From NCBI GenBank assembly GCA_000002445.1, contig CM000207.1:704001-768000 (forward strand): a DNA stretch of 64,000 nt. Reading direction: 5' to 3'. The DNA is from Trypanosoma brucei (taxonomy: Eukaryota). Within the stretch, counting starts at the first letter, position 1; every line of letters starts with the position of its first letter. Shown here piece after piece: positions 1 through 64,000 of the stretch. Below the pieces are notes generated by a model. The model had not been told where the DNA came from and searched no databases. It saw only the letters and a list, made by a program, of their open reading frames with translations. The translations under genes were made by a program, and so were the position numbers.

Positions 1-40
1 GTGAGAAAAAGCGAAGTAGCGGATAGACGCTAAAGAGACA

Positions 41-895
41 ATGTCGGATGTAAAAGGGGCGCTTACACGCCTGGAGCGCCTGCACGAGGCGTGCGGCGGT
101 GCCGGTCTTTCAACCGTGGGAGCGTTACCGGCTGACGGTGGGGCAAATATGAGTGTCAACGAAGTGGGTTCCTACGAGAAAGGCCAATACCATGTCGCCT
201 GCTTGATGAAGAGAGCAAGAGAGAGTATGACTATCCTGGCGGAGACTGGGGAATCCATGGACATAGCGCGGAGAGCCGAGATATCAAATTCGATCCGGCG
301 GGATATGAGTGCTGTTAAGAAAGAGTGCACAGCCTTGAATCGGGTGGCAATGAAGGAGGGGAAGCGTGGTGACTACATGCAACTTCTTTCTTTTGTTAAT
401 AAGACCGAGCAATTTCAACGCCGTCTCCATAATGGCCCAGTGTTGGGCGAGGCTTCAGGAGCAATAGGTGATGGGAGCACACACGTCGGTGGAACTACTC
501 CAGGGGTGCCGGAAGCTAATGCGGTCACTGCCGATTCAGAAAACCGCGAAGTCGGCTCGTTTATTTCGGCCAGTGAAGTTGAAGGGTTTCTCCAGTTTTT
601 TGAGGAAACGAGGAAGCGTGACGCTGAAATAGATCAGGTATTGGAGAGAATCAGCGCCGGCGTTACGCGTTTACAAGAAAACGCGTTGACACTTCGTTCC
701 GAACTGTGTACACAACAGCGTCTTCTCGACGATACGGAAGAAAAGGTCGATGGTATACACGCAAAGTTGGACTCCTTGAATATCAAACTTCGTCGCACAC
801 TAGAGCAGGTGGATAAGGATCGCATGTCCGTGTATATCCTTTGCTGTTTGCTTCTCCTTGGCATCTATGGGGCGATATACAACATGTCTAGGTGA
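41..895 (+). CDS. Qc-SNARE (syntaxin-6/Tlg1-like), tail-anchored
   Basis: 284-aa ORF from an ATG. The C-terminal ~60 aa form a heptad SNARE motif with a central Gln (LERISAGVTRLQENALTLRSELCTQQRLLDDTEEKVDGIHAKLDSLNIKLRR). A single hydrophobic tail follows (VYILCCLLLLGIYGAIY). The pattern resembles the syntaxin-6 SNARE motif. Confidence 0.55.
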   Translation: MSDVKGALTRLERLHEACGGAGLSTVGALPADGGANMSVNEVGSYEKGQYHVACLMKRARESMTILAETGESMDIARRAEISNSIRRDMSAVKKECTALNRVAMKEGKRGDYMQLLSFVNKTEQFQRRLHNGPVLGEASGAIGDGSTHVGGTTPGVPEANAVTADSENREVGSFISASEVEGFLQFFEETRKRDAEIDQVLERISAGVTRLQENALTLRSELCTQQRLLDDTEEKVDGIHAKLDSLNIKLRRTLEQVDKDRMSVYILCCLLLLGIYGAIYNMSR

Positions 896-1962
896 GGCAT
901 TTTATAAATTACCTGCACAACATAATGAAAGGGAGGTGCTTCGATCCTGAAGCTGCAGGGATCCAACAAGGAGAGTATTACCAGTTAGTTAAATTTGCGC
1001 TGAAGTTATGGGGAGCTAACAGGGAGGGGGCATTCATGCTCTTTCTTCAAACTTACCCATTTCCATCCATCTCTTTGCTCTTTTGCATACTTTCTACTGC
1101 GTGTCTGCCCGTGTTTGTTAGGTTGGGCACAAACTTCACTTTGCTTTTGATACTATGTGATGGGGGTTTGTTGTTGCGCCCTCCAGGGGCGTCGGATGAA
1201 ATCCGTGAGGTATGATCCTCGGTTTGTGTCTTTATTTTTCATCCCCGTTCCTTTAACTTTTAGTAGCAGCTTTGCCCCTCTGCGGTGGCGTCTACCGACT
1301 TCTGGTCACAGGTTGCGGACACACACACACAAAAAAAAACTGTAGTGCCATCAAAGGGAGGAAGTGAAGGATTGCATCCCTCGGTTCCAACACGACGAAT
1401 GCAACGCCGAGTGCAGCTGCGTATCTCTCTTACTGCAGCCTCTAGTTTTTTCTTCTGGCAGCATCGCTCCTATTATGACAAAGTGCGCAGGGAGCGTGAG
1501 AAAAGCGATGACACTCCCTGTGCAATGTTTGACGAGTTTCCCAAGAATCCTCATGCGAGTAGTGTCCCCAACCAATTTCGTACACCGAATGCGGATGCCG
1601 TGAAAGATGCTGAATTGTTACAGCGCGGGTTCCTTTTGTCACTTGTAGTCATGCTGTTTGCACTTTTTTACAGTGGATTCTTGGATCCCTTCAATGAGGG
1701 GTATCGGCGCCCAGACGGATATGGTATGCCGGCTGTGGAGAAGAGCGTATGATATCTGTGAATGGGGGTGGTGGAAGGTGCGTGTGGTCTGTTGGTGGCA
1801 TCGGTAATACACACCAAGAAGGAAATGCACTTTCTATGTTGGTCCAAATATCTGCATACCGGTAAACGTCGTTAGGCAGTTATTGGAGGCGGTTACCTCA
1901 CTGCTTTTTTCTTCCAACCTCTTACTTACAGCCCCGTTGGGAAAGAATTACGTAGATTAAGC

Positions 1963-2493
1963 ATGGCCAAGGATACGGCGAAGAAGAACATGCGTGGGAA
2001 TGCTGTCCGCATGCAGGTGTTTTCTCTGATAACACTCACTGTTAACGTGATCTGCTTTCTCGTATCCTTTTGGCGCCAAAGTTCTTTCCCAGGTTTTGGT
2101 AGCTTGGCCGCGCTAGCATTTTGGGCGGGGCAGGAGTACGCGTCGCTCGCGCTCTTGAAGCATTTCGCAAGACCCGTGTTCAACGCGGAGGGTGAGTTAT
2201 TGGATTGCCCGGACGCTTCAGATCCAAAGGAGCTGGGATATTATTCCCTTGCGCAGGACGTCCTTTGGGTGTGCTGGGTGGTTCAGGTACTGTGTTTTCT
2301 GTTTCATTGGGGGTTCATGGTGCTGTATCTTCCTGTCCCTGTCATGGGTCTCTACAAGCTGTGGGGAATCATAGGGCCCTTGCTCACGCCCGCTCAGCCT
2401 GCGGCTGGTGAGGGGTGTGGATTTGCCCCCGGGGGGTTGAGCCGAGCGGAGCGGAGAAAGATGGAATTGCAACAGCGCAAGAAGAGAGTGTAA
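1963..2493 (+). CDS. TMEM208 / SND2-like ER membrane protein
   Basis: 176-aa ORF with three predicted TM helices and a basic C-terminus (ERRKMELQQRKKRV). The length, topology and C-terminal RRQERRQ-like tail match the TMEM208 family as I recall it. Confidence 0.55.
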   Translation: MAKDTAKKNMRGNAVRMQVFSLITLTVNVICFLVSFWRQSSFPGFGSLAALAFWAGQEYASLALLKHFARPVFNAEGELLDCPDASDPKELGYYSLAQDVLWVCWVVQVLCFLFHWGFMVLYLPVPVMGLYKLWGIIGPLLTPAQPAAGEGCGFAPGGLSRAERRKMELQQRKKRV

Positions 2494-3234
2494 GAACAAA
2501 AGCGATTTCGGTTGCGGGGGTCAGGGACCGGGGCGAGTGTGGGGGGAGGTGGAGGATAAAAGATGAAAGACTCCAGTGTACGGCTAGTGGGTCGGTTCGT
2601 CTCTTTGCACTGTCTGTTTCCTACTGTACACCACGGAGTCATCCGTGGGAGTCTGAAAAATGTAGAGTAGTGGCATTGTAGTGCGGTGGAGCCGGGGGAT
2701 GGAGACCCACAGCAGGCACTTTCGGTCTTCTTGGTTGATTAACCGCTGTCGCAGAAGGGAGTTATCTTACCCTTACTACCTCTAGTTTATTGTCATTCAC
2801 GCGTTCGCCTCGCAGTCACGCTCTTCTTCGAGGCTGTGGTAGACGTGGATGAGTGTCTTGCTATTCCCTTGTTCAAACTGAGGCATTTTTTTTTTTGCAC
2901 TATGGGGTATTTTCTGCCCTCCAGCTCTTTCTTGTTTCGGTCCTTCGTCCAAATACATGTTTCTTGTAATGGCATAGGGGGAGGTTCGGTGGACAAGAGC
3001 TGAGCAAGTGCGTGTGCTATGAGGTGCTACACCGCATTCTAATTGCTTTTAGGTAATGTACGTCATAATAATAAGCAGAGAGTAAGTGCAGGAGATACTT
3101 CCGAGTAAGGTTATGCAGATACACTTTGCACTTCCTGTCACTTTACCCTTAATTATTCTTCGGGTGTTTCTCACCCTTCTATCTGTACTTTCTGCGTCCA
3201 TTCTCACCCTCTTGCGTAGTATATCCGCGTGTAA

Positions 3235-5433
3235 ATGGGAGGGACGTCTACGAAGGAGTCACTTTTGTACTTCATGGATGTGGCGCGTGGTGTTTCCCCT
3301 CCGGATGAGAAGGACTTTTCCAGCCACTTGGGACGCTGTAGGAAGGAGCTCTGTTCGGGTGCTGAACTCTACAGGACGTTATTACCAATTATGCAGACCT
3401 TAATGCCTGCCAATGCCCAAGCATCTCAGGTTCAGTGGGTTGTGAGGTTCTGCTTAAAACAAGTTGAACATGCTTCCTGTAACTACAGTCAAGGCGTTAG
3501 TGACATCTTTCTTACCACAGTACGTGCTGTGCAGTTTGTGGTGCGTCACGCATGCGAAACTTCCCGTGGGGATGCCTCCCGCTTGCTGTGGACAATCGGT
3601 GAAGATCTAGGGGAGAGTGTACATGGTGCCTTGCGGGTCAGCACCACTGGTGATAGTGACACTGTATTCATGAATAGGTGGCTGTCCACCGGTATAGGTA
3701 AGCTGTGTATTGCGCTGGAAAAGTTTATTGTTTTTGTGCCTTTGACGGTGTCGACAGTGGAGGCACATGGTGAGGTCGTAAGCCTTCTTCTTTGCATGTG
3801 CTCTACTGCACTTTATCATTCGACTGCGTGCGACACGAACTTTACAGACCCCTTTACAAGACTTATTTTGGCGTCAGGCGACCTACATGCGCTTGTGCTG
3901 GTGCTGCTGCAACGACTTATGGACTGGGGTGAAGGTCGGCTCCCAAAGACACCAGTGTTATACCGCTGTGCCCAGTATTCGTCGTTGTGGACGCTTTACA
4001 ATATGTTCGCTGGTGGGACTGAAAATGAATCTATCACCTGCGGGAATCACCTTGGGCGGCACTGCGCACAGCTGTTGTCCGTTCTTGTATCGTATGGGAA
4101 AGGCTACAGACCGAATGAGGCACTACATTACATCGCAAGCTTAGGGGACTCCTCCCAGATTCAGGTCAAGGCCCTGTTAGTAACGTTTAACCGTCACGTA
4201 TTGCGATGCCCTGCCCTTTGCATTTTGCTGTACACCCTACTTCACGATAATCCGACATTTATCCACACCGTCATGACTGCCTACCCTGATGAATTTTTGG
4301 GGGTTATTCAGGGAGTGCTTCGTCTGAGCTATACGGCGTCATCAGAGGCTTGGGCTTCCGGTTTTAATTCAAGTGATGATGATATAGATGGTGGCCAATG
4401 CGCCATTCCTATCGTTGAAGATGCGATTACACCTGAAGCTGTTGCCAGTATTGTGCGTAGGATGACAGCATTTTCTTACCCGTTTATCAGCTTCATGACG
4501 GGAACATTGGTGCTCGTGTGTTCGCAAGATCAAGTAATTAACAAGCGTATGAGTAATACCATAGCTGAGACCACATTCAAGGTTGGCCGTCTGGTAGGTA
4601 GGTGCCCGGTGATTGCCGTTTGCATTGTGATCATCGTACACAGCATTGCCAGAGCGCTAAACGACGGAAACGAAGCACTGGCGGCTGTTTTTATTCCATG
4701 TCTAGCGAACTTTGCCCCATTCGTTCATGATATTGACGTGTACACTTCTCAGCGTTTGGTCGGGTTGCTTTTGTTAACGTTGCGGAAGGTACAGCGGACT
4801 GCGGAACATGCGCGCTCCGGGGCAGGAGATTGTTTGGGCACGTTAGAAGGTACAACTCCGGCTGGGGGTTGCAGTAGCGCTGATACATCAATTCAAATGT
4901 TTCTTCGTCAACTTCTTGCATTAACGGAGGCGGTTGGAGGGCTGTTGCAAGGTGATTGCCGAAACAATTATTCCTTCATATACGAACTGGTCTACCAACG
5001 CTCTCACTTGGAGGAAGGGGCGAAATTGCTGAGCACAGTTAGTTGTCATAGCTCTGAAGCCCAAACGGCTCTCCAGTCACTTCTTAGCGTTGCGAAATTC
5101 TACGATGAAGAAATAGCAAACTCTACCGCGACCGACTCGTACGGCGGCGCATTGGCCGTCATTCGGCAGGTGTCCCAAAACAAAGTTGTACCGACGGGGC
5201 CCTCGTCGCGGTTATCCGTGCGAACGGGAACATATGCGGCAACCGCAAGCGCAGATGTTGAATACTGCACCTCCCTGGAGATGGGCGAAATTCCTTTTCT
5301 GTATGAAGAGTCGACGTGCAGCTATGATTTCTTTGGGCCCTTCCTGTGGTCCACACTGTTGAGTGATGCTGCGTATCCAGGAGGCATATTGTGGGCGACG
5401 GATCTGTCTACGTTGGGGATATTCCCTCACTAA
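3235..5433 (+). CDS. hypothetical protein (732 aa); N-terminus MGGTSTK fits the N-myristoylation consensus MGxxxS/T
   Basis: Long uninterrupted ORF on the + strand starting at an ATG. No recognisable catalytic motif. Codon composition is similar to neighbouring genes. Confidence 0.45.
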   Translation: MGGTSTKESLLYFMDVARGVSPPDEKDFSSHLGRCRKELCSGAELYRTLLPIMQTLMPANAQASQVQWVVRFCLKQVEHASCNYSQGVSDIFLTTVRAVQFVVRHACETSRGDASRLLWTIGEDLGESVHGALRVSTTGDSDTVFMNRWLSTGIGKLCIALEKFIVFVPLTVSTVEAHGEVVSLLLCMCSTALYHSTACDTNFTDPFTRLILASGDLHALVLVLLQRLMDWGEGRLPKTPVLYRCAQYSSLWTLYNMFAGGTENESITCGNHLGRHCAQLLSVLVSYGKGYRPNEALHYIASLGDSSQIQVKALLVTFNRHVLRCPALCILLYTLLHDNPTFIHTVMTAYPDEFLGVIQGVLRLSYTASSEAWASGFNSSDDDIDGGQCAIPIVEDAITPEAVASIVRRMTAFSYPFISFMTGTLVLVCSQDQVINKRMSNTIAETTFKVGRLVGRCPVIAVCIVIIVHSIARALNDGNEALAAVFIPCLANFAPFVHDIDVYTSQRLVGLLLLTLRKVQRTAEHARSGAGDCLGTLEGTTPAGGCSSADTSIQMFLRQLLALTEAVGGLLQGDCRNNYSFIYELVYQRSHLEEGAKLLSTVSCHSSEAQTALQSLLSVAKFYDEEIANSTATDSYGGALAVIRQVSQNKVVPTGPSSRLSVRTGTYAATASADVEYCTSLEMGEIPFLYEESTCSYDFFGPFLWSTLLSDAAYPGGILWATDLSTLGIFPH

Positions 5434-6025
5434 ACTACCCGCGCGGAGCGATCGGAACATTCACCTCTGGTCTTCCCTCCGCCTTGTCCACATATCTTGT
5501 CTGTGTTACTGCTGGTCCCAGTCCTGGTTTTGCATTTGTGAGGTGTACAGGTGTGTGTAAAGTAGGTTGGAATTTACGGACGGGGCTCCAAAAGGTAAAT
5601 TGGAAGGTGGTGCCACGTTAGGGGTTTGTTGGAGTGGTGGGCAGGGCGCACGGACTTTCCTTCTTGCCCCCATTTCGACATCATCGTGTTGTTGATTTGA
5701 AGTCACTGCTTGAGGTGCCGGCAAAAAGAACCTTCAAGGGAGCTTGGGTTTACAGGCAGTTAGGCCAGTACCGCGTCTGAGCAGTGTCTTAAAGTGGTGA
5801 CTGTCTTGGATGTGGAATCAGGTTTGGTACTTGATAATTTAAAAAAAAAGGTCTTGTCGCTGTTGGCTTATTCCCCTGCATTGCGATGATTCATCCCAGT
5901 CGTGTTGATCATGAAGGGATGAGGTACGCGAAAGAGGGAGGTGATCAATCTCATCAACACAAATTCTGGTCATTTTTTTAAAAAAAAGATATTTATATCG
6001 GATAACAAAGGTAATTATTAGAAAA

Positions 6026-8140
6026 ATGAAAAAGAGGAGGCCAATACCCAATCCTACAAAGATCAGTTCCTACTTTTTCCAGCAGCTGGTAAGCCCAGGT
6101 GCAACAACTCCGGATGATAGGAAGGAGCGTGCCCAGTCCGAGCAAACGAAGCGGGCTGCCGCGTCGGTGCTAAGTGAGTCGTTTACACCAGAGGGCGTCG
6201 CTGCTTTCCTTCAGAGTAGGTCAGAAATTGAGCGACAGCACAGTGAAGCGCTAGAGGATGTGCTTGATGCTTGTTGGAAGCGTGTTGAGGACATAATCGA
6301 GCGAAATAAGGAGCGCCGTCGGGTTATAGAGGAGGACATTCCCCAAGTTGTTGCTCCCACAGGCACGTTCACCTTTTGGACACCCGAGGGCGTTGAACAA
6401 TACTACAGCCTGAAAACTTTGCCCGTTTTTGCCAGTGATGAGGAAGGCGTCAGAAGCGACAGCAATGGCTTCGGTACCGACAATAGCAACGCAATGAAAA
6501 GTGATAGAAATGGCCCTGCTGCCGCTGACCATGCAGTAATTTCGCCTCAGGGTCGCTCAGCGGAGGACAAAGTTGACGGAAACGCAGCGGCAGAGGGGGA
6601 CGGGAGGACTGATCCGGTTGCTGAATTTTCATCCCAAAGGGCATGTGGCAGGGCGCCCATTGTGTCGGGAGCCCACCATACGAAGGGGCGGAAATTGACG
6701 GACAAAGAACTTCTTGATGAATCGAAGGTCCCCCATTGTCTGCGTCGGTTGTTCGCCTCACTTCTTAGGCGTCGCAACGAATTTCCCAAATCAACAACAC
6801 TTCTATTTGATGCAATCCAGCGAACGCAGTCGGAGAGATTTCCTGAAATTGAAGCGGTGATCGAAGATGTACCCTTTTCAATGCCTCTTCATCGACCATT
6901 TAGATGCATCGCTGCCTTCGTGGCCCGGTCTTTCGCAGAGAACCCCAAGGGTGAAGCACCTGAGCAGGCATTTGCTGCGACTTTCAAAACGGTGAGCAAA
7001 GATTTGAAGACGGCATACGAGAAACTGCATGAACTAAAGGGTTATGTGCACCCTGTGGGTGAACGAACAGATCGGGCGGAAGTCATCTACAAAACCCTTT
7101 TGGGTGAGTTGCAGGGTCGGAAGAGTCTTCATGAAACCTACGGTATTGATATAGAAGCCATAATGAAAGCATCGGCAGTGGAGCTGAGCGTGATGGAGGG
7201 GGCTCTTAAAGAGTGTAATGAAACATCCCGGAGGTTGCTTGCCACCATTGAGGATCAGACCGCACAGTTCATAGCTGACGTGCACACCAGCCTTGATCGA
7301 CGAGAGGAGGCTATAGAGGAAATTGCCTCGTTCTACAAGCGGGATCGTGATCGCCTGCAGTCGTCATTGCAGAGGAAGATTTATCGTGCGAAGAAGAGTG
7401 AGGAACTTCAAGAAAAGTGCGCTCGACGTATTCGGGAGGTTACGAAGGAGCTTTACATTGAGCAGGTCAATTACGAGGAGCTGCTGCAGGAAATATTGGC
7501 AGAGAGTTTGCTGCTACAGCAGCTGGACAGCAGCTACACGCAGTTGTCAAGTTCGCTTAATAACGCAGCTTCCGTTCATCAGGAATCAAAGATAAGCTCT
7601 ATTAGGGAGGCGCTTCAGCGGTCGGAAGATGTTCGTGTGCATCTCATTGAACAATGTCAGTTCCACATAAACCGACTTAAAAAGGACGAGCACTATCGGC
7701 TCTGCCGCTTAGCCACAAACGCCAAGGATAATGCATTGTGCTGGTCTCGCTGCCTGAACGACCTTTCAACAATATATGAGACTCACTTTAACTCCCTAAA
7801 TGAGAAGTGCAGGGTCTCCACGCAAATGCGTTACCTTCTTTCGTACGAGAAAGATTGCGTTTCTCGTGACCTGAACCAAGTTCAAAAGGAAATGGAACAG
7901 TTAGATAGCAAATGGCACGAAATTTCCACTCTCCTGGAGGAACTCGGTGAACCAGTTCCACCACTTTCATTACTTGAAAAGGACCCCTCGTGTGGAGAGC
8001 TCCGCCACGCTTTGACCGCACTGGCATTAACTCGCCTTGTGCATGGAGAGTCTTCCCACCTTGTGCGCCCCGAACAGTGGAGAGAGCGAACTGTTGTGGC
8101 CACCGGTGACGGCAGTGCGACTGCGAATGATATGTCGTAG
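6026..8140 (+). CDS. hypothetical protein (704 aa), predicted coiled-coil rich
   Basis: Long ORF starting at an ATG. The middle part is heptad-like and rich in E/K/R/L/Q. No enzymatic motif was recognised. Confidence 0.5.
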   Translation: MKKRRPIPNPTKISSYFFQQLVSPGATTPDDRKERAQSEQTKRAAASVLSESFTPEGVAAFLQSRSEIERQHSEALEDVLDACWKRVEDIIERNKERRRVIEEDIPQVVAPTGTFTFWTPEGVEQYYSLKTLPVFASDEEGVRSDSNGFGTDNSNAMKSDRNGPAAADHAVISPQGRSAEDKVDGNAAAEGDGRTDPVAEFSSQRACGRAPIVSGAHHTKGRKLTDKELLDESKVPHCLRRLFASLLRRRNEFPKSTTLLFDAIQRTQSERFPEIEAVIEDVPFSMPLHRPFRCIAAFVARSFAENPKGEAPEQAFAATFKTVSKDLKTAYEKLHELKGYVHPVGERTDRAEVIYKTLLGELQGRKSLHETYGIDIEAIMKASAVELSVMEGALKECNETSRRLLATIEDQTAQFIADVHTSLDRREEAIEEIASFYKRDRDRLQSSLQRKIYRAKKSEELQEKCARRIREVTKELYIEQVNYEELLQEILAESLLLQQLDSSYTQLSSSLNNAASVHQESKISSIREALQRSEDVRVHLIEQCQFHINRLKKDEHYRLCRLATNAKDNALCWSRCLNDLSTIYETHFNSLNEKCRVSTQMRYLLSYEKDCVSRDLNQVQKEMEQLDSKWHEISTLLEELGEPVPPLSLLEKDPSCGELRHALTALALTRLVHGESSHLVRPEQWRERTVVATGDGSATANDMS

Positions 8141-8596
8141 ATCACTCATTTTGTTTGCTCACCCCCCTTTCCTTCACGTTTCCCCTGTTTCAGCTGTACA
8201 TCATATGTAAGCATTAGAGCATTATGGGATGCAGAGTGAGAAATTGGCAAAGGCTGCACAGCGGATGGATGTGTAAGTCAATGAACTTTCTCATGTTGCT
8301 TTTCTCGCTCACATCAACGCGTCGTTTCCCTCCTCCCTATCACAAATGTTTACTAATGGGATCACGTTGACGTTGGTTAACTGATGTCGCGCATTCATCG
8401 AAGCACTTCTCAATGGTGCACCATTCAACAAATGCTTTTGCTGTCGTGTTTGCTATTTTTGCTTGAGCCTTCTTGTTCCTTTCGTTAATCTCACTCTGTA
8501 AAACCCTTAAGTTGGACTCACGTTAAACAGGCAGTGATCTGAGCTATTGCTCCACGTAAGGGGAGAAGAATAAATCCCCCTTTTCACGCTGAATAC

Positions 8597-9553
8597 ATGG
8601 CTCCAGTAGTGTGGCCGTGCGCCCTTAACCCATCAAATCACATACTGGTGCAAGAGTTGCTGCTACACGCGTCATTAGGTCGTCACCGCCATTCCCTGAG
8701 GGACAGAAAGGACTTTTTTCACCTTGCTAGGCACATTTCCTGCCTCAAAGAACCTTGCAAATACCTCGTTTCTGCGCCACCAACCTCTCGTGGACCACTG
8801 TGGGCTCCTTGGCGAAGCACAGTCCCCCGGCAAATAGTTTTCAATCGTATACTCCGTCAGTGCACCGATACTTATACGCAATCATCCCATAAAGAAGACA
8901 AAGAAGACGAGGAGGGGAGACGCGTACCAGTGTTTTATGATGATGCCATTGCTCATTTGAACAGAATAGCAGAAGAACTGGGGCCACACGGATACAAAGT
9001 AACTCTGGTCGGAGCACTGCGACGCGGGTGCCCCGTTGCTTCCCGAGCTGAGTTCCTTTTGACGTACGATGATGACGATAGAATCAGGAAACATCGTGAC
9101 AACGACACCACTGTGTCCCACAGTGTTCATTTTGAGCGAGCGATACAGGGACTAAGGGCTTCCGGATACATCAAGCATCATAGGACAAAAAGAAAGATTG
9201 ATATTCACACAAAACAGTACATAACACTTGCTTCTAGGTCCCATTCACATCCAGAAACCCTCTCCACATCACGAGAGGAAAGACAGGTTTTGTCTATTAC
9301 CTGGTCAAAACCACAACAGTTTCACACGCGGCAGCTGTTCCTCACGGGCCCGAACCCATTCGTGGTGCACCTTGTGCTGCTGGCCCATGCGAAGGGCCTG
9401 GGACTGGATCCTTGCGGGTTGTACAAATCCCAATTAGGGTTTCGGGAGTCTGTGGCACTTGAATGTGAAAGGGACATCTTCGCTGCGTTGCAGTTGCCGT
9501 ACGTTGAGCCCATTCACCGCCATGCATACTGCCGCGTTCACAACCTGTTTTGA
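8597..9553 (+). CDS. Pol X family (DNA polymerase beta-like) nucleotidyltransferase-fold protein, possibly non-canonical
   Basis: The C-terminal half aligns by eye to Pol beta palm and thumb. GALRRG(x5)AEFLLTYDDDD corresponds to GSFRRG(x5)DMDVLLTHP. KRKIDIHTKQY corresponds to RRIDIRLIPKDQY. FLTGPNPFVVHLVLLAHAKGLGL corresponds to [21 protein letters not shown]. The C-terminal ERDIFAALQLPYVEPIHRHA corresponds to the Pol X tail E(x)DIF..LGL.Y.EP..R. The two positions aligned to catalytic Asp190/Asp192 read R and E here. Confidence 0.45.
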   Translation: MAPVVWPCALNPSNHILVQELLLHASLGRHRHSLRDRKDFFHLARHISCLKEPCKYLVSAPPTSRGPLWAPWRSTVPRQIVFNRILRQCTDTYTQSSHKEDKEDEEGRRVPVFYDDAIAHLNRIAEELGPHGYKVTLVGALRRGCPVASRAEFLLTYDDDDRIRKHRDNDTTVSHSVHFERAIQGLRASGYIKHHRTKRKIDIHTKQYITLASRSHSHPETLSTSREERQVLSITWSKPQQFHTRQLFLTGPNPFVVHLVLLAHAKGLGLDPCGLYKSQLGFRESVALECERDIFAALQLPYVEPIHRHAYCRVHNLF

Positions 9554-9728
9554 GAGCGCCCGCGCCTTCCTTTTATTTGTTCTCCATGGGATATTGCTGT
9601 TCTTTAACTTCCTAACTGTATGGTTTTCTGTCGCATGTGTCGTCACAGACGCGCATCACTTTTTATACGACTAGATATGCCGCGTTACAGAGACCTATCG
9701 ATTGCCTGATTAAGTACTCTTGCAGGTG

Positions 9729-9793
9729 TTGCTTTGTCTTCTCCGCACTATTACTCATTCCCTTTTTCTTTACTGATTTTTTCTGGTATGAAG
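9729..9793 (+). promoter_or_regulatory. polypyrimidine tract plus AG (putative trans-splice acceptor region for RPS7)
   Basis: ttgctttgtcttctccgcactattactcattccctttttctttactgattttttctggtatgaAG lies immediately upstream of the RPS7 ATG. The same tract precedes the BRAP2-like gene at 22716 to 22750. Confidence 0.4.
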
Positions 9794-9815
9794 GCACTTC
9801 TATACACTAAGGGTG

Positions 9816-10424
9816 ATGTCCGCACAACCGCACCTCCGCAAGCTGCGTAAGCTCAAGCGCGCCAACCCGTCTCAGGAGGAGGAGGGCGTCGCGAGGGTGC
9901 TCTTTGAATTGGAAGGCTCCCACAAGACTCTCCGCGCGCAGTTGCCCCGCTTCCATATAAACACTGTTCGCACGTCGTCGAGTCCCCGTCACAAGAAGAC
10001 AGCTATGATCATTTTGTACCCGTTGCGTTTTATCATGCTTGTACGCAAGATTCAGCGAACGCTTACGGCAGAGCTCGAGAAGCGCTTCCCCGGAAACATT
10101 GTTGTGCTTGTTGCGCAGCGCAAGATAACGAAGCGACCGAATGATGTGTACAAGCTTCAGCAGGTGCAACGTTCCCGTACGAGCGTAGCGGTGTTTGAGA
10201 ATATCTTGAATGATCTTATATATCCGTGTGACGTGGTGGGCCGCCGTTGGCGTTACCGTACGGATGGGAGTAAGCTGATGAAAGTGTTCTTGGACGCCCG
10301 TGACCGCAAGAGGGTGGAGTCGAGACTTCCCCTTCTTGCCCACGTCTACAAGTTGTTGACGCACCGAACTGTCACCTTCGGGTTCATGTGGAACCCTAAG
10401 TTGCAGCAAGTGTCCTCCCGGTAG
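9816..10424 (+). CDS. RPS7: 40S ribosomal protein S7 (eS7), copy 1
   Basis: MSAQPHLRKLRKLKR..IVVLVAQRKI..RTLTAELEKRF..RSRTSVAVFENILNDLIYPCDVVGRRWRYRTDGSKLMKVFLDARDRK..VYKLLTHRTVTFGF aligns along its length with eukaryotic RPS7 (human ...[46 protein letters not shown]...). The track ORF starts at GTG 9813; the first ATG is at 9816. Confidence 0.85.
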   Translation: MSAQPHLRKLRKLKRANPSQEEEGVARVLFELEGSHKTLRAQLPRFHINTVRTSSSPRHKKTAMIILYPLRFIMLVRKIQRTLTAELEKRFPGNIVVLVAQRKITKRPNDVYKLQQVQRSRTSVAVFENILNDLIYPCDVVGRRWRYRTDGSKLMKVFLDARDRKRVESRLPLLAHVYKLLTHRTVTFGFMWNPKLQQVSSR

Positions 10425-10975
10425 ATGAGTTTCGCCCAGCTACTTTGAAGGTGCCATTATCAGTTTTTTGTTTTGATTTATTTTCACTACGCTGCCATCC
10501 TCGGTTGTGTAGTGCTAGAAAATGAAATGACACATGTCAGTACTGAAACTAGTGTAAGTTACAACCTCGAAGCTGCCTGTGTTTCCATGTTAGTCACCCC
10601 TTTGACATTTTCTTACCTTTTTGCTCATTAGTATTTTATGCTGGTGATAGACGCCCACTTTGGTGGTTCCTATGTGATGCAGCGAGTGAGATGAGGTGGC
10701 ATGCTATACTTCACTTCCGTGAGCTGCGTCACCACAGGTTCACCAACCCCTTCTCCACTGCGTGAGGATCGCGTGGTAAAAGCGTTTTCCGTGTTGGTGT
10801 CTTGTAGTAGAGTCATCCGAATGTGCCTCTCGCGGATAATGTGATTTATGTTTCCCACTGTTGCAGGCGGCTGCGAGTAGTCGGGTGCATCACAGATCAG
10901 CTTAGATTTCGCACAAGATCTGAGGCCCCGGAAGGTGTTTTCAAGCCTCTTCCTTATCGTCTTGGCGCTACGTTG

Positions 10976-11143
10976 TGGTTACTCCAATCGCATACCAACC
11001 AAGGCCTGAATGCCAGGATATCGAGCTTAGGAGCGAATATCGACAAGGCCAGACAGCGTGGCGAACAGCAGGTTGCGTTAAAGGAAGAGGAGTTAAGGGA
11101 TCTGCAGGGGAGACTTGAGAGTTTGATGAGGGATTTGGAGTGA
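10976..11143 (+). pseudogene. orphan 3' fragment (last 55 codons) of the BRAP2-like gene fused behind RPS7
   Basis: The track ORF 10823 to 11143 ends with LLQSHTNQGLNARISSLGANIDKARQRGEQQVALKEEELRDLQGRLESLMRDLE. That is identical to the C-terminus of the 22777 to 24432 gene. The upstream 51 codons have no counterpart in that gene and begin at GTG. Confidence 0.5.
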
Positions 11144-11543
11144 TGGTTTTCGGCGTCGTCTTGTCATCCCATCCCGCCTCCCTTCCGTATCATGCTGCGT
11201 CATTCCCCTTCGCCACTTATCAACACAGTCGTGTGCACTCCTACTGTTCTCACATCAGTCAGTGCAGCTTAGTTACCTCGTTTGGCTTACTTTGACTTAA
11301 GTACCTTTTTTTGTGCTCATTGCGGTTGCTGTATGACTGCCAGCTCTCAGATGTCTGGACTTTCCATTCTCTTTATGTTGACCCTACACACCTGCCCCAC
11401 ACTGCATTTCCCCCCACCGTTCCCTGTTTGCACCTTCCTGCTGTATGGGTGGTGTAAAATACCCATTAGCATTATAGCAGTTGGTGGCTTGTTAATAACT
11501 GAAGTTCGGATTACCGTGGCGAGTAAAGGTTTCCGGTGATATT

Positions 11544-12629
11544 ATGGTCGTCAAACGCCGTGGAAATGGCCGGTTAGGCAAACCTCCGACAGATACTGGA
11601 GTGAGTGAGAACTCTACCGGTGGAACCCCACCCCCGGAGTCTGCTTCTCAACGTGGCGGGGCGAAACAAACTACGGTTGCTTCCGCGATCAAGCAGCCCG
11701 CTTCGATGCCCGACGGCTCGTTGTCGCAGGATCGACGAAAGCGCCGCCGTAGGTTATCGGTGCCAGAGGAGGTGGCCCATGCCGTTGTGGAGGGGGAAGA
11801 AGCTACAGGTGCTGTAAGGGATGAAAGACTACCCGAAAATACTCGAGTTGTTGAACCTCAATTGAATGATCATGATGGTAAAGAGAGATACCCTCTGGGC
11901 GTTGTCCAGTTCCCAGAGGAGCAGCGCCCGTGGAGGAGCGCAAGGCGTAAAGCTGGGGTAGCTGAGGGAGGTAGTGACGAGGTTAACGCCGCACAGCTTC
12001 CTCCGACGGGCAACGCTGTGCCGCAGAAACCAACTAGGCGTTTAGGTAGAGCATCTGCCCCTCCGATACCACCTGTCGGTACTGTTGAACATGATTTGCA
12101 GACAACTGGTGGAACGTGTACGAGTGCTCCTATTGCGGGTGACCGCGCTTCCCGAACGTTTCAGGCGGCGGCGAGCCCCTCCGAAGATATTAAACAAAGG
12201 CCGCATAGAATTCCATTGATAATAGATAAGGGGCGTTTCAGTAAGCAAAAAGTCGAGGCTCCTCCCGGGACCGCAACCGTGGTGCCCATGGACACTGGAG
12301 AAAACCAGGCTGGCGTTTGTGAAGCAAACTCCGCACCACCAACTTCCTGTTCCCACCGTGGCGCCCAGCGCTTGGGGCATGGCCAACCTGCTGATGGCAC
12401 AAGTGGTGCTGTTGATAGTATAGAGGAGGGGCCCGGGCGCGGAATTGAGGAAGCCTCCGTGGACGCGCGACGTAGGAGGTTTATGCAGGTGCCGGTGAGC
12501 AGAATCTCGTTGTATACACGGCTTGCCGAGGGGGGTTTGGATGCTGCCGACCGCCCATTTGTCACATGTGTGGTAAAACATGCCCAATCGTCTGTTTCCG
12601 CATGGGTATCCGGGTTCTTGTCGCCTTGA
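11544..12629 (+). CDS. hypothetical protein (361 aa), Pro/Arg/Ser-rich, copy 1
   Basis: ORF from an ATG, duplicated at 18031 to 19116 with 3 aa differences. Low-complexity basic and proline-rich composition; no motif recognised. Confidence 0.45.
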   Translation: MVVKRRGNGRLGKPPTDTGVSENSTGGTPPPESASQRGGAKQTTVASAIKQPASMPDGSLSQDRRKRRRRLSVPEEVAHAVVEGEEATGAVRDERLPENTRVVEPQLNDHDGKERYPLGVVQFPEEQRPWRSARRKAGVAEGGSDEVNAAQLPPTGNAVPQKPTRRLGRASAPPIPPVGTVEHDLQTTGGTCTSAPIAGDRASRTFQAAASPSEDIKQRPHRIPLIIDKGRFSKQKVEAPPGTATVVPMDTGENQAGVCEANSAPPTSCSHRGAQRLGHGQPADGTSGAVDSIEEGPGRGIEEASVDARRRRFMQVPVSRISLYTRLAEGGLDAADRPFVTCVVKHAQSSVSAWVSGFLSP

Positions 12630-13920
12630 TGTGAGTGATGCTTTTATTTTTTCTTTGGAGGTGTGCGAATTTCTGTTTCTTGAAACAGATACTGACCGAT
12701 GGAGGGTCGTTGTTTTTCTTAGTTGGCTGTGCTGCTGGTGAAAGCACATTGTGAATGGGATAAATGGGTGTGAGGGTTTTCTTTCTAAATTTCTGCTGGC
12801 GGTTTATCCCTCATATTGTTTGCCTGAACTGGAGTGAATACAGTTCTCTTTTTGATACGGCTTCCTTTGCCGGTTGAACGGGGACACGCCTTCTTATTGG
12901 TTCTGTCGTGTACGCTTTTTCAGTGTAGTATTGGAGGGACTAACAGTGTGAGGAGCGGTGCCGAACCCAGTTGAACGCCTGTCATTGTGTGTGATGCCTG
13001 TACAACCGTGTTTCGGTTGCTTTGATTGCTCGATTGGCTGTGCGGCAGCCGTTGTGAAGGTGATGTAATCCCTTCAGTTGATGTGGCTTCTGCAGGTTGT
13101 TTCTTCCGGTGCGCGGGAACGGCAGACATAAGTGGTATATGTTTGGCTAGATACCGGCACTACTCTATAGGTTTACTTTTACTCTACTTTTTTTTTGTGT
13201 GTGTGCTTCCACTCACTTTGGTGTTCTGTTGCTGAGGCGGTGTTGCAACTGTGTCAGTGAACAGTACGCCATCTACGGATAGCACTACCGGCAGTCGGTT
13301 GCCGCTGGCGGTTGCTCATGAGGAGGTTTGTATTTACCTGCCGGTGGGTTGGCTTCTTGATGGGAGGTTAACAGGCGTGGGTGCCTTGTATGGTATCAGA
13401 TATTTCTCTAGGATGAAGGTTATGCACCATTACCATACCGTGGAGTTCGCCGTAATAAGGTGAAGTCATTTGAGCAGTAGTTCCTTTTGCTGTCATCTCT
13501 TGGTATATTATTGCCAAAAATACCTGTGCTATTGCTGCTACGTTGTAACCATGTCCTCTTTTGTGTTCAGTAACGGGGGTAGTGACTGTGACGACATATT
13601 CCGAGGCCGCATCGAGTTGTGTTTGACATTTGCCCTCCGTGTCGTAGCTTATACAACCTTCGTGGGTGGTGGTGCACATGTTTGTGTGCCCTGCAACGTC
13701 GCCGTTCACTACTTCAATTTTTTTGTACCCACTTGCGGATGAAACTTTTAGTCGGTATGTTCCCTTCTGGAATGACAGAGGGGAAGGACTGGTGATGTGC
13801 CGGTCGTCCCTCATTGTTGGTCTTTTCTCTTCTTGAACACGTAAATGCAAGCAGTGTCATAGCTATATTTTGGGGTGAAGAAAGGGCGAGGTTCACCTTC
13901 ATTTGGTTGGATTGCTGGGT

Positions 13921-14535
13921 ATGTCTACATCCCGCATTACGTTGTCGTCACAGCACGATGCACTGATAATTGTGGATATGCAGAATGATTTCGTGCTTCC
14001 CGACGGTGCGCTCTCCGTAACTGGTGCCACTGAGATCATACCGATAATTAATCGCGTTGTCGGAGATCACCAGTTTCGTGCCGTTGTCGCATCGATGGAC
14101 TGGCACCCTCCTGGACACATGTCGTTCCGAAATGAAGATGGGACAGGGGGTCCATGGCCTCCCCATTGCGTACGGTCAACGACTGGTGCCCAACTTCATT
14201 CAGAGATGAAACAAGGAGAGATAACCCACCTTATTCACAAGGCGACATCTCTGGATTCTGAAAGTTACTCCGCCTTCAGCGATGACAGCGGTAAGACAAC
14301 CGGTCTGGCTGCAATGCTGCGCGCCATGGACGTGAGAAGGGTTTTTATGTGTGGCGTAGCTTCCGATTACTGTGTATACTTTACCTCACTACACGCTATC
14401 CAAGAGGAATTTACCGTTGTTGTGTTGGAGGACGCCGTTCGCCCCGTCGACCCTGTTGCCATGGAGAAGAAGCGAGCACACCTGGAAAAGGAGGGCGTAA
14501 TCTTTGCGCGAAGCACAGACCTTTCCAGCTTCTGA
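13921..14535 (+). CDS. nicotinamidase / pyrazinamidase (isochorismatase family), copy 1
   Basis: ALIIVDMQNDFVLPDGALSV...WHPPGHMSF...WPPHCVRSTTGAQLH...VFMCGVASDYCVYFTSLHA carries the Asp, Lys and Cys catalytic-triad context and the metal-binding His/Asp pattern typical of PncA-type nicotinamidases. The track ORF begins at TTG 13903; the first ATG is at 13921. Confidence 0.75.
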   Translation: MSTSRITLSSQHDALIIVDMQNDFVLPDGALSVTGATEIIPIINRVVGDHQFRAVVASMDWHPPGHMSFRNEDGTGGPWPPHCVRSTTGAQLHSEMKQGEITHLIHKATSLDSESYSAFSDDSGKTTGLAAMLRAMDVRRVFMCGVASDYCVYFTSLHAIQEEFTVVVLEDAVRPVDPVAMEKKRAHLEKEGVIFARSTDLSSF

Positions 14536-15808
14536 GTCGGAGGTGGCTTCTTCTAGTGGTTCCTCCAGAAGTGTGGGACCGCGTAGGTGTGCCTAAGTGA
14601 TGAACGACAGGATGGAATGTAATGTGCTAATAATATGGGGCTGGGTGGCGGTGGTGGTGGTGAGCATGTCAAGGCGTACAGTGAGGGCTAGGTATATGCA
14701 ATCACCACCGTTATCATTGATTCTCAAGTGCATATTCCCAATAGGGCCACACATGCGCTCATGTACGGTCTCCTAAGGTGTATGTATGTGTGCGTTAGGT
14801 GTGTATGAAGCGAGCAAAGAAGAGAGGGGGGTCGAAATGGATGGCTCGGCAAACGGGTCTGCCAACTATTTTCTTCCCTCTCCCTTGGTTCTATTGCCTT
14901 GGTCGTTTTGCCATTTGAAAGACCTCTTCTTTGTTTTTTCTTCCATTGCACCGCGCCCGTCCCCGACGCCACCGGGTTCCCATTTTTTTTGTAACTGAAA
15001 AGAGGGACGGTACTGACACTTGGGGCGAATAACGGACACTAAGCGAACCTCACCCCTGAGTCTTCCCCACAAGGTGTTGGTTGCCGCGCAACAGAAGAAA
15101 TGGCGGGGTAGTAAGTGATGTGCGCGCGTACATGCACGATCCTGCGCGGCATCCGAAATTAATGGGCGGCGAGCTTTTGCTTACGGTTGGCCCTTGACAT
15201 GTGCGTTCAAATGGTGATGCCCTTCCATCATTTGCCGCAGTAACTTTTTTCCAGTGCAAACTCACAAGACATGCATTTGGAACATATTGGCGCTGGGGAT
15301 GTCAGGTGCCAACAGGGGTACTCTGTTTAATTGACGGTCAATAGCAGACAGCGTTTGTGTGATCTCCCTTTACCAGGCTGCAGATCCGTAGGGGTTGCCG
15401 AGTGGGAAGCCATCCGTTACGTTCCTGTCCCATTCCTCTCTTCCTCACACATGATGGTCGCAGCCGCCTGTAGGTATAATGTATTACCTATGGGTACAGT
15501 GAGCATTTGTTTGGAATAAAATGCCTTTTGCGACCATACAACAACCTACGCGTAATCGGCTACACTTATGCCTGAGCTGGTCGTGCGTAGGTCGCGTGTC
15601 TTGAAGGATGGTGCCGGGTTGACATGGGCTTCGGACTCTCATGAAGAGTGTCGATTCTTGTGGTATGCGCTGGTGCTATTTATATTGGAGTGATGTCTAC
15701 TGTGTGGAATCACAGCATGATGGCTTTGTGTGACGATTACCCGCCATTGGATTGAAATGTACTGCTTTGAACAGGTTGTGTGGCTGTGCCCACTGTCATT
15801 AATCGTAT

Positions 15809-16040
15809 TTACACGCGGCAGCTGTTCTTCACGGGCCCGAACCCATTCGTGATGCACCTTGTGCTGCTAACCCATGCGAAGGGCCTGGGACTGGATCCTT
15901 GAGGGTTGTACAAATCCCAATTAGGGTTTCGGGAGTCTGTGGCACTTGAATGTGAAAGGGACATCTTCGCTGCGTTGCAGTTGCCGTACGTTGAGCCCAT
16001 TCACCGCCATGCATACTGCCGCGTTCACAACCTGTTTTGA
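15809..16040 (+). pseudogene. detached 3' fragment of the Pol X-like gene (last ~77 codons)
   Basis: Translation TRQLFFTGPNPFVMHLVLLTHAKGLGLDPxGLYKSQLGFRESVALECERDIFAALQLPYVEPIHRHAYCRVHNLF matches the C-terminus of 8597 to 9553. The upstream sequence is unrelated to that gene. Confidence 0.45.
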
Positions 16041-16302
16041 GAGCGCCCGCGCCTTCCTTTTATTTGTTCTCCATGGGATATTGCTGTTCTTTAACTTCCT
16101 AACTGTATGGTTTTCTGTCGCATGTGTCGTCACAGACGCGCATCATTTTTTATACGACTAGATATGCCGCGTTACAGAGACCTATCGATTGCCTGATTAA
16201 GTACTCTTGCAGGTGTTGCTTTGTCTTCTCCGCACTATTACTCATTCCCTTTTTCTTTACTGATTTTTTCTGGTATGAAGGCACTTCTATACACTAAGGG
16301 TG

Positions 16303-16911
16303 ATGTCCGCACAACCGCACCTCCGCAAGCTGCGTAAGCTCAAGCGCGCCAACCCGTCTCAGGAGGAGGAGAGCGTCGCGAGGGTGCTCTTTGAATTGGA
16401 AGGCTCCCACAAGACTCTCCGCGCGCAGTTGCCCCGCTTCCATATAAACACTGTTCGCACGTCGTCGAGTCCCCGTCACAAGAAGACAGCTATGATCATT
16501 TTGTACCCGTTGCGTTTTATCATGCTTGTACGCAAGATTCAGCGAACGCTTACGGCAGAGCTCGAGAAGCGCTTCCCCGGAAACATTGTTGTGCTTGTTG
16601 CGCAGCGCAAGATAACGAAGCGACCGAATGATGTGTACAAGCTTCAGCAGGTGCAACGTTCCCGTACGAGCGTAGCGGTGTTTGAGAATATCTTGAATGA
16701 TCTTATATATCCGTGTGACGTGGTGGGCCGCCGTTGGCGTTACCGTACGGATGGGAGTAAGCTGATGAAAGTGTTCTTGGACGCCCGTGACCGCAAGAGG
16801 GTGGAGTCGAGACTTCCCCTTCTTGCCCACGTCTACAAGTTGTTGACGCACCGAACTGTCACCTTCGGGTTCATGTGGAACCCTAAGTTGCAGCAAGTGT
16901 CCTCCCGGTAG
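16303..16911 (+). CDS. RPS7: 40S ribosomal protein S7 (eS7), copy 2
   Basis: Identical to copy 1 except G25S (EEEGVARV becomes EEESVARV). Confidence 0.85.
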   Translation: MSAQPHLRKLRKLKRANPSQEEESVARVLFELEGSHKTLRAQLPRFHINTVRTSSSPRHKKTAMIILYPLRFIMLVRKIQRTLTAELEKRFPGNIVVLVAQRKITKRPNDVYKLQQVQRSRTSVAVFENILNDLIYPCDVVGRRWRYRTDGSKLMKVFLDARDRKRVESRLPLLAHVYKLLTHRTVTFGFMWNPKLQQVSSR

Positions 16912-17462
16912 ATGAGTTTCGCCCAGCTACTTTGAAGGTGCCATTATCAGTTTTTTGTTTTGATTTATTTTCACTACGCTGCCATCCTCGGTTGTGTAGT
17001 GCTAGAAAATGAAATGACGCATGTCAGTACTGAAACTAGTGTAAGTTACAACCTCGAAGCTGCCTGTGTTTCCATGTTAGTCACCCCTTTGACATTTTCT
17101 TACCTTTTTGCTCATTAGTATTTTATGCTGGTGATAGACGCCCACTTTGGTGGTTCCTATGTGATGCAGCGAGTGAGATGAGGTGGCATGCTATACTTCA
17201 CTTCCGTGAGCTGCGTCACCACAGGTTCACCAACCCCTTCTCCACTGCGTGAGGATCGCGTGGTAAAAGCGTTTTCCGTGTTGGTGTCTTGTAGTAGAGT
17301 CATCCGAATGTGCCTCTCGCGGATAATGTGATTTATGTTTCCCACTGTTGCAGGCGGCTGCGAGTAGTCGGGTGCATCACAGATCAGCTTAGATTTCGCA
17401 CAAGATCTGAGGCCCCGGAAGGTGTTTTCAAGCCTCTTCCTTATCGTCTTGGCGCTACGTTG

Positions 17463-17630
17463 TGGTTACTCCAATCGCATACCAACCAAGGCCTGAATGC
17501 CAGGATATCGAGCTTAGGAGCGAATATCGACAAGGCCAGACAGCGTGGCGAACAGCAGGTTGCGTTAAAGGAAGAGGAGTTAAGGGATCTGCAGGGGAGA
17601 CTTGAGAGTTTGATGAGGGATTTGGAGTGA
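17463..17630 (+). pseudogene. orphan 3' fragment of the BRAP2-like gene, copy 2
   Basis: Identical to 10976 to 11143. Confidence 0.5.
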
Positions 17631-18030
17631 TGTTTTTCGGCGTCGTCTTGTCATCCCATCCCGCCTCCCTTCCGTATCATGCTGCGTCATTCCCCTTCGC
17701 CACTTATCAACACAGTCGTGTGCACTCCTACTGTTCTCACATCAGTCAGTGCAGCTTAGTTACCTCGTTTGGCTTACTTTGACTTAAGTACCTTTTTTTG
17801 TGCTCATTGCGGTTGCTGTATGACTGCCAGCTCTCAGATGTCTGGACTTTCCATTCTCTTTATGTTGACCCTACACACCTGCCCCACACTGCATTTCCCC
17901 CCACCGTTCCCTGTTTGCACCTTCCTGCTGTATGGGTGGTGTAAAATACCCATTAGCATTATAGCAGTTGGTGGCTTGTTAATAACTGAAGTTCGGATTA
18001 CCGTGGCGAGTAAAGGTTTCCGGTGATATT

Positions 18031-19116
18031 ATGGTCGTCAAACGCCGTGGAAATGGCCGGTTAGGCAAACCTCCGACAGATACTGGAGTGAGTGAGAACT
18101 CTACCGGTGGAACCCCACCCCCGGAGTCTGCTTCTCAACGTGGCGGGGCGAAACAAACTACGGTTGCTTCCGCGATCAAGCAGCCCGCTTCGATGCCCGA
18201 CGGCTCGTTGTCGCAGGATCGACGAAAGCGCCGCCGTAGGTTATCGGTGCCAGAGGAGGTGGCCCATGCCGTTGTGGAGGGGGAAGAAGCTACAGGTGCT
18301 GTAAGGGATGAAAGACTACCCGAAAATACTCAAGTTGTTGAACCTCAATTGAATGATCATGATGGTAAAGAGAGATACCCTCTGGGCGTTGTCCAGTTCC
18401 CAGAGGAGCAGCGCCCGTGGAGGAGCGCAAGGCGTAAAGCTGGGGTAGCTGAGGGAGGTAGTGACGAGGTTAACGCCGCACAGCTTCCTCCGACGGGCAA
18501 CGCTGTGCCGCAGAAACCAACTAGGCGTTTAGGTAGAGCATCTGCCCCTCCGATACCACCTGTCAGTACTGTTGAACATGATTTGCAGACAACTGGTGGA
18601 ACGTGTACGAGTGCTCCTATTGCGGGTGACCGCGCTTCCCGAACGTTTCAGGCGGCGGCGAGCCCCTCCGAAGATATTAAACAAAGGCCGCATAGAATTC
18701 CATTGATAATAGATAAGGGGCGTTTCAGTAAGCAAAAAGTCGAGGCTCCTCCCGGGACCGCAACCGTGGTGCCCATGGACACTGGAGAAAACCAGACTGG
18801 CGTTTGTGAAGCAAACTCCGCACCACCAACTTCCTGTTCCCACCGTGGCGCCCAGCGCTTGGGGCATGGCCAACCTGCTGATGGCACAAGTGGTGCTGTT
18901 GATAGTATAGAGGAGGGGCCCGGGCGCGGAATTGAGGAAGCCTCCGTGGACGCGCGACGTAGGAGGTTTATGCAGGTGCCGGTGAGCAGAATCTCGTTGT
19001 ATACACGGCTTGCCGAGGGGGGTTTGGATGCTGCCGACCGCCCATTTGTCACATGTGTGGTAAAACATGCCCAATCGTCTGTTTCCGCCTGGGTATCCGG
19101 GTTCTTGTCGCCTTGA
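18031..19116 (+). CDS. hypothetical protein (361 aa), copy 2
   Basis: Differs from copy 1 at 3 positions (R to Q, G to S, A to T). Confidence 0.45.
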   Translation: MVVKRRGNGRLGKPPTDTGVSENSTGGTPPPESASQRGGAKQTTVASAIKQPASMPDGSLSQDRRKRRRRLSVPEEVAHAVVEGEEATGAVRDERLPENTQVVEPQLNDHDGKERYPLGVVQFPEEQRPWRSARRKAGVAEGGSDEVNAAQLPPTGNAVPQKPTRRLGRASAPPIPPVSTVEHDLQTTGGTCTSAPIAGDRASRTFQAAASPSEDIKQRPHRIPLIIDKGRFSKQKVEAPPGTATVVPMDTGENQTGVCEANSAPPTSCSHRGAQRLGHGQPADGTSGAVDSIEEGPGRGIEEASVDARRRRFMQVPVSRISLYTRLAEGGLDAADRPFVTCVVKHAQSSVSAWVSGFLSP

Positions 19117-20407
19117 TGTGAGTGATGCTTTTATTTTTTCTTTGGAGGTGTGCGAATTTCTGTTTCTTGAAACAGATACTGACCGATGGAGGGTCGTTGT
19201 TTTTCTTAGTTGGCTGTGCTGCTGGTGAAAGCACATTGTGAATGGGATAAATGGGTGTGAGGGTTTTCTTTCTAAATTTCTGCTGGCGGTTTATCCCTCA
19301 TATTGTTTGCCTGAACTGGAGTGAATACAGTTCTCTTTTTGATACGGCTTTCTTTGCCGGTTGAACGGGGACACGCCTTCTTATTGGTTCTGTCGTGTAC
19401 GCTTTTTCAGTGTAGTATTGGAGGGACTAACAGTGTGAGGAGCGGTGCCGAACCCAGTTGAACGCCTGTCATTGTGTGTGATGCCTGTACAACCGTGTTT
19501 CGGTTGCTTTGATTGCTCGATTGGCTGTGCGGCAGCCGTTGTGAAGGTGATGTAATCCCTTCAGTTGATGTGGCTTCTGCAGGTTGTTTCTTCCGGTGCG
19601 CGGGAACGGCAGACATAAGTGGTATATGTTTGGCTAGATACCGGCACTACTCTATAGGTTTACTTTTACTCTACTTTTTTTTTGTGTGTGTGCTTCCACT
19701 CACTTTGGTGTTCTGTTGCTGAGGCGGTGTTGCAACTGTGTCAGTGAACAGTACGCCATCTACGGATAGCACTACCGGCAGTCGGTTGCCGCTGGCGGTT
19801 GCTCATGAGGAGGTTTGTATTTACCTGCCGGTGGGTTGGCTTCTTGATGGGAGGTTAACAGGCGTGGGTGCCTTGTATGGTATCAGATATTTCTCTAGGA
19901 TGAAGGTTATGCACCATTACCATACCGTGGAGTTCGCCGTAATAAGGTGAAGTCATTTGAGCAGTAGTTCCTTTTGCTGTCATCTCTTGGTATATTATTG
20001 CCAAAAATACCTGTGCTATTGCTGCTACGTTGTAACCATGTCCTCTTTTGTGTTCAGTAACGGGGGTAGTGACTGTGACGACATATTCCGAGGCCGCATC
20101 CAGTTGTGTTTGACATTTGCCCTCCGTGTCGTAGCTTATACAACCTTCGTGGGTGGTGGTGCACATGTTTGTGTGCCCTGCAACGTCGCCGTTCACTACT
20201 TCAATTTTTTTGTACCCACTTGCGGATGAAACTTTTAGTCGGTATGTTCCCTTCTGGAATGACAGAGGGGAAGGACTGGTGATGTGCCGGTCGTCCCTCA
20301 TTGTTGGTCTTTTCTCTTCTTGAACACGTAAATGCAAGCAGTGTCATAGCTATATTTTGGGGTGAAGAAAGGGCGAGGTTCACCTTCATTTGGTTGGATT
20401 GCTGGGT

Positions 20408-21022
20408 ATGTCTACATCCCGCATTACGTTGTCGTCACAGCACGATGCACTGATAATTGTGGATATGCAGAATGATTTCGTGCTTCCCGACGGTGCGCTC
20501 TCCGTAACTGGTGCCACTGAGATCATACCGATAATTAATCGCGTTGTCGGAGATCACCAGTTTCGTGCCGTTGTCGCATCGATGGACTGGCACCCTCCTG
20601 GACACATGTCGTTCCGAAATGAAGATGGGACAGGGGGTCCATGGCCTCCCCATTGCGTACGGTCAACGACTGGTGCCCAACTTCATTCAGAGATGAAACA
20701 AGGAGAGATAACCCACCTTATTCACAAGGCGACATCTCTGGATTCTGAAAGTTACTCCGCCTTCAGCGATGACAGCGGTAAGACAACCGGTCTGGCTGCA
20801 ATGCTGCGCGCCATGGACGTGAGAAGGGTTTTTATGTGTGGCGTAGCTTCCGATTACTGTGTATACTTTACCTCACTACACGCTATCCAAGAGGAATTTA
20901 CCGTTGTTGTGTTGGAGGACGCCGTTCGCCCCGTCGACCCTGTTGCCATGGAGAAGAAGCGAGCACACCTGGAAAAGGAGGGCGTAATCTTTGCGCGAAG
21001 CACAGACCTTTCCAGCTTCTGA
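20408..21022 (+). CDS. nicotinamidase (isochorismatase family), copy 2
   Basis: Protein identical to copy 1. Confidence 0.75.
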   Translation: MSTSRITLSSQHDALIIVDMQNDFVLPDGALSVTGATEIIPIINRVVGDHQFRAVVASMDWHPPGHMSFRNEDGTGGPWPPHCVRSTTGAQLHSEMKQGEITHLIHKATSLDSESYSAFSDDSGKTTGLAAMLRAMDVRRVFMCGVASDYCVYFTSLHAIQEEFTVVVLEDAVRPVDPVAMEKKRAHLEKEGVIFARSTDLSSF

Positions 21023-22295
21023 GTCGGAGGTGGCTTCTTCTAGTGGTTCCTCCAGAAGTGTGGGACCGCGTAGGTGTGCCTAAGTGATGAACGACAGGAT
21101 GGAATGTAATGTGCTAATAATATGGGGCTGGGTGGCGGTGGTGGTGGTGAGCATGTCAAGGCGTACAGTGAGGGCTAGGTATATGCAATCGCCACCGTTA
21201 TCATTGATTCTCAAGTGCATATTCCCAATAGGGCCACACATGTGCTCATGTACGGTCTCCTAAGGTGTATGTATGTGTGCGTTAGGTGTGTATGAAGCGA
21301 GCAAAGAAGAGAGGGGGGTCGAAATGGATGGCTCGGCAAACGGGTCTGCCAACTATTTTCTTCCCTCTCCCTTGGTTCTATTGCCTTGGTCGTTTTGCCA
21401 TTTGAAAGACCTCTTCTTTGTTTTTTCTTCCATTGCACCGCACCCGTCCCCGACGCCACCGGGTTCCCATTTTTTTTGTAACTGAAAAGAGGGACGGTAC
21501 TGACACTTGGGGCGAATAACGGACACTAAGCGAACCTCACCCCTGAGTCTTCCCCACAAGGTGTTGGTTGCCGCGCAACAGAAGAAATGGCGGGGTAGTA
21601 AGTGATGTGCGCGCGTACATGCACGATCCTGCGCGGCATCCGAAATTAATGGGCGGCGAGCTTTTGCTTACGGTTGGCCCTTGACATGTGCGTTCAAATG
21701 GTGATGCCCTTCCATCATTTGCCGCAGTAACTTTTTTCCAGTGCAAACTCACAAGACATGCATTTGGAACATATTGGCGCTGGGGATGTCAGGTGCCAAC
21801 AGGGGTACTCTGTTTAATTGACGGTCAATAGCAGACAGCGTTTGTGTGATCTCCCTTTACCAGGCTGCAGATCCGTAGGGGTTGCCGAGTGGGAAGCCAT
21901 CCGTTACGTTCCTGTCCCATTCCTCTCTTCCTCACACATGATGGTCGCAGCCGCCTGTAGGTATAATGTATTACCTATGGGTACAGTGAGCATTTGTTTG
22001 GAATAAAATGCCTTTTGCGACCATACAACAACCTACGCGTAATCGGCTACACTTATGCCTGAGCTGGTCGTGCGTAGGTCGCGTGTCTTGAAGGATGGTG
22101 CCGGGTTGACATGGGCTTCGGACTCTCATGAAGAGTGTCGATTCTTGTGGTATGCGCTGGTGCTATTTATATTGGAGTGATGTCTACTGTGTGGAATCAC
22201 AGCATGATGGCTTTGTGTGACGATTACCCGCCATTGGATTGAAATGTACTGCTTTGAACAGGTTGTGTGGCTGTGCCCACTGTCATTAATCGTAT

Positions 22296-22527
22296 TTACA
22301 CGCGGCAGCTGTTCTTCACGGGCCCGAACCCATTCGTGATGCACCTTGTGCTGCTAACCCATGCGAAGGGCCTGGGACTGGATCCTTGCGGGTTGTACAA
22401 ATCCCAATTAGGGTTTCGGGAGTCTGTGGCACTTGAATGTGAAAGGGACATCTTCGCTGCGTTGCAGTTGCCGTACGTTGAGCCCATTCACCGCCATGCA
22501 TACTGCCGCGTTCACAACCTGTTTTGA
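22296..22527 (+). pseudogene. detached 3' fragment of the Pol X-like gene, copy 3
   Basis: Track ORF 22267 to 22527 (86 aa) reproduces the last ~77 residues of 8597 to 9553. Confidence 0.45.
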
Positions 22528-22749
22528 GAGCGCCCGCGCCTTCCTTTTATTTGTTCTCCATGGGATATTGCTGTTCTTTAACTTCCTAACTGTATGGTTT
22601 TCTGTCGCATGTGTCGTCACAGACGCGCATCATTTTTTATACGACTAGATATGCCGCGTTACAGAGACCTATCGATTGCCTGATTAAGTACTCTTGCAGG
22701 TGTTGCTTTGTCTTCTCCGCACTATTACTCATTCCCTTTTTCTTTACTG
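22296..22749 (+). repeat. partial third copy of the tandem unit (Pol X-like 3' fragment plus downstream UTR and polypyrimidine tract)
   Basis: Matches 9322 to 9775 and 15809 to 16262. Homology ends inside the pyrimidine tract ctttttctttactgatt, after which the BRAP2-like gene body begins. Confidence 0.75.
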
Positions 22750-22776
22750 ATTGGTGTTGATAGTATATTTTTTGAA

Positions 22777-24432
22777 ATGAGTGTCACCGGCTTCGGTGAT
22801 GTTGTTGTATCTTTTGATGCGGAAGGTGTTGTAGTTGTTGGGCTAACTTATGAGCGTTCAAATGCGACACAGTGGTTGCTGCTCCCGGAAATTCCCGTTG
22901 AAGTCCCTCTTGTTAAGGTTCTTCGTGATCTTGAGGAATCTGGTGCTTCTCGACAACGGTCACCTGGTCGAATGAGGGGAGAAGGAGTTAAAGGAGATGT
23001 TTGTTTGCCAGACAGTGAAGTTGGATCACCTTGTAACGCGTGCGGTGTTAATAACATTCGTAGTGATTGTTGCATTTCTGTTGCTCGTGTGGGGCACATT
23101 CCGGAACGAAATCGCGCATACTGTTTGCTTTTGGAGTTGTCATCTTCTTCTGATGCCGCTGATGTGCAAAGAGATCTGCTGCACGTCGAGTGGGCTAATG
23201 GGCCCTTGTGTGCACCGCAGTTTTTGCAGTCCGTCGGCCGTATAATGAGGGTGGAGCATGAAGGGCGTGATGCCGCATGCGTGAGCAACTGCGCGGGTTG
23301 GCGGACACAAGTGTCTACGGACAATGCGGAAGATGTTTGCCTACGTGTCCTTTGCAGTGTGTCGTGCGGTGTTGATGGGGCGTCATCTCGGCGGCAGTTG
23401 GAAAGTGAAAAGGAGATATCTAGCGTTGCGCTCCGGAGAGACGCTCCTCTAGCACCGATAGAAGAGTTTTGCCCCATCTGCCGTGAGGAAATCGCATCTG
23501 GAAGAACGTGCGTTGTTACTATGTGCACCCACGTCTTCCACCTTGTTTGCCTCATGAAGCACTTAGAAGATGTTAGTTCATATTGCCCTCTTTGTCGTTT
23601 TTCGATGTCGTCTCTTGAAACTAAGTGCAACGCGTGTGGAACGTGCCAGGACTTGTGGAGTTGTTTAGTTTGCGGTTGGGTGGGATGTGGTAAGGGGCGG
23701 CACGGACATAGCATACGGCACTTCCACAGCACAGGGCACTCGTGTGCCGTGCAGAATAGCACTTCACGCATATGGAACTATCGCGCCAGCACATTTCTCC
23801 ACCACCAACTAGCTATGGAATTGGGTTACGAAGACGACGCAAGGGCGGAGCGTGCTGCAGCGCAGGAGGAGGGCAGGTCGGCCCTCTCTGTTCGTCACAG
23901 CGGGGAAAAACCCAGGGTCAGTGCTTCATCCTATTGGCGCAGTAGGTGGTGGTGGGACGAAAAGGAAGAGGAAGCTGCACAAGAGCTCAATGGCGACTAT
24001 GTGCGGGAGTATTATCTCCGTGTAATGGAGGAACTCATGCAGGAACAGGCGGACTATTTTGAGGGGCGTACAATGGTGGAGGGAGAGAATGCGGCTGTAC
24101 CCATCGGGACATGGAAGAAGCTGCAAAGCGCAGAACGGCGTCAACGGCGTAGTCTTGCTTCGAGGTACATTGCTGGTTTGCGCCGTATTGCGCTACACAG
24201 CCAGATGGCCGTCAACAATTTTGTGAAGCAGGAGGTCTTATGGAGGGATTCGTTGCGTGAAGAGTTATTACTCCAATCGCATACCAACCAAGGCCTGAAT
24301 GCCAGGATATCGAGCTTAGGAGCGAATATCGACAAGGCCAGACAGCGTGGCGAACAGCAGGTTGCGTTAAAGGAAGAGGAGTTAAGGGATCTGCAGGGGA
24401 GACTTGAGAGTTTGATGAGGGATTTGGAGTGA
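22777..24432 (+). CDS. BRAP2/IMP-like E3 ubiquitin ligase (RING-H2 plus ZnF-UBP plus coiled coil)
   Basis: The RING-H2 is CPICREEIASGRTCVVTMCTHVFHLVCLMKHLEDVSSYCPLCR. The ZnF-UBP is CNACGTCQDLWSCLVCGWVGCGKGRHGHSIRHFHSTGHSCAVQNSTSRIWNY, which follows the BRAP2 pattern C..CG....LW.CL.CG..GCGR...HA..H...H. A long E/R/Q-rich coiled coil follows. The track ORF starts at TTG 22708; the first ATG is at 22777. Confidence 0.65.
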   Translation: MSVTGFGDVVVSFDAEGVVVVGLTYERSNATQWLLLPEIPVEVPLVKVLRDLEESGASRQRSPGRMRGEGVKGDVCLPDSEVGSPCNACGVNNIRSDCCISVARVGHIPERNRAYCLLLELSSSSDAADVQRDLLHVEWANGPLCAPQFLQSVGRIMRVEHEGRDAACVSNCAGWRTQVSTDNAEDVCLRVLCSVSCGVDGASSRRQLESEKEISSVALRRDAPLAPIEEFCPICREEIASGRTCVVTMCTHVFHLVCLMKHLEDVSSYCPLCRFSMSSLETKCNACGTCQDLWSCLVCGWVGCGKGRHGHSIRHFHSTGHSCAVQNSTSRIWNYRASTFLHHQLAMELGYEDDARAERAAAQEEGRSALSVRHSGEKPRVSASSYWRSRWWWDEKEEEAAQELNGDYVREYYLRVMEELMQEQADYFEGRTMVEGENAAVPIGTWKKLQSAERRQRRSLASRYIAGLRRIALHSQMAVNNFVKQEVLWRDSLREELLLQSHTNQGLNARISSLGANIDKARQRGEQQVALKEEELRDLQGRLESLMRDLE

Positions 24433-24976
24433 TGTTTTTCGGCGTCGTCTTGTCATCCCATCCCGCCCCCCTTCCGTATCATGCTGCGTCATTCCCCTTC
24501 GCCACTTATCAACACAGTCGTGTGCACTCCTACTGTTCTCACATCAGTCAGTGCAGCTTAGTTACCTCGTTTGGCTTACTTTGACTTAAGTACCTTTTTT
24601 TGTGCTCATTGCGGTTGCTGTATGACTGCCAGCTCTCAGATGTCTGGACTTTCCATTCTCTTTATGTTGACCCTACACACCTGCCCCACACTGCATTTCC
24701 CCCCACCGCTCCCTGTTTGCACCTTCCTGCTGTATGGGTGGTGTAAAATACCCATTAGCATTATAGCAGTTGGTGGCTTGTTAATAACTGAAGTTCGGAT
24801 TACCGTGGCGAGTAAAGGTTTCCGGTGATATTATGGTCGTCAAACGCCGTGGAAATGGCCGGTTAGGCAAACCTCCGACAGATACTGGAGTGAGTGAGAA
24901 CTCTACCGGTGGAACCCCACCCCCGGAGTCTGCTTCTCAACGTGGCGGGGCGAAACAAACTACGGTTGCTTCCGCG
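24270..24976 (+). repeat. dispersed copy of the T segment (BRAP2 3' end, intergenic, first 48 codons of the 361-aa gene)
   Basis: Near-identical to 10976 to 11687 and 17463 to 18174. ORFs 24571 to 24828 and 24833 onward mirror 11282 to 11539 and 11544 onward. Confidence 0.75.
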
Positions 24977-25018
24977 ATGGAGGTGCTTCCGTTTGTTTTC
25001 CTTTGGTGCCTTGATTAA
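24833..25018 (+). pseudogene. truncated start of the 361-aa hypothetical gene (48 conserved codons, then unrelated sequence and a stop)
   Basis: MVVKRRGNGRLGKPPTDTGVSENSTGGTPPPESASQRGGAKQTTVASA is identical to copies 1 and 2 and then diverges into MEVLPFVFLWCLD followed by a stop. Confidence 0.4.
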
Positions 25019-26060
25019 GTGGGAACAGAAGGGCACATGCTGGTCGTCAGTATTTTTTTGTGAGGCCAAATTAAATTTAGTGTTTTTGTTCAGTGCTTTT
25101 TTTTTTGACTTGGAAGGTATTCAAAATTATGCTGGGGAGGTGCTTTTGTCCCTCTGCAGGAAAGGAGGGTGCTGACGCTTTTTGTATATTATGCGCTTGC
25201 TTGCTTTTGCCCACGTGGCTTGTGTTGGGTGAATAAATTGAATATCAATATTTGTGGCGTAATATCAACGTTTATGTGCCCTTTTTTATTGTTTTGTGAA
25301 GGAGCATATGACTCATTCCCCCCTCGCGTCTCCCCACCGTTGCATTGCCTTTCCAGTGTGTCGGTGACTGAAGCGGAGGTTTTGTCCTGTCTTTTATAAA
25401 GTTATTCCTGGTGAGGACTGGGTGGATTTCCGGTGCCTGTGTGCAATACCTATTTTCTGATGCGGGGTAGTGGATGAGGTTTCCACGCCAGCGGGCAGTT
25501 TGACTTTTCTTTTGCAATGTGTATCGATTGGTTATTGATGTGTTTTGCCTTGGTTGTTTTCTAGTTCTGAGAGCGTTATGCATTTTCCATACTTTTCGTT
25601 TCCTGAGGTGTGCACTTGCTGACCTATTGTGGCAACATGCGAAGCATCATGTTGAAAAGGTGTCATCGTTGAGCGTCGTATTTATTCGGTTCCCACCTGG
25701 AGCAAGATGACGAGTGCCCTCGTGGACTTACGGTGTGACAGAAGTGGTTGTTGCCGCGTGAGAAATACTTTGTGTGGAAATTGGTGTGAAGGTTGCCCTC
25801 GTAATGCTTAAATTGGCGTTTTGGGAAGATGGTAGTATCAATTTGTTTGTGTTATCTGTTAATGCCATTTTTTCTTTTTTGTGCGTCAAAGGTATCCGTT
25901 AGCGTCCCAACTGCCCCTTTTTTGTTAGCGATTTCCCCGCAGCAGGCTGTATGAAGATGGTTGGAAGCAACTGTTCCCCGTTCGTTGTTTTGGTCAACCT
26001 CTGCTCCTTTTATTTTTCTTCTTTAAACAAGTTGTTACGTGGTAGAATACGTGCACTGAT

Positions 26061-29000
26061 ATGGCATCGGAGGCAGCGTTATCGCTTCCTGCTGATGATG
26101 AAAAGGTGCAGGCGGATGCTGCTACTAATCACGGTACCACAACGCCCCCCTCTTCAGTAGAGACAGCACCAAGTACGGCCACTGGTGCTGTTGCACCGAC
26201 GGGTTCCAGCGAACGGGAAAGCAACGTAGTAATGCCCGCGGTTGCTGTTGTGCCCGCATTGGAAGCAAGTGAATGTCAGGTGCAAACAGAGCCGGGAGGG
26301 AACGACCCTATTACGTCTGGGGAGCTTTCGCTCGTTAATGACCATACGGCACCGCAAAAGCTGAATGCTGATGTGAAGTTGTTCTCGGGTGACAACCGGC
26401 CTTCAAAGTCGTTGGCTGCACCTTTCAGGGGCCCTAGTAATCGACCACAAGGAATTCCCCCTGGCGGCGGCACCCCTTTATGGCCCCCCAATGCTCCTCT
26501 TGGCCAAACTGTGATGTCGCTTCCGCATCCACCCATGCCTCCTCATCAACTTTATCAACCTCCTTTGATGATTCCAACACTGGTGCCGAATATGCATCCA
26601 CTGATGGCACCGTTCATCTCAGGCATGGCCCACGCCCCACAGCCGCCCCCGCCCCCCCCACCGCCGCCAGGGTTTGGACCCCCACCGGGTTCGTTTGGGC
26701 CACTGCCGTTTCCCGCAGCATTGAATGGACCTCTTGGCGCACCGCCTCCGCCCCTCATGATGCCCAATCCACCCGATTTGGCAGTTTTTCAACCGCGGTT
26801 CCCTGGTGACAAGATGGCGGCGTCGCAGTCATCCCAGGGTCCGGCGCTTTCGAAGCAAAAATCACATGTGTTGTCGGCTTCATCACCAAGTGCGAAGATA
26901 ATTGTTGGTAATGCTTCCCTTGCCGCACATGTGTCAAATGATCCGCCTAAATTCTCGTGCGTATTGCTTTCTGGAATATCAGCAGTTGGCAAAACAACAA
27001 TGGGAAGGGAGTTAGTTAACGAACTACAGGCAGATGGTTTAGGCTGGGTATTTTTTTCTGGTGCTGATTTCATTTCAGCTCCTACAACGAGGCGGGCCGT
27101 GTGGGAGACCACAAAGGAGGTATTTGATGCCCTGGAGAAGCAGCTGGAGAGGCTTCTTGACCAACAGAAGGAAAAGCGAGACTTGAAGGGTCTTGTCATC
27201 GACAAAAATGTGAAGAACGTAGAGGACATTTTTTATTTGGCGGCGCTGCTAAGATCGAAGCAGATCCCATTTGTTGGAATTGTAGGCATGGAAGCTGATG
27301 ATGATGAGGTGCTTCTGCAGCGCATGGGTGGCGAGCGGGAACTTCATGAAAAGCTAAAGTACCACCGTGTTATTCATTATAGGATCCGTAATTTAGCCAG
27401 GAAAGCGGCTATGTACCGAGAGATTGACGCCAACAAGCCGAGGCAAGAGGTTCTCAACGCATTGCGCACTAAGGTGCTGGGTTGTTGCGCCCAACCACCG
27501 CAGAATGGTATACTTTCTGATCTATACGTGAAATCGGCTTCCATTTCAATGGTTGATGACTATGCCGAATACTACACGGTTGTGACACAACTTTTCGACT
27601 TAATTAAACCATTGAATGGCTCTGCACACTTCCCCGGAACAACGAACTACGTTCCCTTGTCAACCCGTGATATGGCCGACAAGAATCGTGTGAGTGCAAT
27701 CAAGGAATCCTACGGTGCCCGTCGATTTAACAAAGGCACCCGCTACCTGCTCATGTATGATAAGGGGAAATTGTACCTGATTTCGACTCATCTTAGGGCG
27801 GTATTACGCCTGTCTCCCAAAGCGCTGTTAGGAGATAAGATGGCTTCGGTAACGTGCGCCGTGTTTGAGGGTGATTTAGTGAGAATAAGGGAGGACCCGC
27901 AGACCGAAATATTTCTTGTTTTTGACGTTCTCTTTTGGAATAATGCAGCGGATCCGGAGGGCAATGAGGTGACACAGATGAGTATGGAACAGCGTCATGC
28001 CCTTCTGAGCGCCCACCTATGCAGTGAAAGCAGTGCCTTCTCCCCTACGGGTACTGACTGCGTTGTGGCCTACCGAGCCACGGTAAAGCTTGAGGAGATT
28101 CCAAAACTTCTGGAGCCATGCGGTTTCCCAGGTGAGGGCATAATATTCCAACCCACTTCTTCGGTACACAATCTGAACAAAGTGTATTTGTGGCGACCCG
28201 CGAGCAGTATTTCAGTAGATTTTCGCATTGGTGCGTTGAGGGGGACACGAGAAGAGAGTGCTGTTTCGGAGAGCGGTGAATTGTGTGCGGATGCGGGCTC
28301 CCCAACGCTGAATGATTCTGCTAATCCCGGTGCCACCGCTGGCCAATCTCAGTCCCAACTGTCAAATAGTAGTAACCCGGCAGGGCAGAGCGCTGTGGGC
28401 TCCGGAGGGTCTAGCCATGTGCGTTGTAATGAAGGCGGTCCCACGCGTACCTTTGAGCTTGAAGTCTATGACAAGCAAGAAAAGGAATACACACAATTCG
28501 AAGACTGTACAGTGGATGTGAGGCACCCAGACGTGGTAGAGGGTTGCATATGCACTTGTGCGCTCGCGGACGAAAAGGGCCGTAAGTGGAGTTTCCAGAA
28601 TATCTGCTACGATGCGGTTCGTCCTGCATACAAGCGAGATGTAAGTTCACTGCTCGAGCACTCTATCATTCCAAAGTCCAAACTTCTTCAGTGGCTCGCT
28701 AGCGAAAAGATTACACCACCACTTCCAAGTGGTACAGTGCCACAAGCGGCGACTTCGAGTGCCCCACAGCAACAATTCTGGGAGGCGGTTTCGAATTCCA
28801 TTCGACAACCTCCACCGCATGCACCCCCGGCGTACGCCAGCGCCGTCCTCATGCAGCATGCTATGCCCCGACCAAACCCATCAGGGGCCCACGGCGGCGG
28901 CACAAACCTTGCAGCACTTGCAGAGGTAGTTGCCCCAACTGAAATTTCAAAGGGACACCAACCGGTGCTAACATCAACCTCTAGCGCGGGTGTGGGCTCT

Positions 29001-30005
29001 CCTCCCCGGGGGCTGTCAATTGGTCAACCACCAAGCTACAAGATGCATGGGCTTTTGCAGCAGGGGCTATCGACGTCACCGGGAACAAAGAAGGTTGTGG
29101 GAGTGGCACCCGACAACACTGTGGCTGCTGTTGGTGGCTCTTCCGCGGCGGGCGGCAGCGCAACGAACACGTATGTGGTGCAGTTGTTAACGTCAATGGT
29201 TCGCTCCGTACGCACTGTTCGTAAGGATGGGGTGGGCGACGAGTGCCAAAGTACAGCGGGTGCGACTCGACAGGAACAGCACCCTTCATGTGTCGATCGG
29301 TCAGACGGCGATCAGCACAGACGAGGGCACACTCGTTTTGATGATGTGAAGGATAGGAGGGAGCGGGGTCACGGGAAAATGCGGCGGGCCACCAGTGGTA
29401 CACCTGGTCGCTGTATGGGGTGTGGCAAGGACAAGCCAGCGGAGGAACTTCGCTTCCGCCCAAAGGACAATTTGTACTGCTATGACTGCTGGGCAGCGAA
29501 GGGTTGGGAAACATGCCGTGAGTGTGGAGAGTTTAGTAGGGGCTACCACGAACGCACGCGTGAGTGTGTGGGTGAGTTTTACTGCAACAACTGTTGGGAG
29601 AAGTTCAAGGAAGGAGACAACCAAAAAAAGGAAGGGAGGAAAGAAGATACCGAAAACCAACAAGGGGAGAGGAGGCGGCGAAGACCCAAGCGGCAAATTC
29701 AAACAGTAGAAGTGAAGGATGAAGGGGAGAGCAAAACTGCAAGCGATTTTACAGCGGAGGCAGCGGGGAGAGACGGTGCGGCGAAGCGGCGGGCGCGGCG
29801 TGGACAGAAGAACGACACCAAAGACCGTGCAGCTGTTGATATTCATGTTGGATGTGAGGAAGTTAGCGAAGGGAGGACCGCCGCGAACGACACGAATGCC
29901 GCGGAACAGGCACAGGAGGACGGCACGAAGTCAAATAAGAGGCATGGAGTTGAGAGTAGATCCAACAAAAGGCATAGGCGGAAGGAGGCAGTTAGGGGCG
30001 AATAA
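26061..30005 (+). CDS. large multidomain protein (1,314 aa): Pro-rich N-terminus, P-loop NTPase/kinase-like domain, capping-enzyme/ligase-like nucleotidyltransferase motifs with degenerate motif I, two Cys4 zinc knuckles, Arg/Lys/Glu-rich tail
   Basis: Walker A is LLSGISAVGKTTMG near nt 26975. Downstream motifs occur in the canonical order of covalent nucleotidyltransferases. Motif I would be NKGTRYLLMY, where KxDG has become K-G. Motif III is FEGDLV. Motif IV is GEGIIFQP. Motif V is KVYLWRPASSISVDF. The zinc knuckles are CMGCGK..(15)..YCYDCW and CRECGE..(15)..YCNNCWE near nt 29410 to 29600. The domain order (P-loop, then NTase) is that described for the kinetoplastid capping enzyme CE1. Confidence 0.55.
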   Translation: MASEAALSLPADDEKVQADAATNHGTTTPPSSVETAPSTATGAVAPTGSSERESNVVMPAVAVVPALEASECQVQTEPGGNDPITSGELSLVNDHTAPQKLNADVKLFSGDNRPSKSLAAPFRGPSNRPQGIPPGGGTPLWPPNAPLGQTVMSLPHPPMPPHQLYQPPLMIPTLVPNMHPLMAPFISGMAHAPQPPPPPPPPPGFGPPPGSFGPLPFPAALNGPLGAPPPPLMMPNPPDLAVFQPRFPGDKMAASQSSQGPALSKQKSHVLSASSPSAKIIVGNASLAAHVSNDPPKFSCVLLSGISAVGKTTMGRELVNELQADGLGWVFFSGADFISAPTTRRAVWETTKEVFDALEKQLERLLDQQKEKRDLKGLVIDKNVKNVEDIFYLAALLRSKQIPFVGIVGMEADDDEVLLQRMGGERELHEKLKYHRVIHYRIRNLARKAAMYREIDANKPRQEVLNALRTKVLGCCAQPPQNGILSDLYVKSASISMVDDYAEYYTVVTQLFDLIKPLNGSAHFPGTTNYVPLSTRDMADKNRVSAIKESYGARRFNKGTRYLLMYDKGKLYLISTHLRAVLRLSPKALLGDKMASVTCAVFEGDLVRIREDPQTEIFLVFDVLFWNNAADPEGNEVTQMSMEQRHALLSAHLCSESSAFSPTGTDCVVAYRATVKLEEIPKLLEPCGFPGEGIIFQPTSSVHNLNKVYLWRPASSISVDFRIGALRGTREESAVSESGELCADAGSPTLNDSANPGATAGQSQSQLSNSSNPAGQSAVGSGGSSHVRCNEGGPTRTFELEVYDKQEKEYTQFEDCTVDVRHPDVVEGCICTCALADEKGRKWSFQNICYDAVRPAYKRDVSSLLEHSIIPKSKLLQWLASEKITPPLPSGTVPQAATSSAPQQQFWEAVSNSIRQPPPHAPPAYASAVLMQHAMPRPNPSGAHGGGTNLAALAEVVAPTEISKGHQPVLTSTSSAGVGSPPRGLSIGQPPSYKMHGLLQQGLSTSPGTKKVVGVAPDNTVAAVGGSSAAGGSATNTYVVQLLTSMVRSVRTVRKDGVGDECQSTAGATRQEQHPSCVDRSDGDQHRRGHTRFDDVKDRRERGHGKMRRATSGTPGRCMGCGKDKPAEELRFRPKDNLYCYDCWAAKGWETCRECGEFSRGYHERTRECVGEFYCNNCWEKFKEGDNQKKEGRKEDTENQQGERRRRRPKRQIQTVEVKDEGESKTASDFTAEAAGRDGAAKRRARRGQKNDTKDRAAVDIHVGCEEVSEGRTAANDTNAAEQAQEDGTKSNKRHGVESRSNKRHRRKEAVRGE

Positions 30006-33000
30006 ACAAAAAGGTAGGGGTTCCACACTTAACTGTCACGGTTATGTGGCAGGTTTATGCAGCAAGCGGTGACATTTGCCAATTTGTAGTGTGTTTCCCT
30101 CCCCCTCCCCCTGCTGAGGGGGGAAGGGGGAGGGATCCGCACGTTTTTTTGCGCGCATAATACTTCCCTTATTTCTGTTAGTGGACGAATGTCGTTTGCT
30201 TTTCGTGTTTTCTCAACCTGCAGGAGGTGGTGTGAAAAAAAAGAATTTCATGAAAGAAGCCATGGGGTAGCCCGTTATGAAACTTCTCGGCCGCCTAAGG
30301 GGAAGACAAGGGGGAAGAGAGCTTGAGGAGGGAGGGATTTAGGATGAAAAATGTGTACCATTTATTGTACAGGGTGCATCTAAATGATTGACGCCGTTGT
30401 GCGTTAACTCATTACAACAGTTGTTATCTTTTCATTCCCCCCCCTCCCCACTGCATCTTCTTTTGTTTTCCTCGAAAGGGGGAGTTTTCTTTCTTTCTTT
30501 CTTTTCATTCAACTCTTCCGTGACTGCCGTTACTTTTGGACCGCGCATGTCTCCCTCTACATACTGGAGTAGCGAGCGATGTTTCCGTTCCATATTTCCT
30601 CAACCGAAGGATGAAAAAAAATAAAAATAAAAAGAAATGGGCGAAACGATGGTGTGGAATCGATCCTTGATGCGGAGGGGGAAAGTGTGTGTTTGTGTTT
30701 TTGTTTGTGTGGAAGGTAAGATCGAAGCAGAAAAAAGAATAAGAAGGATAAGAAGAAAAGGAAAAAAAAAAGGATTAACAACCGTGCAAGGGGAACGATG
30801 ACATCTGCTTTTTTTTTTTTTTTTAATTTTCTTCTTACGCATTTCATTTCATTTCATTTCACTTCTGTTGTTTTTTTTTGTTTTTTGTTGTTGTCGCTCC
30901 TGTTAGACATCATTCCTAAAATTGCGCGGTGAAGTTCTTACGGTGTGCCGGGAAGTATGAAGGAGGGAGAACGGAACAGAAAGCGAGCGATAAAGCGAGT
31001 GTTAAGGGAGTAAGAACAAAGGGAAAGGAAGAGAAACAGAGAAATGTATGGGAACAAATAAAATAAGAGAAAAGAAAGGAAAAACAAACAAACAAACAGA
31101 GAGATGAAAGGATGCAGAGGAAAAGGAGGGGGAAAAGTGTTCCCGTTGTTGCCTACTTCCTTTCCACAATCCTCTTCTCTTTCTTCCTTTCCTACGTGTA
31201 CTATTTTCCCAGTGATTCACTATCATTTTTTCTTTTTCTTTTTTTTTTTTAATGGTTATTTGTTTTTTGTTCATTCACAAGAAAAAAATCATTTTCTTGT
31301 TTTTTTTTCCGATGTTGTTGCTGTTGTTATTGTTATTGTTATTGTTATTGTTGTTGTTTTGTTTTCGAGACAATCCCTACGGAGAATTATCACACCTCTT
31401 TTTTTTCTTTTTTTTTTTGTATCATTTTTTTTGTTTTTACAACCTAAATTATTAAAGGAGTGTGTGTGTGTGTGTGTGTGGAAGGAGGAGAGGAGGAGAG
31501 GGGGAGAAAGAAATAAATAGAATGAAATGAAAAAGTGAAAAAGGGGTTTAATAACCTCTTGTTCTTCTTCGTTTTGTTTTTTTTTTTTACAGTTCATCTT
31601 TACAAGGCTGCAGGCAGGGGAGATGAAAAGAGGATGGGATGAAACCCCCTCCTCCAAAAAACAACGACAAAAACAACAACAAAGACAATAATAATAATAA
31701 TAACAATATCAGTAACAGTATCCAAAAGATGAAAAGTAAACAAAAAATAATAAGAATAATAAATGAAGCATCAAGAGGGGGAAAGAGCTACCGTGCGGTA
31801 AAGTATGGAATACGGTGTACGTTTCATGCAGGCGCGCACATGTACTTATATGTGTGTATATTTTTCCTCATCTTGTTTTTTTTGTTTGTTTTCCATTATC
31901 TTTTTTTTCTTTTTCTTTTTCTGTCTTTTTTCTGTTTTTTTTTTCTGTTTTTATGTTTATATTTGCGTTACTTTTTTTTTTCCCTCCTCCTCTTTTAGTT
32001 ATCCTGCAGTCCTTTTCCCGTCATTCATTCATTCTTTCATTCTTTTGTTCGTTTGTTTTTTCTTTGGCATCCCAGCAGCACTTGTTTATATATTTATAAA
32101 TGCCTGCGCGTTTGTGGTATTGTAGTGAGCAGCAAAAATAACAGAAATACAAAGGCATCGGTTGAATGAGTTTGTACTGCAACTGCGGCCGGAAAATTTT
32201 AAAAAAAAAAGAAAGAAAAAGAAGAAGAAAAAAAAAAGAAAGAAAAAGGAGGGGATTGTGTGATGCAGGCAGTTTAAAAGCAACGGAAGGGACACGGGCG
32301 CTTCGGTTGCGAGGTGTAGCGACTCACATCACATTATTCGAACCAAAAAGAAAAAATAAAATAAAAGACAAAATAAAAGAAAAGAAAAGGAAAAAAAAAG
32401 TGTATCGGTTTACATATTTCTGTTTTTTTTTCCTTTTCTTTTATTTTGGTTTGGTCGTGATTGATATGTTTCGTTTCACGTTGTTATTGTTCCCTCGTAC
32501 TTCCTTTCTTTTTTGTTTTTTTGTTTTTTTTTTCCACTCCCTTCACTCCCTTCCCTCCCTTCCCTCCTCCTTTGGGTTTATTTCCGTTTTCGTTTTTTTT
32601 TCTCCTTTTCCCACGCACGCAGTTGTTATTTCCCCTCTTTTTTTTTTTATTTACTTCATTTTTTTTTTGTGTATTTGTGCAACCTCCGCTGTGTTTGTGA
32701 GGACGTATCGCTTTCAGTTGATTTTTTGTCCCCTTCTTTTCTTCTCTTTTTCTTTTTTTCTTTTTTGTTATACCGTCGTGTCGTTTTTTTTCCTTTTTTT
32801 CGTTTATTTTGCTGTTCTTTTTTGCGTTTTGTGTTTTGTTTTTTATATTTTCATGTTTTTATGTTGTGAGGCATATGACAGTCGCGGTCGGCCGAACGCT
32901 AAAAAAAAGAAAAACTGATCGCCAATAATCTTACATCAACAAGGCGTTTTTCTTTGTGTTTCTTCTGTGATTTTTTTTTTGTTCCCTCTTTTCACTCACT

Positions 33001-33319
33001 CCATTCCCATTCGTTTCAACTTCATTTTGTTTATTTTTGTGTTTCGTTTTTGTTTATTTTATTTTGTTTTTTTTTGTTGTTGTTGTTTCCTTCATTCGTG
33101 CTTCCTGTTGGTTTTTTTCCCCATATTTTATGGTATATGAAGTGTCAGAAGCAGTAAAGAACGGAAAAGAAATGAGAAATGGATCGCGTAGCAGCAGCGG
33201 CATGTAAGAATAAATAATAACGATGATGGTGAGGAGGAAAAGTAAGAGGATAATAACGTCAGTAAATAACCACAAATAACAAAATGATAATAATGTTTAT
33301 TATTATTACTATTACTTTT

Positions 33320-33397
33320 GTTGTTTTTGTTGTTACTATTATTACTATTATTATTCAACAACAATAATAATAGTAATAATAGTAACAACAAAAACAA
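33320..33397. repeat. perfect inverted repeat: 36-bp arms with a 7-nt spacer
   Basis: Left arm 33320 to 33355 is gttgtttttgttgttactattattactattattatt. Right arm 33363 to 33397 is aataataatagtaataatagtaacaacaaaaacaac, the exact reverse complement. Spacer is caacaac. The + strand changes from T-rich to A/G-rich around this point. Confidence 0.8.
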
Positions 33398-35608
33398 CGA
33401 AAACAGTATTGATGGATATAATAATATTGGGTCTAGATAATATGTGAGTGTGAAGAATGTAAGGGGGAGATTACGCGTATGTTTACATCAAAATAAAACA
33501 AAGTGACGGAAGCACAAAAGGACAAAAAATGAAGAAGAAGAAGAAGAAAAGAAATGAAAAAAAAAGAAAGAAAGGAGGAAAGAGGGAAGAGGAGGAGGGG
33601 AGACGTACCGGTATAAAAATATGAAAACAGACACGCGCGCACGCACATATATCTTTTATATATATGTCTTTTATATATTTATATATATATATACATATAT
33701 TCATATATACATATATTCATATATACATATATACATATATATATATATATTGTATATATTTAAACGAATACATGTGTTTTTTTCTTATGTTATTTTATCT
33801 ATTTAGGTGCGGGTAAGTGTACATGTTTTTTTCTTCTTTATTGTTTATTGTTTATTTGCTTTATTATTATTATTATTATGTTGAAACGATAGGGGGAGGA
33901 GGAGGGATGAGAAGGTTACTTTTCTGTCATCCATTTTTTCTCTTTATCTTTTTTTTTCTTTTAGTTTGTTTTTACTTTTTGATCCCTCCGTCACTGCGGC
34001 ATGTCCGGATGTACTCCCATTTTTCTTTTTCTTTTTTCTTTTTTGTTTCGTTTTATCTTACTCATCCGCCTCCAACCGTGCATTTTTTTTTTCCGTTTCA
34101 CTTAGTTTTGTGTTCTCCAGTTCTTTTTTTTTCTTTTTTAATTCACTTCAATTTTATTATTTTGCTTCACTTGCCTACTTTTTTTTTTCTTTTTTTTTCG
34201 CTTGTTATGTTTCCGTCATTTTATCATTGCGCTGCCATTGCGTTTTCTTTTTTTCTTTTTTTTTTTCCACACCGTTTCTCCTTTTGTTTCTTTTCTTTTT
34301 AAAAAAAAAAAAATTAGAAAAAAAAATATTGCGTTCCCCTCACTCATTTTCCTATCCCTTTTAAAACATACATACATACATACATACATGCGCACGTATA
34401 TGTATATGTAATAATACAAATATATGTGTGTACAACTTATGAGCATTATGGGAGGAAAGGAAGAGGAAGGGGAGTGAAAGGAGGATAGTAAAAAAAAAAA
34501 AAAAGAAAAATGAATAATTCAAGGAATAAAATAAAAAATAAAAAAATAAAGAAAAACGAATAGTGAAAACATGTTTAAATTATGATTGTTGTTATTATGT
34601 TTTTTTTTGATATTGATATTTTACACAGTGGAGTGTTGACTGAAAGGTTTCCAAACCTCCTATTTCCCTTATTTACTATCACATACATATCACATACGCG
34701 GGCTTTTCACTCTACCTCCCCTTTCCCTCCATTACGCAAGAAATAAATAAATTAAAAAGAAAAAAAGAAAAAAAAAAAGAAACGAAGAAAAAAAAACCGA
34801 AGAGTGATCGAAGGACAAAGTATAGTTTATTATTATTATTATTATCATTTTGTTTTCAAGTTTTTAATAGCAGAAAGAAACGAAAAAGGCAGAAAAGGAA
34901 AGGAGAATCACGAGTGAAATGATTGAGAAATGTTAACGGGTGGTGAGTGGTGTGCGCGTTTTGTCGTATTTGTGCATGTGAGTTGACTGGTGGAAAAAAA
35001 AAAGGAAAGATTTAAATAGGCCATTTGTTTTACGCAGAGGATGGGAAACTAAATAAAACCAGACGAACGGCTGAAGCCGTTTTTTTTTCTTTCATTTTCT
35101 TTCATTTTTTTTTTTTTGGTGAAGACGCAAACAGCAGCAGAACACGCAAGTATGAAATTGAAGGCGCCGCTCGCGTTAAGTGGGGTTTTCATGGAGGGCA
35201 AATTCGGTTGCTGCAAAGCATAGCCTTTTAGCAGCACGTTAAGCTCAGTGGAAAACTTACATGTGTGTTCGTGTTGGGGGCGTGTTTTTGTTTTTAAGTG
35301 GGAATGGTATTTTTGAAAACAAAAACAAAAACAAACGAACAAACAAACAAACTCAAATGAGTGCTCTTGTACACGCCGATCTGGCGGCTGTGCGCAAGGG
35401 GATACAAACGTAAAGAAAGAAGTTTATTATATTTTAAAGACAGGAAGAAAGTAAAAAGAAAAGAAAAACGCAGTAATTCCTCCATTGTAGTTTACGCAGG
35501 CGCGCCTCACCGCTCTTGTTTGTGCCATTTCCCCTTCTACAAAGAGACATGTACACATATGCCGCGTAACATAACTGCTGCATGAAGTGTGTGAAATGCC
35601 GTATATTT

Positions 35609-35700
35609 CCACTCTTTTCTTTCATTTTATTATCTGATTGTACCTCCTTTCCTTTCCCTTCCCCCTCCCTTTTGCTCTTTCTTTGTTAATTCATTAATAG
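35609..35700 (+). promoter_or_regulatory. polypyrimidine tract plus AG upstream of ACS1 (putative trans-splice acceptor)
   Basis: A C/T-rich run (ccactcttttctttcattttattatctgattgtacctcctttcctttcccttccccctcccttttgctctttctttgtt...) ends in AG, about 225 nt upstream of the ATG. Confidence 0.35.
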
Positions 35701-35925
35701 GTAAGTTGCCGAATATTATTTGAACTACATTTTATAGACTTGACTAAACTGTTCAACAACCAGGAACAATAACAAACGCCCAACGACAGGAGGGGTATCC
35801 CAACAATACAAGGGGGAGGGTAAGGGGGGGGGAAAAAAACTTACTGAGGAGATCGTTTCAACAAACCAGGTAAACGAGAAGTGACGATAATTAAATATTA
35901 ATAGTAGTGTGGCAGTTGTGTTTCG

Positions 35926-38022
35926 ATGGGAATGTACGTCACTAAGCTTCTCTCCCTCTGGAGTCACTGGTTTGAGGTGGATGACGAGGTGATCATTGCG
36001 AGACAAAAGTTTGGGCCACTTGCTCACATTTGTGGACCAGCGGAGGGCGAAAACTGTTCACCTGTTTACCGCTCCATAGGAGTCACAGATGAGGAGCAGG
36101 CGCGCATTACGAGGGAATGGTATTACGGCGAGCACTTTCTGAAACAGTTGGAGCAAACATGCACGAGCAGAAGAGATACTCTGGCAGTTGCTTACCGCAC
36201 AATTAACAAGGTTGAAAAGGAGTGGCGCGAGGACCATAATGGGAAGAGGCGCGAATGGCAGGTTACACATCTCAACGATCCGGTCTACATGACATATGGT
36301 GAATTATGGGAGAACTCTGTGGCCTTTGGAAAGGGTTTAAGGGAGTATGGAGCAAAGGAAGGGGACCGTGTTGCCATTTACGAGGATACGCGATGGGAGT
36401 GGCTTGCCTCTGCTATTGGGGTTTGGACGCAGTTGATGGTTACTGTAACAGTTTACGCTAACCTCTGCCGGGAGGGGCTGATGCACGCGCTCAAGGAGAC
36501 GGAGTGTGCCGCTATTATTTGCAACGGCCAAAACATAAAGGATCTCATTACCTTACTGAAGGAGGTCAATCTCACCAACACCACGTTGGTCTATCTCGAC
36601 TCTCTACCAGATGGGTTAAATGATGAAGGCATGCGCTTAATACCATGGAAACAGGTGCTGGAGACGGGAATGAAGAGTAACCTGGGCTATACCATTCCTG
36701 GAAATTGTGACACAACGGCTTTGATCATGTACACAAGTGGCACAGTGGCGGCACCCAAGGGTGTCATGCACACCTTTGGTTCTCTCACCGCCAGTAAAAA
36801 TGGGCTGGCGGACCGCTTCCTTGAGTGTATTGGACCCAAGGAGGAGGGTGAGACATATGTATCTTACCTCCCCCTTGCTCACATTTTGGAGTTTATTGCT
36901 GATGTGGTGATGCTTAGCCGCGGTACCTTGGTGTGTTTTGGTTCGCCACGAACACTCACGGATGATACGGCGCGACCACGAGGTGACTTGAAGGAGTTTA
37001 AGCCAGTGTTTATCGTTGGAGTCCCACGGATCTTTGAGACAATACGGAAGGTTGTGGAAAGTCGGCTACCACCTGTGGGTAGTTTTAAGAGGACCCTCTT
37101 TGATACTGCCTATGCTGACCGACTCCGTGCTCTCAAGGAGGGGAAAGATACGCCTTTCTGGAATGAAAAGGTTTTTAAGGTCCCACGCGACATGTTCGGT
37201 GGCAGGCTGCGTGGAGTGGTATGTGGTGGCGCACCTCTCGCTGACAGGACACAAGAGTTCATGCGGGTTGTCTTCGGCCTTCCGCTGGGACAAGGCTACG
37301 GATTGACAGAAACGTGCTGCAACGGAAGCATACAACGTTTGGGTGAGTTATATCCATCAGTTGGTCAACTCCTGAAAGGGGTTGAAGGGAGGCTATTGGA
37401 TACAGATGAGTACAAGCACACTGATAAGCCATTCCCGCGAGGGGAGCTCTGCCTTCGTGGGTCGTTTATGTTCAAGGGCTACTACAAGCAGGAGGCCATG
37501 AGCAAAGAAGTGTTGATTCCAGGGGGTTGGTTCCGCACGGGGGACGTTGTGGAAATTGGTGAAGATAATGCCCTGCGAGTCATTGGCCGTGTTAAGGCAC
37601 TGGTGAAGAACCTACTCGGAGAATACATTCAGCTGGAGTACCTGGAAGTGATTTACTCACAGCATCCATTGTCTGCCCCTAATGGCGTCTGCATTCTTGT
37701 AAATCAGCGGCGGGCATACATATGTGCCCTTGTAATCACCGACGAGGAAAGGGCTAAGAAGTTTGCCCAAGAAAATGGAATTGGTGGAACGTGGCCCGAG
37801 ATACTTAAGGACCCGACTTTCCACCAACGTGCCGCCAAGTCGTTGTCGAATTTCGGCGCTTCAATTGGTAGAAAACCCTTTGAACTGCTCCGTCAGGTAC
37901 GTGTGATCGCCGATGAGTGGACGGCAAAGAATGGGATGCTCACTGTCTCGATGAAAATCCGTCGCAACAAGGTGGAAGAAAGGTACGGCGATGTCATTGA
38001 ACAACTTTTCAAGTATGAGTAA
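35926..38022 (+). CDS. ACS1: long-chain fatty acyl-CoA synthetase (AMP-forming), most divergent member of the array
   Basis: The AMP-binding motif is MYTSGTVAAPKGVMHT. YLPLAHILEF, GYGLTE and the FRTGD and RVKALVKN C-terminal signature motifs of acyl-CoA synthetases are present. It is about 50% identical by eye to the three downstream paralogs. The numbering follows the known tandem ACS1 to ACS4 order in T. brucei and is an inference. Confidence 0.8.
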   Translation: MGMYVTKLLSLWSHWFEVDDEVIIARQKFGPLAHICGPAEGENCSPVYRSIGVTDEEQARITREWYYGEHFLKQLEQTCTSRRDTLAVAYRTINKVEKEWREDHNGKRREWQVTHLNDPVYMTYGELWENSVAFGKGLREYGAKEGDRVAIYEDTRWEWLASAIGVWTQLMVTVTVYANLCREGLMHALKETECAAIICNGQNIKDLITLLKEVNLTNTTLVYLDSLPDGLNDEGMRLIPWKQVLETGMKSNLGYTIPGNCDTTALIMYTSGTVAAPKGVMHTFGSLTASKNGLADRFLECIGPKEEGETYVSYLPLAHILEFIADVVMLSRGTLVCFGSPRTLTDDTARPRGDLKEFKPVFIVGVPRIFETIRKVVESRLPPVGSFKRTLFDTAYADRLRALKEGKDTPFWNEKVFKVPRDMFGGRLRGVVCGGAPLADRTQEFMRVVFGLPLGQGYGLTETCCNGSIQRLGELYPSVGQLLKGVEGRLLDTDEYKHTDKPFPRGELCLRGSFMFKGYYKQEAMSKEVLIPGGWFRTGDVVEIGEDNALRVIGRVKALVKNLLGEYIQLEYLEVIYSQHPLSAPNGVCILVNQRRAYICALVITDEERAKKFAQENGIGGTWPEILKDPTFHQRAAKSLSNFGASIGRKPFELLRQVRVIADEWTAKNGMLTVSMKIRRNKVEERYGDVIEQLFKYE

Positions 38023-38957
38023 CGCGTGCGGTCAGCGAGGGATGGTGTTGTGGACCACACGTTGGGTCTGTGCTGTGGGGTTATCGCTGGGTGAATCATT
38101 TGATGGTTGCTTTTTTTTTCTTCTTTTTTTTCCCTTTTTCGACACTTTTGTGTGTCTGGGCAGTTGGTGTTGTTATGTTCTTTTTCTTTCTTTTCTTGAC
38201 TTTGGTGCCCCTCCATCCCTTATGCCCCTTGTGTTTCGTCTCTTGGTTAAATTCCGACCCTGACAGTTGTTGTTATTATTATGGTTATCACTATTTTTTT
38301 CTTTGTTGGTGACGTTGGTGGCAGGAAATGTAACACATGAAGTGAATATACCCAACAGGTAGTAAAGAAAGTGGGAGTGAGGAGCGGGGGCAGTTTCGCC
38401 AACTGCGGTGTGCACGACTGAAAATAATGGAAGAGGAAAATACAGAAAGAGAAAGTGAAAGGGGGAAAAAAAGAGGAAAACAGAAGTGTCGCTCCACTGG
38501 TGAAGTGGAACCACGAGGAAACAATATTTCTTTTCCCCCTTCCTGTCTTCAAAAAGGAGTGCGGCGCATCGAGTAGGAAATGAACGATTCAGCCACCGTG
38601 GCACCAGATGTAAAACATTGGTTTAAACAGCCGGTAGGAGACGTTTGTAAACATAATGGACGAAACATATACCTACACTACACTGATGTTAATCGTAAAC
38701 ATGGTTTGGAGTGAAGGGGTGCGTTGCATGCGGGCACAAGTTTGACAGTTATTCCTCGCTTCTTACTTTTATTTGTGTTTTCCCGCGGAGGAACGTTTTG
38801 CCGCTCAGACGGATGTTTGCGCTACTACGCGTGCGTGGCTGCATCAGTAGCAGTTATGTGAATGCCATCGATTGATTGTGTGGATTCATCGGAGTGACCC
38901 TTATGTGTGTGTGTGTCACACACTATTATTTGTGTGTGCAGTACTTCTTTGAAGTGT

Positions 38958-39080
38958 TTCTTGTGCTCCTCGCCCTCTGGCTTCCTTACACCCCGCTGCT
39001 TCCCCCCTTTCCCTTTCCCCTTCAACTTTTTCTTAATTCCTCTCCCGATTTGATTCTTTTTCTTTAAATATAAACGAGGG
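38958..39080 (+). promoter_or_regulatory. polypyrimidine tract plus AG upstream of ACS2
   Basis: cttccttacaccccgctgcttccccccttttccctttccccttcaacttttttcttaattcctctcccgatttgattctttttctttaaatataaacgAG. Confidence 0.35.
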
Positions 39081-39435
39081 TTTTCAGTGGGTCTTACAAA
39101 CTTACCTTTTTCTTATTCCCCCCATGTCATCAGCTGTGGCCATTCGAGAATTTCGCCGTTCCCCCACTTTGTTAACTTATCTGATGTTCAGTGCCTTTCC
39201 TTCCTCGGACTTTTTTTTTTTTACAAACATTTCCTTTACATTGCCTTTAATACACGCATGCACGTTGGTATAATATGCCAACGTTCCTTTTGGTGTATGC
39301 TGCGCAACTGAACCTAGCAGAGACAAATCCAGGTCCCTTACAGCACTGCAGAAGATTGGGCAGGATTCCTCATATATATTATATATCTTACAGTATATAC
39401 GTGTATTTATTTTACACACAACACTTTTTAAAAAG

Positions 39436-41562
39436 ATGAACACCGCTTCTGCGCTGAACGAAATCGAGGTGGCGGTCCTCCAGCTTATGGATGAGGCCAA
39501 CAGCCGAGAATCGGCACCAAACGAAGACATTGTGCAGCTTCGGAGCAAAGGCTCACAGAACGAGGCGATTCCACAGACAGAAACGGAGAATATGTCGGCC
39601 ATCTACCGTCGTGCCGGAGTCAGTGGCGAAGAGCACACACGACTCTGTCGAGAGTGGTACTACGGTGTGAACATGCCACAGAAGTTCATGGCAATATGCA
39701 AGAAAGGGGGAAGTCGCAGGGCTTTCGCGTACCGGGTTCTGTCAAACATATCGAAAGAAGTGCTAAGGGACCAAAATGGGCTTGAACGTTCATACGATAT
39801 AACATACTTTAAGGAAACGTGTTATATTAACTACCGTGTCCTCTGGGAAAATATCGAGTCGTTTGGGCGAGGTCTTGTGGAGTTGGGTATTTCACCAAAC
39901 TCCCGAGTCGCCATATACGAGGAGACGCGGTGGGAGTGGTTGGCAACAATTTACGGTATCTGGTCGCAGAATATGGTTGCCACCACAGTGTACGCCAATC
40001 TTGGGGAAGATGCGCTCGCGTATGCCCTCCGGGAAACAGGATCCCGTGCAATTATATGCAACGCAACAAATGTGCCAACACTGGTCCGGTTGGTGCAGAG
40101 CAACCGCATTCCGCCCTTGGTGATCATTTACATTGGTCAGCTACCTCCGGATACAAAAAGCACACATTGCCGCATCATCTCTTGGCTTCATGTCGTGGAC
40201 AATGGTCGCCTCTCAGATGAACCACTTCGAATCCCCACTGACAATGACCAAGTTGCTTTCATCATGTATACGAGTGGTACGACGGGGGACCCCAAAGGTG
40301 TCATTCACACACATGGCTCACTGATCTCGGGTGTTACTGCTTGTGCCGACTACGTGAATGAACTGATTGGTCCTTACGAAGAGGGTGAGTCGTACTGCGC
40401 TTACCTGCCTCTTGCCCACATATTTGAATTTGGTGTCGTCAACATCTTTCTTGCTCGCGGTTCTTTTGTTGGGTTTGGAAACCCCAGAACACTTCTCGAC
40501 ACGTACACTCGTCCACACGGTGATTACAGGGAGTACAAACCGGTTTTCACAATTGGCGTGCCGCGAGTGTACGACACGATAAAGAAAACGGTCGAGTCAC
40601 AGCTGGCACCCCGAGGGACACTACAGCGCCGTATATTCGAACACGCCTTCCAAACGAGACTTCGAGCCCTCAAGAAGGGTGAGGAGACCCCGTACTGGAA
40701 CAGGTTAATTTTTTCTCCATTTCGGTCCATGCTTGGAGGTAAGATGAAAACGATGCTTTCCGCCGGAGGGCCCCTCAGCGCACCAACGCAAACATTTCTT
40801 CATGTTGTATTTGGCATCATGCCACAAGGTTGGGGCCTCACGGAGACGGTGTGTGTTGGCACAAAGCAAGTCGCAGGTGATATGGAACCGGCCGCTGCAG
40901 GCAAGCAAGAGCGCACATGTGAAATGCGACTACTGGACGTGGAAGGATACAAGCACACCGATGAGCCCGATCCTCGTGGGGAAATTCTTCTGCGTGGTCC
41001 ATTCCTCTTCAAAGGGTACTACAAGCAGGAAGAACTAACCAAGGAGGTGCTTGATGAAGATGGTTGGTTTCATACGGGTGACGTTGGCAGCATCGGCCCC
41101 AATGGAACCCTTCGCATCATTGGCCGCGTGAAGGCCTTGGCAAAGAATGTTCTTGGAGAGTATGTTGCCATGGAAGCTTTGGAATCCATGTATGCACACA
41201 ACTCGCTGAGCATGCCCAACGGTGTTTGTGTCCTCGTGCATCCTGACAGACCGTACATTTGTGCGCTTGTTCTTACTGATGAAGCGAAGGTTGTTGCGTT
41301 CACGAGGGAGCATGGATTGAAAGGTAAATACCCTGAAGTTCTGCAGGACCCCGAGTTTCAGAAGAAGGCTACAGCATCATTTCAGGAGACGGCTCGTGCA
41401 TCTGATCGACAGAAGTTTGAGATTGTACGTCACGTACGCCTACTGAGTGATGAGTGGACTCCTGAAAATGGTGTGCTGACGGCCGCAGGCAAACTGAAGC
41501 GACGCGTCATCGATGAGAAGTACACTGATACTATTGTGTCACTTTTCGTGGAGGAGTGCTGA
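39436..41562 (+). CDS. ACS2: long-chain fatty acyl-CoA synthetase
   Basis: 708 aa with MYTSGTTGDPKGVIHT, YLPLAHIFEF and GWGLTE. Its last ~210 codons and two internal patches are identical to ACS3 and ACS4. Confidence 0.85.
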   Translation: MNTASALNEIEVAVLQLMDEANSRESAPNEDIVQLRSKGSQNEAIPQTETENMSAIYRRAGVSGEEHTRLCREWYYGVNMPQKFMAICKKGGSRRAFAYRVLSNISKEVLRDQNGLERSYDITYFKETCYINYRVLWENIESFGRGLVELGISPNSRVAIYEETRWEWLATIYGIWSQNMVATTVYANLGEDALAYALRETGSRAIICNATNVPTLVRLVQSNRIPPLVIIYIGQLPPDTKSTHCRIISWLHVVDNGRLSDEPLRIPTDNDQVAFIMYTSGTTGDPKGVIHTHGSLISGVTACADYVNELIGPYEEGESYCAYLPLAHIFEFGVVNIFLARGSFVGFGNPRTLLDTYTRPHGDYREYKPVFTIGVPRVYDTIKKTVESQLAPRGTLQRRIFEHAFQTRLRALKKGEETPYWNRLIFSPFRSMLGGKMKTMLSAGGPLSAPTQTFLHVVFGIMPQGWGLTETVCVGTKQVAGDMEPAAAGKQERTCEMRLLDVEGYKHTDEPDPRGEILLRGPFLFKGYYKQEELTKEVLDEDGWFHTGDVGSIGPNGTLRIIGRVKALAKNVLGEYVAMEALESMYAHNSLSMPNGVCVLVHPDRPYICALVLTDEAKVVAFTREHGLKGKYPEVLQDPEFQKKATASFQETARASDRQKFEIVRHVRLLSDEWTPENGVLTAAGKLKRRVIDEKYTDTIVSLFVEEC

Positions 41563-42611
41563 TGAATGGTGCGGATCTCCATGGGGCGGTCTATTAATTG
41601 TGTTTGTGATGTTAATCAGTTCCTATTGTCCATCTGAATTGTCCTCTCTACACGTTCCATTATCTGTTTTCCGTCGGTCCAACTTCTTGATGCTGGTGGC
41701 GACAGCTTGCACGACAGGTTGTAAGCGTTAAGGCATGCAGGGTTGGTTTTGCAGCACGGGGGAGGGTATTGAAATACGTAATTTTTCCTAGTTGATACAT
41801 TTGATTACACTTGGTTTTGTTGTAGTGACTCTGTTTATTTACTTATTTTTCGCATAGGGGGATCCGATAGTGCAGACAACACGGTGTGCAAGTCGAGAAA
41901 CCCAAGTTACACCTGTATGCTCGTTTTCACGGGGTTGTGTATGCGTGAGTGCTATTTATTGGGTAACAGAGTCACCCTGCTGTTGCCTTTTTTCTTCCGC
42001 TTCGGGTGTTGGGGATTCTTCTTTTATCATTATTATTGTTATCCTCTTTTTTACTTGTTTTTAATTTTTGGCTTACGGTCAGGAGATTACTTACCCCCCT
42101 CCCCATCCAGTGGTTTTCCACATTGTCTAACTCACCGTAGGCCTTAGGCGCTTTGACATGATTTTCCATTCGCCCCTCCTGTGCACTTATGTCCGCGTCC
42201 CGTTACTTCTCACTCGTGCACTGTGCCTCGGTGCGATTCTTCCATTGTTTGTTTTTATTGACTACAAGTTTTTGTGGAAGGTTTCTTATAACATAAGCAA
42301 CTTAGGAATCACTGAGACGCATTGGCACACATTTCCCACCGCATCCCTCCCCTTGCTGTAGTCTTGTGTTGTTACGAGTGCCAGATGTTTGACCATCCAA
42401 TATGTACGACAATGACATCTGACCGCGGCACGTACGGGATCTGAAGGGGATTATCATGACAGCTGCAACCCGTAAATGTATGCTCGCTGATCCTGGTGCG
42501 CGTGTCTGTATGTGTGTAGGTTGCGCATCCTCAATAGTTACGAACCTTCATATTTCCCATTTCTTGTCATCTCGCGAGCACAAACCCTGGAGGCCACAGG
42601 TTAACCGCGTA

Positions 42612-42701
42612 CCTGTTATTGCTTTTTTCCTCTGTTTTCCTTCTGTTCTTCCCATCTTCGTCACGCCCCTCCTCATTTCTCTATCTTGCTTGCTACGATA
42701 G
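42612..42701 (+). promoter_or_regulatory. polypyrimidine tract plus AG upstream of ACS3
   Basis: cctgttattgcttttttcctctgttttccttctgttcttcccatcttcgtcacgcccctcctcatttctctatcttgcttgctacgatAG. The same tract recurs at 46111 to 46200 before ACS4. Confidence 0.4.
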
Positions 42702-42959
42702 CCATACCAAAAGACTGTAAAGCACAACCGCTCTGCAACAAGCACTAAGGGAAGAAAGACAGGTGATTGTGGATACGGTTGAACCTGAAGGGAAGGGAAG
42801 CAATCGGGACAGCAGTGGTGCGCGCCACGTGTGTTTGTGGGAGGAAGGCTTGTTAAGGTTGGCGAAATCATCTTAAAAGCCACCATTCACACCCAGTAAG
42901 TATTGTACTTCATAGGAAGCCTTTGCTTTTAAGATCCGATATTGAGAAGTGGGGGCACC

Positions 42960-45068
42960 ATGGGGGGATGTGTGATTTCCGTCATGGACTACATGAACAA
43001 TCGCTCTGAGGTTGAGAATGAGCATGTGAAAAAATTTCGTGCGCTTGGCAAGGTTGCTGTCCCTGTGCCCGGCAGCGAAACTTCTGATTGCTCTCCCATC
43101 TACCGTCTCGTAACTGACGACGGCAAAGATATTGAAGAGGTGCGGCGGGAGTGGTACGAGGGTGAGTGCCTTCCGCAGCGCTTCGCAGCCCTTTGCAAGC
43201 GTCAACCCAAGCAGCGTGCCCTTGCCTACCGCCCAGTGGATCGGGTAGAAAAGGCTGTAATTAAGGATCTGCACACGGGAACAGAGAAGACAGTGAACGT
43301 AACACATTTCAAGGAGACGAAATACCTTGACTACGGCACCTTCTGGGACTACATCGAGTCGTTTGGGCGAGGTCTCGTGGAGTTGGGTATTTCACCAAAC
43401 TCCCGAGTCGCCATATACGAGGAGACGCGGTGGGAGTGGTTGGCAACAATTTACGGTATCTGGTCGCAGAATATGGTTGCCACCACAGTGTACGCCAATC
43501 TTGGCGAAGATGCGCTCGCGTATGCCCTCCGGGAAACAGGCTGCAAGGGGATCATTTGCAATGCGAAGAATGTGAGTGTTGTTATTAAATTCATGAGTGA
43601 AGGCATCACACCTTCCGCACCCATCATCTACAATGGGAGCCTTCCTGCCTCTGTCGACCAGGAGGCCTGCCATCTCGTATCGTGGGAGGAAGTTGTGAAA
43701 CTTGGTCGTGAGGCCCGTGACCGGCTTCCGTTGAACAACTCTGGAAGGGCAGATGACCTTGCTCTCATCATGTATACGAGTGGTACGACGGGGGACCCCA
43801 AAGGTGTCATTCACACACATGGCTCACTGATGTCGGGAGTTCATGCACTTGACCACAGGCTGAACGAGGTAATGGGTTGCCATGTTAAAGGGGAAACATA
43901 CTGCGCTTACCTGCCTCTTGCCCACATTTTGGAGTTAGGAGTCGTTAACATCTTCATTGCCCGCGGTGCACTGATATGCTTTGGAAGCCCCTTTACACTG
44001 ACTGACCTCACTGCAAGGCCCCGTGGTGACCTAGCAGAGTACAATCCATCACTTTTAATTGGCGTACCGCGCATATACGATACGCTGAAGAAGGCAATTC
44101 AGGCGAAACTGCCGGCTCCTGGCACGTTCAAGCGTCGTGCTTTTGACCATGCCTTCCAGAGCCGCTTGCGTGCCTTTAAGGATGGCAAAGATTCGCCGTA
44201 CTGGGATGCGAAGGTGTTTGCAGCTACCCGTGCCGTTTTGGGGAAGGGAATACGAATTGCTTTGTCCGGCGGAGGCCCTCTGAGTACAGCCACACAAGAT
44301 TTTGTTAATGTGGTTCTGGCTCGCACGATTCAAGGTTGGGGCCTCACGGAGACGGTGTGTGTCGGAGGTGTTCAGTTTACAGGCGATATTGAAACCGGTG
44401 CTGTTGGACCCCCGCTGCTATCGGAGGAAGTGAAACTACTGGACGTGGAAGGATACAAACACACCGATGAGCCCGATCCTCGTGGGGAAATTCTTCTGCG
44501 TGGTCCATTCCTCTTCAAAGGGTACTACAAGCAGGAAGAACTAACCAAGGAGGTGCTTGATGAAGATGGTTGGTTTCATACGGGTGACGTTGGCAGCATC
44601 GACCCCAATGGAACCCTTCGCATCATTGGCCGCGTGAAGGCCTTGGCAAAGAATGTTCTTGGAGAGTATGTTGCCATGGAAGCTTTGGAATCCATGTATG
44701 CACACAACTCGCTGAGCATGCCCAACGGTGTTTGTGTCCTCGTGCATCCTGACAGACCGTACATTTGTGCGCTTGTTCTTACTGATGAAGCGAAGGTTGT
44801 TGCGTTCACGAGGGAGCATGGATTGAAAGGTAAATACCCTGAAGTTCTGCAGGACCCCGAGTTTCAGAAGAAGGCTACAGCATCATTTCAGGAGACGGCT
44901 CGTGCATCTGATCGACAGAAGTTTGAGATTGTACGTCACGTACGCCTACTGAGTGATGAGTGGACTCCTGAAAATGGTGCGCTGACGGCTGTGGGAAAAC
45001 TGAAGCGACGCGTCATCGATGAGAGGTACACTGATATCATAGCACCACTTTTCGTGGAGGAGTGCTGA
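42960..45068 (+). CDS. ACS3: long-chain fatty acyl-CoA synthetase; N-terminus MGGCVIS
   Basis: The track ORF starts at TTG 42942; the first ATG at 42960 gives MGGCVISVMDYMNN. Canonical acyl-CoA synthetase motifs are present. It is about 95% identical to ACS4. Confidence 0.8.
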   Translation: MGGCVISVMDYMNNRSEVENEHVKKFRALGKVAVPVPGSETSDCSPIYRLVTDDGKDIEEVRREWYEGECLPQRFAALCKRQPKQRALAYRPVDRVEKAVIKDLHTGTEKTVNVTHFKETKYLDYGTFWDYIESFGRGLVELGISPNSRVAIYEETRWEWLATIYGIWSQNMVATTVYANLGEDALAYALRETGCKGIICNAKNVSVVIKFMSEGITPSAPIIYNGSLPASVDQEACHLVSWEEVVKLGREARDRLPLNNSGRADDLALIMYTSGTTGDPKGVIHTHGSLMSGVHALDHRLNEVMGCHVKGETYCAYLPLAHILELGVVNIFIARGALICFGSPFTLTDLTARPRGDLAEYNPSLLIGVPRIYDTLKKAIQAKLPAPGTFKRRAFDHAFQSRLRAFKDGKDSPYWDAKVFAATRAVLGKGIRIALSGGGPLSTATQDFVNVVLARTIQGWGLTETVCVGGVQFTGDIETGAVGPPLLSEEVKLLDVEGYKHTDEPDPRGEILLRGPFLFKGYYKQEELTKEVLDEDGWFHTGDVGSIDPNGTLRIIGRVKALAKNVLGEYVAMEALESMYAHNSLSMPNGVCVLVHPDRPYICALVLTDEAKVVAFTREHGLKGKYPEVLQDPEFQKKATASFQETARASDRQKFEIVRHVRLLSDEWTPENGALTAVGKLKRRVIDERYTDIIAPLFVEEC

Positions 45069-46110
45069 TGAATGGTGCGGATCTCCATGGGGCGGTCTAT
45101 TAATTGTGTTTGTGATGTTAATCAGTTCCTATTGTCCATCTGAATTGTCCTCTCTACACGTTCCATTATCTGTTTTCCGTCGGTCCAACTTCTTGATGCT
45201 GGTGGCGACAGCTTGCACGACAGGTTGTAAGCGTTAAGGCATGCAGGGTTGGTTTTGCAGCACGGGGGAGGGTATTGAAATACGTAATTTTTCCTAGTTG
45301 ATACATTTGATTACACTTGGTTTTGTTGTAGTGACTCTGTTTATTGCTTTGGCTGTGCTTGTTATATTGTGCAGACAACACGGTGTGCAAGTCGAGAAAC
45401 CCAAGTTACACCTGTATGCTCGTTTTCACGGGGTTGTGTATGCGTGAGTGCTATTTATTGGGTAACAGAGTCACCCTGCTGTTGCCTTTTTTCTTCCGCT
45501 TCGGGTGTTGGGGATTCTTCTTTTATCATTATTATTGTTATCCTCTTTTTTACTTGTTTTTAATTTTTGGCTTACGGTCAGGAGATTACTTACCCCCCTC
45601 CCCATCCAGTGGTTTTCCACATTGTCTAACTCACCGTAGGCCTTAGGCGCTTTGACATGATTTTCCATTCGCCCCTCCTGTGCACTTATGTCCGCGTCCC
45701 GTTACTTCTCACTCGTGCACTGTGCCTCGGTGCGATTCTTCCATTGTTTGTTTTTATTGACTACAAGTTTTTGTGGAAGGTTTCTTATAACATAAGCAAC
45801 TTAGGAATCACTGAGACGCATTGGCACACATTTCCCACCGCATCCCTCCCCTTGCTGTAGTCTTGTGTTGTTACGAGTGCCAGATGTTTGACCATCCAAT
45901 ATGTACGACAATGACATCTGACCGCGGCACGTACGGGATCTGAAGGGGATTATCATGACAGCTGCAACCCGTAAATGTATGCTCGCTGATCCTGGTGCGC
46001 GTGTCTGTATGTGTGTAGGTTGCGCATCCTCAATAGTTACGAACCTTCATATTTCCCATTTCTTGTCATCTCGCGAGCACAAACCCTGGAGGCCACAGGT
46101 TAACCGCGTA

Positions 46111-46200
46111 CCTGTTATTGCTTTTTTCCTCTGTTTTCCTTCTGTTCTTCCTATCTTCGTCACGCCCCTCCTCATTTCTCTATCTTGCTTGCTACGATAG
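46111..46200 (+). promoter_or_regulatory. polypyrimidine tract plus AG upstream of ACS4
   Basis: A copy of 42612 to 42701 at +3499 (one c to t change). Confidence 0.4.
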
Positions 46201-46458
46201 CCATACCAAAAGACTGTAAAGCACAACCGCTCTGCAACAAGCACTAAGGGAAGAAAGACAGGTGATTGTGGATACGGTTGAACCTGAAGGGAAGGGAAGC
46301 AATCGGGACAGCAGTGGTGCGCGCCACGTGTGTTTGTGGGAGGAAGGCTTGTTAAGGTTGGCGAAATCATCTTAAAAGCCACCATTCACACCCAGTAAGT
46401 ATTGTACTTCATAGGAAGCCTTTGCTTTTAAGATCCGATATTGAGAAGTGGGGGCACC

Positions 46459-48567
46459 ATGGGGGGATGTGTGATTTCCGTCATGGACTACATGAACAAT
46501 CGCTCTGAGGTTGAGAATGAGCATGTGAAAAAATTTCGTGCGCTTGGCAAGGTTGCTGTCCCTGTGCCCGGCAGCGAAACTTCTGATTGCTCTCCCATCT
46601 ACCGTCTCGTAACTGACGACGGCAAAGATATTGAAGAGGTGCGGCGGGAGTGGTACGAGGGTGAGTGCCTTCCGCAGCGCTTCGCAGCCCTTTGCAAGCG
46701 TCAACCCAAGCAGCGTGCCCTTGCCTACCGCCCAGTGGATCGGGTAGAAAAGGCTGTAATTAAGGATCTGCACACGGGAACAGAAAAGATGATGAACGTA
46801 ACACATTTCAAGGAGACGAAATACCTTGACTACGGCACCTTCTGGGACTACATCGAGTCGTTTGGGCGAGGTCTCGTGGAGTTGGGTATTTCACCAAGCT
46901 CCCGAGTCGCCATATACGAGGAGACGCGGTGGGAGTGGTTGGCAACAATTTACGGTATCTGGTCGCAGAATATGGTTGCCACCACAGTGTACGCCAATCT
47001 TGGGGAAGATGCGCTCGCGTATGCCCTCCGGGAAACAGGCTGCAAGGGGATCATTTGCAATGCGAAGAATGTGAGTGTTGTTATTAAATTCATGAGTGAA
47101 GGCATCACACCTTCCGCACCCATCATCTACAATGGGAGCCTTCCTGCCTCTGTCGACCAGGAGGCCTGCCATCTCGTATCGTGGGAGGAAGTTGTGAAAC
47201 TTGGTCGTGAGGCCCGTGACCGGCTTCCGTTGAACAACTCTGGAAGGGCAGATGACCTTGCTCTCATCATGTATACGAGTGGTACGACGGGGGACCCCAA
47301 AGGTGTCATTCACACACATGGCTCACTGATGTCGGGAGTTCATGCACTTGACCACAGGCTGAATGCTGTAATGGGACCGTTGCGGGATGGAGAAACTTAC
47401 CTGTCTTACCTGCCTCTTGCCCACATTTTGGAGTTAGGAGTGCTAAGCGTATTCATTGCCCGCGGTGCACTGATATGCTTTGGAAGCCCCTTTACACTGA
47501 CTGACCTCACTGCAAGGCCCCGTGGTGACCTAGCAGAGTACAATCCATCACTTTTAATTGGCGTACCGCGCATATACGATACGCTGAAGAAGGCAATTCA
47601 GGCGAAACTGCCGGCTCCTGGCACGTTCAAGCGTCGTGCTTTTGACCATGCCTTCCAGAGCCGCTTGCGTGCCTTTAAGGATGGCAAAGATTCGCCGTAC
47701 TGGGATGCGAAGGTGTTTGCAGCTACCCGTGCCGTTTTGGGGAAGAATATGTACATGGTTTTGTCCGGCGGAGGCCCTCTGAGTACAGCCACACAAGATT
47801 TCCTCAATGTTGCAGTCGTTCGTATAATTCAAGGTTGGGGCCTCACGGAGACGGTGTGTGTCGGAGGTGTTCAACTTACAGGCGATATTGAAACCGGTGC
47901 TGTTGGACCCCCGCTGCTATCGGAGGAAGTGAAACTACTGGACGTGGAAGGATACAAACACACCGATGAGCCCGATCCTCGTGGGGAAATTCTTCTGCGT
48001 GGTCCATTCCTCTTCAAAGGGTACTACAAGCAGGAAGAACTAACCAAGGAGGCAATAGATGAGGATGGTTGGTTTCATACGGGTGACGTTGGCAGCATCG
48101 GCCCCAATGGAACCCTTCGCATCATTGGCCGCGTGAAGGCCTTGGCAAAGAATGTTCTTGGAGAGTATGTTGCCATGGAGACGTTGGAATCCATGTATGC
48201 ACACAACTCGCTGAGCATGCCCAACGGTGTTTGTGTCCTCGTGCATCCTGACAGACCGTACATTTGTGCGCTTGTTCTTACTGATGAAGCGAAGGTTGTT
48301 GCGTTCACGAGGGAGCACGGATTGAAAGGTAAATACCCTGAAGTTCTGCAGGACCCCGAGTTTCAGAAGAAGGCTACAGCATCATTTCAGGAGACGGCTC
48401 GTGCATCTGATCGACAGAAGTTTGAGATTGTACGTCACGTACGCCTACTGAGTGATGAGTGGACTCCTGAAAATGGTGTGCTGACGGCCGCAGGCAAACT
48501 GAAGCGACGCGTCATCGATGAGAAGTACACTGATACTATTGTGTCACTTTTCGTGGAGGAGTGCTGA
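46459..48567 (+). CDS. ACS4: long-chain fatty acyl-CoA synthetase; N-terminus MGGCVIS
   Basis: The first ATG is at 46459 (track TTG at 46441). Differences from ACS3 are clustered (NEVMGCHVKGETYCAYLPLAHILELGVVNIFIARG versus NAVMGPLRDGETYLSYLPLAHILELGVLSVFIARG; GKGIRIAL versus GKNMYMVL; FVNVVLARTIQGW versus FLNVAVVRIIQGW). The C-terminal 28 aa match ACS2 rather than ACS3. Confidence 0.8.
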   Translation: MGGCVISVMDYMNNRSEVENEHVKKFRALGKVAVPVPGSETSDCSPIYRLVTDDGKDIEEVRREWYEGECLPQRFAALCKRQPKQRALAYRPVDRVEKAVIKDLHTGTEKMMNVTHFKETKYLDYGTFWDYIESFGRGLVELGISPSSRVAIYEETRWEWLATIYGIWSQNMVATTVYANLGEDALAYALRETGCKGIICNAKNVSVVIKFMSEGITPSAPIIYNGSLPASVDQEACHLVSWEEVVKLGREARDRLPLNNSGRADDLALIMYTSGTTGDPKGVIHTHGSLMSGVHALDHRLNAVMGPLRDGETYLSYLPLAHILELGVLSVFIARGALICFGSPFTLTDLTARPRGDLAEYNPSLLIGVPRIYDTLKKAIQAKLPAPGTFKRRAFDHAFQSRLRAFKDGKDSPYWDAKVFAATRAVLGKNMYMVLSGGGPLSTATQDFLNVAVVRIIQGWGLTETVCVGGVQLTGDIETGAVGPPLLSEEVKLLDVEGYKHTDEPDPRGEILLRGPFLFKGYYKQEELTKEAIDEDGWFHTGDVGSIGPNGTLRIIGRVKALAKNVLGEYVAMETLESMYAHNSLSMPNGVCVLVHPDRPYICALVLTDEAKVVAFTREHGLKGKYPEVLQDPEFQKKATASFQETARASDRQKFEIVRHVRLLSDEWTPENGVLTAAGKLKRRVIDEKYTDTIVSLFVEEC

Positions 48568-48572
48568 TGAAT

Positions 48573-48573
<1 letters not shown>

Positions 48574-48634
<61 letters not shown>

Positions 48635-48641
48635 CGTGTGT
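48574..48641. repeat. (TG)n microsatellite, about 28 perfect units plus an imperfect tail
   Basis: gtgtgtgtgt...cgtgcgtgtg immediately 3' of the ACS4 stop. It sits where the corresponding ACS2 and ACS3 3' flanks read tgcggatctccatgggg. Confidence 0.9.
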
Positions 48642-49841
48642 TTATTTATTTTATCATTTATCTTTGGATTTCTTTGCCTTCTGGCTTTTTGTGGTTAACA
48701 TGTAAGTTTACTGCTCTAATATCTTACATTTTAAGTATACTTTCCTAGTCTGTTTTTTTTTTGTCCTGGCAGCATTCTTATTCGGTGCCCTTATGGTTGT
48801 TAAAGTTTGGGAAGAGGAATAGGCGAAAATCTTTTGTTCACCGTAGTCACTTTATATTCAGTTGAGGAAATCGTCGCATCACCACAAATTCTCATTTTTT
48901 GTTTAACCTTGATAACCCCACCTTGTTGTCGTGGTACGTTAAAACATGTGTTTTCAATGTTTTGTTCAGGGTCGTTGCCTTTGAGAGGTGAGCCTGTACA
49001 TTTGTTGCTTGTGGGCGAATGACTGATGCTGTTGTTTTCTATATATTGGCAAACAAACGGTTTCTTCTGCATGTGCTGTGCTCTTTTCTATTACTTCTAC
49101 TGTTTGGATGTGTGTGAAGGGTTGTTTCTTCTTTTCGTTGTTGTTTTTGTCTGTGGCGCAGTCGACAGGAGGGGCTTGGTGGAAGCCGTTTTGTTTTTTT
49201 GCCTGTGAACCCTCCGCCGTTTTGTTGGTAATTGTTTTCCTTTTTTTGTGGCGTGCAGTCTGCCCGTTATTATAATTGTGACCGAGGCTTTGTCTTAACG
49301 GGCTTGCAAGTATTAGTGGAGTTTCTATTTAATGCTTCCCCCCGTTTGTTCTGTGACGATGTTTTGCCACTGTTTGTAATTAATTTCATTAACGTGAGAT
49401 CGTCTGCCTTCTTTGTGTTTTCACTTGCATGCGGCAGTGTCCGTGCTTATGATTTTGAGGCGCGCAAGGTTGTGCATTTAATGTCATTCCTTTTTTTTTT
49501 TAAACGTCGCCACCTTTCCCCGTCCTGTAACGTGTTGTCTTTCTGCAGGGTGATTAGTTATAGCTGAGCAGACGACCCTGTTTCTCAGCTGTCAAGCATC
49601 AAGGCGGAAGGAGTAGAAGCCCTTTCATTGAACAGACACGCTGCGGTGGGAGATCATTCGTTCACTGCCATATTTTTTGCTCCTATAGATTTACCCCTTC
49701 GCTTGTCTTTGCGTGCTAACGCAAGCACAGCGCTGTTGGGGGTGGGGGAGCAAGTAGTGAGAGGACTGCGGAATAATACCAGAGAAGGCGCAACAGAGGA
49801 GCACCGGGCCCATCGAAAGGTGACAACCCCAAACGATAGGA

Positions 49842-50957
49842 ATGCTTTCGACGGTTTGTGGTTCCGGAGCTGCAACTATGAACAATGGCCGGCAGAAGAA
49901 AGTTGATCATTCACGAGGACTTGATTTCTATTTGCCACCTCCAGACGATCGCGAATACCGGCGGGGGAGAATACAGCGGCTACGCGACCAAATAACCGCA
50001 TGGAAGGATCCAAGTCGACCATTTTCTGTCTCCGGCCCCAATTCTATGTTGGGGACGAAGGAGTTCAAGTGGCTGTCAACCCAAAGGAGTTGCTCTTCCG
50101 GACGCACGGCGAACAGCTGCGGCGCAGCCGCCGGAGGTGCAACAGGGTCGAAGTGCGGGAAGGCAGCACCACAACAACCGGATAATGTGTATTTCCATGA
50201 CCACATTGTTTTCTGTGTGCCCTCAGGTAAGGGTCAAACCGAGTCACGTGGTGGGGCTGACGGAATGTGTTATGGTGTTACTACGAACAAGGAAAGCATG
50301 GCTGAGTGTGAACAAGGCCTTCAGCAGACCCATGTTGGACAGCGGTCGGTGTCCACGCGCAGCATTGGGGCGAACTCTGTTGGCATTTCAAGAGCCGATG
50401 GCGACAAGCAAGGGACAATGCGTTCTGATTATCGTTCATGTGCAACTTCTCCAACACCCGTGGCCACCCTTCAAAGCATCAAGGCACAAAGCGTCGATCT
50501 CGCCTCCTCTGTTCATGAGGCTCGGATGCAATGCAGACAGGGGGACTTCCCTACACCCCATAGTTCCCAACAACAACTATTCATGCGCACAATGGAACTT
50601 CCAATTGATTGGGGGGAGTACACACGTAACTCGAAGGGCACCACTTGTGCGTCGCGTGGTGATCAATCCGTTCCAAAGTTCGATACGATTCATTCGTGCG
50701 GGCCTGATGTGAGTTCCGTCTGTTTTGTGAACACTTTTACGGGAAGTAATGCATCTTCTCTCGGATTGGAAGGCCGAGCTACAGGAATAAAAGGGGAGAG
50801 CACTCTTAGATCTGCCGCAACACTGCATAACAACGCCCGCCGGCCGTTGCGCCTTTACTCCATTCAGTTGAAGGATTTTCATCCAAGCAGGACATCGACT
50901 ATCACCCCCGGCGCGGATGCACCGCGGAACGGCATACGCGTAAAACTGAAATCATAA
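49842..50957 (+). CDS. hypothetical protein (371 aa), Ser/Thr/Gly-rich
   Basis: ORF from an ATG in the same orientation as neighbours. Low complexity; no motif recognised. An overlapping +2-frame ORF (50137 to 50712) makes the call uncertain. Confidence 0.3.
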   Translation: MLSTVCGSGAATMNNGRQKKVDHSRGLDFYLPPPDDREYRRGRIQRLRDQITAWKDPSRPFSVSGPNSMLGTKEFKWLSTQRSCSSGRTANSCGAAAGGATGSKCGKAAPQQPDNVYFHDHIVFCVPSGKGQTESRGGADGMCYGVTTNKESMAECEQGLQQTHVGQRSVSTRSIGANSVGISRADGDKQGTMRSDYRSCATSPTPVATLQSIKAQSVDLASSVHEARMQCRQGDFPTPHSSQQQLFMRTMELPIDWGEYTRNSKGTTCASRGDQSVPKFDTIHSCGPDVSSVCFVNTFTGSNASSLGLEGRATGIKGESTLRSAATLHNNARRPLRLYSIQLKDFHPSRTSTITPGADAPRNGIRVKLKS

Positions 50958-52000
50958 TCTCCAGTCGTGTCTAACTGAGGAAATAAATGTGGTAGGCGAA
51001 GGCTGACAATACGGATGCAAGGTTGGGTAAGTAGATGGTATGAGAGGTGCGAGATGGGCGATGTAAATAAAATTTATTTAGTGATGTACGCAGTTGTGTG
51101 TGTGTATGCGTCTGTGTGCGGGCGTAGGCTGAGATCCCTTTGACGTGGCCATACCAAAAATATCCTCATAGCCTACCTTTGTATATGCTCCTATGGGTGT
51201 GCGTTGTATAAATGTATATTCATTTCCCATTCCTTTCTTTGATGCGATTTGAGTTACCCGTCGTCGTGATCAAGCACGTGCCACGTGTAACTTGGATTTA
51301 CCTAGACGGCAGTCTTTATAACCCAACAGATGGGAGAGCGTTGCACCTTTCTTTGACCACAGTTGAGTTTTTGTAGACTTGCCACAATTTCACCCCCTTT
51401 TTATTGTGACTAGTTTGGGTCATTTAAACTCCTTATTCACGGGATTATATATATATATATATATAATTCTTGTATTACGCAAGGGCACGTCCATTTGTGC
51501 AAGCGGCAATCATTGGCGCCCAGTGCTCCCTCTTTTTTTTCTACGGCGATTGTGAGGGAGTGTGAGGCTCGTATCCTCGTTCATTTTCTTTTATTAACTC
51601 AAACACGTATAGGCAACCAAATGATCCGCACGTATGAGAGCACTAATATCTCTGTTGCATGTCAGCTCGCCAATCCCGTTGTTGTGCTTTGCTTCTTTCC
51701 ACATTCTCTTCAACTTTCGTTTTTGTTGTTTCTTCCTCATTTCTACTTCTCGCACGTAAATGCAAATCTGCTCTCCACTTACTCAATTTAGTTTGTGGAA
51801 TATAAAAGTCCCGAAGGGCCTTTGCTGGTGAAGCACAGGAGGTCCAAGGGAAGAAGAAGAAGTTTGAGACGAGGAATTAGTCACACGTGCAGGAAAAAAA
51901 AAATTGACACTCAAAACATTGAGTGGACAGCTTAGTAGGTGATAGTAGAAGTTGACGGAGGTGTGCTTGCCCTCGTTATAACCGGCAGTGATATATTCAT

Positions 52001-52753
52001 ATGGCACACTGTTGCTTTCTCATCTATCCCCTTGCCAAAGTTGCGGATGAATCATTTCTACAACTACTGTTTGATGACTCAGTTAAGCGCTCTGCGTTTC
52101 TCGGGTATCCTCCCCGTCGTTTCGCCATAGTGGAGCTTGAAGAAAGTCAAAACGAGGCTGTTTTGCGCGCAATCGGGGCAAGAGATGACGATGGCCGCGT
52201 GGAGGCGCGTGAAGATAACGCTGATACACCGTTTGTGGATCTCTTCACACGCACTGGAGCGAAAAAAGGGACGGATCGTAATGAGCCAATAGGACTTCGG
52301 ATGGGCTGTATTCCCCACTTGTCCCAGGTTCGGTTTCGTAGGACGTATTTGCGGGTGATCGTGAGCCCGGTTACCATTGATGAGTTATTTGGTTGTGTTC
52401 AGAAGGATTCTAATCATGTCAAAAAGGAAAAGCGGTCACTGAAAAGGTCGCGTCACACTGATGAGGATGCGGGACCGTGGGTCCCTCGGTGGCCCGTTGC
52501 GAATGGCGATCCAACACTAGCTGGTAGAGTTGAGGTGGTTTCCATGACAGGTGCTTCTCGTGCTGGTTTGAGTGGTGACCCGGAGGACGAAAGGTATCGT
52601 GAACCCTACGCTGAATGTAGTGGTGGTCCTGTTTGTAATATGAGTCCACCCAAAACCTTTTTATCTGACGATAGTGCTGGTGACGCGGCTGGGCGCCGTG
52701 CGCTTGATGTCAGTGTGCAGAATCTCATTAGAGAGTTGGGGTTCGATAAATAA
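52001..52753 (+). CDS. hypothetical protein (250 aa), acidic
   Basis: ORF from an ATG; no recognisable domain. Confidence 0.3.
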   Translation: MAHCCFLIYPLAKVADESFLQLLFDDSVKRSAFLGYPPRRFAIVELEESQNEAVLRAIGARDDDGRVEAREDNADTPFVDLFTRTGAKKGTDRNEPIGLRMGCIPHLSQVRFRRTYLRVIVSPVTIDELFGCVQKDSNHVKKEKRSLKRSRHTDEDAGPWVPRWPVANGDPTLAGRVEVVSMTGASRAGLSGDPEDERYREPYAECSGGPVCNMSPPKTFLSDDSAGDAAGRRALDVSVQNLIRELGFDK

Positions 52754-53330
52754 AGTAAGTGTGGCGTAATTTATGCCACTGTGAGTTACGTGAGGATAAT
52801 CTCCCCTTTGATTTGAAGGAGGATATAGGACCAATTGTGCGCTGCTGTAATACGTTCTCGACCTTGCTGAACACGTAATGGGGAGGGTGGGAAAGTATTA
52901 TAACAGTTTTTTCTTTGCTTTTTTGCTATCCCACGTACTTGTGAGCTGCACCAGTAGACTCTGAGTGGTGCTGATTGTTTTGGTGTTGCACACTCGCTAT
53001 TTGTCTTGCTTTCCACACGCACCTCTCTTCATGTGAAACAATCCTGACTTCTTTCCAATTTATTCTCTAACAAAGTGTTGTCGACTCGACAAGGTGTTGC
53101 TCTTGTCGCCGCGAGCTCGAAGGGGACACGGGTTGTAACGACGGGGAGGACCTCGTTGGCACGTGTGAGAGAGGCTTGTTTCTTCATTTCGTCGGCCGTT
53201 GCCCCCCCCCCCCCCCCCAGGAGTGTACGGTTGGTTTTTGCTCAGTTGAAGTCGACGTACGGTACCAAACAGCCACTAGACTGGCATTTGTGGTTCTGGT
53301 TGCAAACAAGGAAGGGAGGACGAGGGCAAA

Positions 53331-55013
53331 ATGCCTGCGAAGCGACGGCCGGTAAACATTGATAATGATGAAGTGATTGACTTCTCTACCGTTGGCAGTT
53401 CAAACATGATGAAGACGCCGGTACCTACCACGCTTCTGAAAAGTGTTGTTGATCTGAGCTCGTCAGAGCCCCCTTCCTCAGAGGCGGTAACAACTGCCAG
53501 CGCCATGGACATGAGACTGAACGCGTACACGCATCGCCATGCACCACGTCGTCGCATAGGTTTCTGCTGTAATATAGCACCGCAACCCATTGCAGTTAGT
53601 GGGGCGTCAGCATTACCCAAATCAACAACTGCCCCCACGGCTGCATCACCATCAAGTGCCGTTTCCCATGGTAGCAACACCACCTCTATGAGTGCCGATA
53701 GCAAAGAGCAGTTGGACGCGTTCTGGCGGGAGGAGGCGGCGCGGCGCGAGGAGAAGTCCAAGCAAGTAAGCCGCCAGCAGTACGAACAGCAATTGTGCGA
53801 CCTGTTTCGTGGTGCTGCACCGTTAGTGACTCCTGACCCAAAACCTTCCGGGAATGAGGACGGAAGTCGTGACATGGTTGAGCATCGTGCATATTCTCTA
53901 CTAGAACAGTTTTTTACTGACGGTGTACCGGATGTAGAGCCGTGGGATCATTGGGCACTGACGATGCCACGTTACAGTCGATCTAACATCGCTGTGGGCA
54001 TTAGCTTGGATCGGATATATCACCCTACGTTACCACCGACACACTACTCACAACTGTACCTCCATGCACCAAACAGTGAGGAGACTGTGTTCAGACTGCC
54101 AAAAACAAGGGATGAGCTGCGTGCCGAACGCCAGGAGCGGATGCGAAAAGCGAAGGAGGAACGTGATCGTGCCAAGAAAGCGGCTAAACAAAATGAACAG
54201 CTCACCGTTGTGGAATCCACCGGTGGTGGCCCAGCAAAAGTATCAATAACAGTAAGCGCAAAGGACCGACTTAGTAACCGCAACCTGCGGTACAACCTCT
54301 TCGGCGATAGTGTGCTGAACCCGTTAGGAACTGATAACAAAGTTTTTTCACAGTACCAAGAGCGCTTTCTGGAGCACCAGCGAAGGAACCATAAACGGCA
54401 CGTAGAGGCCATTCCCCATCAAATTGAAAAGCGTAAGCAAGATATAAAGCGGCACTCGGAGGAGCGACCTGTATTCCGTGCCTACCACATCTACCCCATA
54501 TACAGCTCAGCGCACTTGGGGAAGCTTCGTAACTTTGCAAATGACGGTTTGCTTCGCGGTTTCGTTTTGTGGATTTGCCGCTGCCATGCGATTATTGTCC
54601 TGACTGGTGGTGAGGTGGCAGTGCGGCACCTGGAGCGTTGGATACTCGAAAAGATGAAGTGGGAATCGTCGGAGACGAAAGCTGTGCGCCTTATGACGTG
54701 TCCCCTACCGGATCCCGCAACCTTTTCATTTGTTCGGCAGAAATCTCGGAAGCGTGATCGGCAACAACAGGGAGACGATGGCAGCCGAGGGCGTGAAGAG
54801 AATCAACTGGAGGGAGACCGTCATGGCACCGATGGGGAGCGGGCACATGTGTACATGAATTTTGTGGAGAGTGTACAGGAGGGCGAATCGTTCATGTGCA
54901 ACATGCCAGCAGAAGGCCCTTGGCGGGACCTTACCCATGTGTGGCGCGCAGCCGTTGGGGCAGTCGTAGCTGTGGGTGGTGGTAACAATACGGAAAGTCA
55001 GTCAACTGTGTGA
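53331..55013 (+). CDS. hypothetical protein (560 aa) with a basic coiled-coil segment
   Basis: ORF from an ATG. It is preceded by a C16 homopolymer at 53203 to 53218. An internal ELRAERQERMRKAKEERDRAKKAAKQNEQ coiled-coil is present; no enzymatic motif. Confidence 0.45.
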   Translation: MPAKRRPVNIDNDEVIDFSTVGSSNMMKTPVPTTLLKSVVDLSSSEPPSSEAVTTASAMDMRLNAYTHRHAPRRRIGFCCNIAPQPIAVSGASALPKSTTAPTAASPSSAVSHGSNTTSMSADSKEQLDAFWREEAARREEKSKQVSRQQYEQQLCDLFRGAAPLVTPDPKPSGNEDGSRDMVEHRAYSLLEQFFTDGVPDVEPWDHWALTMPRYSRSNIAVGISLDRIYHPTLPPTHYSQLYLHAPNSEETVFRLPKTRDELRAERQERMRKAKEERDRAKKAAKQNEQLTVVESTGGGPAKVSITVSAKDRLSNRNLRYNLFGDSVLNPLGTDNKVFSQYQERFLEHQRRNHKRHVEAIPHQIEKRKQDIKRHSEERPVFRAYHIYPIYSSAHLGKLRNFANDGLLRGFVLWICRCHAIIVLTGGEVAVRHLERWILEKMKWESSETKAVRLMTCPLPDPATFSFVRQKSRKRDRQQQGDDGSRGREENQLEGDRHGTDGERAHVYMNFVESVQEGESFMCNMPAEGPWRDLTHVWRAAVGAVVAVGGGNNTESQSTV

Positions 55014-55421
55014 CATGGACCCAATCGTACTGTGAGTTGAAGCGCCGCGGGCTTTAGGCCTGTGGGGTTTTTATATTTTGTTTTGTGTATGTGCTTCGGC
55101 AGATTCGTATGTGTTTCTTCCGCTGAAGACTGTGTGGTCGTGGGTTCTGTTGTGTTAAACGCTGCTATTTGACCTTTCCACACCGCAACACGAGACTTTC
55201 CTCCCCATGGAATTATGATTTATTTTTACCTTATAGGAGAATTGAAGGGAAAAAGTTTAGATACGAGAGCAAAAGAGGAGGTACAGGAAATCGCTTGAGC
55301 AGAAAGTTATCGCATCCGCAAGAGGCCTTCCAGAGAAGAAGGAACAGAGGCCAGCAGGTAGTATCACCGCCTATTTTTCAGGAACTAAATTGTTACGGAG
55401 GACTTTATCGCTACAATAAAT

Positions 55422-56405
55422 ATGCTTCCATGTCCGTCGTTCTCTACCACAACTCCAAGGTTTGACATGGACACCTATCTGGGTCGTACTTTTTACTTTT
55501 TTTCCACCATCAACCCACTGTTGTGCTTTGAGACGTCAAACTCATTGAAGCGCCATCAGGAGCTGCTCAATCGTGTGGCAGCGGGAGAGGAAGGGGTTGC
55601 AAGCGACAGACAACTGTGGAAAGCACGCACTGCAATAGAAATATGCGTGCATCCCACCACTAAGGAAGTTATATTTCCACCTTACAGGATGTGTGCTTTC
55701 CTTCCTGTGAATAGTTTTATCGTACCCTTCATGATGTCACCGACGACCATTGCAAGCCCTGCGCTCACAATATTCATTCAGTGGTTTAACCAGAGCTATA
55801 ACTGCGCGGTGAATTATGCAAATCGCTCCTCCGATAAGCAACCGATGTCGGAACTATCTAAGGCGTACGTCGCCGCTGTTGGTGTTTCCTGCGCCGGAGC
55901 ACTAGGTGCTACAGCAATGCTGAAGAAAGTAAAAGGTGGCACATTGAAAGCCACAGCTGTTCGTGCGGGGTTACCTTTCGTGGCGGTATCTGCGGCGGCA
56001 ATTGTGAATCTTTCTCTAATGCGTAAGAATGAGTGGATTCCATCAGGCACTGGCCTACAAGTTGTTGACGAGGATGGTGAGGTGCGGGGCAGCAGTCGTG
56101 TTGCCGGCATGCAAAGTCTCATGATGTGTTCCGTCACGCGTGTTACATGGAACCTTATTTCCATGGTGTTGCCGCTTTTGATGATGCGACCACTCCTTGC
56201 CCGCTGTGCAGCTGTTCGGGCTCGACCTGTTGTGTATGAAACAGCACTGCAGATTGCCAGCCTCGGCGTCGGTGTTCCGCTTGCATTGGGTGCATTTAGC
56301 ACAACAGTGAGTGTACCTGCGAATCGGTTGGAGCCGGAACTTCGTGGGTTGAAGCGAAAGGACGGCTCGCCTGTTGAAATATTCACGTATTACAAGGGTT
56401 TGTAG
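55422..56405 (+). CDS. sideroflexin (mitochondrial tricarboxylate/serine carrier family)
   Basis: N-terminal PRFDMDTYLGRTFYFF corresponds to the PRWDQSTF.GR..HFF box. HPTTKEVIFPPYRMCAFLPVNSF and FIQWFNQSYNCAVNYANRS correspond to the HP.T.E.I..P.RMS and FWQW.NQS.NA.VNY.NR signature motifs. The length (327 aa) and four to five hydrophobic segments fit. Confidence 0.7.
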   Translation: MLPCPSFSTTTPRFDMDTYLGRTFYFFSTINPLLCFETSNSLKRHQELLNRVAAGEEGVASDRQLWKARTAIEICVHPTTKEVIFPPYRMCAFLPVNSFIVPFMMSPTTIASPALTIFIQWFNQSYNCAVNYANRSSDKQPMSELSKAYVAAVGVSCAGALGATAMLKKVKGGTLKATAVRAGLPFVAVSAAAIVNLSLMRKNEWIPSGTGLQVVDEDGEVRGSSRVAGMQSLMMCSVTRVTWNLISMVLPLLMMRPLLARCAAVRARPVVYETALQIASLGVGVPLALGAFSTTVSVPANRLEPELRGLKRKDGSPVEIFTYYKGL

Positions 56406-57177
56406 TTGGTGGGGATAATTTTTCCCGTCGCGTTTGCATGTGCATGTGTGTATATGTGTGTGTGCGTGTGCGTGAAGGGACGCTGCTGGCGTGCCACTGT
56501 GGCATTATAATTTTGTTCTGTGCTGGGAATGCGCCGAATGCGTTAGAAGATGACTCAGTTAAAGCAGAATGGGGGGAAAATTTAAAAAAATGAGGAGGGA
56601 AAGAAAGAAAGAGAAGAGAATCATTATCGTACGTGGAGGTTTGAGTTTTTTTTCTTTATTGTTCCTTATCATTCCATGAAAACGAAATCATGAGGTTTAG
56701 CGGTTTTACCCCCTACCCCTACTCCCATTCTCATCTCTTTCTCTTTGCCTCCCCTTTTCCTTTTTTCCTTTTACCTATTTTTTTTTTGTATAGGCATGTT
56801 TCGGTAAAAGCAGGGGGATGGTGGCACTTTTACTTTCCTTCGACGCGAGGCCGACTGAACTTTCCACTATGATGAAGCGGGAAGATGCGGTAAAGGGTTA
56901 AAAAACGGAGTGAACGATTTTTATTAATTTGTTTAAAAAGAATGAAAAGAGGAGGTATTAACGAATTGTGTGGATAACACGAAGCGTTTTTTTAATAAAA
57001 GGAAGAAAGAAAGGGAAAGCACCTTGTTGTGCTGTATCCTCTTCTCCACATTTTTAATGATGACTGCGTGGTTTTTCTTTCTTCCTTCTCTCTTTTTATT
57101 CCTCTCAGAAGTATGTCTACCCCCGAAAATATATAAATATCCAAATATGCAGGTGTGTCTGTATTTATGTTTATGTT

Positions 57178-57180
<3 letters not shown>

Positions 57181-57210
<30 letters not shown>
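57181..57210. repeat. (TA)15 microsatellite inside a 3.2-kb low-complexity intergenic region (56406 to 59642)
   Basis: atatatatatatatatatatatatatatat. Further (TA)n runs lie at 57650 to 57667 and 58341 to 58373. Flanks are T-rich and A/G-rich homopolymer-like. Confidence 0.85.
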
Positions 57211-57214
<4 letters not shown>

Positions 57215-59642
57215 TTATTTATTCATATGTATGAATTTGTTTTTTTATTGATTTGCTCTATGCACCTGCTGTCTCTTTTGTTCATTCCCTTTGGATTCAC
57301 CGCACCACTTTGGCTACTGGTACGTCGCCGCGACGCATACAACTAAGAGAAAAACAAAATAAAAATATACGGCACCATGGCGAAAAAAAGGTGCACTGAC
57401 TCAGCAACACATGTACACGCATAATCAGACGCACACAAAATACACTTAAATGATGTGGACGACCATTTCGTGGGATCGTAGAGGACAATATACGCAAAAT
57501 AGAAACAATTAATGGGGAGGAGAAAATGTAGTCGACATTTTACGAAAAGGTGGGATTTATTTTCAGTTGTCGGGCTGTTAAATATATGCAGCTTCCACAC
57601 GACCCTCTCCCCTTGTGGGACTTGTCTCTGGATTTCACTGCCTCTTTCAATATATATATATATATATGCTTGTGTGTTTATGTGTTTTATTTTAATCGTT
57701 ATTATTTTCATCACTGTGTGTTGTGCTTTGCGACTCACACGTGGTTTTATTTGTTCCTTTTCTTACTTACTTTTTTTTTCTTGAGTTTTGTTATTATTAT
57801 TATTATTTTAATTTTTTTTTTCGTTGTTCCTCTCTCTGTTTTTTTTTTGTACTGCAGAAAACGGTAGTGAGGAATACAGTGCAAAGGATGGGTGTATATC
57901 GCATGTGACCATTTGGCGTTTTTTTTCTTTTTATTCTTTTCTTCAACATATCACTTATTTATAACGTCATGCAGGGGTAATTTTGTTTGATTCGGTTTTA
58001 TTTATGTATTTGCTTTCCTTTTTTCTTTTTTTCTTTTTTAAGGAAAAAAAATTTCCATTTCCATTTGTTTTTGTTACTTTTTTTTTTTTTCCAGACACCC
58101 TGTCTTCTTTTTTTTTTTTCATATTTTTGCTACTGTGGCAGTTTTGCTTTTTTTTCTTTTGTGAGGGAAAGGGAGAGATTCTCAGGGTTCGAAGAGAAAC
58201 ACAAGGAGCGATGAAAATGTGTGCGGCTGCGTTTTGAAGGTTTTGTTACACTTTTGTCCTCTTCTTAGTGGTTCAATCACTGAAAATAAAATAGTCCCCC
58301 CCCCAGCGCATACTCAAATATAAATATAAACAAATATAAACAAATATAAGTATATATATATATATATATATATTTATTTATTTATATACGCTAATTTCAG
58401 GTGACAATTGTCTAGAAGAAACAGACAGGTATATGTTCATATTTATTTATATTTATGTGTATGCGCAGTGGAGGTGTAATAAACTTATCTATACTGTCCA
58501 CGGGAAATGAAAGTGTGAGGGTACACTTCTTTCTTTCCTTCCCTTCGGTTTGTGTATTGTTTTCGTTTTTTCTTTTTTTTTAAAAAAAAAGAAAAGAAAG
58601 GGGGAAACATGTTGAATGTTCGATGGCTTATTATTTTTCACTCCTCGTTTGGTCTGTTCATTTGAAGGGCTTGCAAGCCAAGTTTGTGATCGCTTTTGTG
58701 TGTTTGTGTGGGTGTGTATTCATGTGCGTTCAGCAAATATTTTGTTTTTCTTTCTTTTTTTATTTTTGTTCATTTATCGGTTACGGGAAAACAAAGGTGT
58801 TGAATAGAAGGTGACAGAGGCAAAAAGCGATGAAACGATGATATCAATCCCCCCTTGCTCTTCCCAATTATTAAGAAAAAGGGAAGGGAAACTTAAAACA
58901 AAACAAACAAACACTGATTTAATCGCTAACCTCGCATCAAACGCATCCTAGGTGTGTAGCAAGTGTATCTGCACCTCTATAAAATGTTTTAAAGTATTTT
59001 TTTAAATTTAAAATAAAAAAGTGTCTTCATTGCATTTTATTTTGTTTTATCTCTTCGCTTTTCTTCTATTTTATATTAGGGTGCAGCGGCAAGGAGGAAC
59101 ACCACCACCACCACTTCCTCCACCAGGTCTCAGCAGCAACGGTAGCGTGGGAGAGAAATTGGGGGACGGGGAAGGAAAGAAGGAAACTTAAGCAAAAAAA
59201 AGAAAAGAAAAGAAAGAAAAGAAGTGAAGTGAAGTGAAGGCCATAAAGGCACAATTTATTGTACAAGAACGGAAGAAATAAAAAGCGGCGAGGGCTGTAA
59301 ACCCTCAGGGCGATAACCACAATCGCCAGCATCATATTAACACATACGTGGCCCGGTTGGCTGTGCGGTACGGCTCATTGGCGGGCCAAAGTGTCTGTGA
59401 GCAAAAGGAAAAAAATAATAAATTAATTTAATCAGTGGGAAACGCCGGGTCGTGCAGGTGTGTCCGAGGTTGAGTAAATCAAGGTTTTGAGACAGTGTCG
59501 GTGGACAGTGATTGGAAAGAAAAAAGGAGGAGAGAAAAAAAAAACGGCAATCAACAGGGGAAAGAAAGAGAGAGGGAAGGAAGGAAAAGAGGGAGGGGGG
59601 ATCTTCACAAGAGAAAAGTTAAAGCCATAGAACCAATAAAAC

Positions 59643-62288
59643 ATGACCGAATCTGAGAAAGCCCGTACCGTGACAGGGAGGGGACTCGTGGATTTACCTC
59701 AGCGGTTTAGTCAAGTGGACATAACGTACGCGGCATCCACATCCAACCAAACATCCGCTCGAACGGCTGAACCAACAGCTCCGATTCTTACTGACATTGA
59801 GATTACTGAAAAGGCTAGTCTGGTAAATGATGTCAAAGGCGCTTACGCCTCAGATGGGTATCCGATATGTTGCTCAGGAAGCAAAACGGGTGGTGCCCTA
59901 TACGGTGCTTTCGTGGAGCTTCGGAACCCTTCCCTGCATGGTGTAACGTTGCCACCAGCGGAAACTATCGTTGTTGCCAGCACTCCCAGCGACCCCGTTA
60001 AGCACTTCACTTCGGGGGGTGAAGGTGGCTCTCATTCAACTAATGGATCCGATGCTGATGGTGTGACTGCGGCGAGTAATATAGTTGACCCTCGCGCAGC
60101 CATCCTGCGTATTGTTTGGAAGCGTGGATCACATCTGCTTAATCCACATGCAGCAGAGCACTTGGATCTCCCAATGAAGGAAACACCCACCAAGACTGAG
60201 ATGTCGACATCAAGTGTAGTGCTTCCAAAACTTCCATGCTACGGGATCGAACGGCACCTGCGGCGGTTTCCCGATGGCGTGCACAGTGTGGACACTTCTC
60301 CCCGACTGAATGAACTTCTCTTGGATATTCCACCGGGTTCAGTGGGGGATACTGTGAAAACAGCACCACAAGAGCACGAGAAAAAGGCAGTTGACGATTT
60401 CCCTGATGGGGCAACCAGGGGTGCAAAGAAACGTACAAACAGTAATGGCAGCAGGAAAAGCAGAAGGAACAATAGATCGAAGGGCAATAATGCAGATATG
60501 GATGGAGATGACACATCTCCAGAGGATGGTGGCGGACGGAAGGGGGCGCCGTTACGAGAAAAGGAGCCCATGGGAAATGCACCTGTACAACTAACACTAA
60601 TAACAGCATGCAGTTTTAACCACCTCACTTTGTATGCTGTACGTCACCAGGCAGGAAATGTATTGGCGTTCGTACCACTGCAGACCATCATCGCCTCTGT
60701 AACGACGCGAAAAATTACCAGTCATTGTGTGTTTTTGCTGTCCGTTGATACATACGAGTCCTATGATTCCCCGGGTATGTGTACCTCTGGTGCTTCACCA
60801 GTATTGCACGGGGCGGAGAAGAAGGAACCGAAGAGAGGGACCGTGAAGCAAAAGCAAGGCCTTGGCGGTCAAGCGCTCAAAGGAGAAGGTGACAGCACTC
60901 CGCCATGTGAAGGGGGAAAGGAATTTTTGTTTGAACCCGTTCAAGTAGGTGGGGAGAGTTCCGGTGGTGGGGGAGTCATGCGCGTGGCGACCGTCTTTCT
61001 TGCGGTGGAGCCCTACTTGTTGCTGGGTAACCAGAGTGGGGATATTATGCTCTTCAGCGTTTTCAAGGGAAAAGTGGTGCAGCGGCTCAACCCTTCTGGA
61101 CTTCCCAGGTCAGACTCTTTCTTCAGAGGAAGCCAGGAAGATTCGACGGGGTCAAAGCAACTAGTAGGTGCAACTGTCTCGTGCATTGTGGAAATAAGCT
61201 GCGGTGCGGAGAAACGATTGACACGTTTAATTAGCAATGCGATTGCATCCCGTGTACGGGGCAGAGATCGTTTTACAGCTCCTTCTGTTGGAGCTGCGGG
61301 AACACCACCTTCTGTGTTTGCCGTCGGTTTTGATGACGGTCAGGTGCTGCTTGTGGACGTGACGGCTGAAGGAGCCTGCTTAAGTAAGCGTGTGAGCTCA
61401 TTCAGCGGGAATCCCATCCACGGGATCGCTATGCGGGCACCTCACTACTTTACAAGGGTATGGACTTCTCAGCAGTACATGAAGGGATATGAAAAGCAAC
61501 GCTCTCCCATATGCACGGTGTTTACACATGCGGATACCCTTACCTTCAACGAGGACGGTGCCATTGCCGCGGTATCTTCTAATGGCGGTGTCCTGCGTCT
61601 CCTGCGAGCACCCGAGATGGATGAGGAAGTGTGCCGATTGGCAACTCTTCACTGTGACACCGCAGGGGATTTCTTGTCTTTGCAGTGGATGTCAAGTTGT
61701 GTCGGTACAGCGCTTCTTCCTGATCTCCTCATCGCCACGAGCGAAGATGACAGTATTGGCGTTTACCAGTTTGTGCAGTCAAGGAATTGCACGACCAGCT
61801 TGGTTCGACAAGATGGTTTCACACCTGAGAGACCTAACTTTAATGCAAGTATGGATACTATACATGACAATATTACATTGATCTCACGGCGCTTCTTCCA
61901 TCACTCTTGGGTAGTTAATCTTACCACGATGCAGCGCCCCAACGGGAGTCTTCTGATCGCTACATCTTACGATGGTCGGAGTTCCTTCTGGCCAATCAGT
62001 TACGGCGGCACCACCGCCACTAATACTCCTGGCGGTTCACTCCCCCGCGGGGGAGGCTCTGAGGTGTCACTCCAAAAGTGCCTATCAGATTATCTTATAA
62101 GGGATATGGGTGCTAAGCTCCACAGTTTCGGGCACGTGTTTCCATCCCACCCAGCGGCGTCGTTTGTCCTTCACAAGGGCGACATATCGCGGTGCATCGT
62201 TGGTGGGGCTGGGAACAGTTACTTTATAGTTTCATTATGTTTGCAAGGGTTTGTGAAAGTATGGGAGGTGAAATGGAGTGGGGGATGA
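59643..62288 (+). CDS. hypothetical protein (881 aa) with WD40-like repeats in the C-terminal half
   Basis: ORF from an ATG. The C-terminal half has recurring beta-propeller-like blades (LLGNQSGDIMLFSV, FAVGFDDGQVLLVDV, VSSNGGVLRLLRA, IATSYDGRSSFWPI, GFVKVWEV). The N-terminal part is S/T/G-rich with a basic stretch (KKRTNSNGSRKSRRNNRSKG). Confidence 0.5.
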   Translation: MTESEKARTVTGRGLVDLPQRFSQVDITYAASTSNQTSARTAEPTAPILTDIEITEKASLVNDVKGAYASDGYPICCSGSKTGGALYGAFVELRNPSLHGVTLPPAETIVVASTPSDPVKHFTSGGEGGSHSTNGSDADGVTAASNIVDPRAAILRIVWKRGSHLLNPHAAEHLDLPMKETPTKTEMSTSSVVLPKLPCYGIERHLRRFPDGVHSVDTSPRLNELLLDIPPGSVGDTVKTAPQEHEKKAVDDFPDGATRGAKKRTNSNGSRKSRRNNRSKGNNADMDGDDTSPEDGGGRKGAPLREKEPMGNAPVQLTLITACSFNHLTLYAVRHQAGNVLAFVPLQTIIASVTTRKITSHCVFLLSVDTYESYDSPGMCTSGASPVLHGAEKKEPKRGTVKQKQGLGGQALKGEGDSTPPCEGGKEFLFEPVQVGGESSGGGGVMRVATVFLAVEPYLLLGNQSGDIMLFSVFKGKVVQRLNPSGLPRSDSFFRGSQEDSTGSKQLVGATVSCIVEISCGAEKRLTRLISNAIASRVRGRDRFTAPSVGAAGTPPSVFAVGFDDGQVLLVDVTAEGACLSKRVSSFSGNPIHGIAMRAPHYFTRVWTSQQYMKGYEKQRSPICTVFTHADTLTFNEDGAIAAVSSNGGVLRLLRAPEMDEEVCRLATLHCDTAGDFLSLQWMSSCVGTALLPDLLIATSEDDSIGVYQFVQSRNCTTSLVRQDGFTPERPNFNASMDTIHDNITLISRRFFHHSWVVNLTTMQRPNGSLLIATSYDGRSSFWPISYGGTTATNTPGGSLPRGGGSEVSLQKCLSDYLIRDMGAKLHSFGHVFPSHPAASFVLHKGDISRCIVGGAGNSYFIVSLCLQGFVKVWEVKWSGG

Positions 62289-62604
62289 GGCAGTTCATTT
62301 GTTTTCGCATGATTTATTCTTTATCGTATCGTCACTCGTTATCTTTATTTCGTTTATTCTAATTGATTAGCGTCCCCCTGTGCGCACGATTCACAGTTAC
62401 GTATATAAACTACTGTCATCTTTTTGTTCGCATTTCTCATAGTCGTTGTTGCGTGTGCGCCGCGTGTTAGTGACGGCGTGTGTATGTATGATTTCACTGT
62501 GTCATTAGATACTTTCCTTTCCACCATCATTCTGGTTTCATCTTAGGCGAGCCAGCACGCGGACACACAAATAAATATTGAGGAGAAGTGTGACGGAAGG
62601 TCGA

Positions 62605-62650
62605 ATATTTCTTTCTTCTCCATTCCTTTCCCATTCCACCAGATTTGTCT
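62605..62650 (+). promoter_or_regulatory. polypyrimidine tract plus AG upstream of REL1
   Basis: ctttcttctccattcctttcccattccaccagatttgtctttgtgtaAG lies about 120 nt upstream of the REL1 ATG. Confidence 0.35.
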
Positions 62651-62769
62651 TTGTGTAAGGGTGTACTTTATCTCAAGTTACACACGACGCTTAGCTGCAT
62701 CACTGTAATTTTACCCAAGTGGTGCTGTGGAAAACGAAAAGGGAAGGAACGTAGCGGAACGAAAAAGAG

Positions 62770-64000
62770 ATGCAACTCCAAAGGTTGGGTGCTCCACTAC
62801 TTAAAAGGCTTGTGGGGGGATGCATACGCCAATCAACGGCGCCGATTATGCCATGTGTTGTTGTTAGTGGCTCGGGTGGTTTTTTGACTCCCGTGCGTAC
62901 TTACATGCCGCTCCCCAATGATCAAAGTGACTTCTCACCGTACATCGAGATTGATTTGCCAAGTGAAAGCCGCATCCAATCACTGCATAAGAGCGGACTT
63001 GCGGCACAGGAGTGGGTTGCATGTGAAAAAGTGCATGGGACAAACTTTGGTATCTACTTAATTAACCAGGGAGACCACGAGGTTGTGAGGTTTGCAAAGC
63101 GTAGTGGCATCATGGACCCAAATGAGAATTTCTTTGGTTACCACATCCTTATCGACGAGTTCACAGCACAAATTCGTATTCTAAATGACCTATTGAAACA
63201 AAAATATGGACTGAGCCGTGTTGGGCGTTTGGTGCTCAATGGAGAACTGTTTGGTGCCAAGTATAAGCACCCACTCGTTCCAAAGAGTGAGAAGTGGTGC
63301 ACGCTACCAAACGGGAAGAAGTTCCCTATCGCCGGTGTTCAAATACAGAGGGAACCCTTTCCACAATATAGTCCAGAGCTCCATTTCTTTGCATTTGACA
63401 TTAAGTACAGTGTGAGTGGCGCGGAAGAGGACTTCGTGCTGCTTGGTTACGACGAGTTCGTCGAGTTTTCTTCCAAAGTGCCCAACCTGTTATACGCGCG
63501 GGCTCTTGTTCGTGGGACGTTGGATGAGTGTTTAGCATTTGATGTGGAGAATTTCATGACACCGCTGCCCGCGTTGCTTGGCTTAGGTAATTACCCCCTT
63601 GAGGGGAATTTGGCAGAGGGTGTGGTCATTCGTCACGTACGTCGCGGGGATCCGGCGGTAGAGAAACACAACGTCTCGACTATAATCAAACTCCGCTGCT
63701 CCAGTTTCATGGAGTTGAAGCACCCCGGTAAGCAGAAGGAACTGAAGGAGACATTTATCGACACGGTACGCTCCGGAGCTCTGCGGCGGGTGCGAGGGAA
63801 TGTGACCGTTATCTCAGACTCCATGTTGCCTCAGGTGGAGGCAGCGGCCAATGATCTGTTACTAAACAATGTAAGCGATGGCAGGTTGAGCAATGTGCTA
63901 TCGAAGATTGGTCGTGAACCTCTGCTGTCTGGGGAGGTATCGCAGGTTGATGTGGCGCTTATGCTTGCTAAGGACGCACTGAAAGACTTTCTCAAGGAGG
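62770..64000 (+). CDS. REL1: kinetoplastid RNA-editing ligase 1 (5' partial; 410 codons in window, continues past the right edge)
   Basis: Absent from the ORF track because there is no stop in the window. Manual translation from ATG 62770 (in-frame TAG at 62752) gives MQLQRLGAPLLKRLVGGCIRQSTAPIMPCVVVSGSGGFLTPVRTYMPLPNDQSDFSPYIEIDLPSESRIQSLHKSGLAAQEWVACEKVHGTNFGIYLIN... The ligase motif I, KVHGTNF, places its Lys at residue 87, matching the REL1 adenylation lysine K87. Motifs FAFDIKY and EGVVIRH follow. Confidence 0.8.
   Translation, partial: MQLQRLGAPLLKRLVGGCIRQSTAPIMPCVVVSGSGGFLTPVRTYMPLPNDQSDFSPYIEIDLPSESRIQSLHKSGLAAQEWVACEKVHGTNFGIYLINQGDHEVVRFAKRSGIMDPNENFFGYHILIDEFTAQIRILNDLLKQKYGLSRVGRLVLNGELFGAKYKHPLVPKSEKWCTLPNGKKFPIAGVQIQREPFPQYSPELHFFAFDIKYSVSGAEEDFVLLGYDEFVEFSSKVPNLLYARALVRGTLDECLAFDVENFMTPLPALLGLGNYPLEGNLAEGVVIRHVRRGDPAVEKHNVSTIIKLRCSSFMELKHPGKQKELKETFIDTVRSGALRRVRGNVTVISDSMLPQVEAAANDLLLNNVSDGRLSNVLSKIGREPLLSGEVSQVDVALMLAKDALKDFLKE

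Follow-up and report, generated by a model that had tools for sequence, protein, structure and literature searches.

The 3' UTRs of Trypanosoma brucei mRNAs measure from 10 to about 6000 nt, and the median distance between a poly(A) site and the splice site is 142 nt (Kolev 2010). Polyadenylation is coupled to trans-splicing by a mechanism that has been reviewed (PMC6597758). Examples of very long forms are the 3' UTR of RBP10 (7.3 kb) and the mRNA of DRBD12 (8.4 kb). DRBD18, which binds such 3' UTRs, has been proposed to keep splicing factors off internal polypyrimidine tracts, and ZC3H28 binds long low-complexity 3' UTRs.

The interval considered here is from chromosome 9 of T. brucei TREU927 and belongs to a window of 64,000 nucleotides, which is the whole stretch of DNA that was analysed; a window position is the Tb927_09_v4 position minus 704000. 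The interval separates a gene for a hypothetical conserved protein from ACS1:

26061-30005, + strand: upstream coding sequence, 1314 aa, Tb09.160.2650 (GeneDB v4), hypothetical conserved, P-loop protein
30006-35925, + strand: gene-free low-complexity inter-CDS interval, 5920 bp, without tRNA gene or Rfam family
35926-38022, + strand: ACS1 coding sequence, Tb927.9.4190 / Tb09.160.2770; mRNA to about 39115-39148

Both flanking products are 100% identical to the TREU927 proteins. The Pfam matches of Tb09.160.2650 (AAA_18/AAA_16) are sub-threshold.

Size and composition of the interval

The boundaries given in the original prediction are exact, the stop codon of the 1314-aa ORF being at 30005 and the ATG of ACS1 at 35926, and its description of the gap as unusually long and gene-free agrees with our measurements. 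With 5920 bp the interval is the longest of the 21 inter-CDS gaps in the window (median 1273 bp); 19 of the others are 259-1764 bp long and one has 3237 bp. The coding strand is, as had been stated, unchanged across the interval, since all 22 large ORFs of the window are on the + strand.

The GC content is 0.347 in the interval; it is 0.453 in the remaining non-coding DNA of the window and 0.523 in its coding sequences. Tandem repeats (TRF) cover 30% of it versus 3.8% of other non-coding DNA and 0.5% of coding sequence, and 65% of its 60-nt segments are of low complexity (3-mer entropy below the 1st percentile of that of coding sequences) versus 12% in other non-coding DNA. Microsatellites with a period of at most 6 nt are of 19 unit types. 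The interval is thus indeed dense in microsatellites; it does not, however, consist of them only, as had also been claimed: complex sequence of the usual kind makes up its two ends (30006-30485 and 34850-35925) and several islands measuring 150-370 nt. GT-rich tracts occur as well, e.g., (GT)10 at 31460-31480.

An alternation of T/C-rich and A/G-rich blocks, which had likewise been noticed, is clearly present: 57% of the 100-nt segments are skewed (purine or pyrimidine content of 65% or more) versus 11% elsewhere, and the skewed segments form 24 blocks in approximately six purine-to-pyrimidine cycles. Pyrimidine-rich blocks are:

31858-33116, + strand: span of the large pyrimidine-rich blocks 31858-32071, 32480-32846 and 32953-33116, with a purine block (32197-32398) between the first two
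34000-34287, + strand: pyrimidine-rich block of 288 nt from the purine/pyrimidine block scan

Search for genes and relics

We found neither a hidden gene nor a new element in the interval; sequence of this kind is already known from trypanosomes. ARAGORN found no tRNA gene in it, and at the gathering score Rfam had no match in the whole window. The ORFs of the interval have no Pfam match and are low-complexity artefacts; those that were checked are broken in the sister subspecies. One of them is annotated:

32166-32918, + strand: 250-aa ORF Tb09.160.2710 (XP_803717.1), 'hypothetical protein, conserved', judged spurious

In the other three genomes this ORF is shortened to 11, 11, and 23 aa. It has no Pfam match, forms a singleton cluster and has no transcript of its own (Kolev 2010, Table S2). 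We therefore reject Tb09.160.2710 as a real gene.

Could the interval be relic DNA, that is, decayed genes (e.g., extra ACS copies) or a retroelement eroded to low complexity? The purine-to-pyrimidine periodicity of approximately 0.5-1.2 kb loosely resembles serial intergenic modules, and tandem duplications tend to arise in the neighbouring region. However, blastx against the proteins of the window gave a single match at the chance level (E = 8.7), blastn against the rest of the window, ACS repeat units included, gave none, and a tblastx comparison with syntenic gaps from four further species yielded nothing beyond low-complexity matches. As the long gap moreover predates the split between Trypanosoma and Leishmania (see below), a relic origin is very unlikely.

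Hairpin and small RNAs

The interval contains 74 inverted-repeat pairs, among them one conspicuous structure:

33305-33413, + strand: palindromic microsatellite, perfect 40-bp hairpin with a 7-nt loop, in all four genomes

Its minimum free energy is −51.7 kcal/mol (z = −13). In two of the four genomes the loop is inverted and the arms are expanded, and the centre is indel-variable. The original prediction had offered the interval as a hiding place for small RNA genes. Candidates would be a snoRNA or other small-RNA gene in the complex islands, or siRNAs from the hairpin and other purine/pyrimidine fold-backs. A stem of this stability in four of four genomes, the number of inverted repeats and the possession of Dicers and Argonaute by T. 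brucei (Tschudi et al., 2012) would be in favor of this. The published siRNA-producing inverted repeats of T. brucei, however, have arms of 422-10,011 bp, and chromosome 9 carries none of them; tandem repeats other than CIR147 gave no small RNAs, and the supplements contain no coordinates in the region 734-739 kb (Tschudi et al., 2012). When Rfam was searched at E values up to 1, plant or animal miRNA models matched AT-rich hairpins of the interval at the chance level; the miRNA-like character of these sub-threshold matches is due to the AT-rich hairpin at 33305-33413. The inverted loop and the variable centre are better explained by an unstable palindrome than by a conserved RNA gene. With no tRNA gene, no Rfam family and no overlap with published siRNA loci, a small-RNA source in the interval is highly improbable, and the suggestion found no support.

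Transcription across the interval

The interval is a gene-free intercistronic spacer within one polycistronic unit that RNA polymerase II transcribes on chromosome 9, situated between same-strand protein-coding genes without a start between them. One transcription unit extending from Tb09.160.2340 to Tb09.160.3380 spans it, and no transcription start or unit boundary is given within it in Table S14 of Kolev 2010, which was built on 5'-triphosphate reads and for which agreement with published histone-mark sites was reported. An internal boundary, where termination or re-initiation would be marked by base J plus H3.V or by H2A.Z plus H4K10ac, respectively, could be suspected from the unusual length of the gap, from GT-rich tracts such as the (GT)10 at 31460-31480 and from the fact that a long gap is kept at this point of synteny in other species. 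We nevertheless give such a boundary very little credence in view of the single unit, of the lack of a tRNA gene in the interval, and of the expression of the same-strand flanking genes, which for Tb09.160.2650 amounts to 18.2 RNAs per cell in procyclic forms (Table S6, a 5'-end estimate and as such uninformative on the 3' end) and for the gene on the downstream side to 8 RNAs per cell (Kolev 2010).

ACS1 splice site and the probable 3' UTR of Tb09.160.2650

The 5' end of the ACS1 transcript has been mapped to 739701, which corresponds to window position 35701 (Kolev 2010, Table S3). Among the ACS1 RNA-seq contigs, which come from four separate runs, the longest (L010) starts at 35700 and L011 at 35708; three end at 39111-39115.

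35643-35700, + strand: polypyrimidine tract (35643-35684) and AG acceptor (35699-35700) for ACS1 trans-splicing, from the tract scan, the published 5' end and RNA-seq
35701-35925, + strand: ACS1 5' UTR, 225 nt, from the published 5' end (Kolev 2010) and RNA-seq contigs

In the interval these last 225 nt alone belong to ACS1, as its 5' UTR. What precedes them is probably a 3' UTR of Tb09.160.2650 of approximately 5.5 kb:

30006-35560, + strand: inferred 3' UTR of Tb09.160.2650, approximately 5.5 kb, with its 3' end predicted about 142 nt upstream of the ACS1 acceptor

Since a trypanosome gene is polyadenylated approximately 100-200 nt ahead of whichever active trans-splice signal follows it, the splice signal of ACS1 would direct polyadenylation of Tb09.160.2650 to a site near 35500-35600, and the gene would therefore have a 3' UTR of approximately 5.5 kb and an mRNA of approximately 9.6-9.8 kb. 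This would most likely put the 3' UTR at the top of the published range. From the ACS1 5' end at 35701 and the absence of an internal transcript from the published lists we infer that an extended 3' UTR is the best supported of the three readings in the original prediction. It is favored also because the second long gap of the window (56406-59642, 3237 bp), which has the same composition (GC 0.37), is a mapped 2.6-kb 3' UTR, namely that of Tb09.160.2910 (2575 nt, 56406-58980), with the gap being listed as alt3UTR (Kolev 2010).

The sense strand of the interval carries 25 polypyrimidine tracts that are 25 nt or longer, and an AG lies 0-173 nt downstream of every one. These make it plausible that proximal polyadenylation and unstable or stage-specific UTR-derived RNAs occur. 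Tb09.160.2650 could even have a short proximal 3' UTR, the rest of the interval giving rise to SL-capped, polyadenylated lncRNAs that are unstable, scarce or stage-specific. The tracts with their AGs and the approximately six cycles resemble real intergenic processing regions, UTR-internal alternative processing has been found in 394 genes (Kolev 2010), depletion of DRBD18 frees such fragments from other long 3' UTRs, and the other long gap of the window is itself the one listed as alt3UTR. Yet the data for procyclic forms, to which the following tables of Kolev 2010 are restricted, have no corresponding entry: there is no novel transcript in 729908-746269 (Table S7), Tb09.160.2650 is missing from the alternative-processing Table S3, and all eleven GeneDB v4 ORFs in the interval are listed under 'no detectable transcript' (Table S2). 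The supplement of one later lncRNA catalogue, searched by six gene IDs only, gave no match. In addition, reporter work cited in PMC6597758 indicates that the tract nearest the downstream AUG is usually preferred. We consider a short 3' UTR followed by lncRNAs to be possible but doubtful.

If Tb09.160.2650 has the long 3' UTR, its polyadenylation would be governed by the ACS1 splice signal, and the 24 remaining long sense-strand tracts would be splice-like signals that the cell normally disregards or masks, in the manner proposed for DRBD18 in other long 3' UTRs of T. brucei. The purine/pyrimidine low-complexity blocks probably arose where constraint is weak, by slippage of replication and by local duplication, and they would also offer ample binding space to RNA-binding proteins with a preference for long low-complexity 3' UTRs.

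Variation among strains and species

The comparison of lengths between strains that had been suggested as a check showed that the interval ranges from 5860 to 6420 bp among four genomes, which reflects microsatellite slippage and one 487-bp duplication:

within 31399-31939, + strand: tandem duplication of approximately 487 bp in T. b. equiperdum (CM010680), where the gap has 6420 bp

The four genomes differ by 70 indel runs in the interval, almost all of them in homopolymers or microsatellites. Gap openings number 12.7 per kb in the interval; the neighbouring ACS spacers have 1.5-3.5 per kb, and coding sequence has none. Judged from this indel load, the interval appears to be weakly constrained.

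It had also been proposed that the interval is prone to recombination and that the ACS array can thereby grow or shrink. Indeed, ACS copy number differs, T. b. equiperdum having 3 copies and both TREU927 and DAL972 having 4, and the interval is polymorphic in length. But it lies outside the repeated ACS unit, with which it has no sequence in common, and its colinearity holds across the four genomes irrespective of ACS copy number. The coding sequences of ACS2-4 are 96.6-98.4% identical over the aligned stretches, and because of this mutual identity (approximately 96-98%) the paralogues supply their own recombination substrate. The proposal can in practice be dismissed.

At the same syntenic position, with the orthologue of the 1314-aa gene on one side and the first ACS gene on the other, a long gap is found also in T. 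vivax (4.7 kb), T. theileri (3.3 kb) and L. infantum (4.1 kb), and in T. brucei (5.9 kb) and these three species it is 1.7-2.5 times as long as any neighbouring gap. By synteny, the long gap is older than the Trypanosoma/Leishmania split. No sequence conservation of the gap was found across these species. Positional conservation without sequence conservation could mean that there is selection on length or on low-complexity character. We regard it as improbable that the long spacer is a functional element conserved by its position; if it were, its possible roles would include those of a regulatory 3' UTR for the upstream gene, of a processing 'buffer' in which an internal choice of splice and poly(A) sites tunes the expression of ACS1, and of a source of stage-specific non-coding RNA.

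Comparison with known systems

The interval is ordinary for trypanosomes. With the siRNA loci of Tschudi et al. (2012) it has in common a transcribed, near-perfect fold-back, but the arms there have 422-10,011 bp, whereas the stem in the interval is a 40-bp AT-rich microsatellite. Its downstream 300 nt are those of an ordinary trypanosomatid intercistronic region, with a textbook polypyrimidine tract, AG and 225-nt 5' UTR. It differs from such regions in being 4.65 times as long as the window median, in having approximately ten times their density of polypyrimidine tracts and in an indel rate that is 4-8 times that of the neighbouring spacers.

The 3' UTR of Tb09.160.2910 (56406-58980) resembles the interval in its low GC content, its purine/pyrimidine tracts and homopolymers, and its location in the same unit and on the same strand; it is half as long, and its 3' end and alternative processing have been mapped experimentally. 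From the long 3' UTRs of RBP10 and DRBD12 the interval differs in that its presumed owner encodes an uncharacterised P-loop protein and not a regulator of development, and in that its 3' end is a prediction. Like them, however, it extends over several kb between same-strand genes of a polycistronic unit, is rich in polypyrimidine and low-complexity sequence, and has internal splice-like signals that are apparently not used.

The interval and its flanking genes

The interval at 30006–35925 (+) lies exactly between the last base (30005) of a 1,314-aa ORF (26061–30005) and the ATG (35926) of a 698-aa ORF (35926–38022), which is 100% identical to fatty acyl-CoA synthetase 1 (ACS1) of T. brucei TREU927. 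ACS1 (Tb927.9.4190, previously Tb09.160.2770) heads a tandem set of four ACS genes on chromosome 9. Its ORF starts at Tb927_09_v4:739926 (Kolev et al., 2010; PMC2936537) and window positions are therefore positions in this version of the chromosome (v4) minus 704000. All large ORFs of the window are on the + strand. The 1,314-aa ORF is Tb09.160.2650 ("hypothetical protein, conserved"), which adjoins the ACS array from Trypanosoma through Leishmania. Its P-loop matches (AAA_18/AAA_16) are all below threshold, and in some orthologues (Angomonas and two other assemblies) the capping-enzyme nucleotidyltransferase domain PF01331 is found. Further upstream (9320–22700) a 6.48-kb unit with ORFs of 203, 361, and 210 aa is duplicated in tandem (9320–15800 versus 15808–22287, 99.7% identical), and a third copy begins at 22295.

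With 5920 bp the gap is, as originally predicted, unusually long: the median of the 21 inter-CDS gaps in the window is 1273 bp, 19 of the others span 259–1764 bp, and one has 3237 bp. The GC content runs from 0.29 to 0.43 along the gap versus about 0.5 in its flanks, and overall it is 0.347 versus 0.453 in the remaining non-coding DNA of the window. Tandem Repeats Finder covers 30% of the gap, 3.8% of other non-coding DNA, and 0.5% of coding sequence; 65% of the 60-nt windows in the gap are below the 1st percentile of CDS windows in complexity, and 19 types of microsatellite unit with a period of up to 6 are present. The alternation of purine-rich and pyrimidine-rich blocks is real, 57% of the 100-nt windows consisting to at least 65% of one class versus 11% elsewhere, and the 24 blocks form about six purine-to-pyrimidine cycles. 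The claim that there is only microsatellite sequence in the gap was overstated, since both ends (30006–30485 and 34850–35925) and several islands of 150–370 nt within it are ordinary complex sequence. About 90 nt past the stop codon of the 1,314-aa gene there is a C-run/G-run hairpin (30097–30135, CCCTCCCCCTCCCCCT...GGGGGGAAGGGGGAGGG), which is the spot with the most substitutions and indels between strains at the 5′ end of the gap.

Search for genes and gene relics

The original prediction considered the gap as a hiding place for small RNA genes, which is not supported: neither ARAGORN (no tRNA) nor Rfam at the gathering score (zero matches) found a known family in the whole window, and at E ≤ 1 the only matches in the gap, far below threshold and all located on AT-rich hairpins, were to miRNA models of plants and animals and to related kinds of family. 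The single structure of note, a perfect 40-bp hairpin at 33305–33413 (minimum free energy −51.7 kcal/mol, z = −13), formed by a palindromic microsatellite, is present in all four genomes compared (TREU927, T. b. gambiense DAL972, T. b. equiperdum CM010680, and T. equiperdum OVI). Its 7-nt loop reads CAACAAC in two of them and, as the reverse complement, GTTGTTG in the remaining pair, a flip-flop-like polymorphism, and the genomes with GTTGTTG also show a 24–30 nt microsatellite expansion of the hairpin arms. Loop inversion and arm expansion point to an unstable palindromic microsatellite rather than to a conserved RNA gene. The published inverted repeats from which siRNAs are produced in T. 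brucei have arms of 422–10,011 bp, with none on chromosome 9, and no tandem repeat but CIR147 yielded small RNAs (Tschudi et al., 2012). The supplements of that study contain no locus at 734–739 kb; four "miscellaneous" chromosome 9 loci are given there without coordinates.

A hidden protein-coding gene was also rejected. All 33 ORFs in the gap that reach 60 aa are translated low-complexity sequence, and the two longest have no match in Pfam. GeneDB v4 once placed eleven ORFs here (Tb09.160.2660 and Tb09.160.2680–2760), ten of them labelled "hypothetical protein, unlikely", and all eleven are among the "annotated ORFs not producing a detectable transcript" (Table S2 in Kolev et al., 2010; PMC2936537). 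Five spurious ORFs of this kind were called in the gap of DAL972. When ten gap ORFs were looked up as exact proteins, eight were absent from the collection searched and two were found solely as TREU927 annotation. Two spurious ORFs are still deposited in NCBI and UniProt, each as a singleton cluster: the 250-aa ORF at 32166–32918 (XP_803717.1, "hypothetical protein, conserved"), of which 11 aa are left in T. b. gambiense and in T. b. equiperdum and 23 aa in T. equiperdum, and the ORF at 30557–30847 (XP_803712.1, "hypothetical protein, unlikely"). The gap ORFs examined, being of low complexity, without a transcript of their own, and broken in sister subspecies, are artefacts, of which at least two remain in NCBI. 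Nor could a trace of an ACS copy or of another local gene be detected, since blastx of the gap against every protein of the window gave a single chance-level match (E = 8.7) and blastn against the remainder of the window gave none.

Variation between strains and the ACS array

The gap is colinear in all four genomes and ranges in length from 5860 bp (T. equiperdum OVI, where the locus contains Ns) through 5920 bp (TREU927) and 5948 bp (T. b. gambiense DAL972) to 6420 bp (T. b. equiperdum CM010680). Among the four, the gap shows 70 runs of indels, nearly all of them in homopolymers or microsatellites that differ in length, whereas 5.7 kb of CDS flanking it has a single gap column. T. b. equiperdum owes its additional 0.5 kb to a local duplication in tandem near 31572:

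L002 (the T. b. equiperdum CM010680 locus) ~5000–5500, equivalent to window ~31399–31939: duplication of ~487 bp

Compared with DAL972, the gap has 1.24% mismatches and 12.7 gap openings per kb, the ACS1–ACS2 and ACS2–ACS3 spacers have 0.8–0.9% and 1.5–3.5 per kb, and coding sequences have 0.3–0.9% mismatches without gap openings. From these rates it follows that the sequence of the gap is weakly constrained and prone to slippage, which is enough to account for its texture.

That the gap might be a recombination-prone spacer allowing the ACS array to expand and contract finds no support in its colinearity. It shares no sequence with the ACS units (blastn), whereas these are 96–98% identical to one another (ACS3 versus ACS4 CDS, 96.6%), and the gap was rejected as the substrate for array expansion. 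There are four ACS genes in TREU927 (35926–48567) and DAL972 and three in T. b. equiperdum (L002 10001–19144); the number of copies may truly vary or may have been reduced by collapse in the assembly.

Comparison with other trypanosomatids

In T. vivax, T. theileri, L. infantum, and T. cruzi the orthologue of the 1,314-aa gene is likewise followed by the first ACS gene. In T. vivax (4717 bp), T. theileri (3333 bp, 375 N included), and L. infantum (4129 bp) the syntenic gap is the longest in a locus of about 22 kb, by a factor of ~1.7–2.4; in T. cruzi (2079 bp) its length is unremarkable. Between species, blastn and tblastx found low-complexity matches only, the weak tblastx matches being (TA)n tracts translated as "IYIY" or "IYIYIY". 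Such a tract as a positionally conserved feature was rejected because many other spacers carry them. A long syntenic gap of unlike sequence in distant species indicates that the gap is old and its sequence not conserved. Conservation of length without conservation of sequence is the sole feature that leaves room for selection on the length or low-complexity character of the gap, which we regard as very improbable. From a comparative point of view, it is mildly curious that trypanosomatids so distant have kept a long gap at one point of synteny.

Transcript boundaries

The 5′ end of the ACS1 transcript has been mapped to v4 739701, which is window position 35701 (Table S3 in Kolev et al., 2010; PMC2936537), so that just the last 225 nt of the gap belong to ACS1. 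The signals before it are:

35643–35684 (+), polypyrimidine tract of 42 nt preceding the ACS1 AG acceptor
35699–35700 (+), AG acceptor of ACS1, directly before the mapped 5′ end

Independently of this mapping, ACS1 is found on four transcript-like contigs assembled from sequencing runs ERR7929159–163, the longest of which starts at 35700; three end at 39111–39115 and the shortest at 38452. Nucleotides 1–23 of the ERR7929162 contig (L012) match neither the window nor the spliced leader, possibly owing to chimeric assembly.

Between v4 729908 and 746269 no novel transcripts are listed (Table S7 in Kolev et al., 2010; PMC2936537), though several trans-spliced and polyadenylated ones (Tb9.NT.20, NT.100, NT.21, NT.22, and NT.24) lie in other gaps of the window:

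10632–11317, 17119–17785, 21463–22660, 24759–25908, and 42269–42581, novel transcripts

Some other "intergenic" gaps are thus not truly empty, unlike the one under study. Alternative UTR processing was unambiguous for 441 genes, to which Tb09.160.2650 does not belong (Kolev et al., 2010; PMC2936537). Six gene IDs looked up in the supplement of a nanopore lncRNA study do not occur there, and the supplements of Nilsson (2010) do not list the genes. According to Table S14, a single Pol II unit (Tb09.160.2340 to Tb09.160.3380) spans the whole region; the table is based on 5′-triphosphate reads and reportedly matches the published sites of histone marks (Kolev et al., 2010; PMC2936537). There is therefore no mapped transcription start inside the gap, and on this basis an internal start was rejected.

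A probable long 3′ UTR of Tb09.160.2650

Of the three readings in the original prediction, that of an extended 3′ UTR has the best support: we infer that the gap is probably in the main a single long 3′ UTR of Tb09.160.2650. Trypanosomes have no dedicated poly(A) signal, the machinery gauging the distance upstream of an active polypyrimidine tract (PMC6597758), and poly(A) site and splice site lie a median of 142 nt apart (Kolev et al., 2010; PMC2936537). Since the only acceptor mapped in the gap is that of ACS1, Tb09.160.2650 would be expected to be polyadenylated near 35500–35600, with a predicted 3′ UTR of ~5.5 kb. Published 3′ UTRs of T. brucei range from 10 to ~6000 nt with a median of 388 nt (PMC2936537), so that the predicted one would be at the top of this range.

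The 3′ UTR reading is supported by the gap at 56406–59642 (3237 bp), which is of matching composition (GC 0.37, tract-rich) and is experimentally 3′ UTR: Tb09.160.2910 (tricarboxylate carrier, 55422–56405) has a transcript that reaches v4 762980, which is window position 58980, with a 3′ UTR of 2575 nt and alternative processing (Kolev et al., 2010; PMC2936537).

It should be considered, however, that polypyrimidine tracts of 25 nt or more occur 25 times on the sense strand of the gap (4.2 per kb, compared with 0.4 elsewhere), that an AG follows every one of them at a distance of 0–173 nt, and that the mapped acceptor belongs to the last tract only. These 25 combinations lend credibility to the main rival reading, in which polyadenylation is proximal and the rest of the gap is released as unstable or stage-specific non-coding RNAs; we consider it less likely than a predominantly single 3′ UTR.

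The long 3′ UTR is also supported by the fact that 3′ UTRs of great length and low complexity form an established class in T. brucei. For example, the 3′ UTR of RBP10 has 7.3 kb and the mRNA of DRBD12 has 8.4 kb; ZC3H28 prefers long RNAs bearing low-complexity sequence in the 3′ UTR; and DRBD18 binds polypyrimidine tracts of long 3′ UTRs, by which, as its authors propose, their use as splice signals is prevented. Depletion of DRBD18 results in shortened mRNAs and in trans-spliced, polyadenylated fragments derived from UTRs. If its 3′ end is confirmed, the 3′ UTR of Tb09.160.2650 would be among the longest in T. brucei, and its 24 unused splice-like signals would be a good natural substrate for studying the masking of polypyrimidine tracts. 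Long, low-complexity 3′ UTR or intercistronic regions are already known throughout trypanosome genomes, and the gap is an uncharacterised but ordinary member of this class.

Follow-up and report, generated by a model that had tools for sequence, protein, structure and literature searches.

In the primate L/M opsins, RHD/RHCE and the gamma-globins, gene conversion keeps paralogues nearly identical while small segments stay different, and at silent sites paralogues resemble each other more closely than orthologues do, as in the acyl-CoA synthetase (ACS) genes described here. The protected sites of those primate genes are functionally proven, whereas in ACS a function is suggested by position alone and one protected segment is non-coding. 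Other trypanosome tandem arrays (the phosphoglycerate kinase genes; Tb17, Tb61, Tb62 and Tb93; PMC1855330) resemble ACS in consisting of tandem paralogues in polycistronic units, in which genes and UTRs are homogenised in part by short non-reciprocal tracts that leave chimaeric copies. Their tracts are scattered and lineage-specific, whereas conversion in ACS affects the same segments in every species examined and leaves the adjacent ones cleanly orthologous, which makes for a stable layout of the "constant block / variable block" kind.

The T. brucei ACS1-4 array has itself been published (Jiang et al. 2000; Jiang & Englund 2001; array Tb82 of Jackson 2007, PMC1855330). Already on record are its four tandem genes, differing chain-length preferences (PMC9719944) and the 95% identity of ACS3 and ACS4, and recombinant ACS1-4 are reported to synthesise acyl-CoA from fatty acid, ATP and CoA (Jiang & Englund 2001, as summarised in PMC9719944). 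Jackson 2007 marks copies 1-3 of array 82 as parents/donors in gene-conversion tests (Table S1) and lists no event for this array in the event table S2 (PMC1855330). Neither that study nor any paper returned by a full-text literature search contains a description of block-restricted, genus-wide concerted evolution with fixed boundaries, of an unequal-crossover origin of ACS3, or of the islands reported below. The type of process is known; the ACS instance and its conserved block boundaries are new.

The window analysed, 64 kb of T. brucei TREU927 chromosome 9, contains the ACS1-4 array, and all four proteins match TREU927 records exactly (Table 1). The PF00501 AMP-binding profile was found in ACS1-4 (E=1e-69 to 6e-75), together with the ANL core motifs YTSGTTGDPKG (P-loop, A3), GWGLTE (A5), GWFHTGD (A7), RIIGRVKALAKN (A8 hinge) and GKLKRR (A10 Lys), and the key ANL residues were invariant in a 40-sequence alignment. 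An AF2 model (pLDDT 86.9) adopts the two-domain ANL fold, with Foldseek matches to the CAR A-domain 5mst (E=6e-41) and further to luciferases, FadD13 (3r44) and ttLC-FACS (1ult). ACS3 carries a Gate motif of the long-chain type, E312-TYCA-Y317-LPLAH-IL-E325, in which E replaces the D of the consensus D-x4-(Y,F)-LPLAH-x2-E (PMC1543647). ACS2, ACS3 and ACS4 encode ANL-superfamily long-chain acyl-CoA synthetases. ACS1, which is 45-46% identical to ACS2-4 and has no nucleotide block in common with them in self-comparison, is the divergent first copy and lies outside the T. brucei mosaic. The ORF lister placed TTG starts at 42942 and 46441, upstream of the ATG starts of ACS3 (42960) and ACS4 (46459).

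Table 1. Features of the ACS array, with positions in the 64-kb window
Feature	Position	Strand	Description	Other copies
ACS1 CDS	35926..38022	+	698 aa; exact match to TREU927 ACS1 record; Pfam AMP-binding E=1.4e-69	
ACS2 CDS	39436..41562	+	708 aa; exact match to TREU927/DAL972 ACS2 record; AMP-binding E=2.4e-73	
ACS3 CDS	42960..45068	+	702 aa; ATG 42960; exact match to TREU927 EAN76502/AAF19439	
ACS4 CDS	46459..48567	+	702 aa; ATG 46459; exact match to TREU927 EAN76503/AAF19440	
Block N, ACS2 copy	39842..40040	+	codons ~132-194 (ACS3 numbering)	43342-43540 (ACS3), 46841-47039 (ACS4)
P-loop mini-block, ACS2 copy	40253..40331	+	codons 267-293, IMYTSGTTGDPKGVIHTHGSL	43759-43837 (ACS3), 47258-47336 (ACS4)
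Block C, ACS2 copy	40929..41571	+	codon ~492 to stop + 9 nt; 98.4-98.7% to ACS3/ACS4 copies	
Block C, ACS3 copy	44435..45077	+	same as ACS2 at codons 532-620; unique at 674-696	
Block C, ACS4 copy	47934..48576	+	unique at 532-535 and 574-575; same as ACS2 at 674-696	
Tandem repeat	40929..48576	+	3.5-kb unit x2.18: 3' block + spacer + 5' 1.5 kb of ACS3/4-type gene	
ACS2-ACS3 spacer	41572..42959	+	3'UTR of ACS2 + 5'UTR of ACS3	45078-46458 (ACS3-ACS4 spacer)
Non-coding island	41840..41869	+	30 nt of ACS2-ACS3 spacer	45346-45368 (unrelated 23 nt in ACS3-ACS4 spacer)
(GT)34 microsatellite	48574..48641	+	starts exactly at tandem repeat end	
Island 1	43286..43293	+	codons 109-112, TV vs MM; 4 differences/8 nt	46785-46792 (ACS4)
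Islands 2a+2b	43865..43952	+	codons 302-316, 328-331; 27 differences/88 nt	47364-47451 (ACS4)
Island 3	44247..44260	+	codons 430-434, GIRIA vs NMYMV; 9 differences/14 nt	47746-47759 (ACS4)
Island 4	44303..44327	+	codons 448-456, FVNVVLARTI vs FLNVAVVRII; 12 differences/25 nt	47802-47826 (ACS4)
2-nt cluster after island 4	44375-44376	+	codons 472-473, F/L473	
Island 5	44554..44564	+	codons 532-535, VL vs AI; ACS3 same as ACS2	48053-48063 (ACS4)
Island 6	44681..44684	+	codons 574-575, A vs T; ACS3 same as ACS2	48180-48183 (ACS4)
Island 7	44980..45045	+	codons 674-696; ACS4 same as ACS2, ACS3 unique	48479-48544 (ACS4)

The first-pass annotation had described ACS2, ACS3 and ACS4 as a mosaic, an observation that we confirm, its main statements holding at the nucleotide level. 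Block N, put at 55 codons in ACS2, exists (97.5% identity over 199 nt, 98.9% over 188 nt) but spans 63-66 codons, with a dS of 0.067 and a dN of 0 between ACS2 and ACS3. A third common block, the P-loop mini-block (79 nt, 97.5%), had been missed. Block C holds motifs A6 and A7, the A8 hinge, the entire C-terminal domain and A10; its dS is 0.05, compared with 1.8 in non-block sequence. The last 210 codons of ACS2 are indeed common to ACS3, the match extending over 211 codons plus 9 nt and including ACS4 as well. Within block C, the sites at which ACS2 agrees with ACS3 and those at which it agrees with ACS4 fall into four runs (permutation p=0.0005), and at the extreme C-terminus ACS4 carries the ACS2 version at 12 of 12 sites, as had been stated.

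The comparison was extended to eight taxa: T. brucei, T. vivax, T. cruzi, T. conorhini, T. theileri and T. melophagium at the DNA level, and T. congolense, the closest outgroup, and T. rangeli as proteins only; one of two T. cruzi assemblies was analysed in detail. Blocks N (~132-194) and C (~492 to stop) are common to ACS2-type and ACS3/4-type genes in 8/8 taxa, with the same block pattern at the protein level in T. congolense and T. rangeli. T. theileri and T. melophagium have a weaker, smaller and more eroded block N, and the T. vivax equivalent of the P-loop mini-block is 64 nt long and 100% identical. Within species, third-position identity between the two gene types was 89-97% for block C and 74-98% for block N, with 100% in T. 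vivax, and 38-48% outside the blocks; between species, the same blocks showed only 35-68%. The dS of block C was 0-0.11 within species and 0.73 for both T. cruzi-T. conorhini and T. melophagium-T. theileri. In neighbour-joining trees of the six taxa, block C grouped by species with 100% bootstrap while non-block sequence grouped orthologues at 100%, a conflict between species and paralogue grouping of 100% against 0%. Gene conversion is demonstrated; the common blocks are identical at silent sites, and these results show that conversion has acted over the long term, restricted to segments, between ACS2-type and ACS3/4-type genes. The 5' edge of block C (maximal segments) lies at codons 490-496 in every species with DNA, and the common blocks are an old, genus-wide feature with conserved boundaries and no T. 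brucei peculiarity.

Very strong purifying selection on the protein, acting without gene conversion, might be invoked for the blocks, as block C holds the conserved ANL motifs A6, A7, A8 and A10 and the block N protein is 73-85% conserved between species. The silent-site and tree results refute it as the sole cause: third positions are 89-100% identical within species against 35-68% between them, and block C trees sort by species at full bootstrap. Orthologous proteins are moreover no more alike in block C (76-78%) than in codons 271-495 (79-84%), and ACS1 is only ~52% identical to ACS2-4 in block C, so that we give this explanation practically no weight. It is equally hard to credit that the mosaic arose from collapsed or mis-joined repeats in the reference assembly. 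Near-identical 3.5-kb repeats are difficult to assemble, only three genes appear in T. equiperdum, and the T. vivax repeats are suspiciously perfect; however, the same blocks recur in assemblies of TREU927, T. b. gambiense, T. equiperdum, T. vivax, T. cruzi, T. conorhini, T. theileri and T. melophagium, and the islands and strain-specific variants are reproducible between TREU927 and DAL972. Old, continuing gene conversion between the two gene types keeps blocks N and C, and in T. brucei and T. vivax the P-loop mini-block, near-identical within each species, while the sequence between them stays at saturated divergence with normal orthology. The presence of the ACS2-type ...LFVEEC terminus in T. 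brucei ACS3/4 suggests which gene was donor, which was recipient and in which direction conversion ran.

A second process is indicated by the anatomy of the repeat. In self-blastn, 40929-45077 aligned with 44435-48576 at 97.5% over 4154 nt with nucleotide-sharp boundaries; the repeat ends proximally inside ACS2 and distally 9 nt beyond the ACS4 stop codon. The whole 3' intergenic region of ACS2 had been described as common to ACS3, and the ACS2-ACS3 and ACS3-ACS4 spacers do differ by only one substitution (42653) and one replaced 30-nt patch, both versions of which are kept in T. b. gambiense. T. vivax has the same tandem layout with spacers 100% identical, a perfect identity that could partly reflect assembly polishing; in taxa with a single ACS3/4-type gene, the downstream flanks are unrelated. 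The duplication junction lies inside a pre-existing homology block, and the 3' flank of the upstream gene is duplicated, as expected of unequal crossing-over. From this anatomy and the same architecture in T. vivax, we infer that unequal crossing-over inside block C duplicated the 3.5-kb unit and gave rise to ACS3, which would consist of an ACS3/4-type 5' part followed by the former ACS2 3' end and downstream spacer, with the original downstream flank retained by ACS4. The repeated short conversion tracts proposed at first pass therefore stand as far as conversion goes, but the sharing of the ACS2 3' end and spacer is better explained by tandem duplication. The T. equiperdum assembly, in which collapse is possible, has three ACS genes with one ACS3/4, combining an ACS2-ACS3-type spacer island with ACS4-type coding islands, as expected for a crossover deletion in the identical ~1.4 kb.

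Homogenisation of the two tandem units has continued since the split of T. b. brucei and T. b. gambiense. At the 12 spacer sites that differ between TREU927 and DAL972, both spacers agree within each genome, and the five CDS sites that differ are likewise common to the paralogues within each genome. Outside the islands, the ACS3-ACS4 dS of 0.004 lies below the values separating the subspecies T. b. brucei from T. b. gambiense (0.012-0.016). Block-restricted conversion and unequal crossing-over, superimposed on one another, very probably account for the locus as a whole.

ACS3 and ACS4 proteins are 95.2% identical, and their genes differ at 78 nt in 13 clusters (nine with more than one site, four singletons) within 185 of 2109 nt. 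Gaps of 6 nt or less separate 61 of 77 neighbouring differences, compared with 15.6 expected and a maximum of 29 in 20,000 permutations (p<5e-5), which bears out the earlier claim that the differences are unevenly spread and confined to clusters. The three clusters named at the time are real, but further islands lie at codons 109-112, 472-473, 532-535, 574-575 and 674-696, in addition to the four singletons. In the first of the named clusters ACS3 was said to carry the ACS2 version; it does so at codons 315-316 and 328-331 (5/6 sites in the latter), but not at codons 303-310, where all three genes differ (ACS3 E...CHVK, ACS4 A...PLRD, ACS2 E...PYEE). Silent sites inside the islands are saturated (pS 0.64), although divergence within them is inflated, since the differences themselves were used to set the island limits; the dN/dS of the coding islands is ~0.23, below 1. 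The suggestion that a few segments resist homogenisation holds, in that T. b. brucei, T. b. gambiense and T. equiperdum all keep the islands unchanged between homogenised flanks. At island 5 the ACS4 state AI is that of most other species, and the ACS3 island 7 residues A674, V678 and R689 occur in T. congolense ACS2.

The islands might instead be short patches imported into recently duplicated, identical genes, by ectopic conversion from a diverged donor or templated insertion during DSB repair. Partners are identifiable for codons 328-331, 532-535 and 574-575 (ACS3 same as ACS2) and 674-696 (ACS4 same as ACS2), in the non-coding island 30 nt are cleanly exchanged for 23 unrelated ones, several island codons differ at all three positions, and saturated silent sites sit between identical flanks. 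For islands 1, 2a, 3 and 4, however, the donor search gave chance 11-mers only on both strands of the 64-kb window and matches at chance level in ACS1, ACS2 and ACS5; all coding patches preserve reading frame and length; and at the island residues the T. congolense protein is intermediate, with 9 matching ACS3, 9 ACS4 and 5 neither (protein only). Importation is accordingly unlikely as the source of the islands.

We favour the reading that nine short islands of saturated divergence escape homogenisation of the tandem units, and two reasons, alone or together, may apply: selection against conversion, as the N-domain islands adjoin three pocket-forming segments, the Gate motif among them, or the mismatch density of the islands itself, which would block heteroduplex formation. 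The second could in principle suffice, without functional selection, for both islands and block boundaries, if mismatched stretches stop heteroduplex or trigger mismatch-repair rejection. Bell and McCulloch reportedly found that T. brucei mismatch repair acts to suppress recombination when the sequences involved have diverged. The persistence of the non-coding island in both subspecies, the abrupt block edges abutting unalignable, indel-rich sequence, the eroded block N of T. theileri and T. melophagium (which neutral drift of its edges would produce) and an island dN/dS below 1 all agree with such mechanics. On the other hand, all taxa, even across the deepest sampled split, have the 5' edge of block C in the same 5-7 codons, the N-domain islands are not placed at random but fall on three substrate-pocket segments, and gap repair from kilobase-long identical flanks should copy across 10-40-nt heterology. 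Mechanics acting alone is therefore a possible but rather doubtful explanation.

The placement of the islands was judged by motif adjacency and secondary structure. Island 1 falls on a beta-strand predicted for the N-terminal extension (AF2 model), islands 2a and 2b flank and enter the Gate motif E312-x4-Y317-LPLAH-x2-E325, islands 3 and 4 lie immediately upstream of SGGGPL and QGWGLTE (motif A5), and island 7 flanks the A10 lysine (GKLKRR) and covers C-terminal helices. The first-pass proposal that such segments are candidate substrate-specificity determinants gains from N-domain islands adjoining pocket-forming motifs including Gate, but is weakened by the dN/dS; because one island lies in non-coding spacer, a specificity role is only circumstantial. 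Jiang and Englund are said to have described ACS3 and ACS4 as similar in 2001. Specificities of ACS1, ACS3 and ACS4 have also been called "distinct but overlapping" (PMC9719944). In mammalian ACSL6/ACSL1, mutually exclusive Gate-domain exons encode ~26 residues next to the P-loop, of which 11 differ, and give otherwise identical enzymes different kinetics (PMC1543647, PMC2868784). By sequence position, not kinetics, islands 2a+2b occupy the equivalent stretch; in T. brucei, however, the versions are separate genes rather than alternative exons, ACS3 and ACS4 have the same gating Tyr, and more islands lie elsewhere.

Since blocks N and C are near-identical, neither the FACS signature/A7-A8 region nor the C-terminal domain would be a determinant of ACS2 versus ACS3/4, and the distinction between ACS2 (medium-chain) and ACS3/4 (longer-chain) would have to reside outside these blocks. 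ACS3 has its 3'UTR in common with ACS2 rather than ACS4, so that regulation may set ACS3 and ACS4 apart as much as catalysis does.

ACS1-4, the fatty acyl-CoA synthetase genes of T. brucei brucei TREU927, lie in tandem on chromosome 9, with 95% identity between ACS3 and ACS4, and chain-length preference varies among the recombinant enzymes (PMC9719944). In a profile search all four matched Pfam AMP-binding (E<1e-69). A sequence search of solved structures returned distant relatives only, and the AlphaFold2 model of ACS4 (pLDDT 86.9) resembles ANL-fold structures: CAR A-domains, luciferases, FadD13 and ttLC-FACS. Upstream of ACS1 (window 30000-36000) lies a long AT-rich, low-complexity stretch (GC 0.32-0.38) containing runs of purines or pyrimidines and, at 33657-33759, a (TA)52 tract; the 161-aa 'ORF' at 33817-34302 is translated low-complexity DNA. 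Another GC dip occurs at 56-60 kb of the window.

Self-comparison of the window revealed that 40929-45077 matches 44435-48576 with 97.5% identity over 4154 nt. The underlying 3.5-kb unit, present 2.18 times, begins within ACS2 and stops 9 nt past the ACS4 stop codon, exactly where a (GT)34 microsatellite (48574-48641) opens. The first-pass annotation, which extended to 48579, 12 nt beyond that stop codon, had described ACS2, ACS3 and ACS4 as a gene-conversion mosaic. The mosaic is real and conversion is a well-supported mechanism; the description was right in general and is corrected here in the size of the internal block, the extent of the first divergent cluster and the features it missed. 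The internal block shared by ACS2 with ACS3 and ACS4 (block N, codons ~132-194) exists, but is 63-66 codons long rather than 55, and a P-loop mini-block (codons 267-293) had been overlooked. Block C runs from codon ~492 to 9 nt past the stop. Outside the shared blocks, identity between ACS2 and ACS3 ranges from 31 to 60% across 100-nt windows. The only differences between the two 1.39-kb spacers (ACS2-ACS3 and ACS3-ACS4) are a single substitution and a replaced patch.

Coordinates of the ACS genes, shared blocks, divergent islands and paralogue-shared sites (codons in ACS3 numbering; L001, T. conorhini array; L002, L004 and L007, other Trypanosoma arrays)
Feature	Position	Strand	Remark
ACS1 ORF	35926-38022	+	translation identical to TREU927 GenBank record
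ACS2 ORF	39436-41562	+	translation identical to TREU927 GenBank record
ACS3 ORF	42960-45068	+	translation identical to TREU927 GenBank record; ATG at 42960, mechanical ORF list begins 18 nt upstream at TTG (42942)
ACS4 ORF	46459-48567	+	translation identical to TREU927 GenBank record; ATG at 46459, mechanical ORF list begins 18 nt upstream at TTG (46441)
Block N copies	ACS2 39842-40040 = ACS3 43342-43540 = ACS4 46841-47039		199 nt
P-loop mini-block copies	ACS2 40253-40331 = ACS3 43759-43837 = ACS4 47258-47336		79 nt
Island 2	codons 302-316, 328-331		enters and flanks Gate-domain motif E312-x4-Y317-LPLAH-x2-E325
Island 3	codons 430-434		immediately upstream of SGGGPL
Island 4	codons 448-456		immediately upstream of QGWGLTE
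Island 7	codons 674-696		flanks A10 lysine
Paralogue-shared coding sites	codons 89, 139 (ACS3+ACS4); 532, 535 (ACS2+ACS3); 676 (ACS2+ACS4)		
Block C/third-paralogue pairs	L007 8148-8606 vs 14999-15457; 8260-8606 vs 11500-11846		similar pairs in L001, L002, L004

The same layout recurs across the genus. Homologous array DNA was compared from T. conorhini, T. melophagium, T. theileri, T. cruzi, T. vivax, T. b. gambiense and T. equiperdum, and proteins alone from T. rangeli and T. congolense, whose two proteins have no contig on record. Every species examined has adjacent genes of ACS2 type (~707-721 aa) and ACS3/4 type (~701-715 aa). Within species, the two proteins are 85-100% identical at codons ~131-196 (74% in T. 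melophagium) and ~496-702, and 26-71% identical outside both blocks; in every taxon the 5' edge of block C falls within codons 490-496. Between the two paralogue types of one species, third codon positions agree at 89-97% in block C, at 74-98% in block N (100% in T. vivax for both blocks) and at 38-48% beyond the blocks. Across species, the same blocks have 35-68% identity at third positions, regardless of the paralogue types compared. Block C dS is 0-0.11 within species, against 0.73 for T. cruzi versus T. conorhini and 0.74 for T. melophagium versus T. theileri. In neighbour-joining trees with codon bootstrap, block C groups by species (100% for 6 of 6 taxa) and the non-block sequence by orthology (100%). 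Purifying selection is ruled out as an explanation for the blocks, since silent sites are homogenised, conservation of block C between orthologues is unexceptional, and ACS1 is only ~52% identical to the others there. We conclude, from these sequence comparisons, that the blocks reflect segment-restricted gene conversion, repeated independently in every lineage after the deepest of the sampled splits.

In T. cruzi, T. conorhini, T. melophagium and T. theileri, a third paralogue, a second ACS1-like gene without a T. brucei counterpart, is 88-95% identical to a 240-480-nt part of block C, so that conversion joins three gene types in these species. Extra downstream ORFs in T. conorhini proved to be distant ACS-like sequences rather than ACS3/4 duplicates; two adjoining ORFs there (439 and 450 aa; L001 13475-16379) match AMP-binding, are 20-50% identical to the array genes, and may represent a distant ACS-like gene that has been split or frameshifted. 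Among Leishmaniinae arrays, compared in protein windows, identity is higher solely at codons ~496-600 and in a few pairs, not clearly above motif conservation. Same-contig pairs from Leptomonas, Novymonas and Porcisia (P0022/P0060, P0063/P0081 and P0029/P0048) are 80-88% identical at codons 496-600 and 30-70% elsewhere, which could be block conversion outside Trypanosoma or mere motif conservation.

Comparison of TREU927 with the T. b. gambiense genome DAL972 identified 12 spacer differences common to both spacer copies in each genome, and five coding differences common to two paralogues. Beyond the islands, dS between ACS3 and ACS4 is 0.004, lower than the 0.012-0.016 between subspecies. Within block C, sites at which ACS2 equals ACS3 and those at which it equals ACS4 fall into four runs (p=0.0005), indicating at least two separate exchanges there. 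Judged from these patterns, conversion in the T. brucei array is continuing.

ACS3 itself probably arose by unequal crossing-over within block C. The 3' flank of ACS2 is repeated behind ACS3, the 5' parts and upstream spacers of ACS3 and ACS4 are identical, and ACS4 alone has a differing downstream flank, which starts with the (GT)34 tract; this unit structure is the expected product of such a crossover. In species with one ACS3/4-type gene, downstream flanks are unrelated. T. vivax (L005 10001-22166) shares the T. brucei architecture: behind an ACS2-type gene stand at least three ACS3/4-type copies that repeat every 3690 nt and are mutually 100% identical, as are their 1542-nt spacers; unlike T. 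brucei ACS3 and ACS4, these copies have no divergent islands. The C-terminal A674, V678 and R689 of ACS3 occur in T. congolense ACS2, and the V...A version is the one present in T. congolense ACS4. These three residues suggest that ACS3 keeps an older ACS2-type 3' end and that present ACS2 was later overwritten from ACS4. The T. equiperdum assembly (L009 2966-12109) contains ACS1, ACS2 and one ACS3/4 gene only, which combines the ACS2-ACS3-type spacer island with ACS4-type coding islands and differs from its own ACS2 at 1/643 nt in block C, reflecting either unit deletion plus conversion or assembly collapse.

As first noted, the differences between ACS3 and ACS4 are clustered rather than evenly spread: all 78 nt fall within 185 of 2109 positions, and 61 of the 77 gaps between them are ≤6 nt (15.6 expected; none of 20,000 permutations came close). 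Five more islands emerged than had been recognised, and site-by-site comparison shows that ACS3 follows the ACS2 version over only part of the first cluster. The nine multi-site islands have pS 0.64, pN 0.27 and dN/dS ~0.23, values inflated by island delimitation, and diverge about as much as ACS2 and ACS3 do in non-block sequence. T. b. gambiense and T. equiperdum carry the same islands. A non-coding island lies in the spacer, where 30 nt (41840-41869) are cleanly replaced by an unrelated 23 nt (45346-45368), and is kept in both subspecies; a micro-inversion was rejected as its source because the reverse complement had no match. By eye, a compensated frameshift in island 2a accounts for just 5+3 nt of shifted identity.

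Of the possible explanations, we rank first that the islands are segments escaping homogenisation, whether through selection, a mismatch barrier or both. That they are imported patches is a real alternative. No donor emerged for islands 1, 2a, 3 and 4 in the window or in ACS1, ACS2 or ACS5: k-mers of both versions, run against the two strands of the full window, returned chance 11-mers only, and site-by-site comparison of islands 1, 2a, 3 and 4 with ACS1, ACS2 and ACS5 (DAL972 copy) gave chance-level agreement; a likeness of ACS4 island 2 to ACS5 in protein (RD, S, LS) fails at the nucleotide level. Escape by selection would fit the N-domain patches next to pocket motifs. The segments adjoining islands 3 and 4 presumably line the substrate pocket, as in firefly luciferase and 4-coumarate:CoA ligase. 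In ACSL6, from which the Gate-domain consensus and role derive, alternative 26-residue exons with 11 different residues yield enzymes with different kinetics (PMC1543647, PMC2868784). Four points tell against selection as the sole cause: a similar island falls within non-coding spacer, amino-acid change is not in excess, the T. congolense protein is equally close to ACS3 and ACS4 in the islands, and specificities overlap in published enzymology. A broader, rather unlikely scheme treats ACS2, ACS3 and ACS4 as built from modules. Block N and the A6-A10/C-terminal domain would form a 'constant' part, kept identical by selection via conversion through the history of the genus, perhaps because the enzymes share a partner, form mixed dimers or contact the membrane in the same way; a 'variable' catalytic core would set specificity, and in T. 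brucei ACS3/ACS4 would be the gene-level equivalent of the ACSL6 Gate-domain exons.

Trypanosome tandem arrays are well known to undergo partial gene conversion. Jackson 2007 studied the ACS array as Tb82, marking copies 1-3 in conversion tests in Table S1, entering no event for it in Table S2, and classing it in the text as an exception with 'retained orthology for all copies' (PMC1855330). A full-text literature search found no description of conversion in ACS genes, and neither the ACS case, nor the block layout fixed across the genus, nor the proposed crossover origin of ACS3 seems to have been described before. The present results correct the published evolutionary classification of the array, whose whole-gene trees blend two opposing signals. 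Since chain-length preferences of ACS2 and ACS3/4 differ despite common blocks N and C, the determinants should lie in the ~430 core residues, outside the FACS signature/A7-A8 region and the C-terminal domain, and the ACS3/ACS4 islands provide a ready set of ~34 residues for swap experiments. RNAi, probes, peptides or antibodies directed against blocks N or C cannot separate ACS2, ACS3 and ACS4, and the presence of the ACS2 3'UTR on ACS3 bears on stage regulation. The array offers a clean natural setting in which to ask whether selection or mismatch density limits conversion tracts, in an organism whose antigenic variation is likewise driven by recombination.
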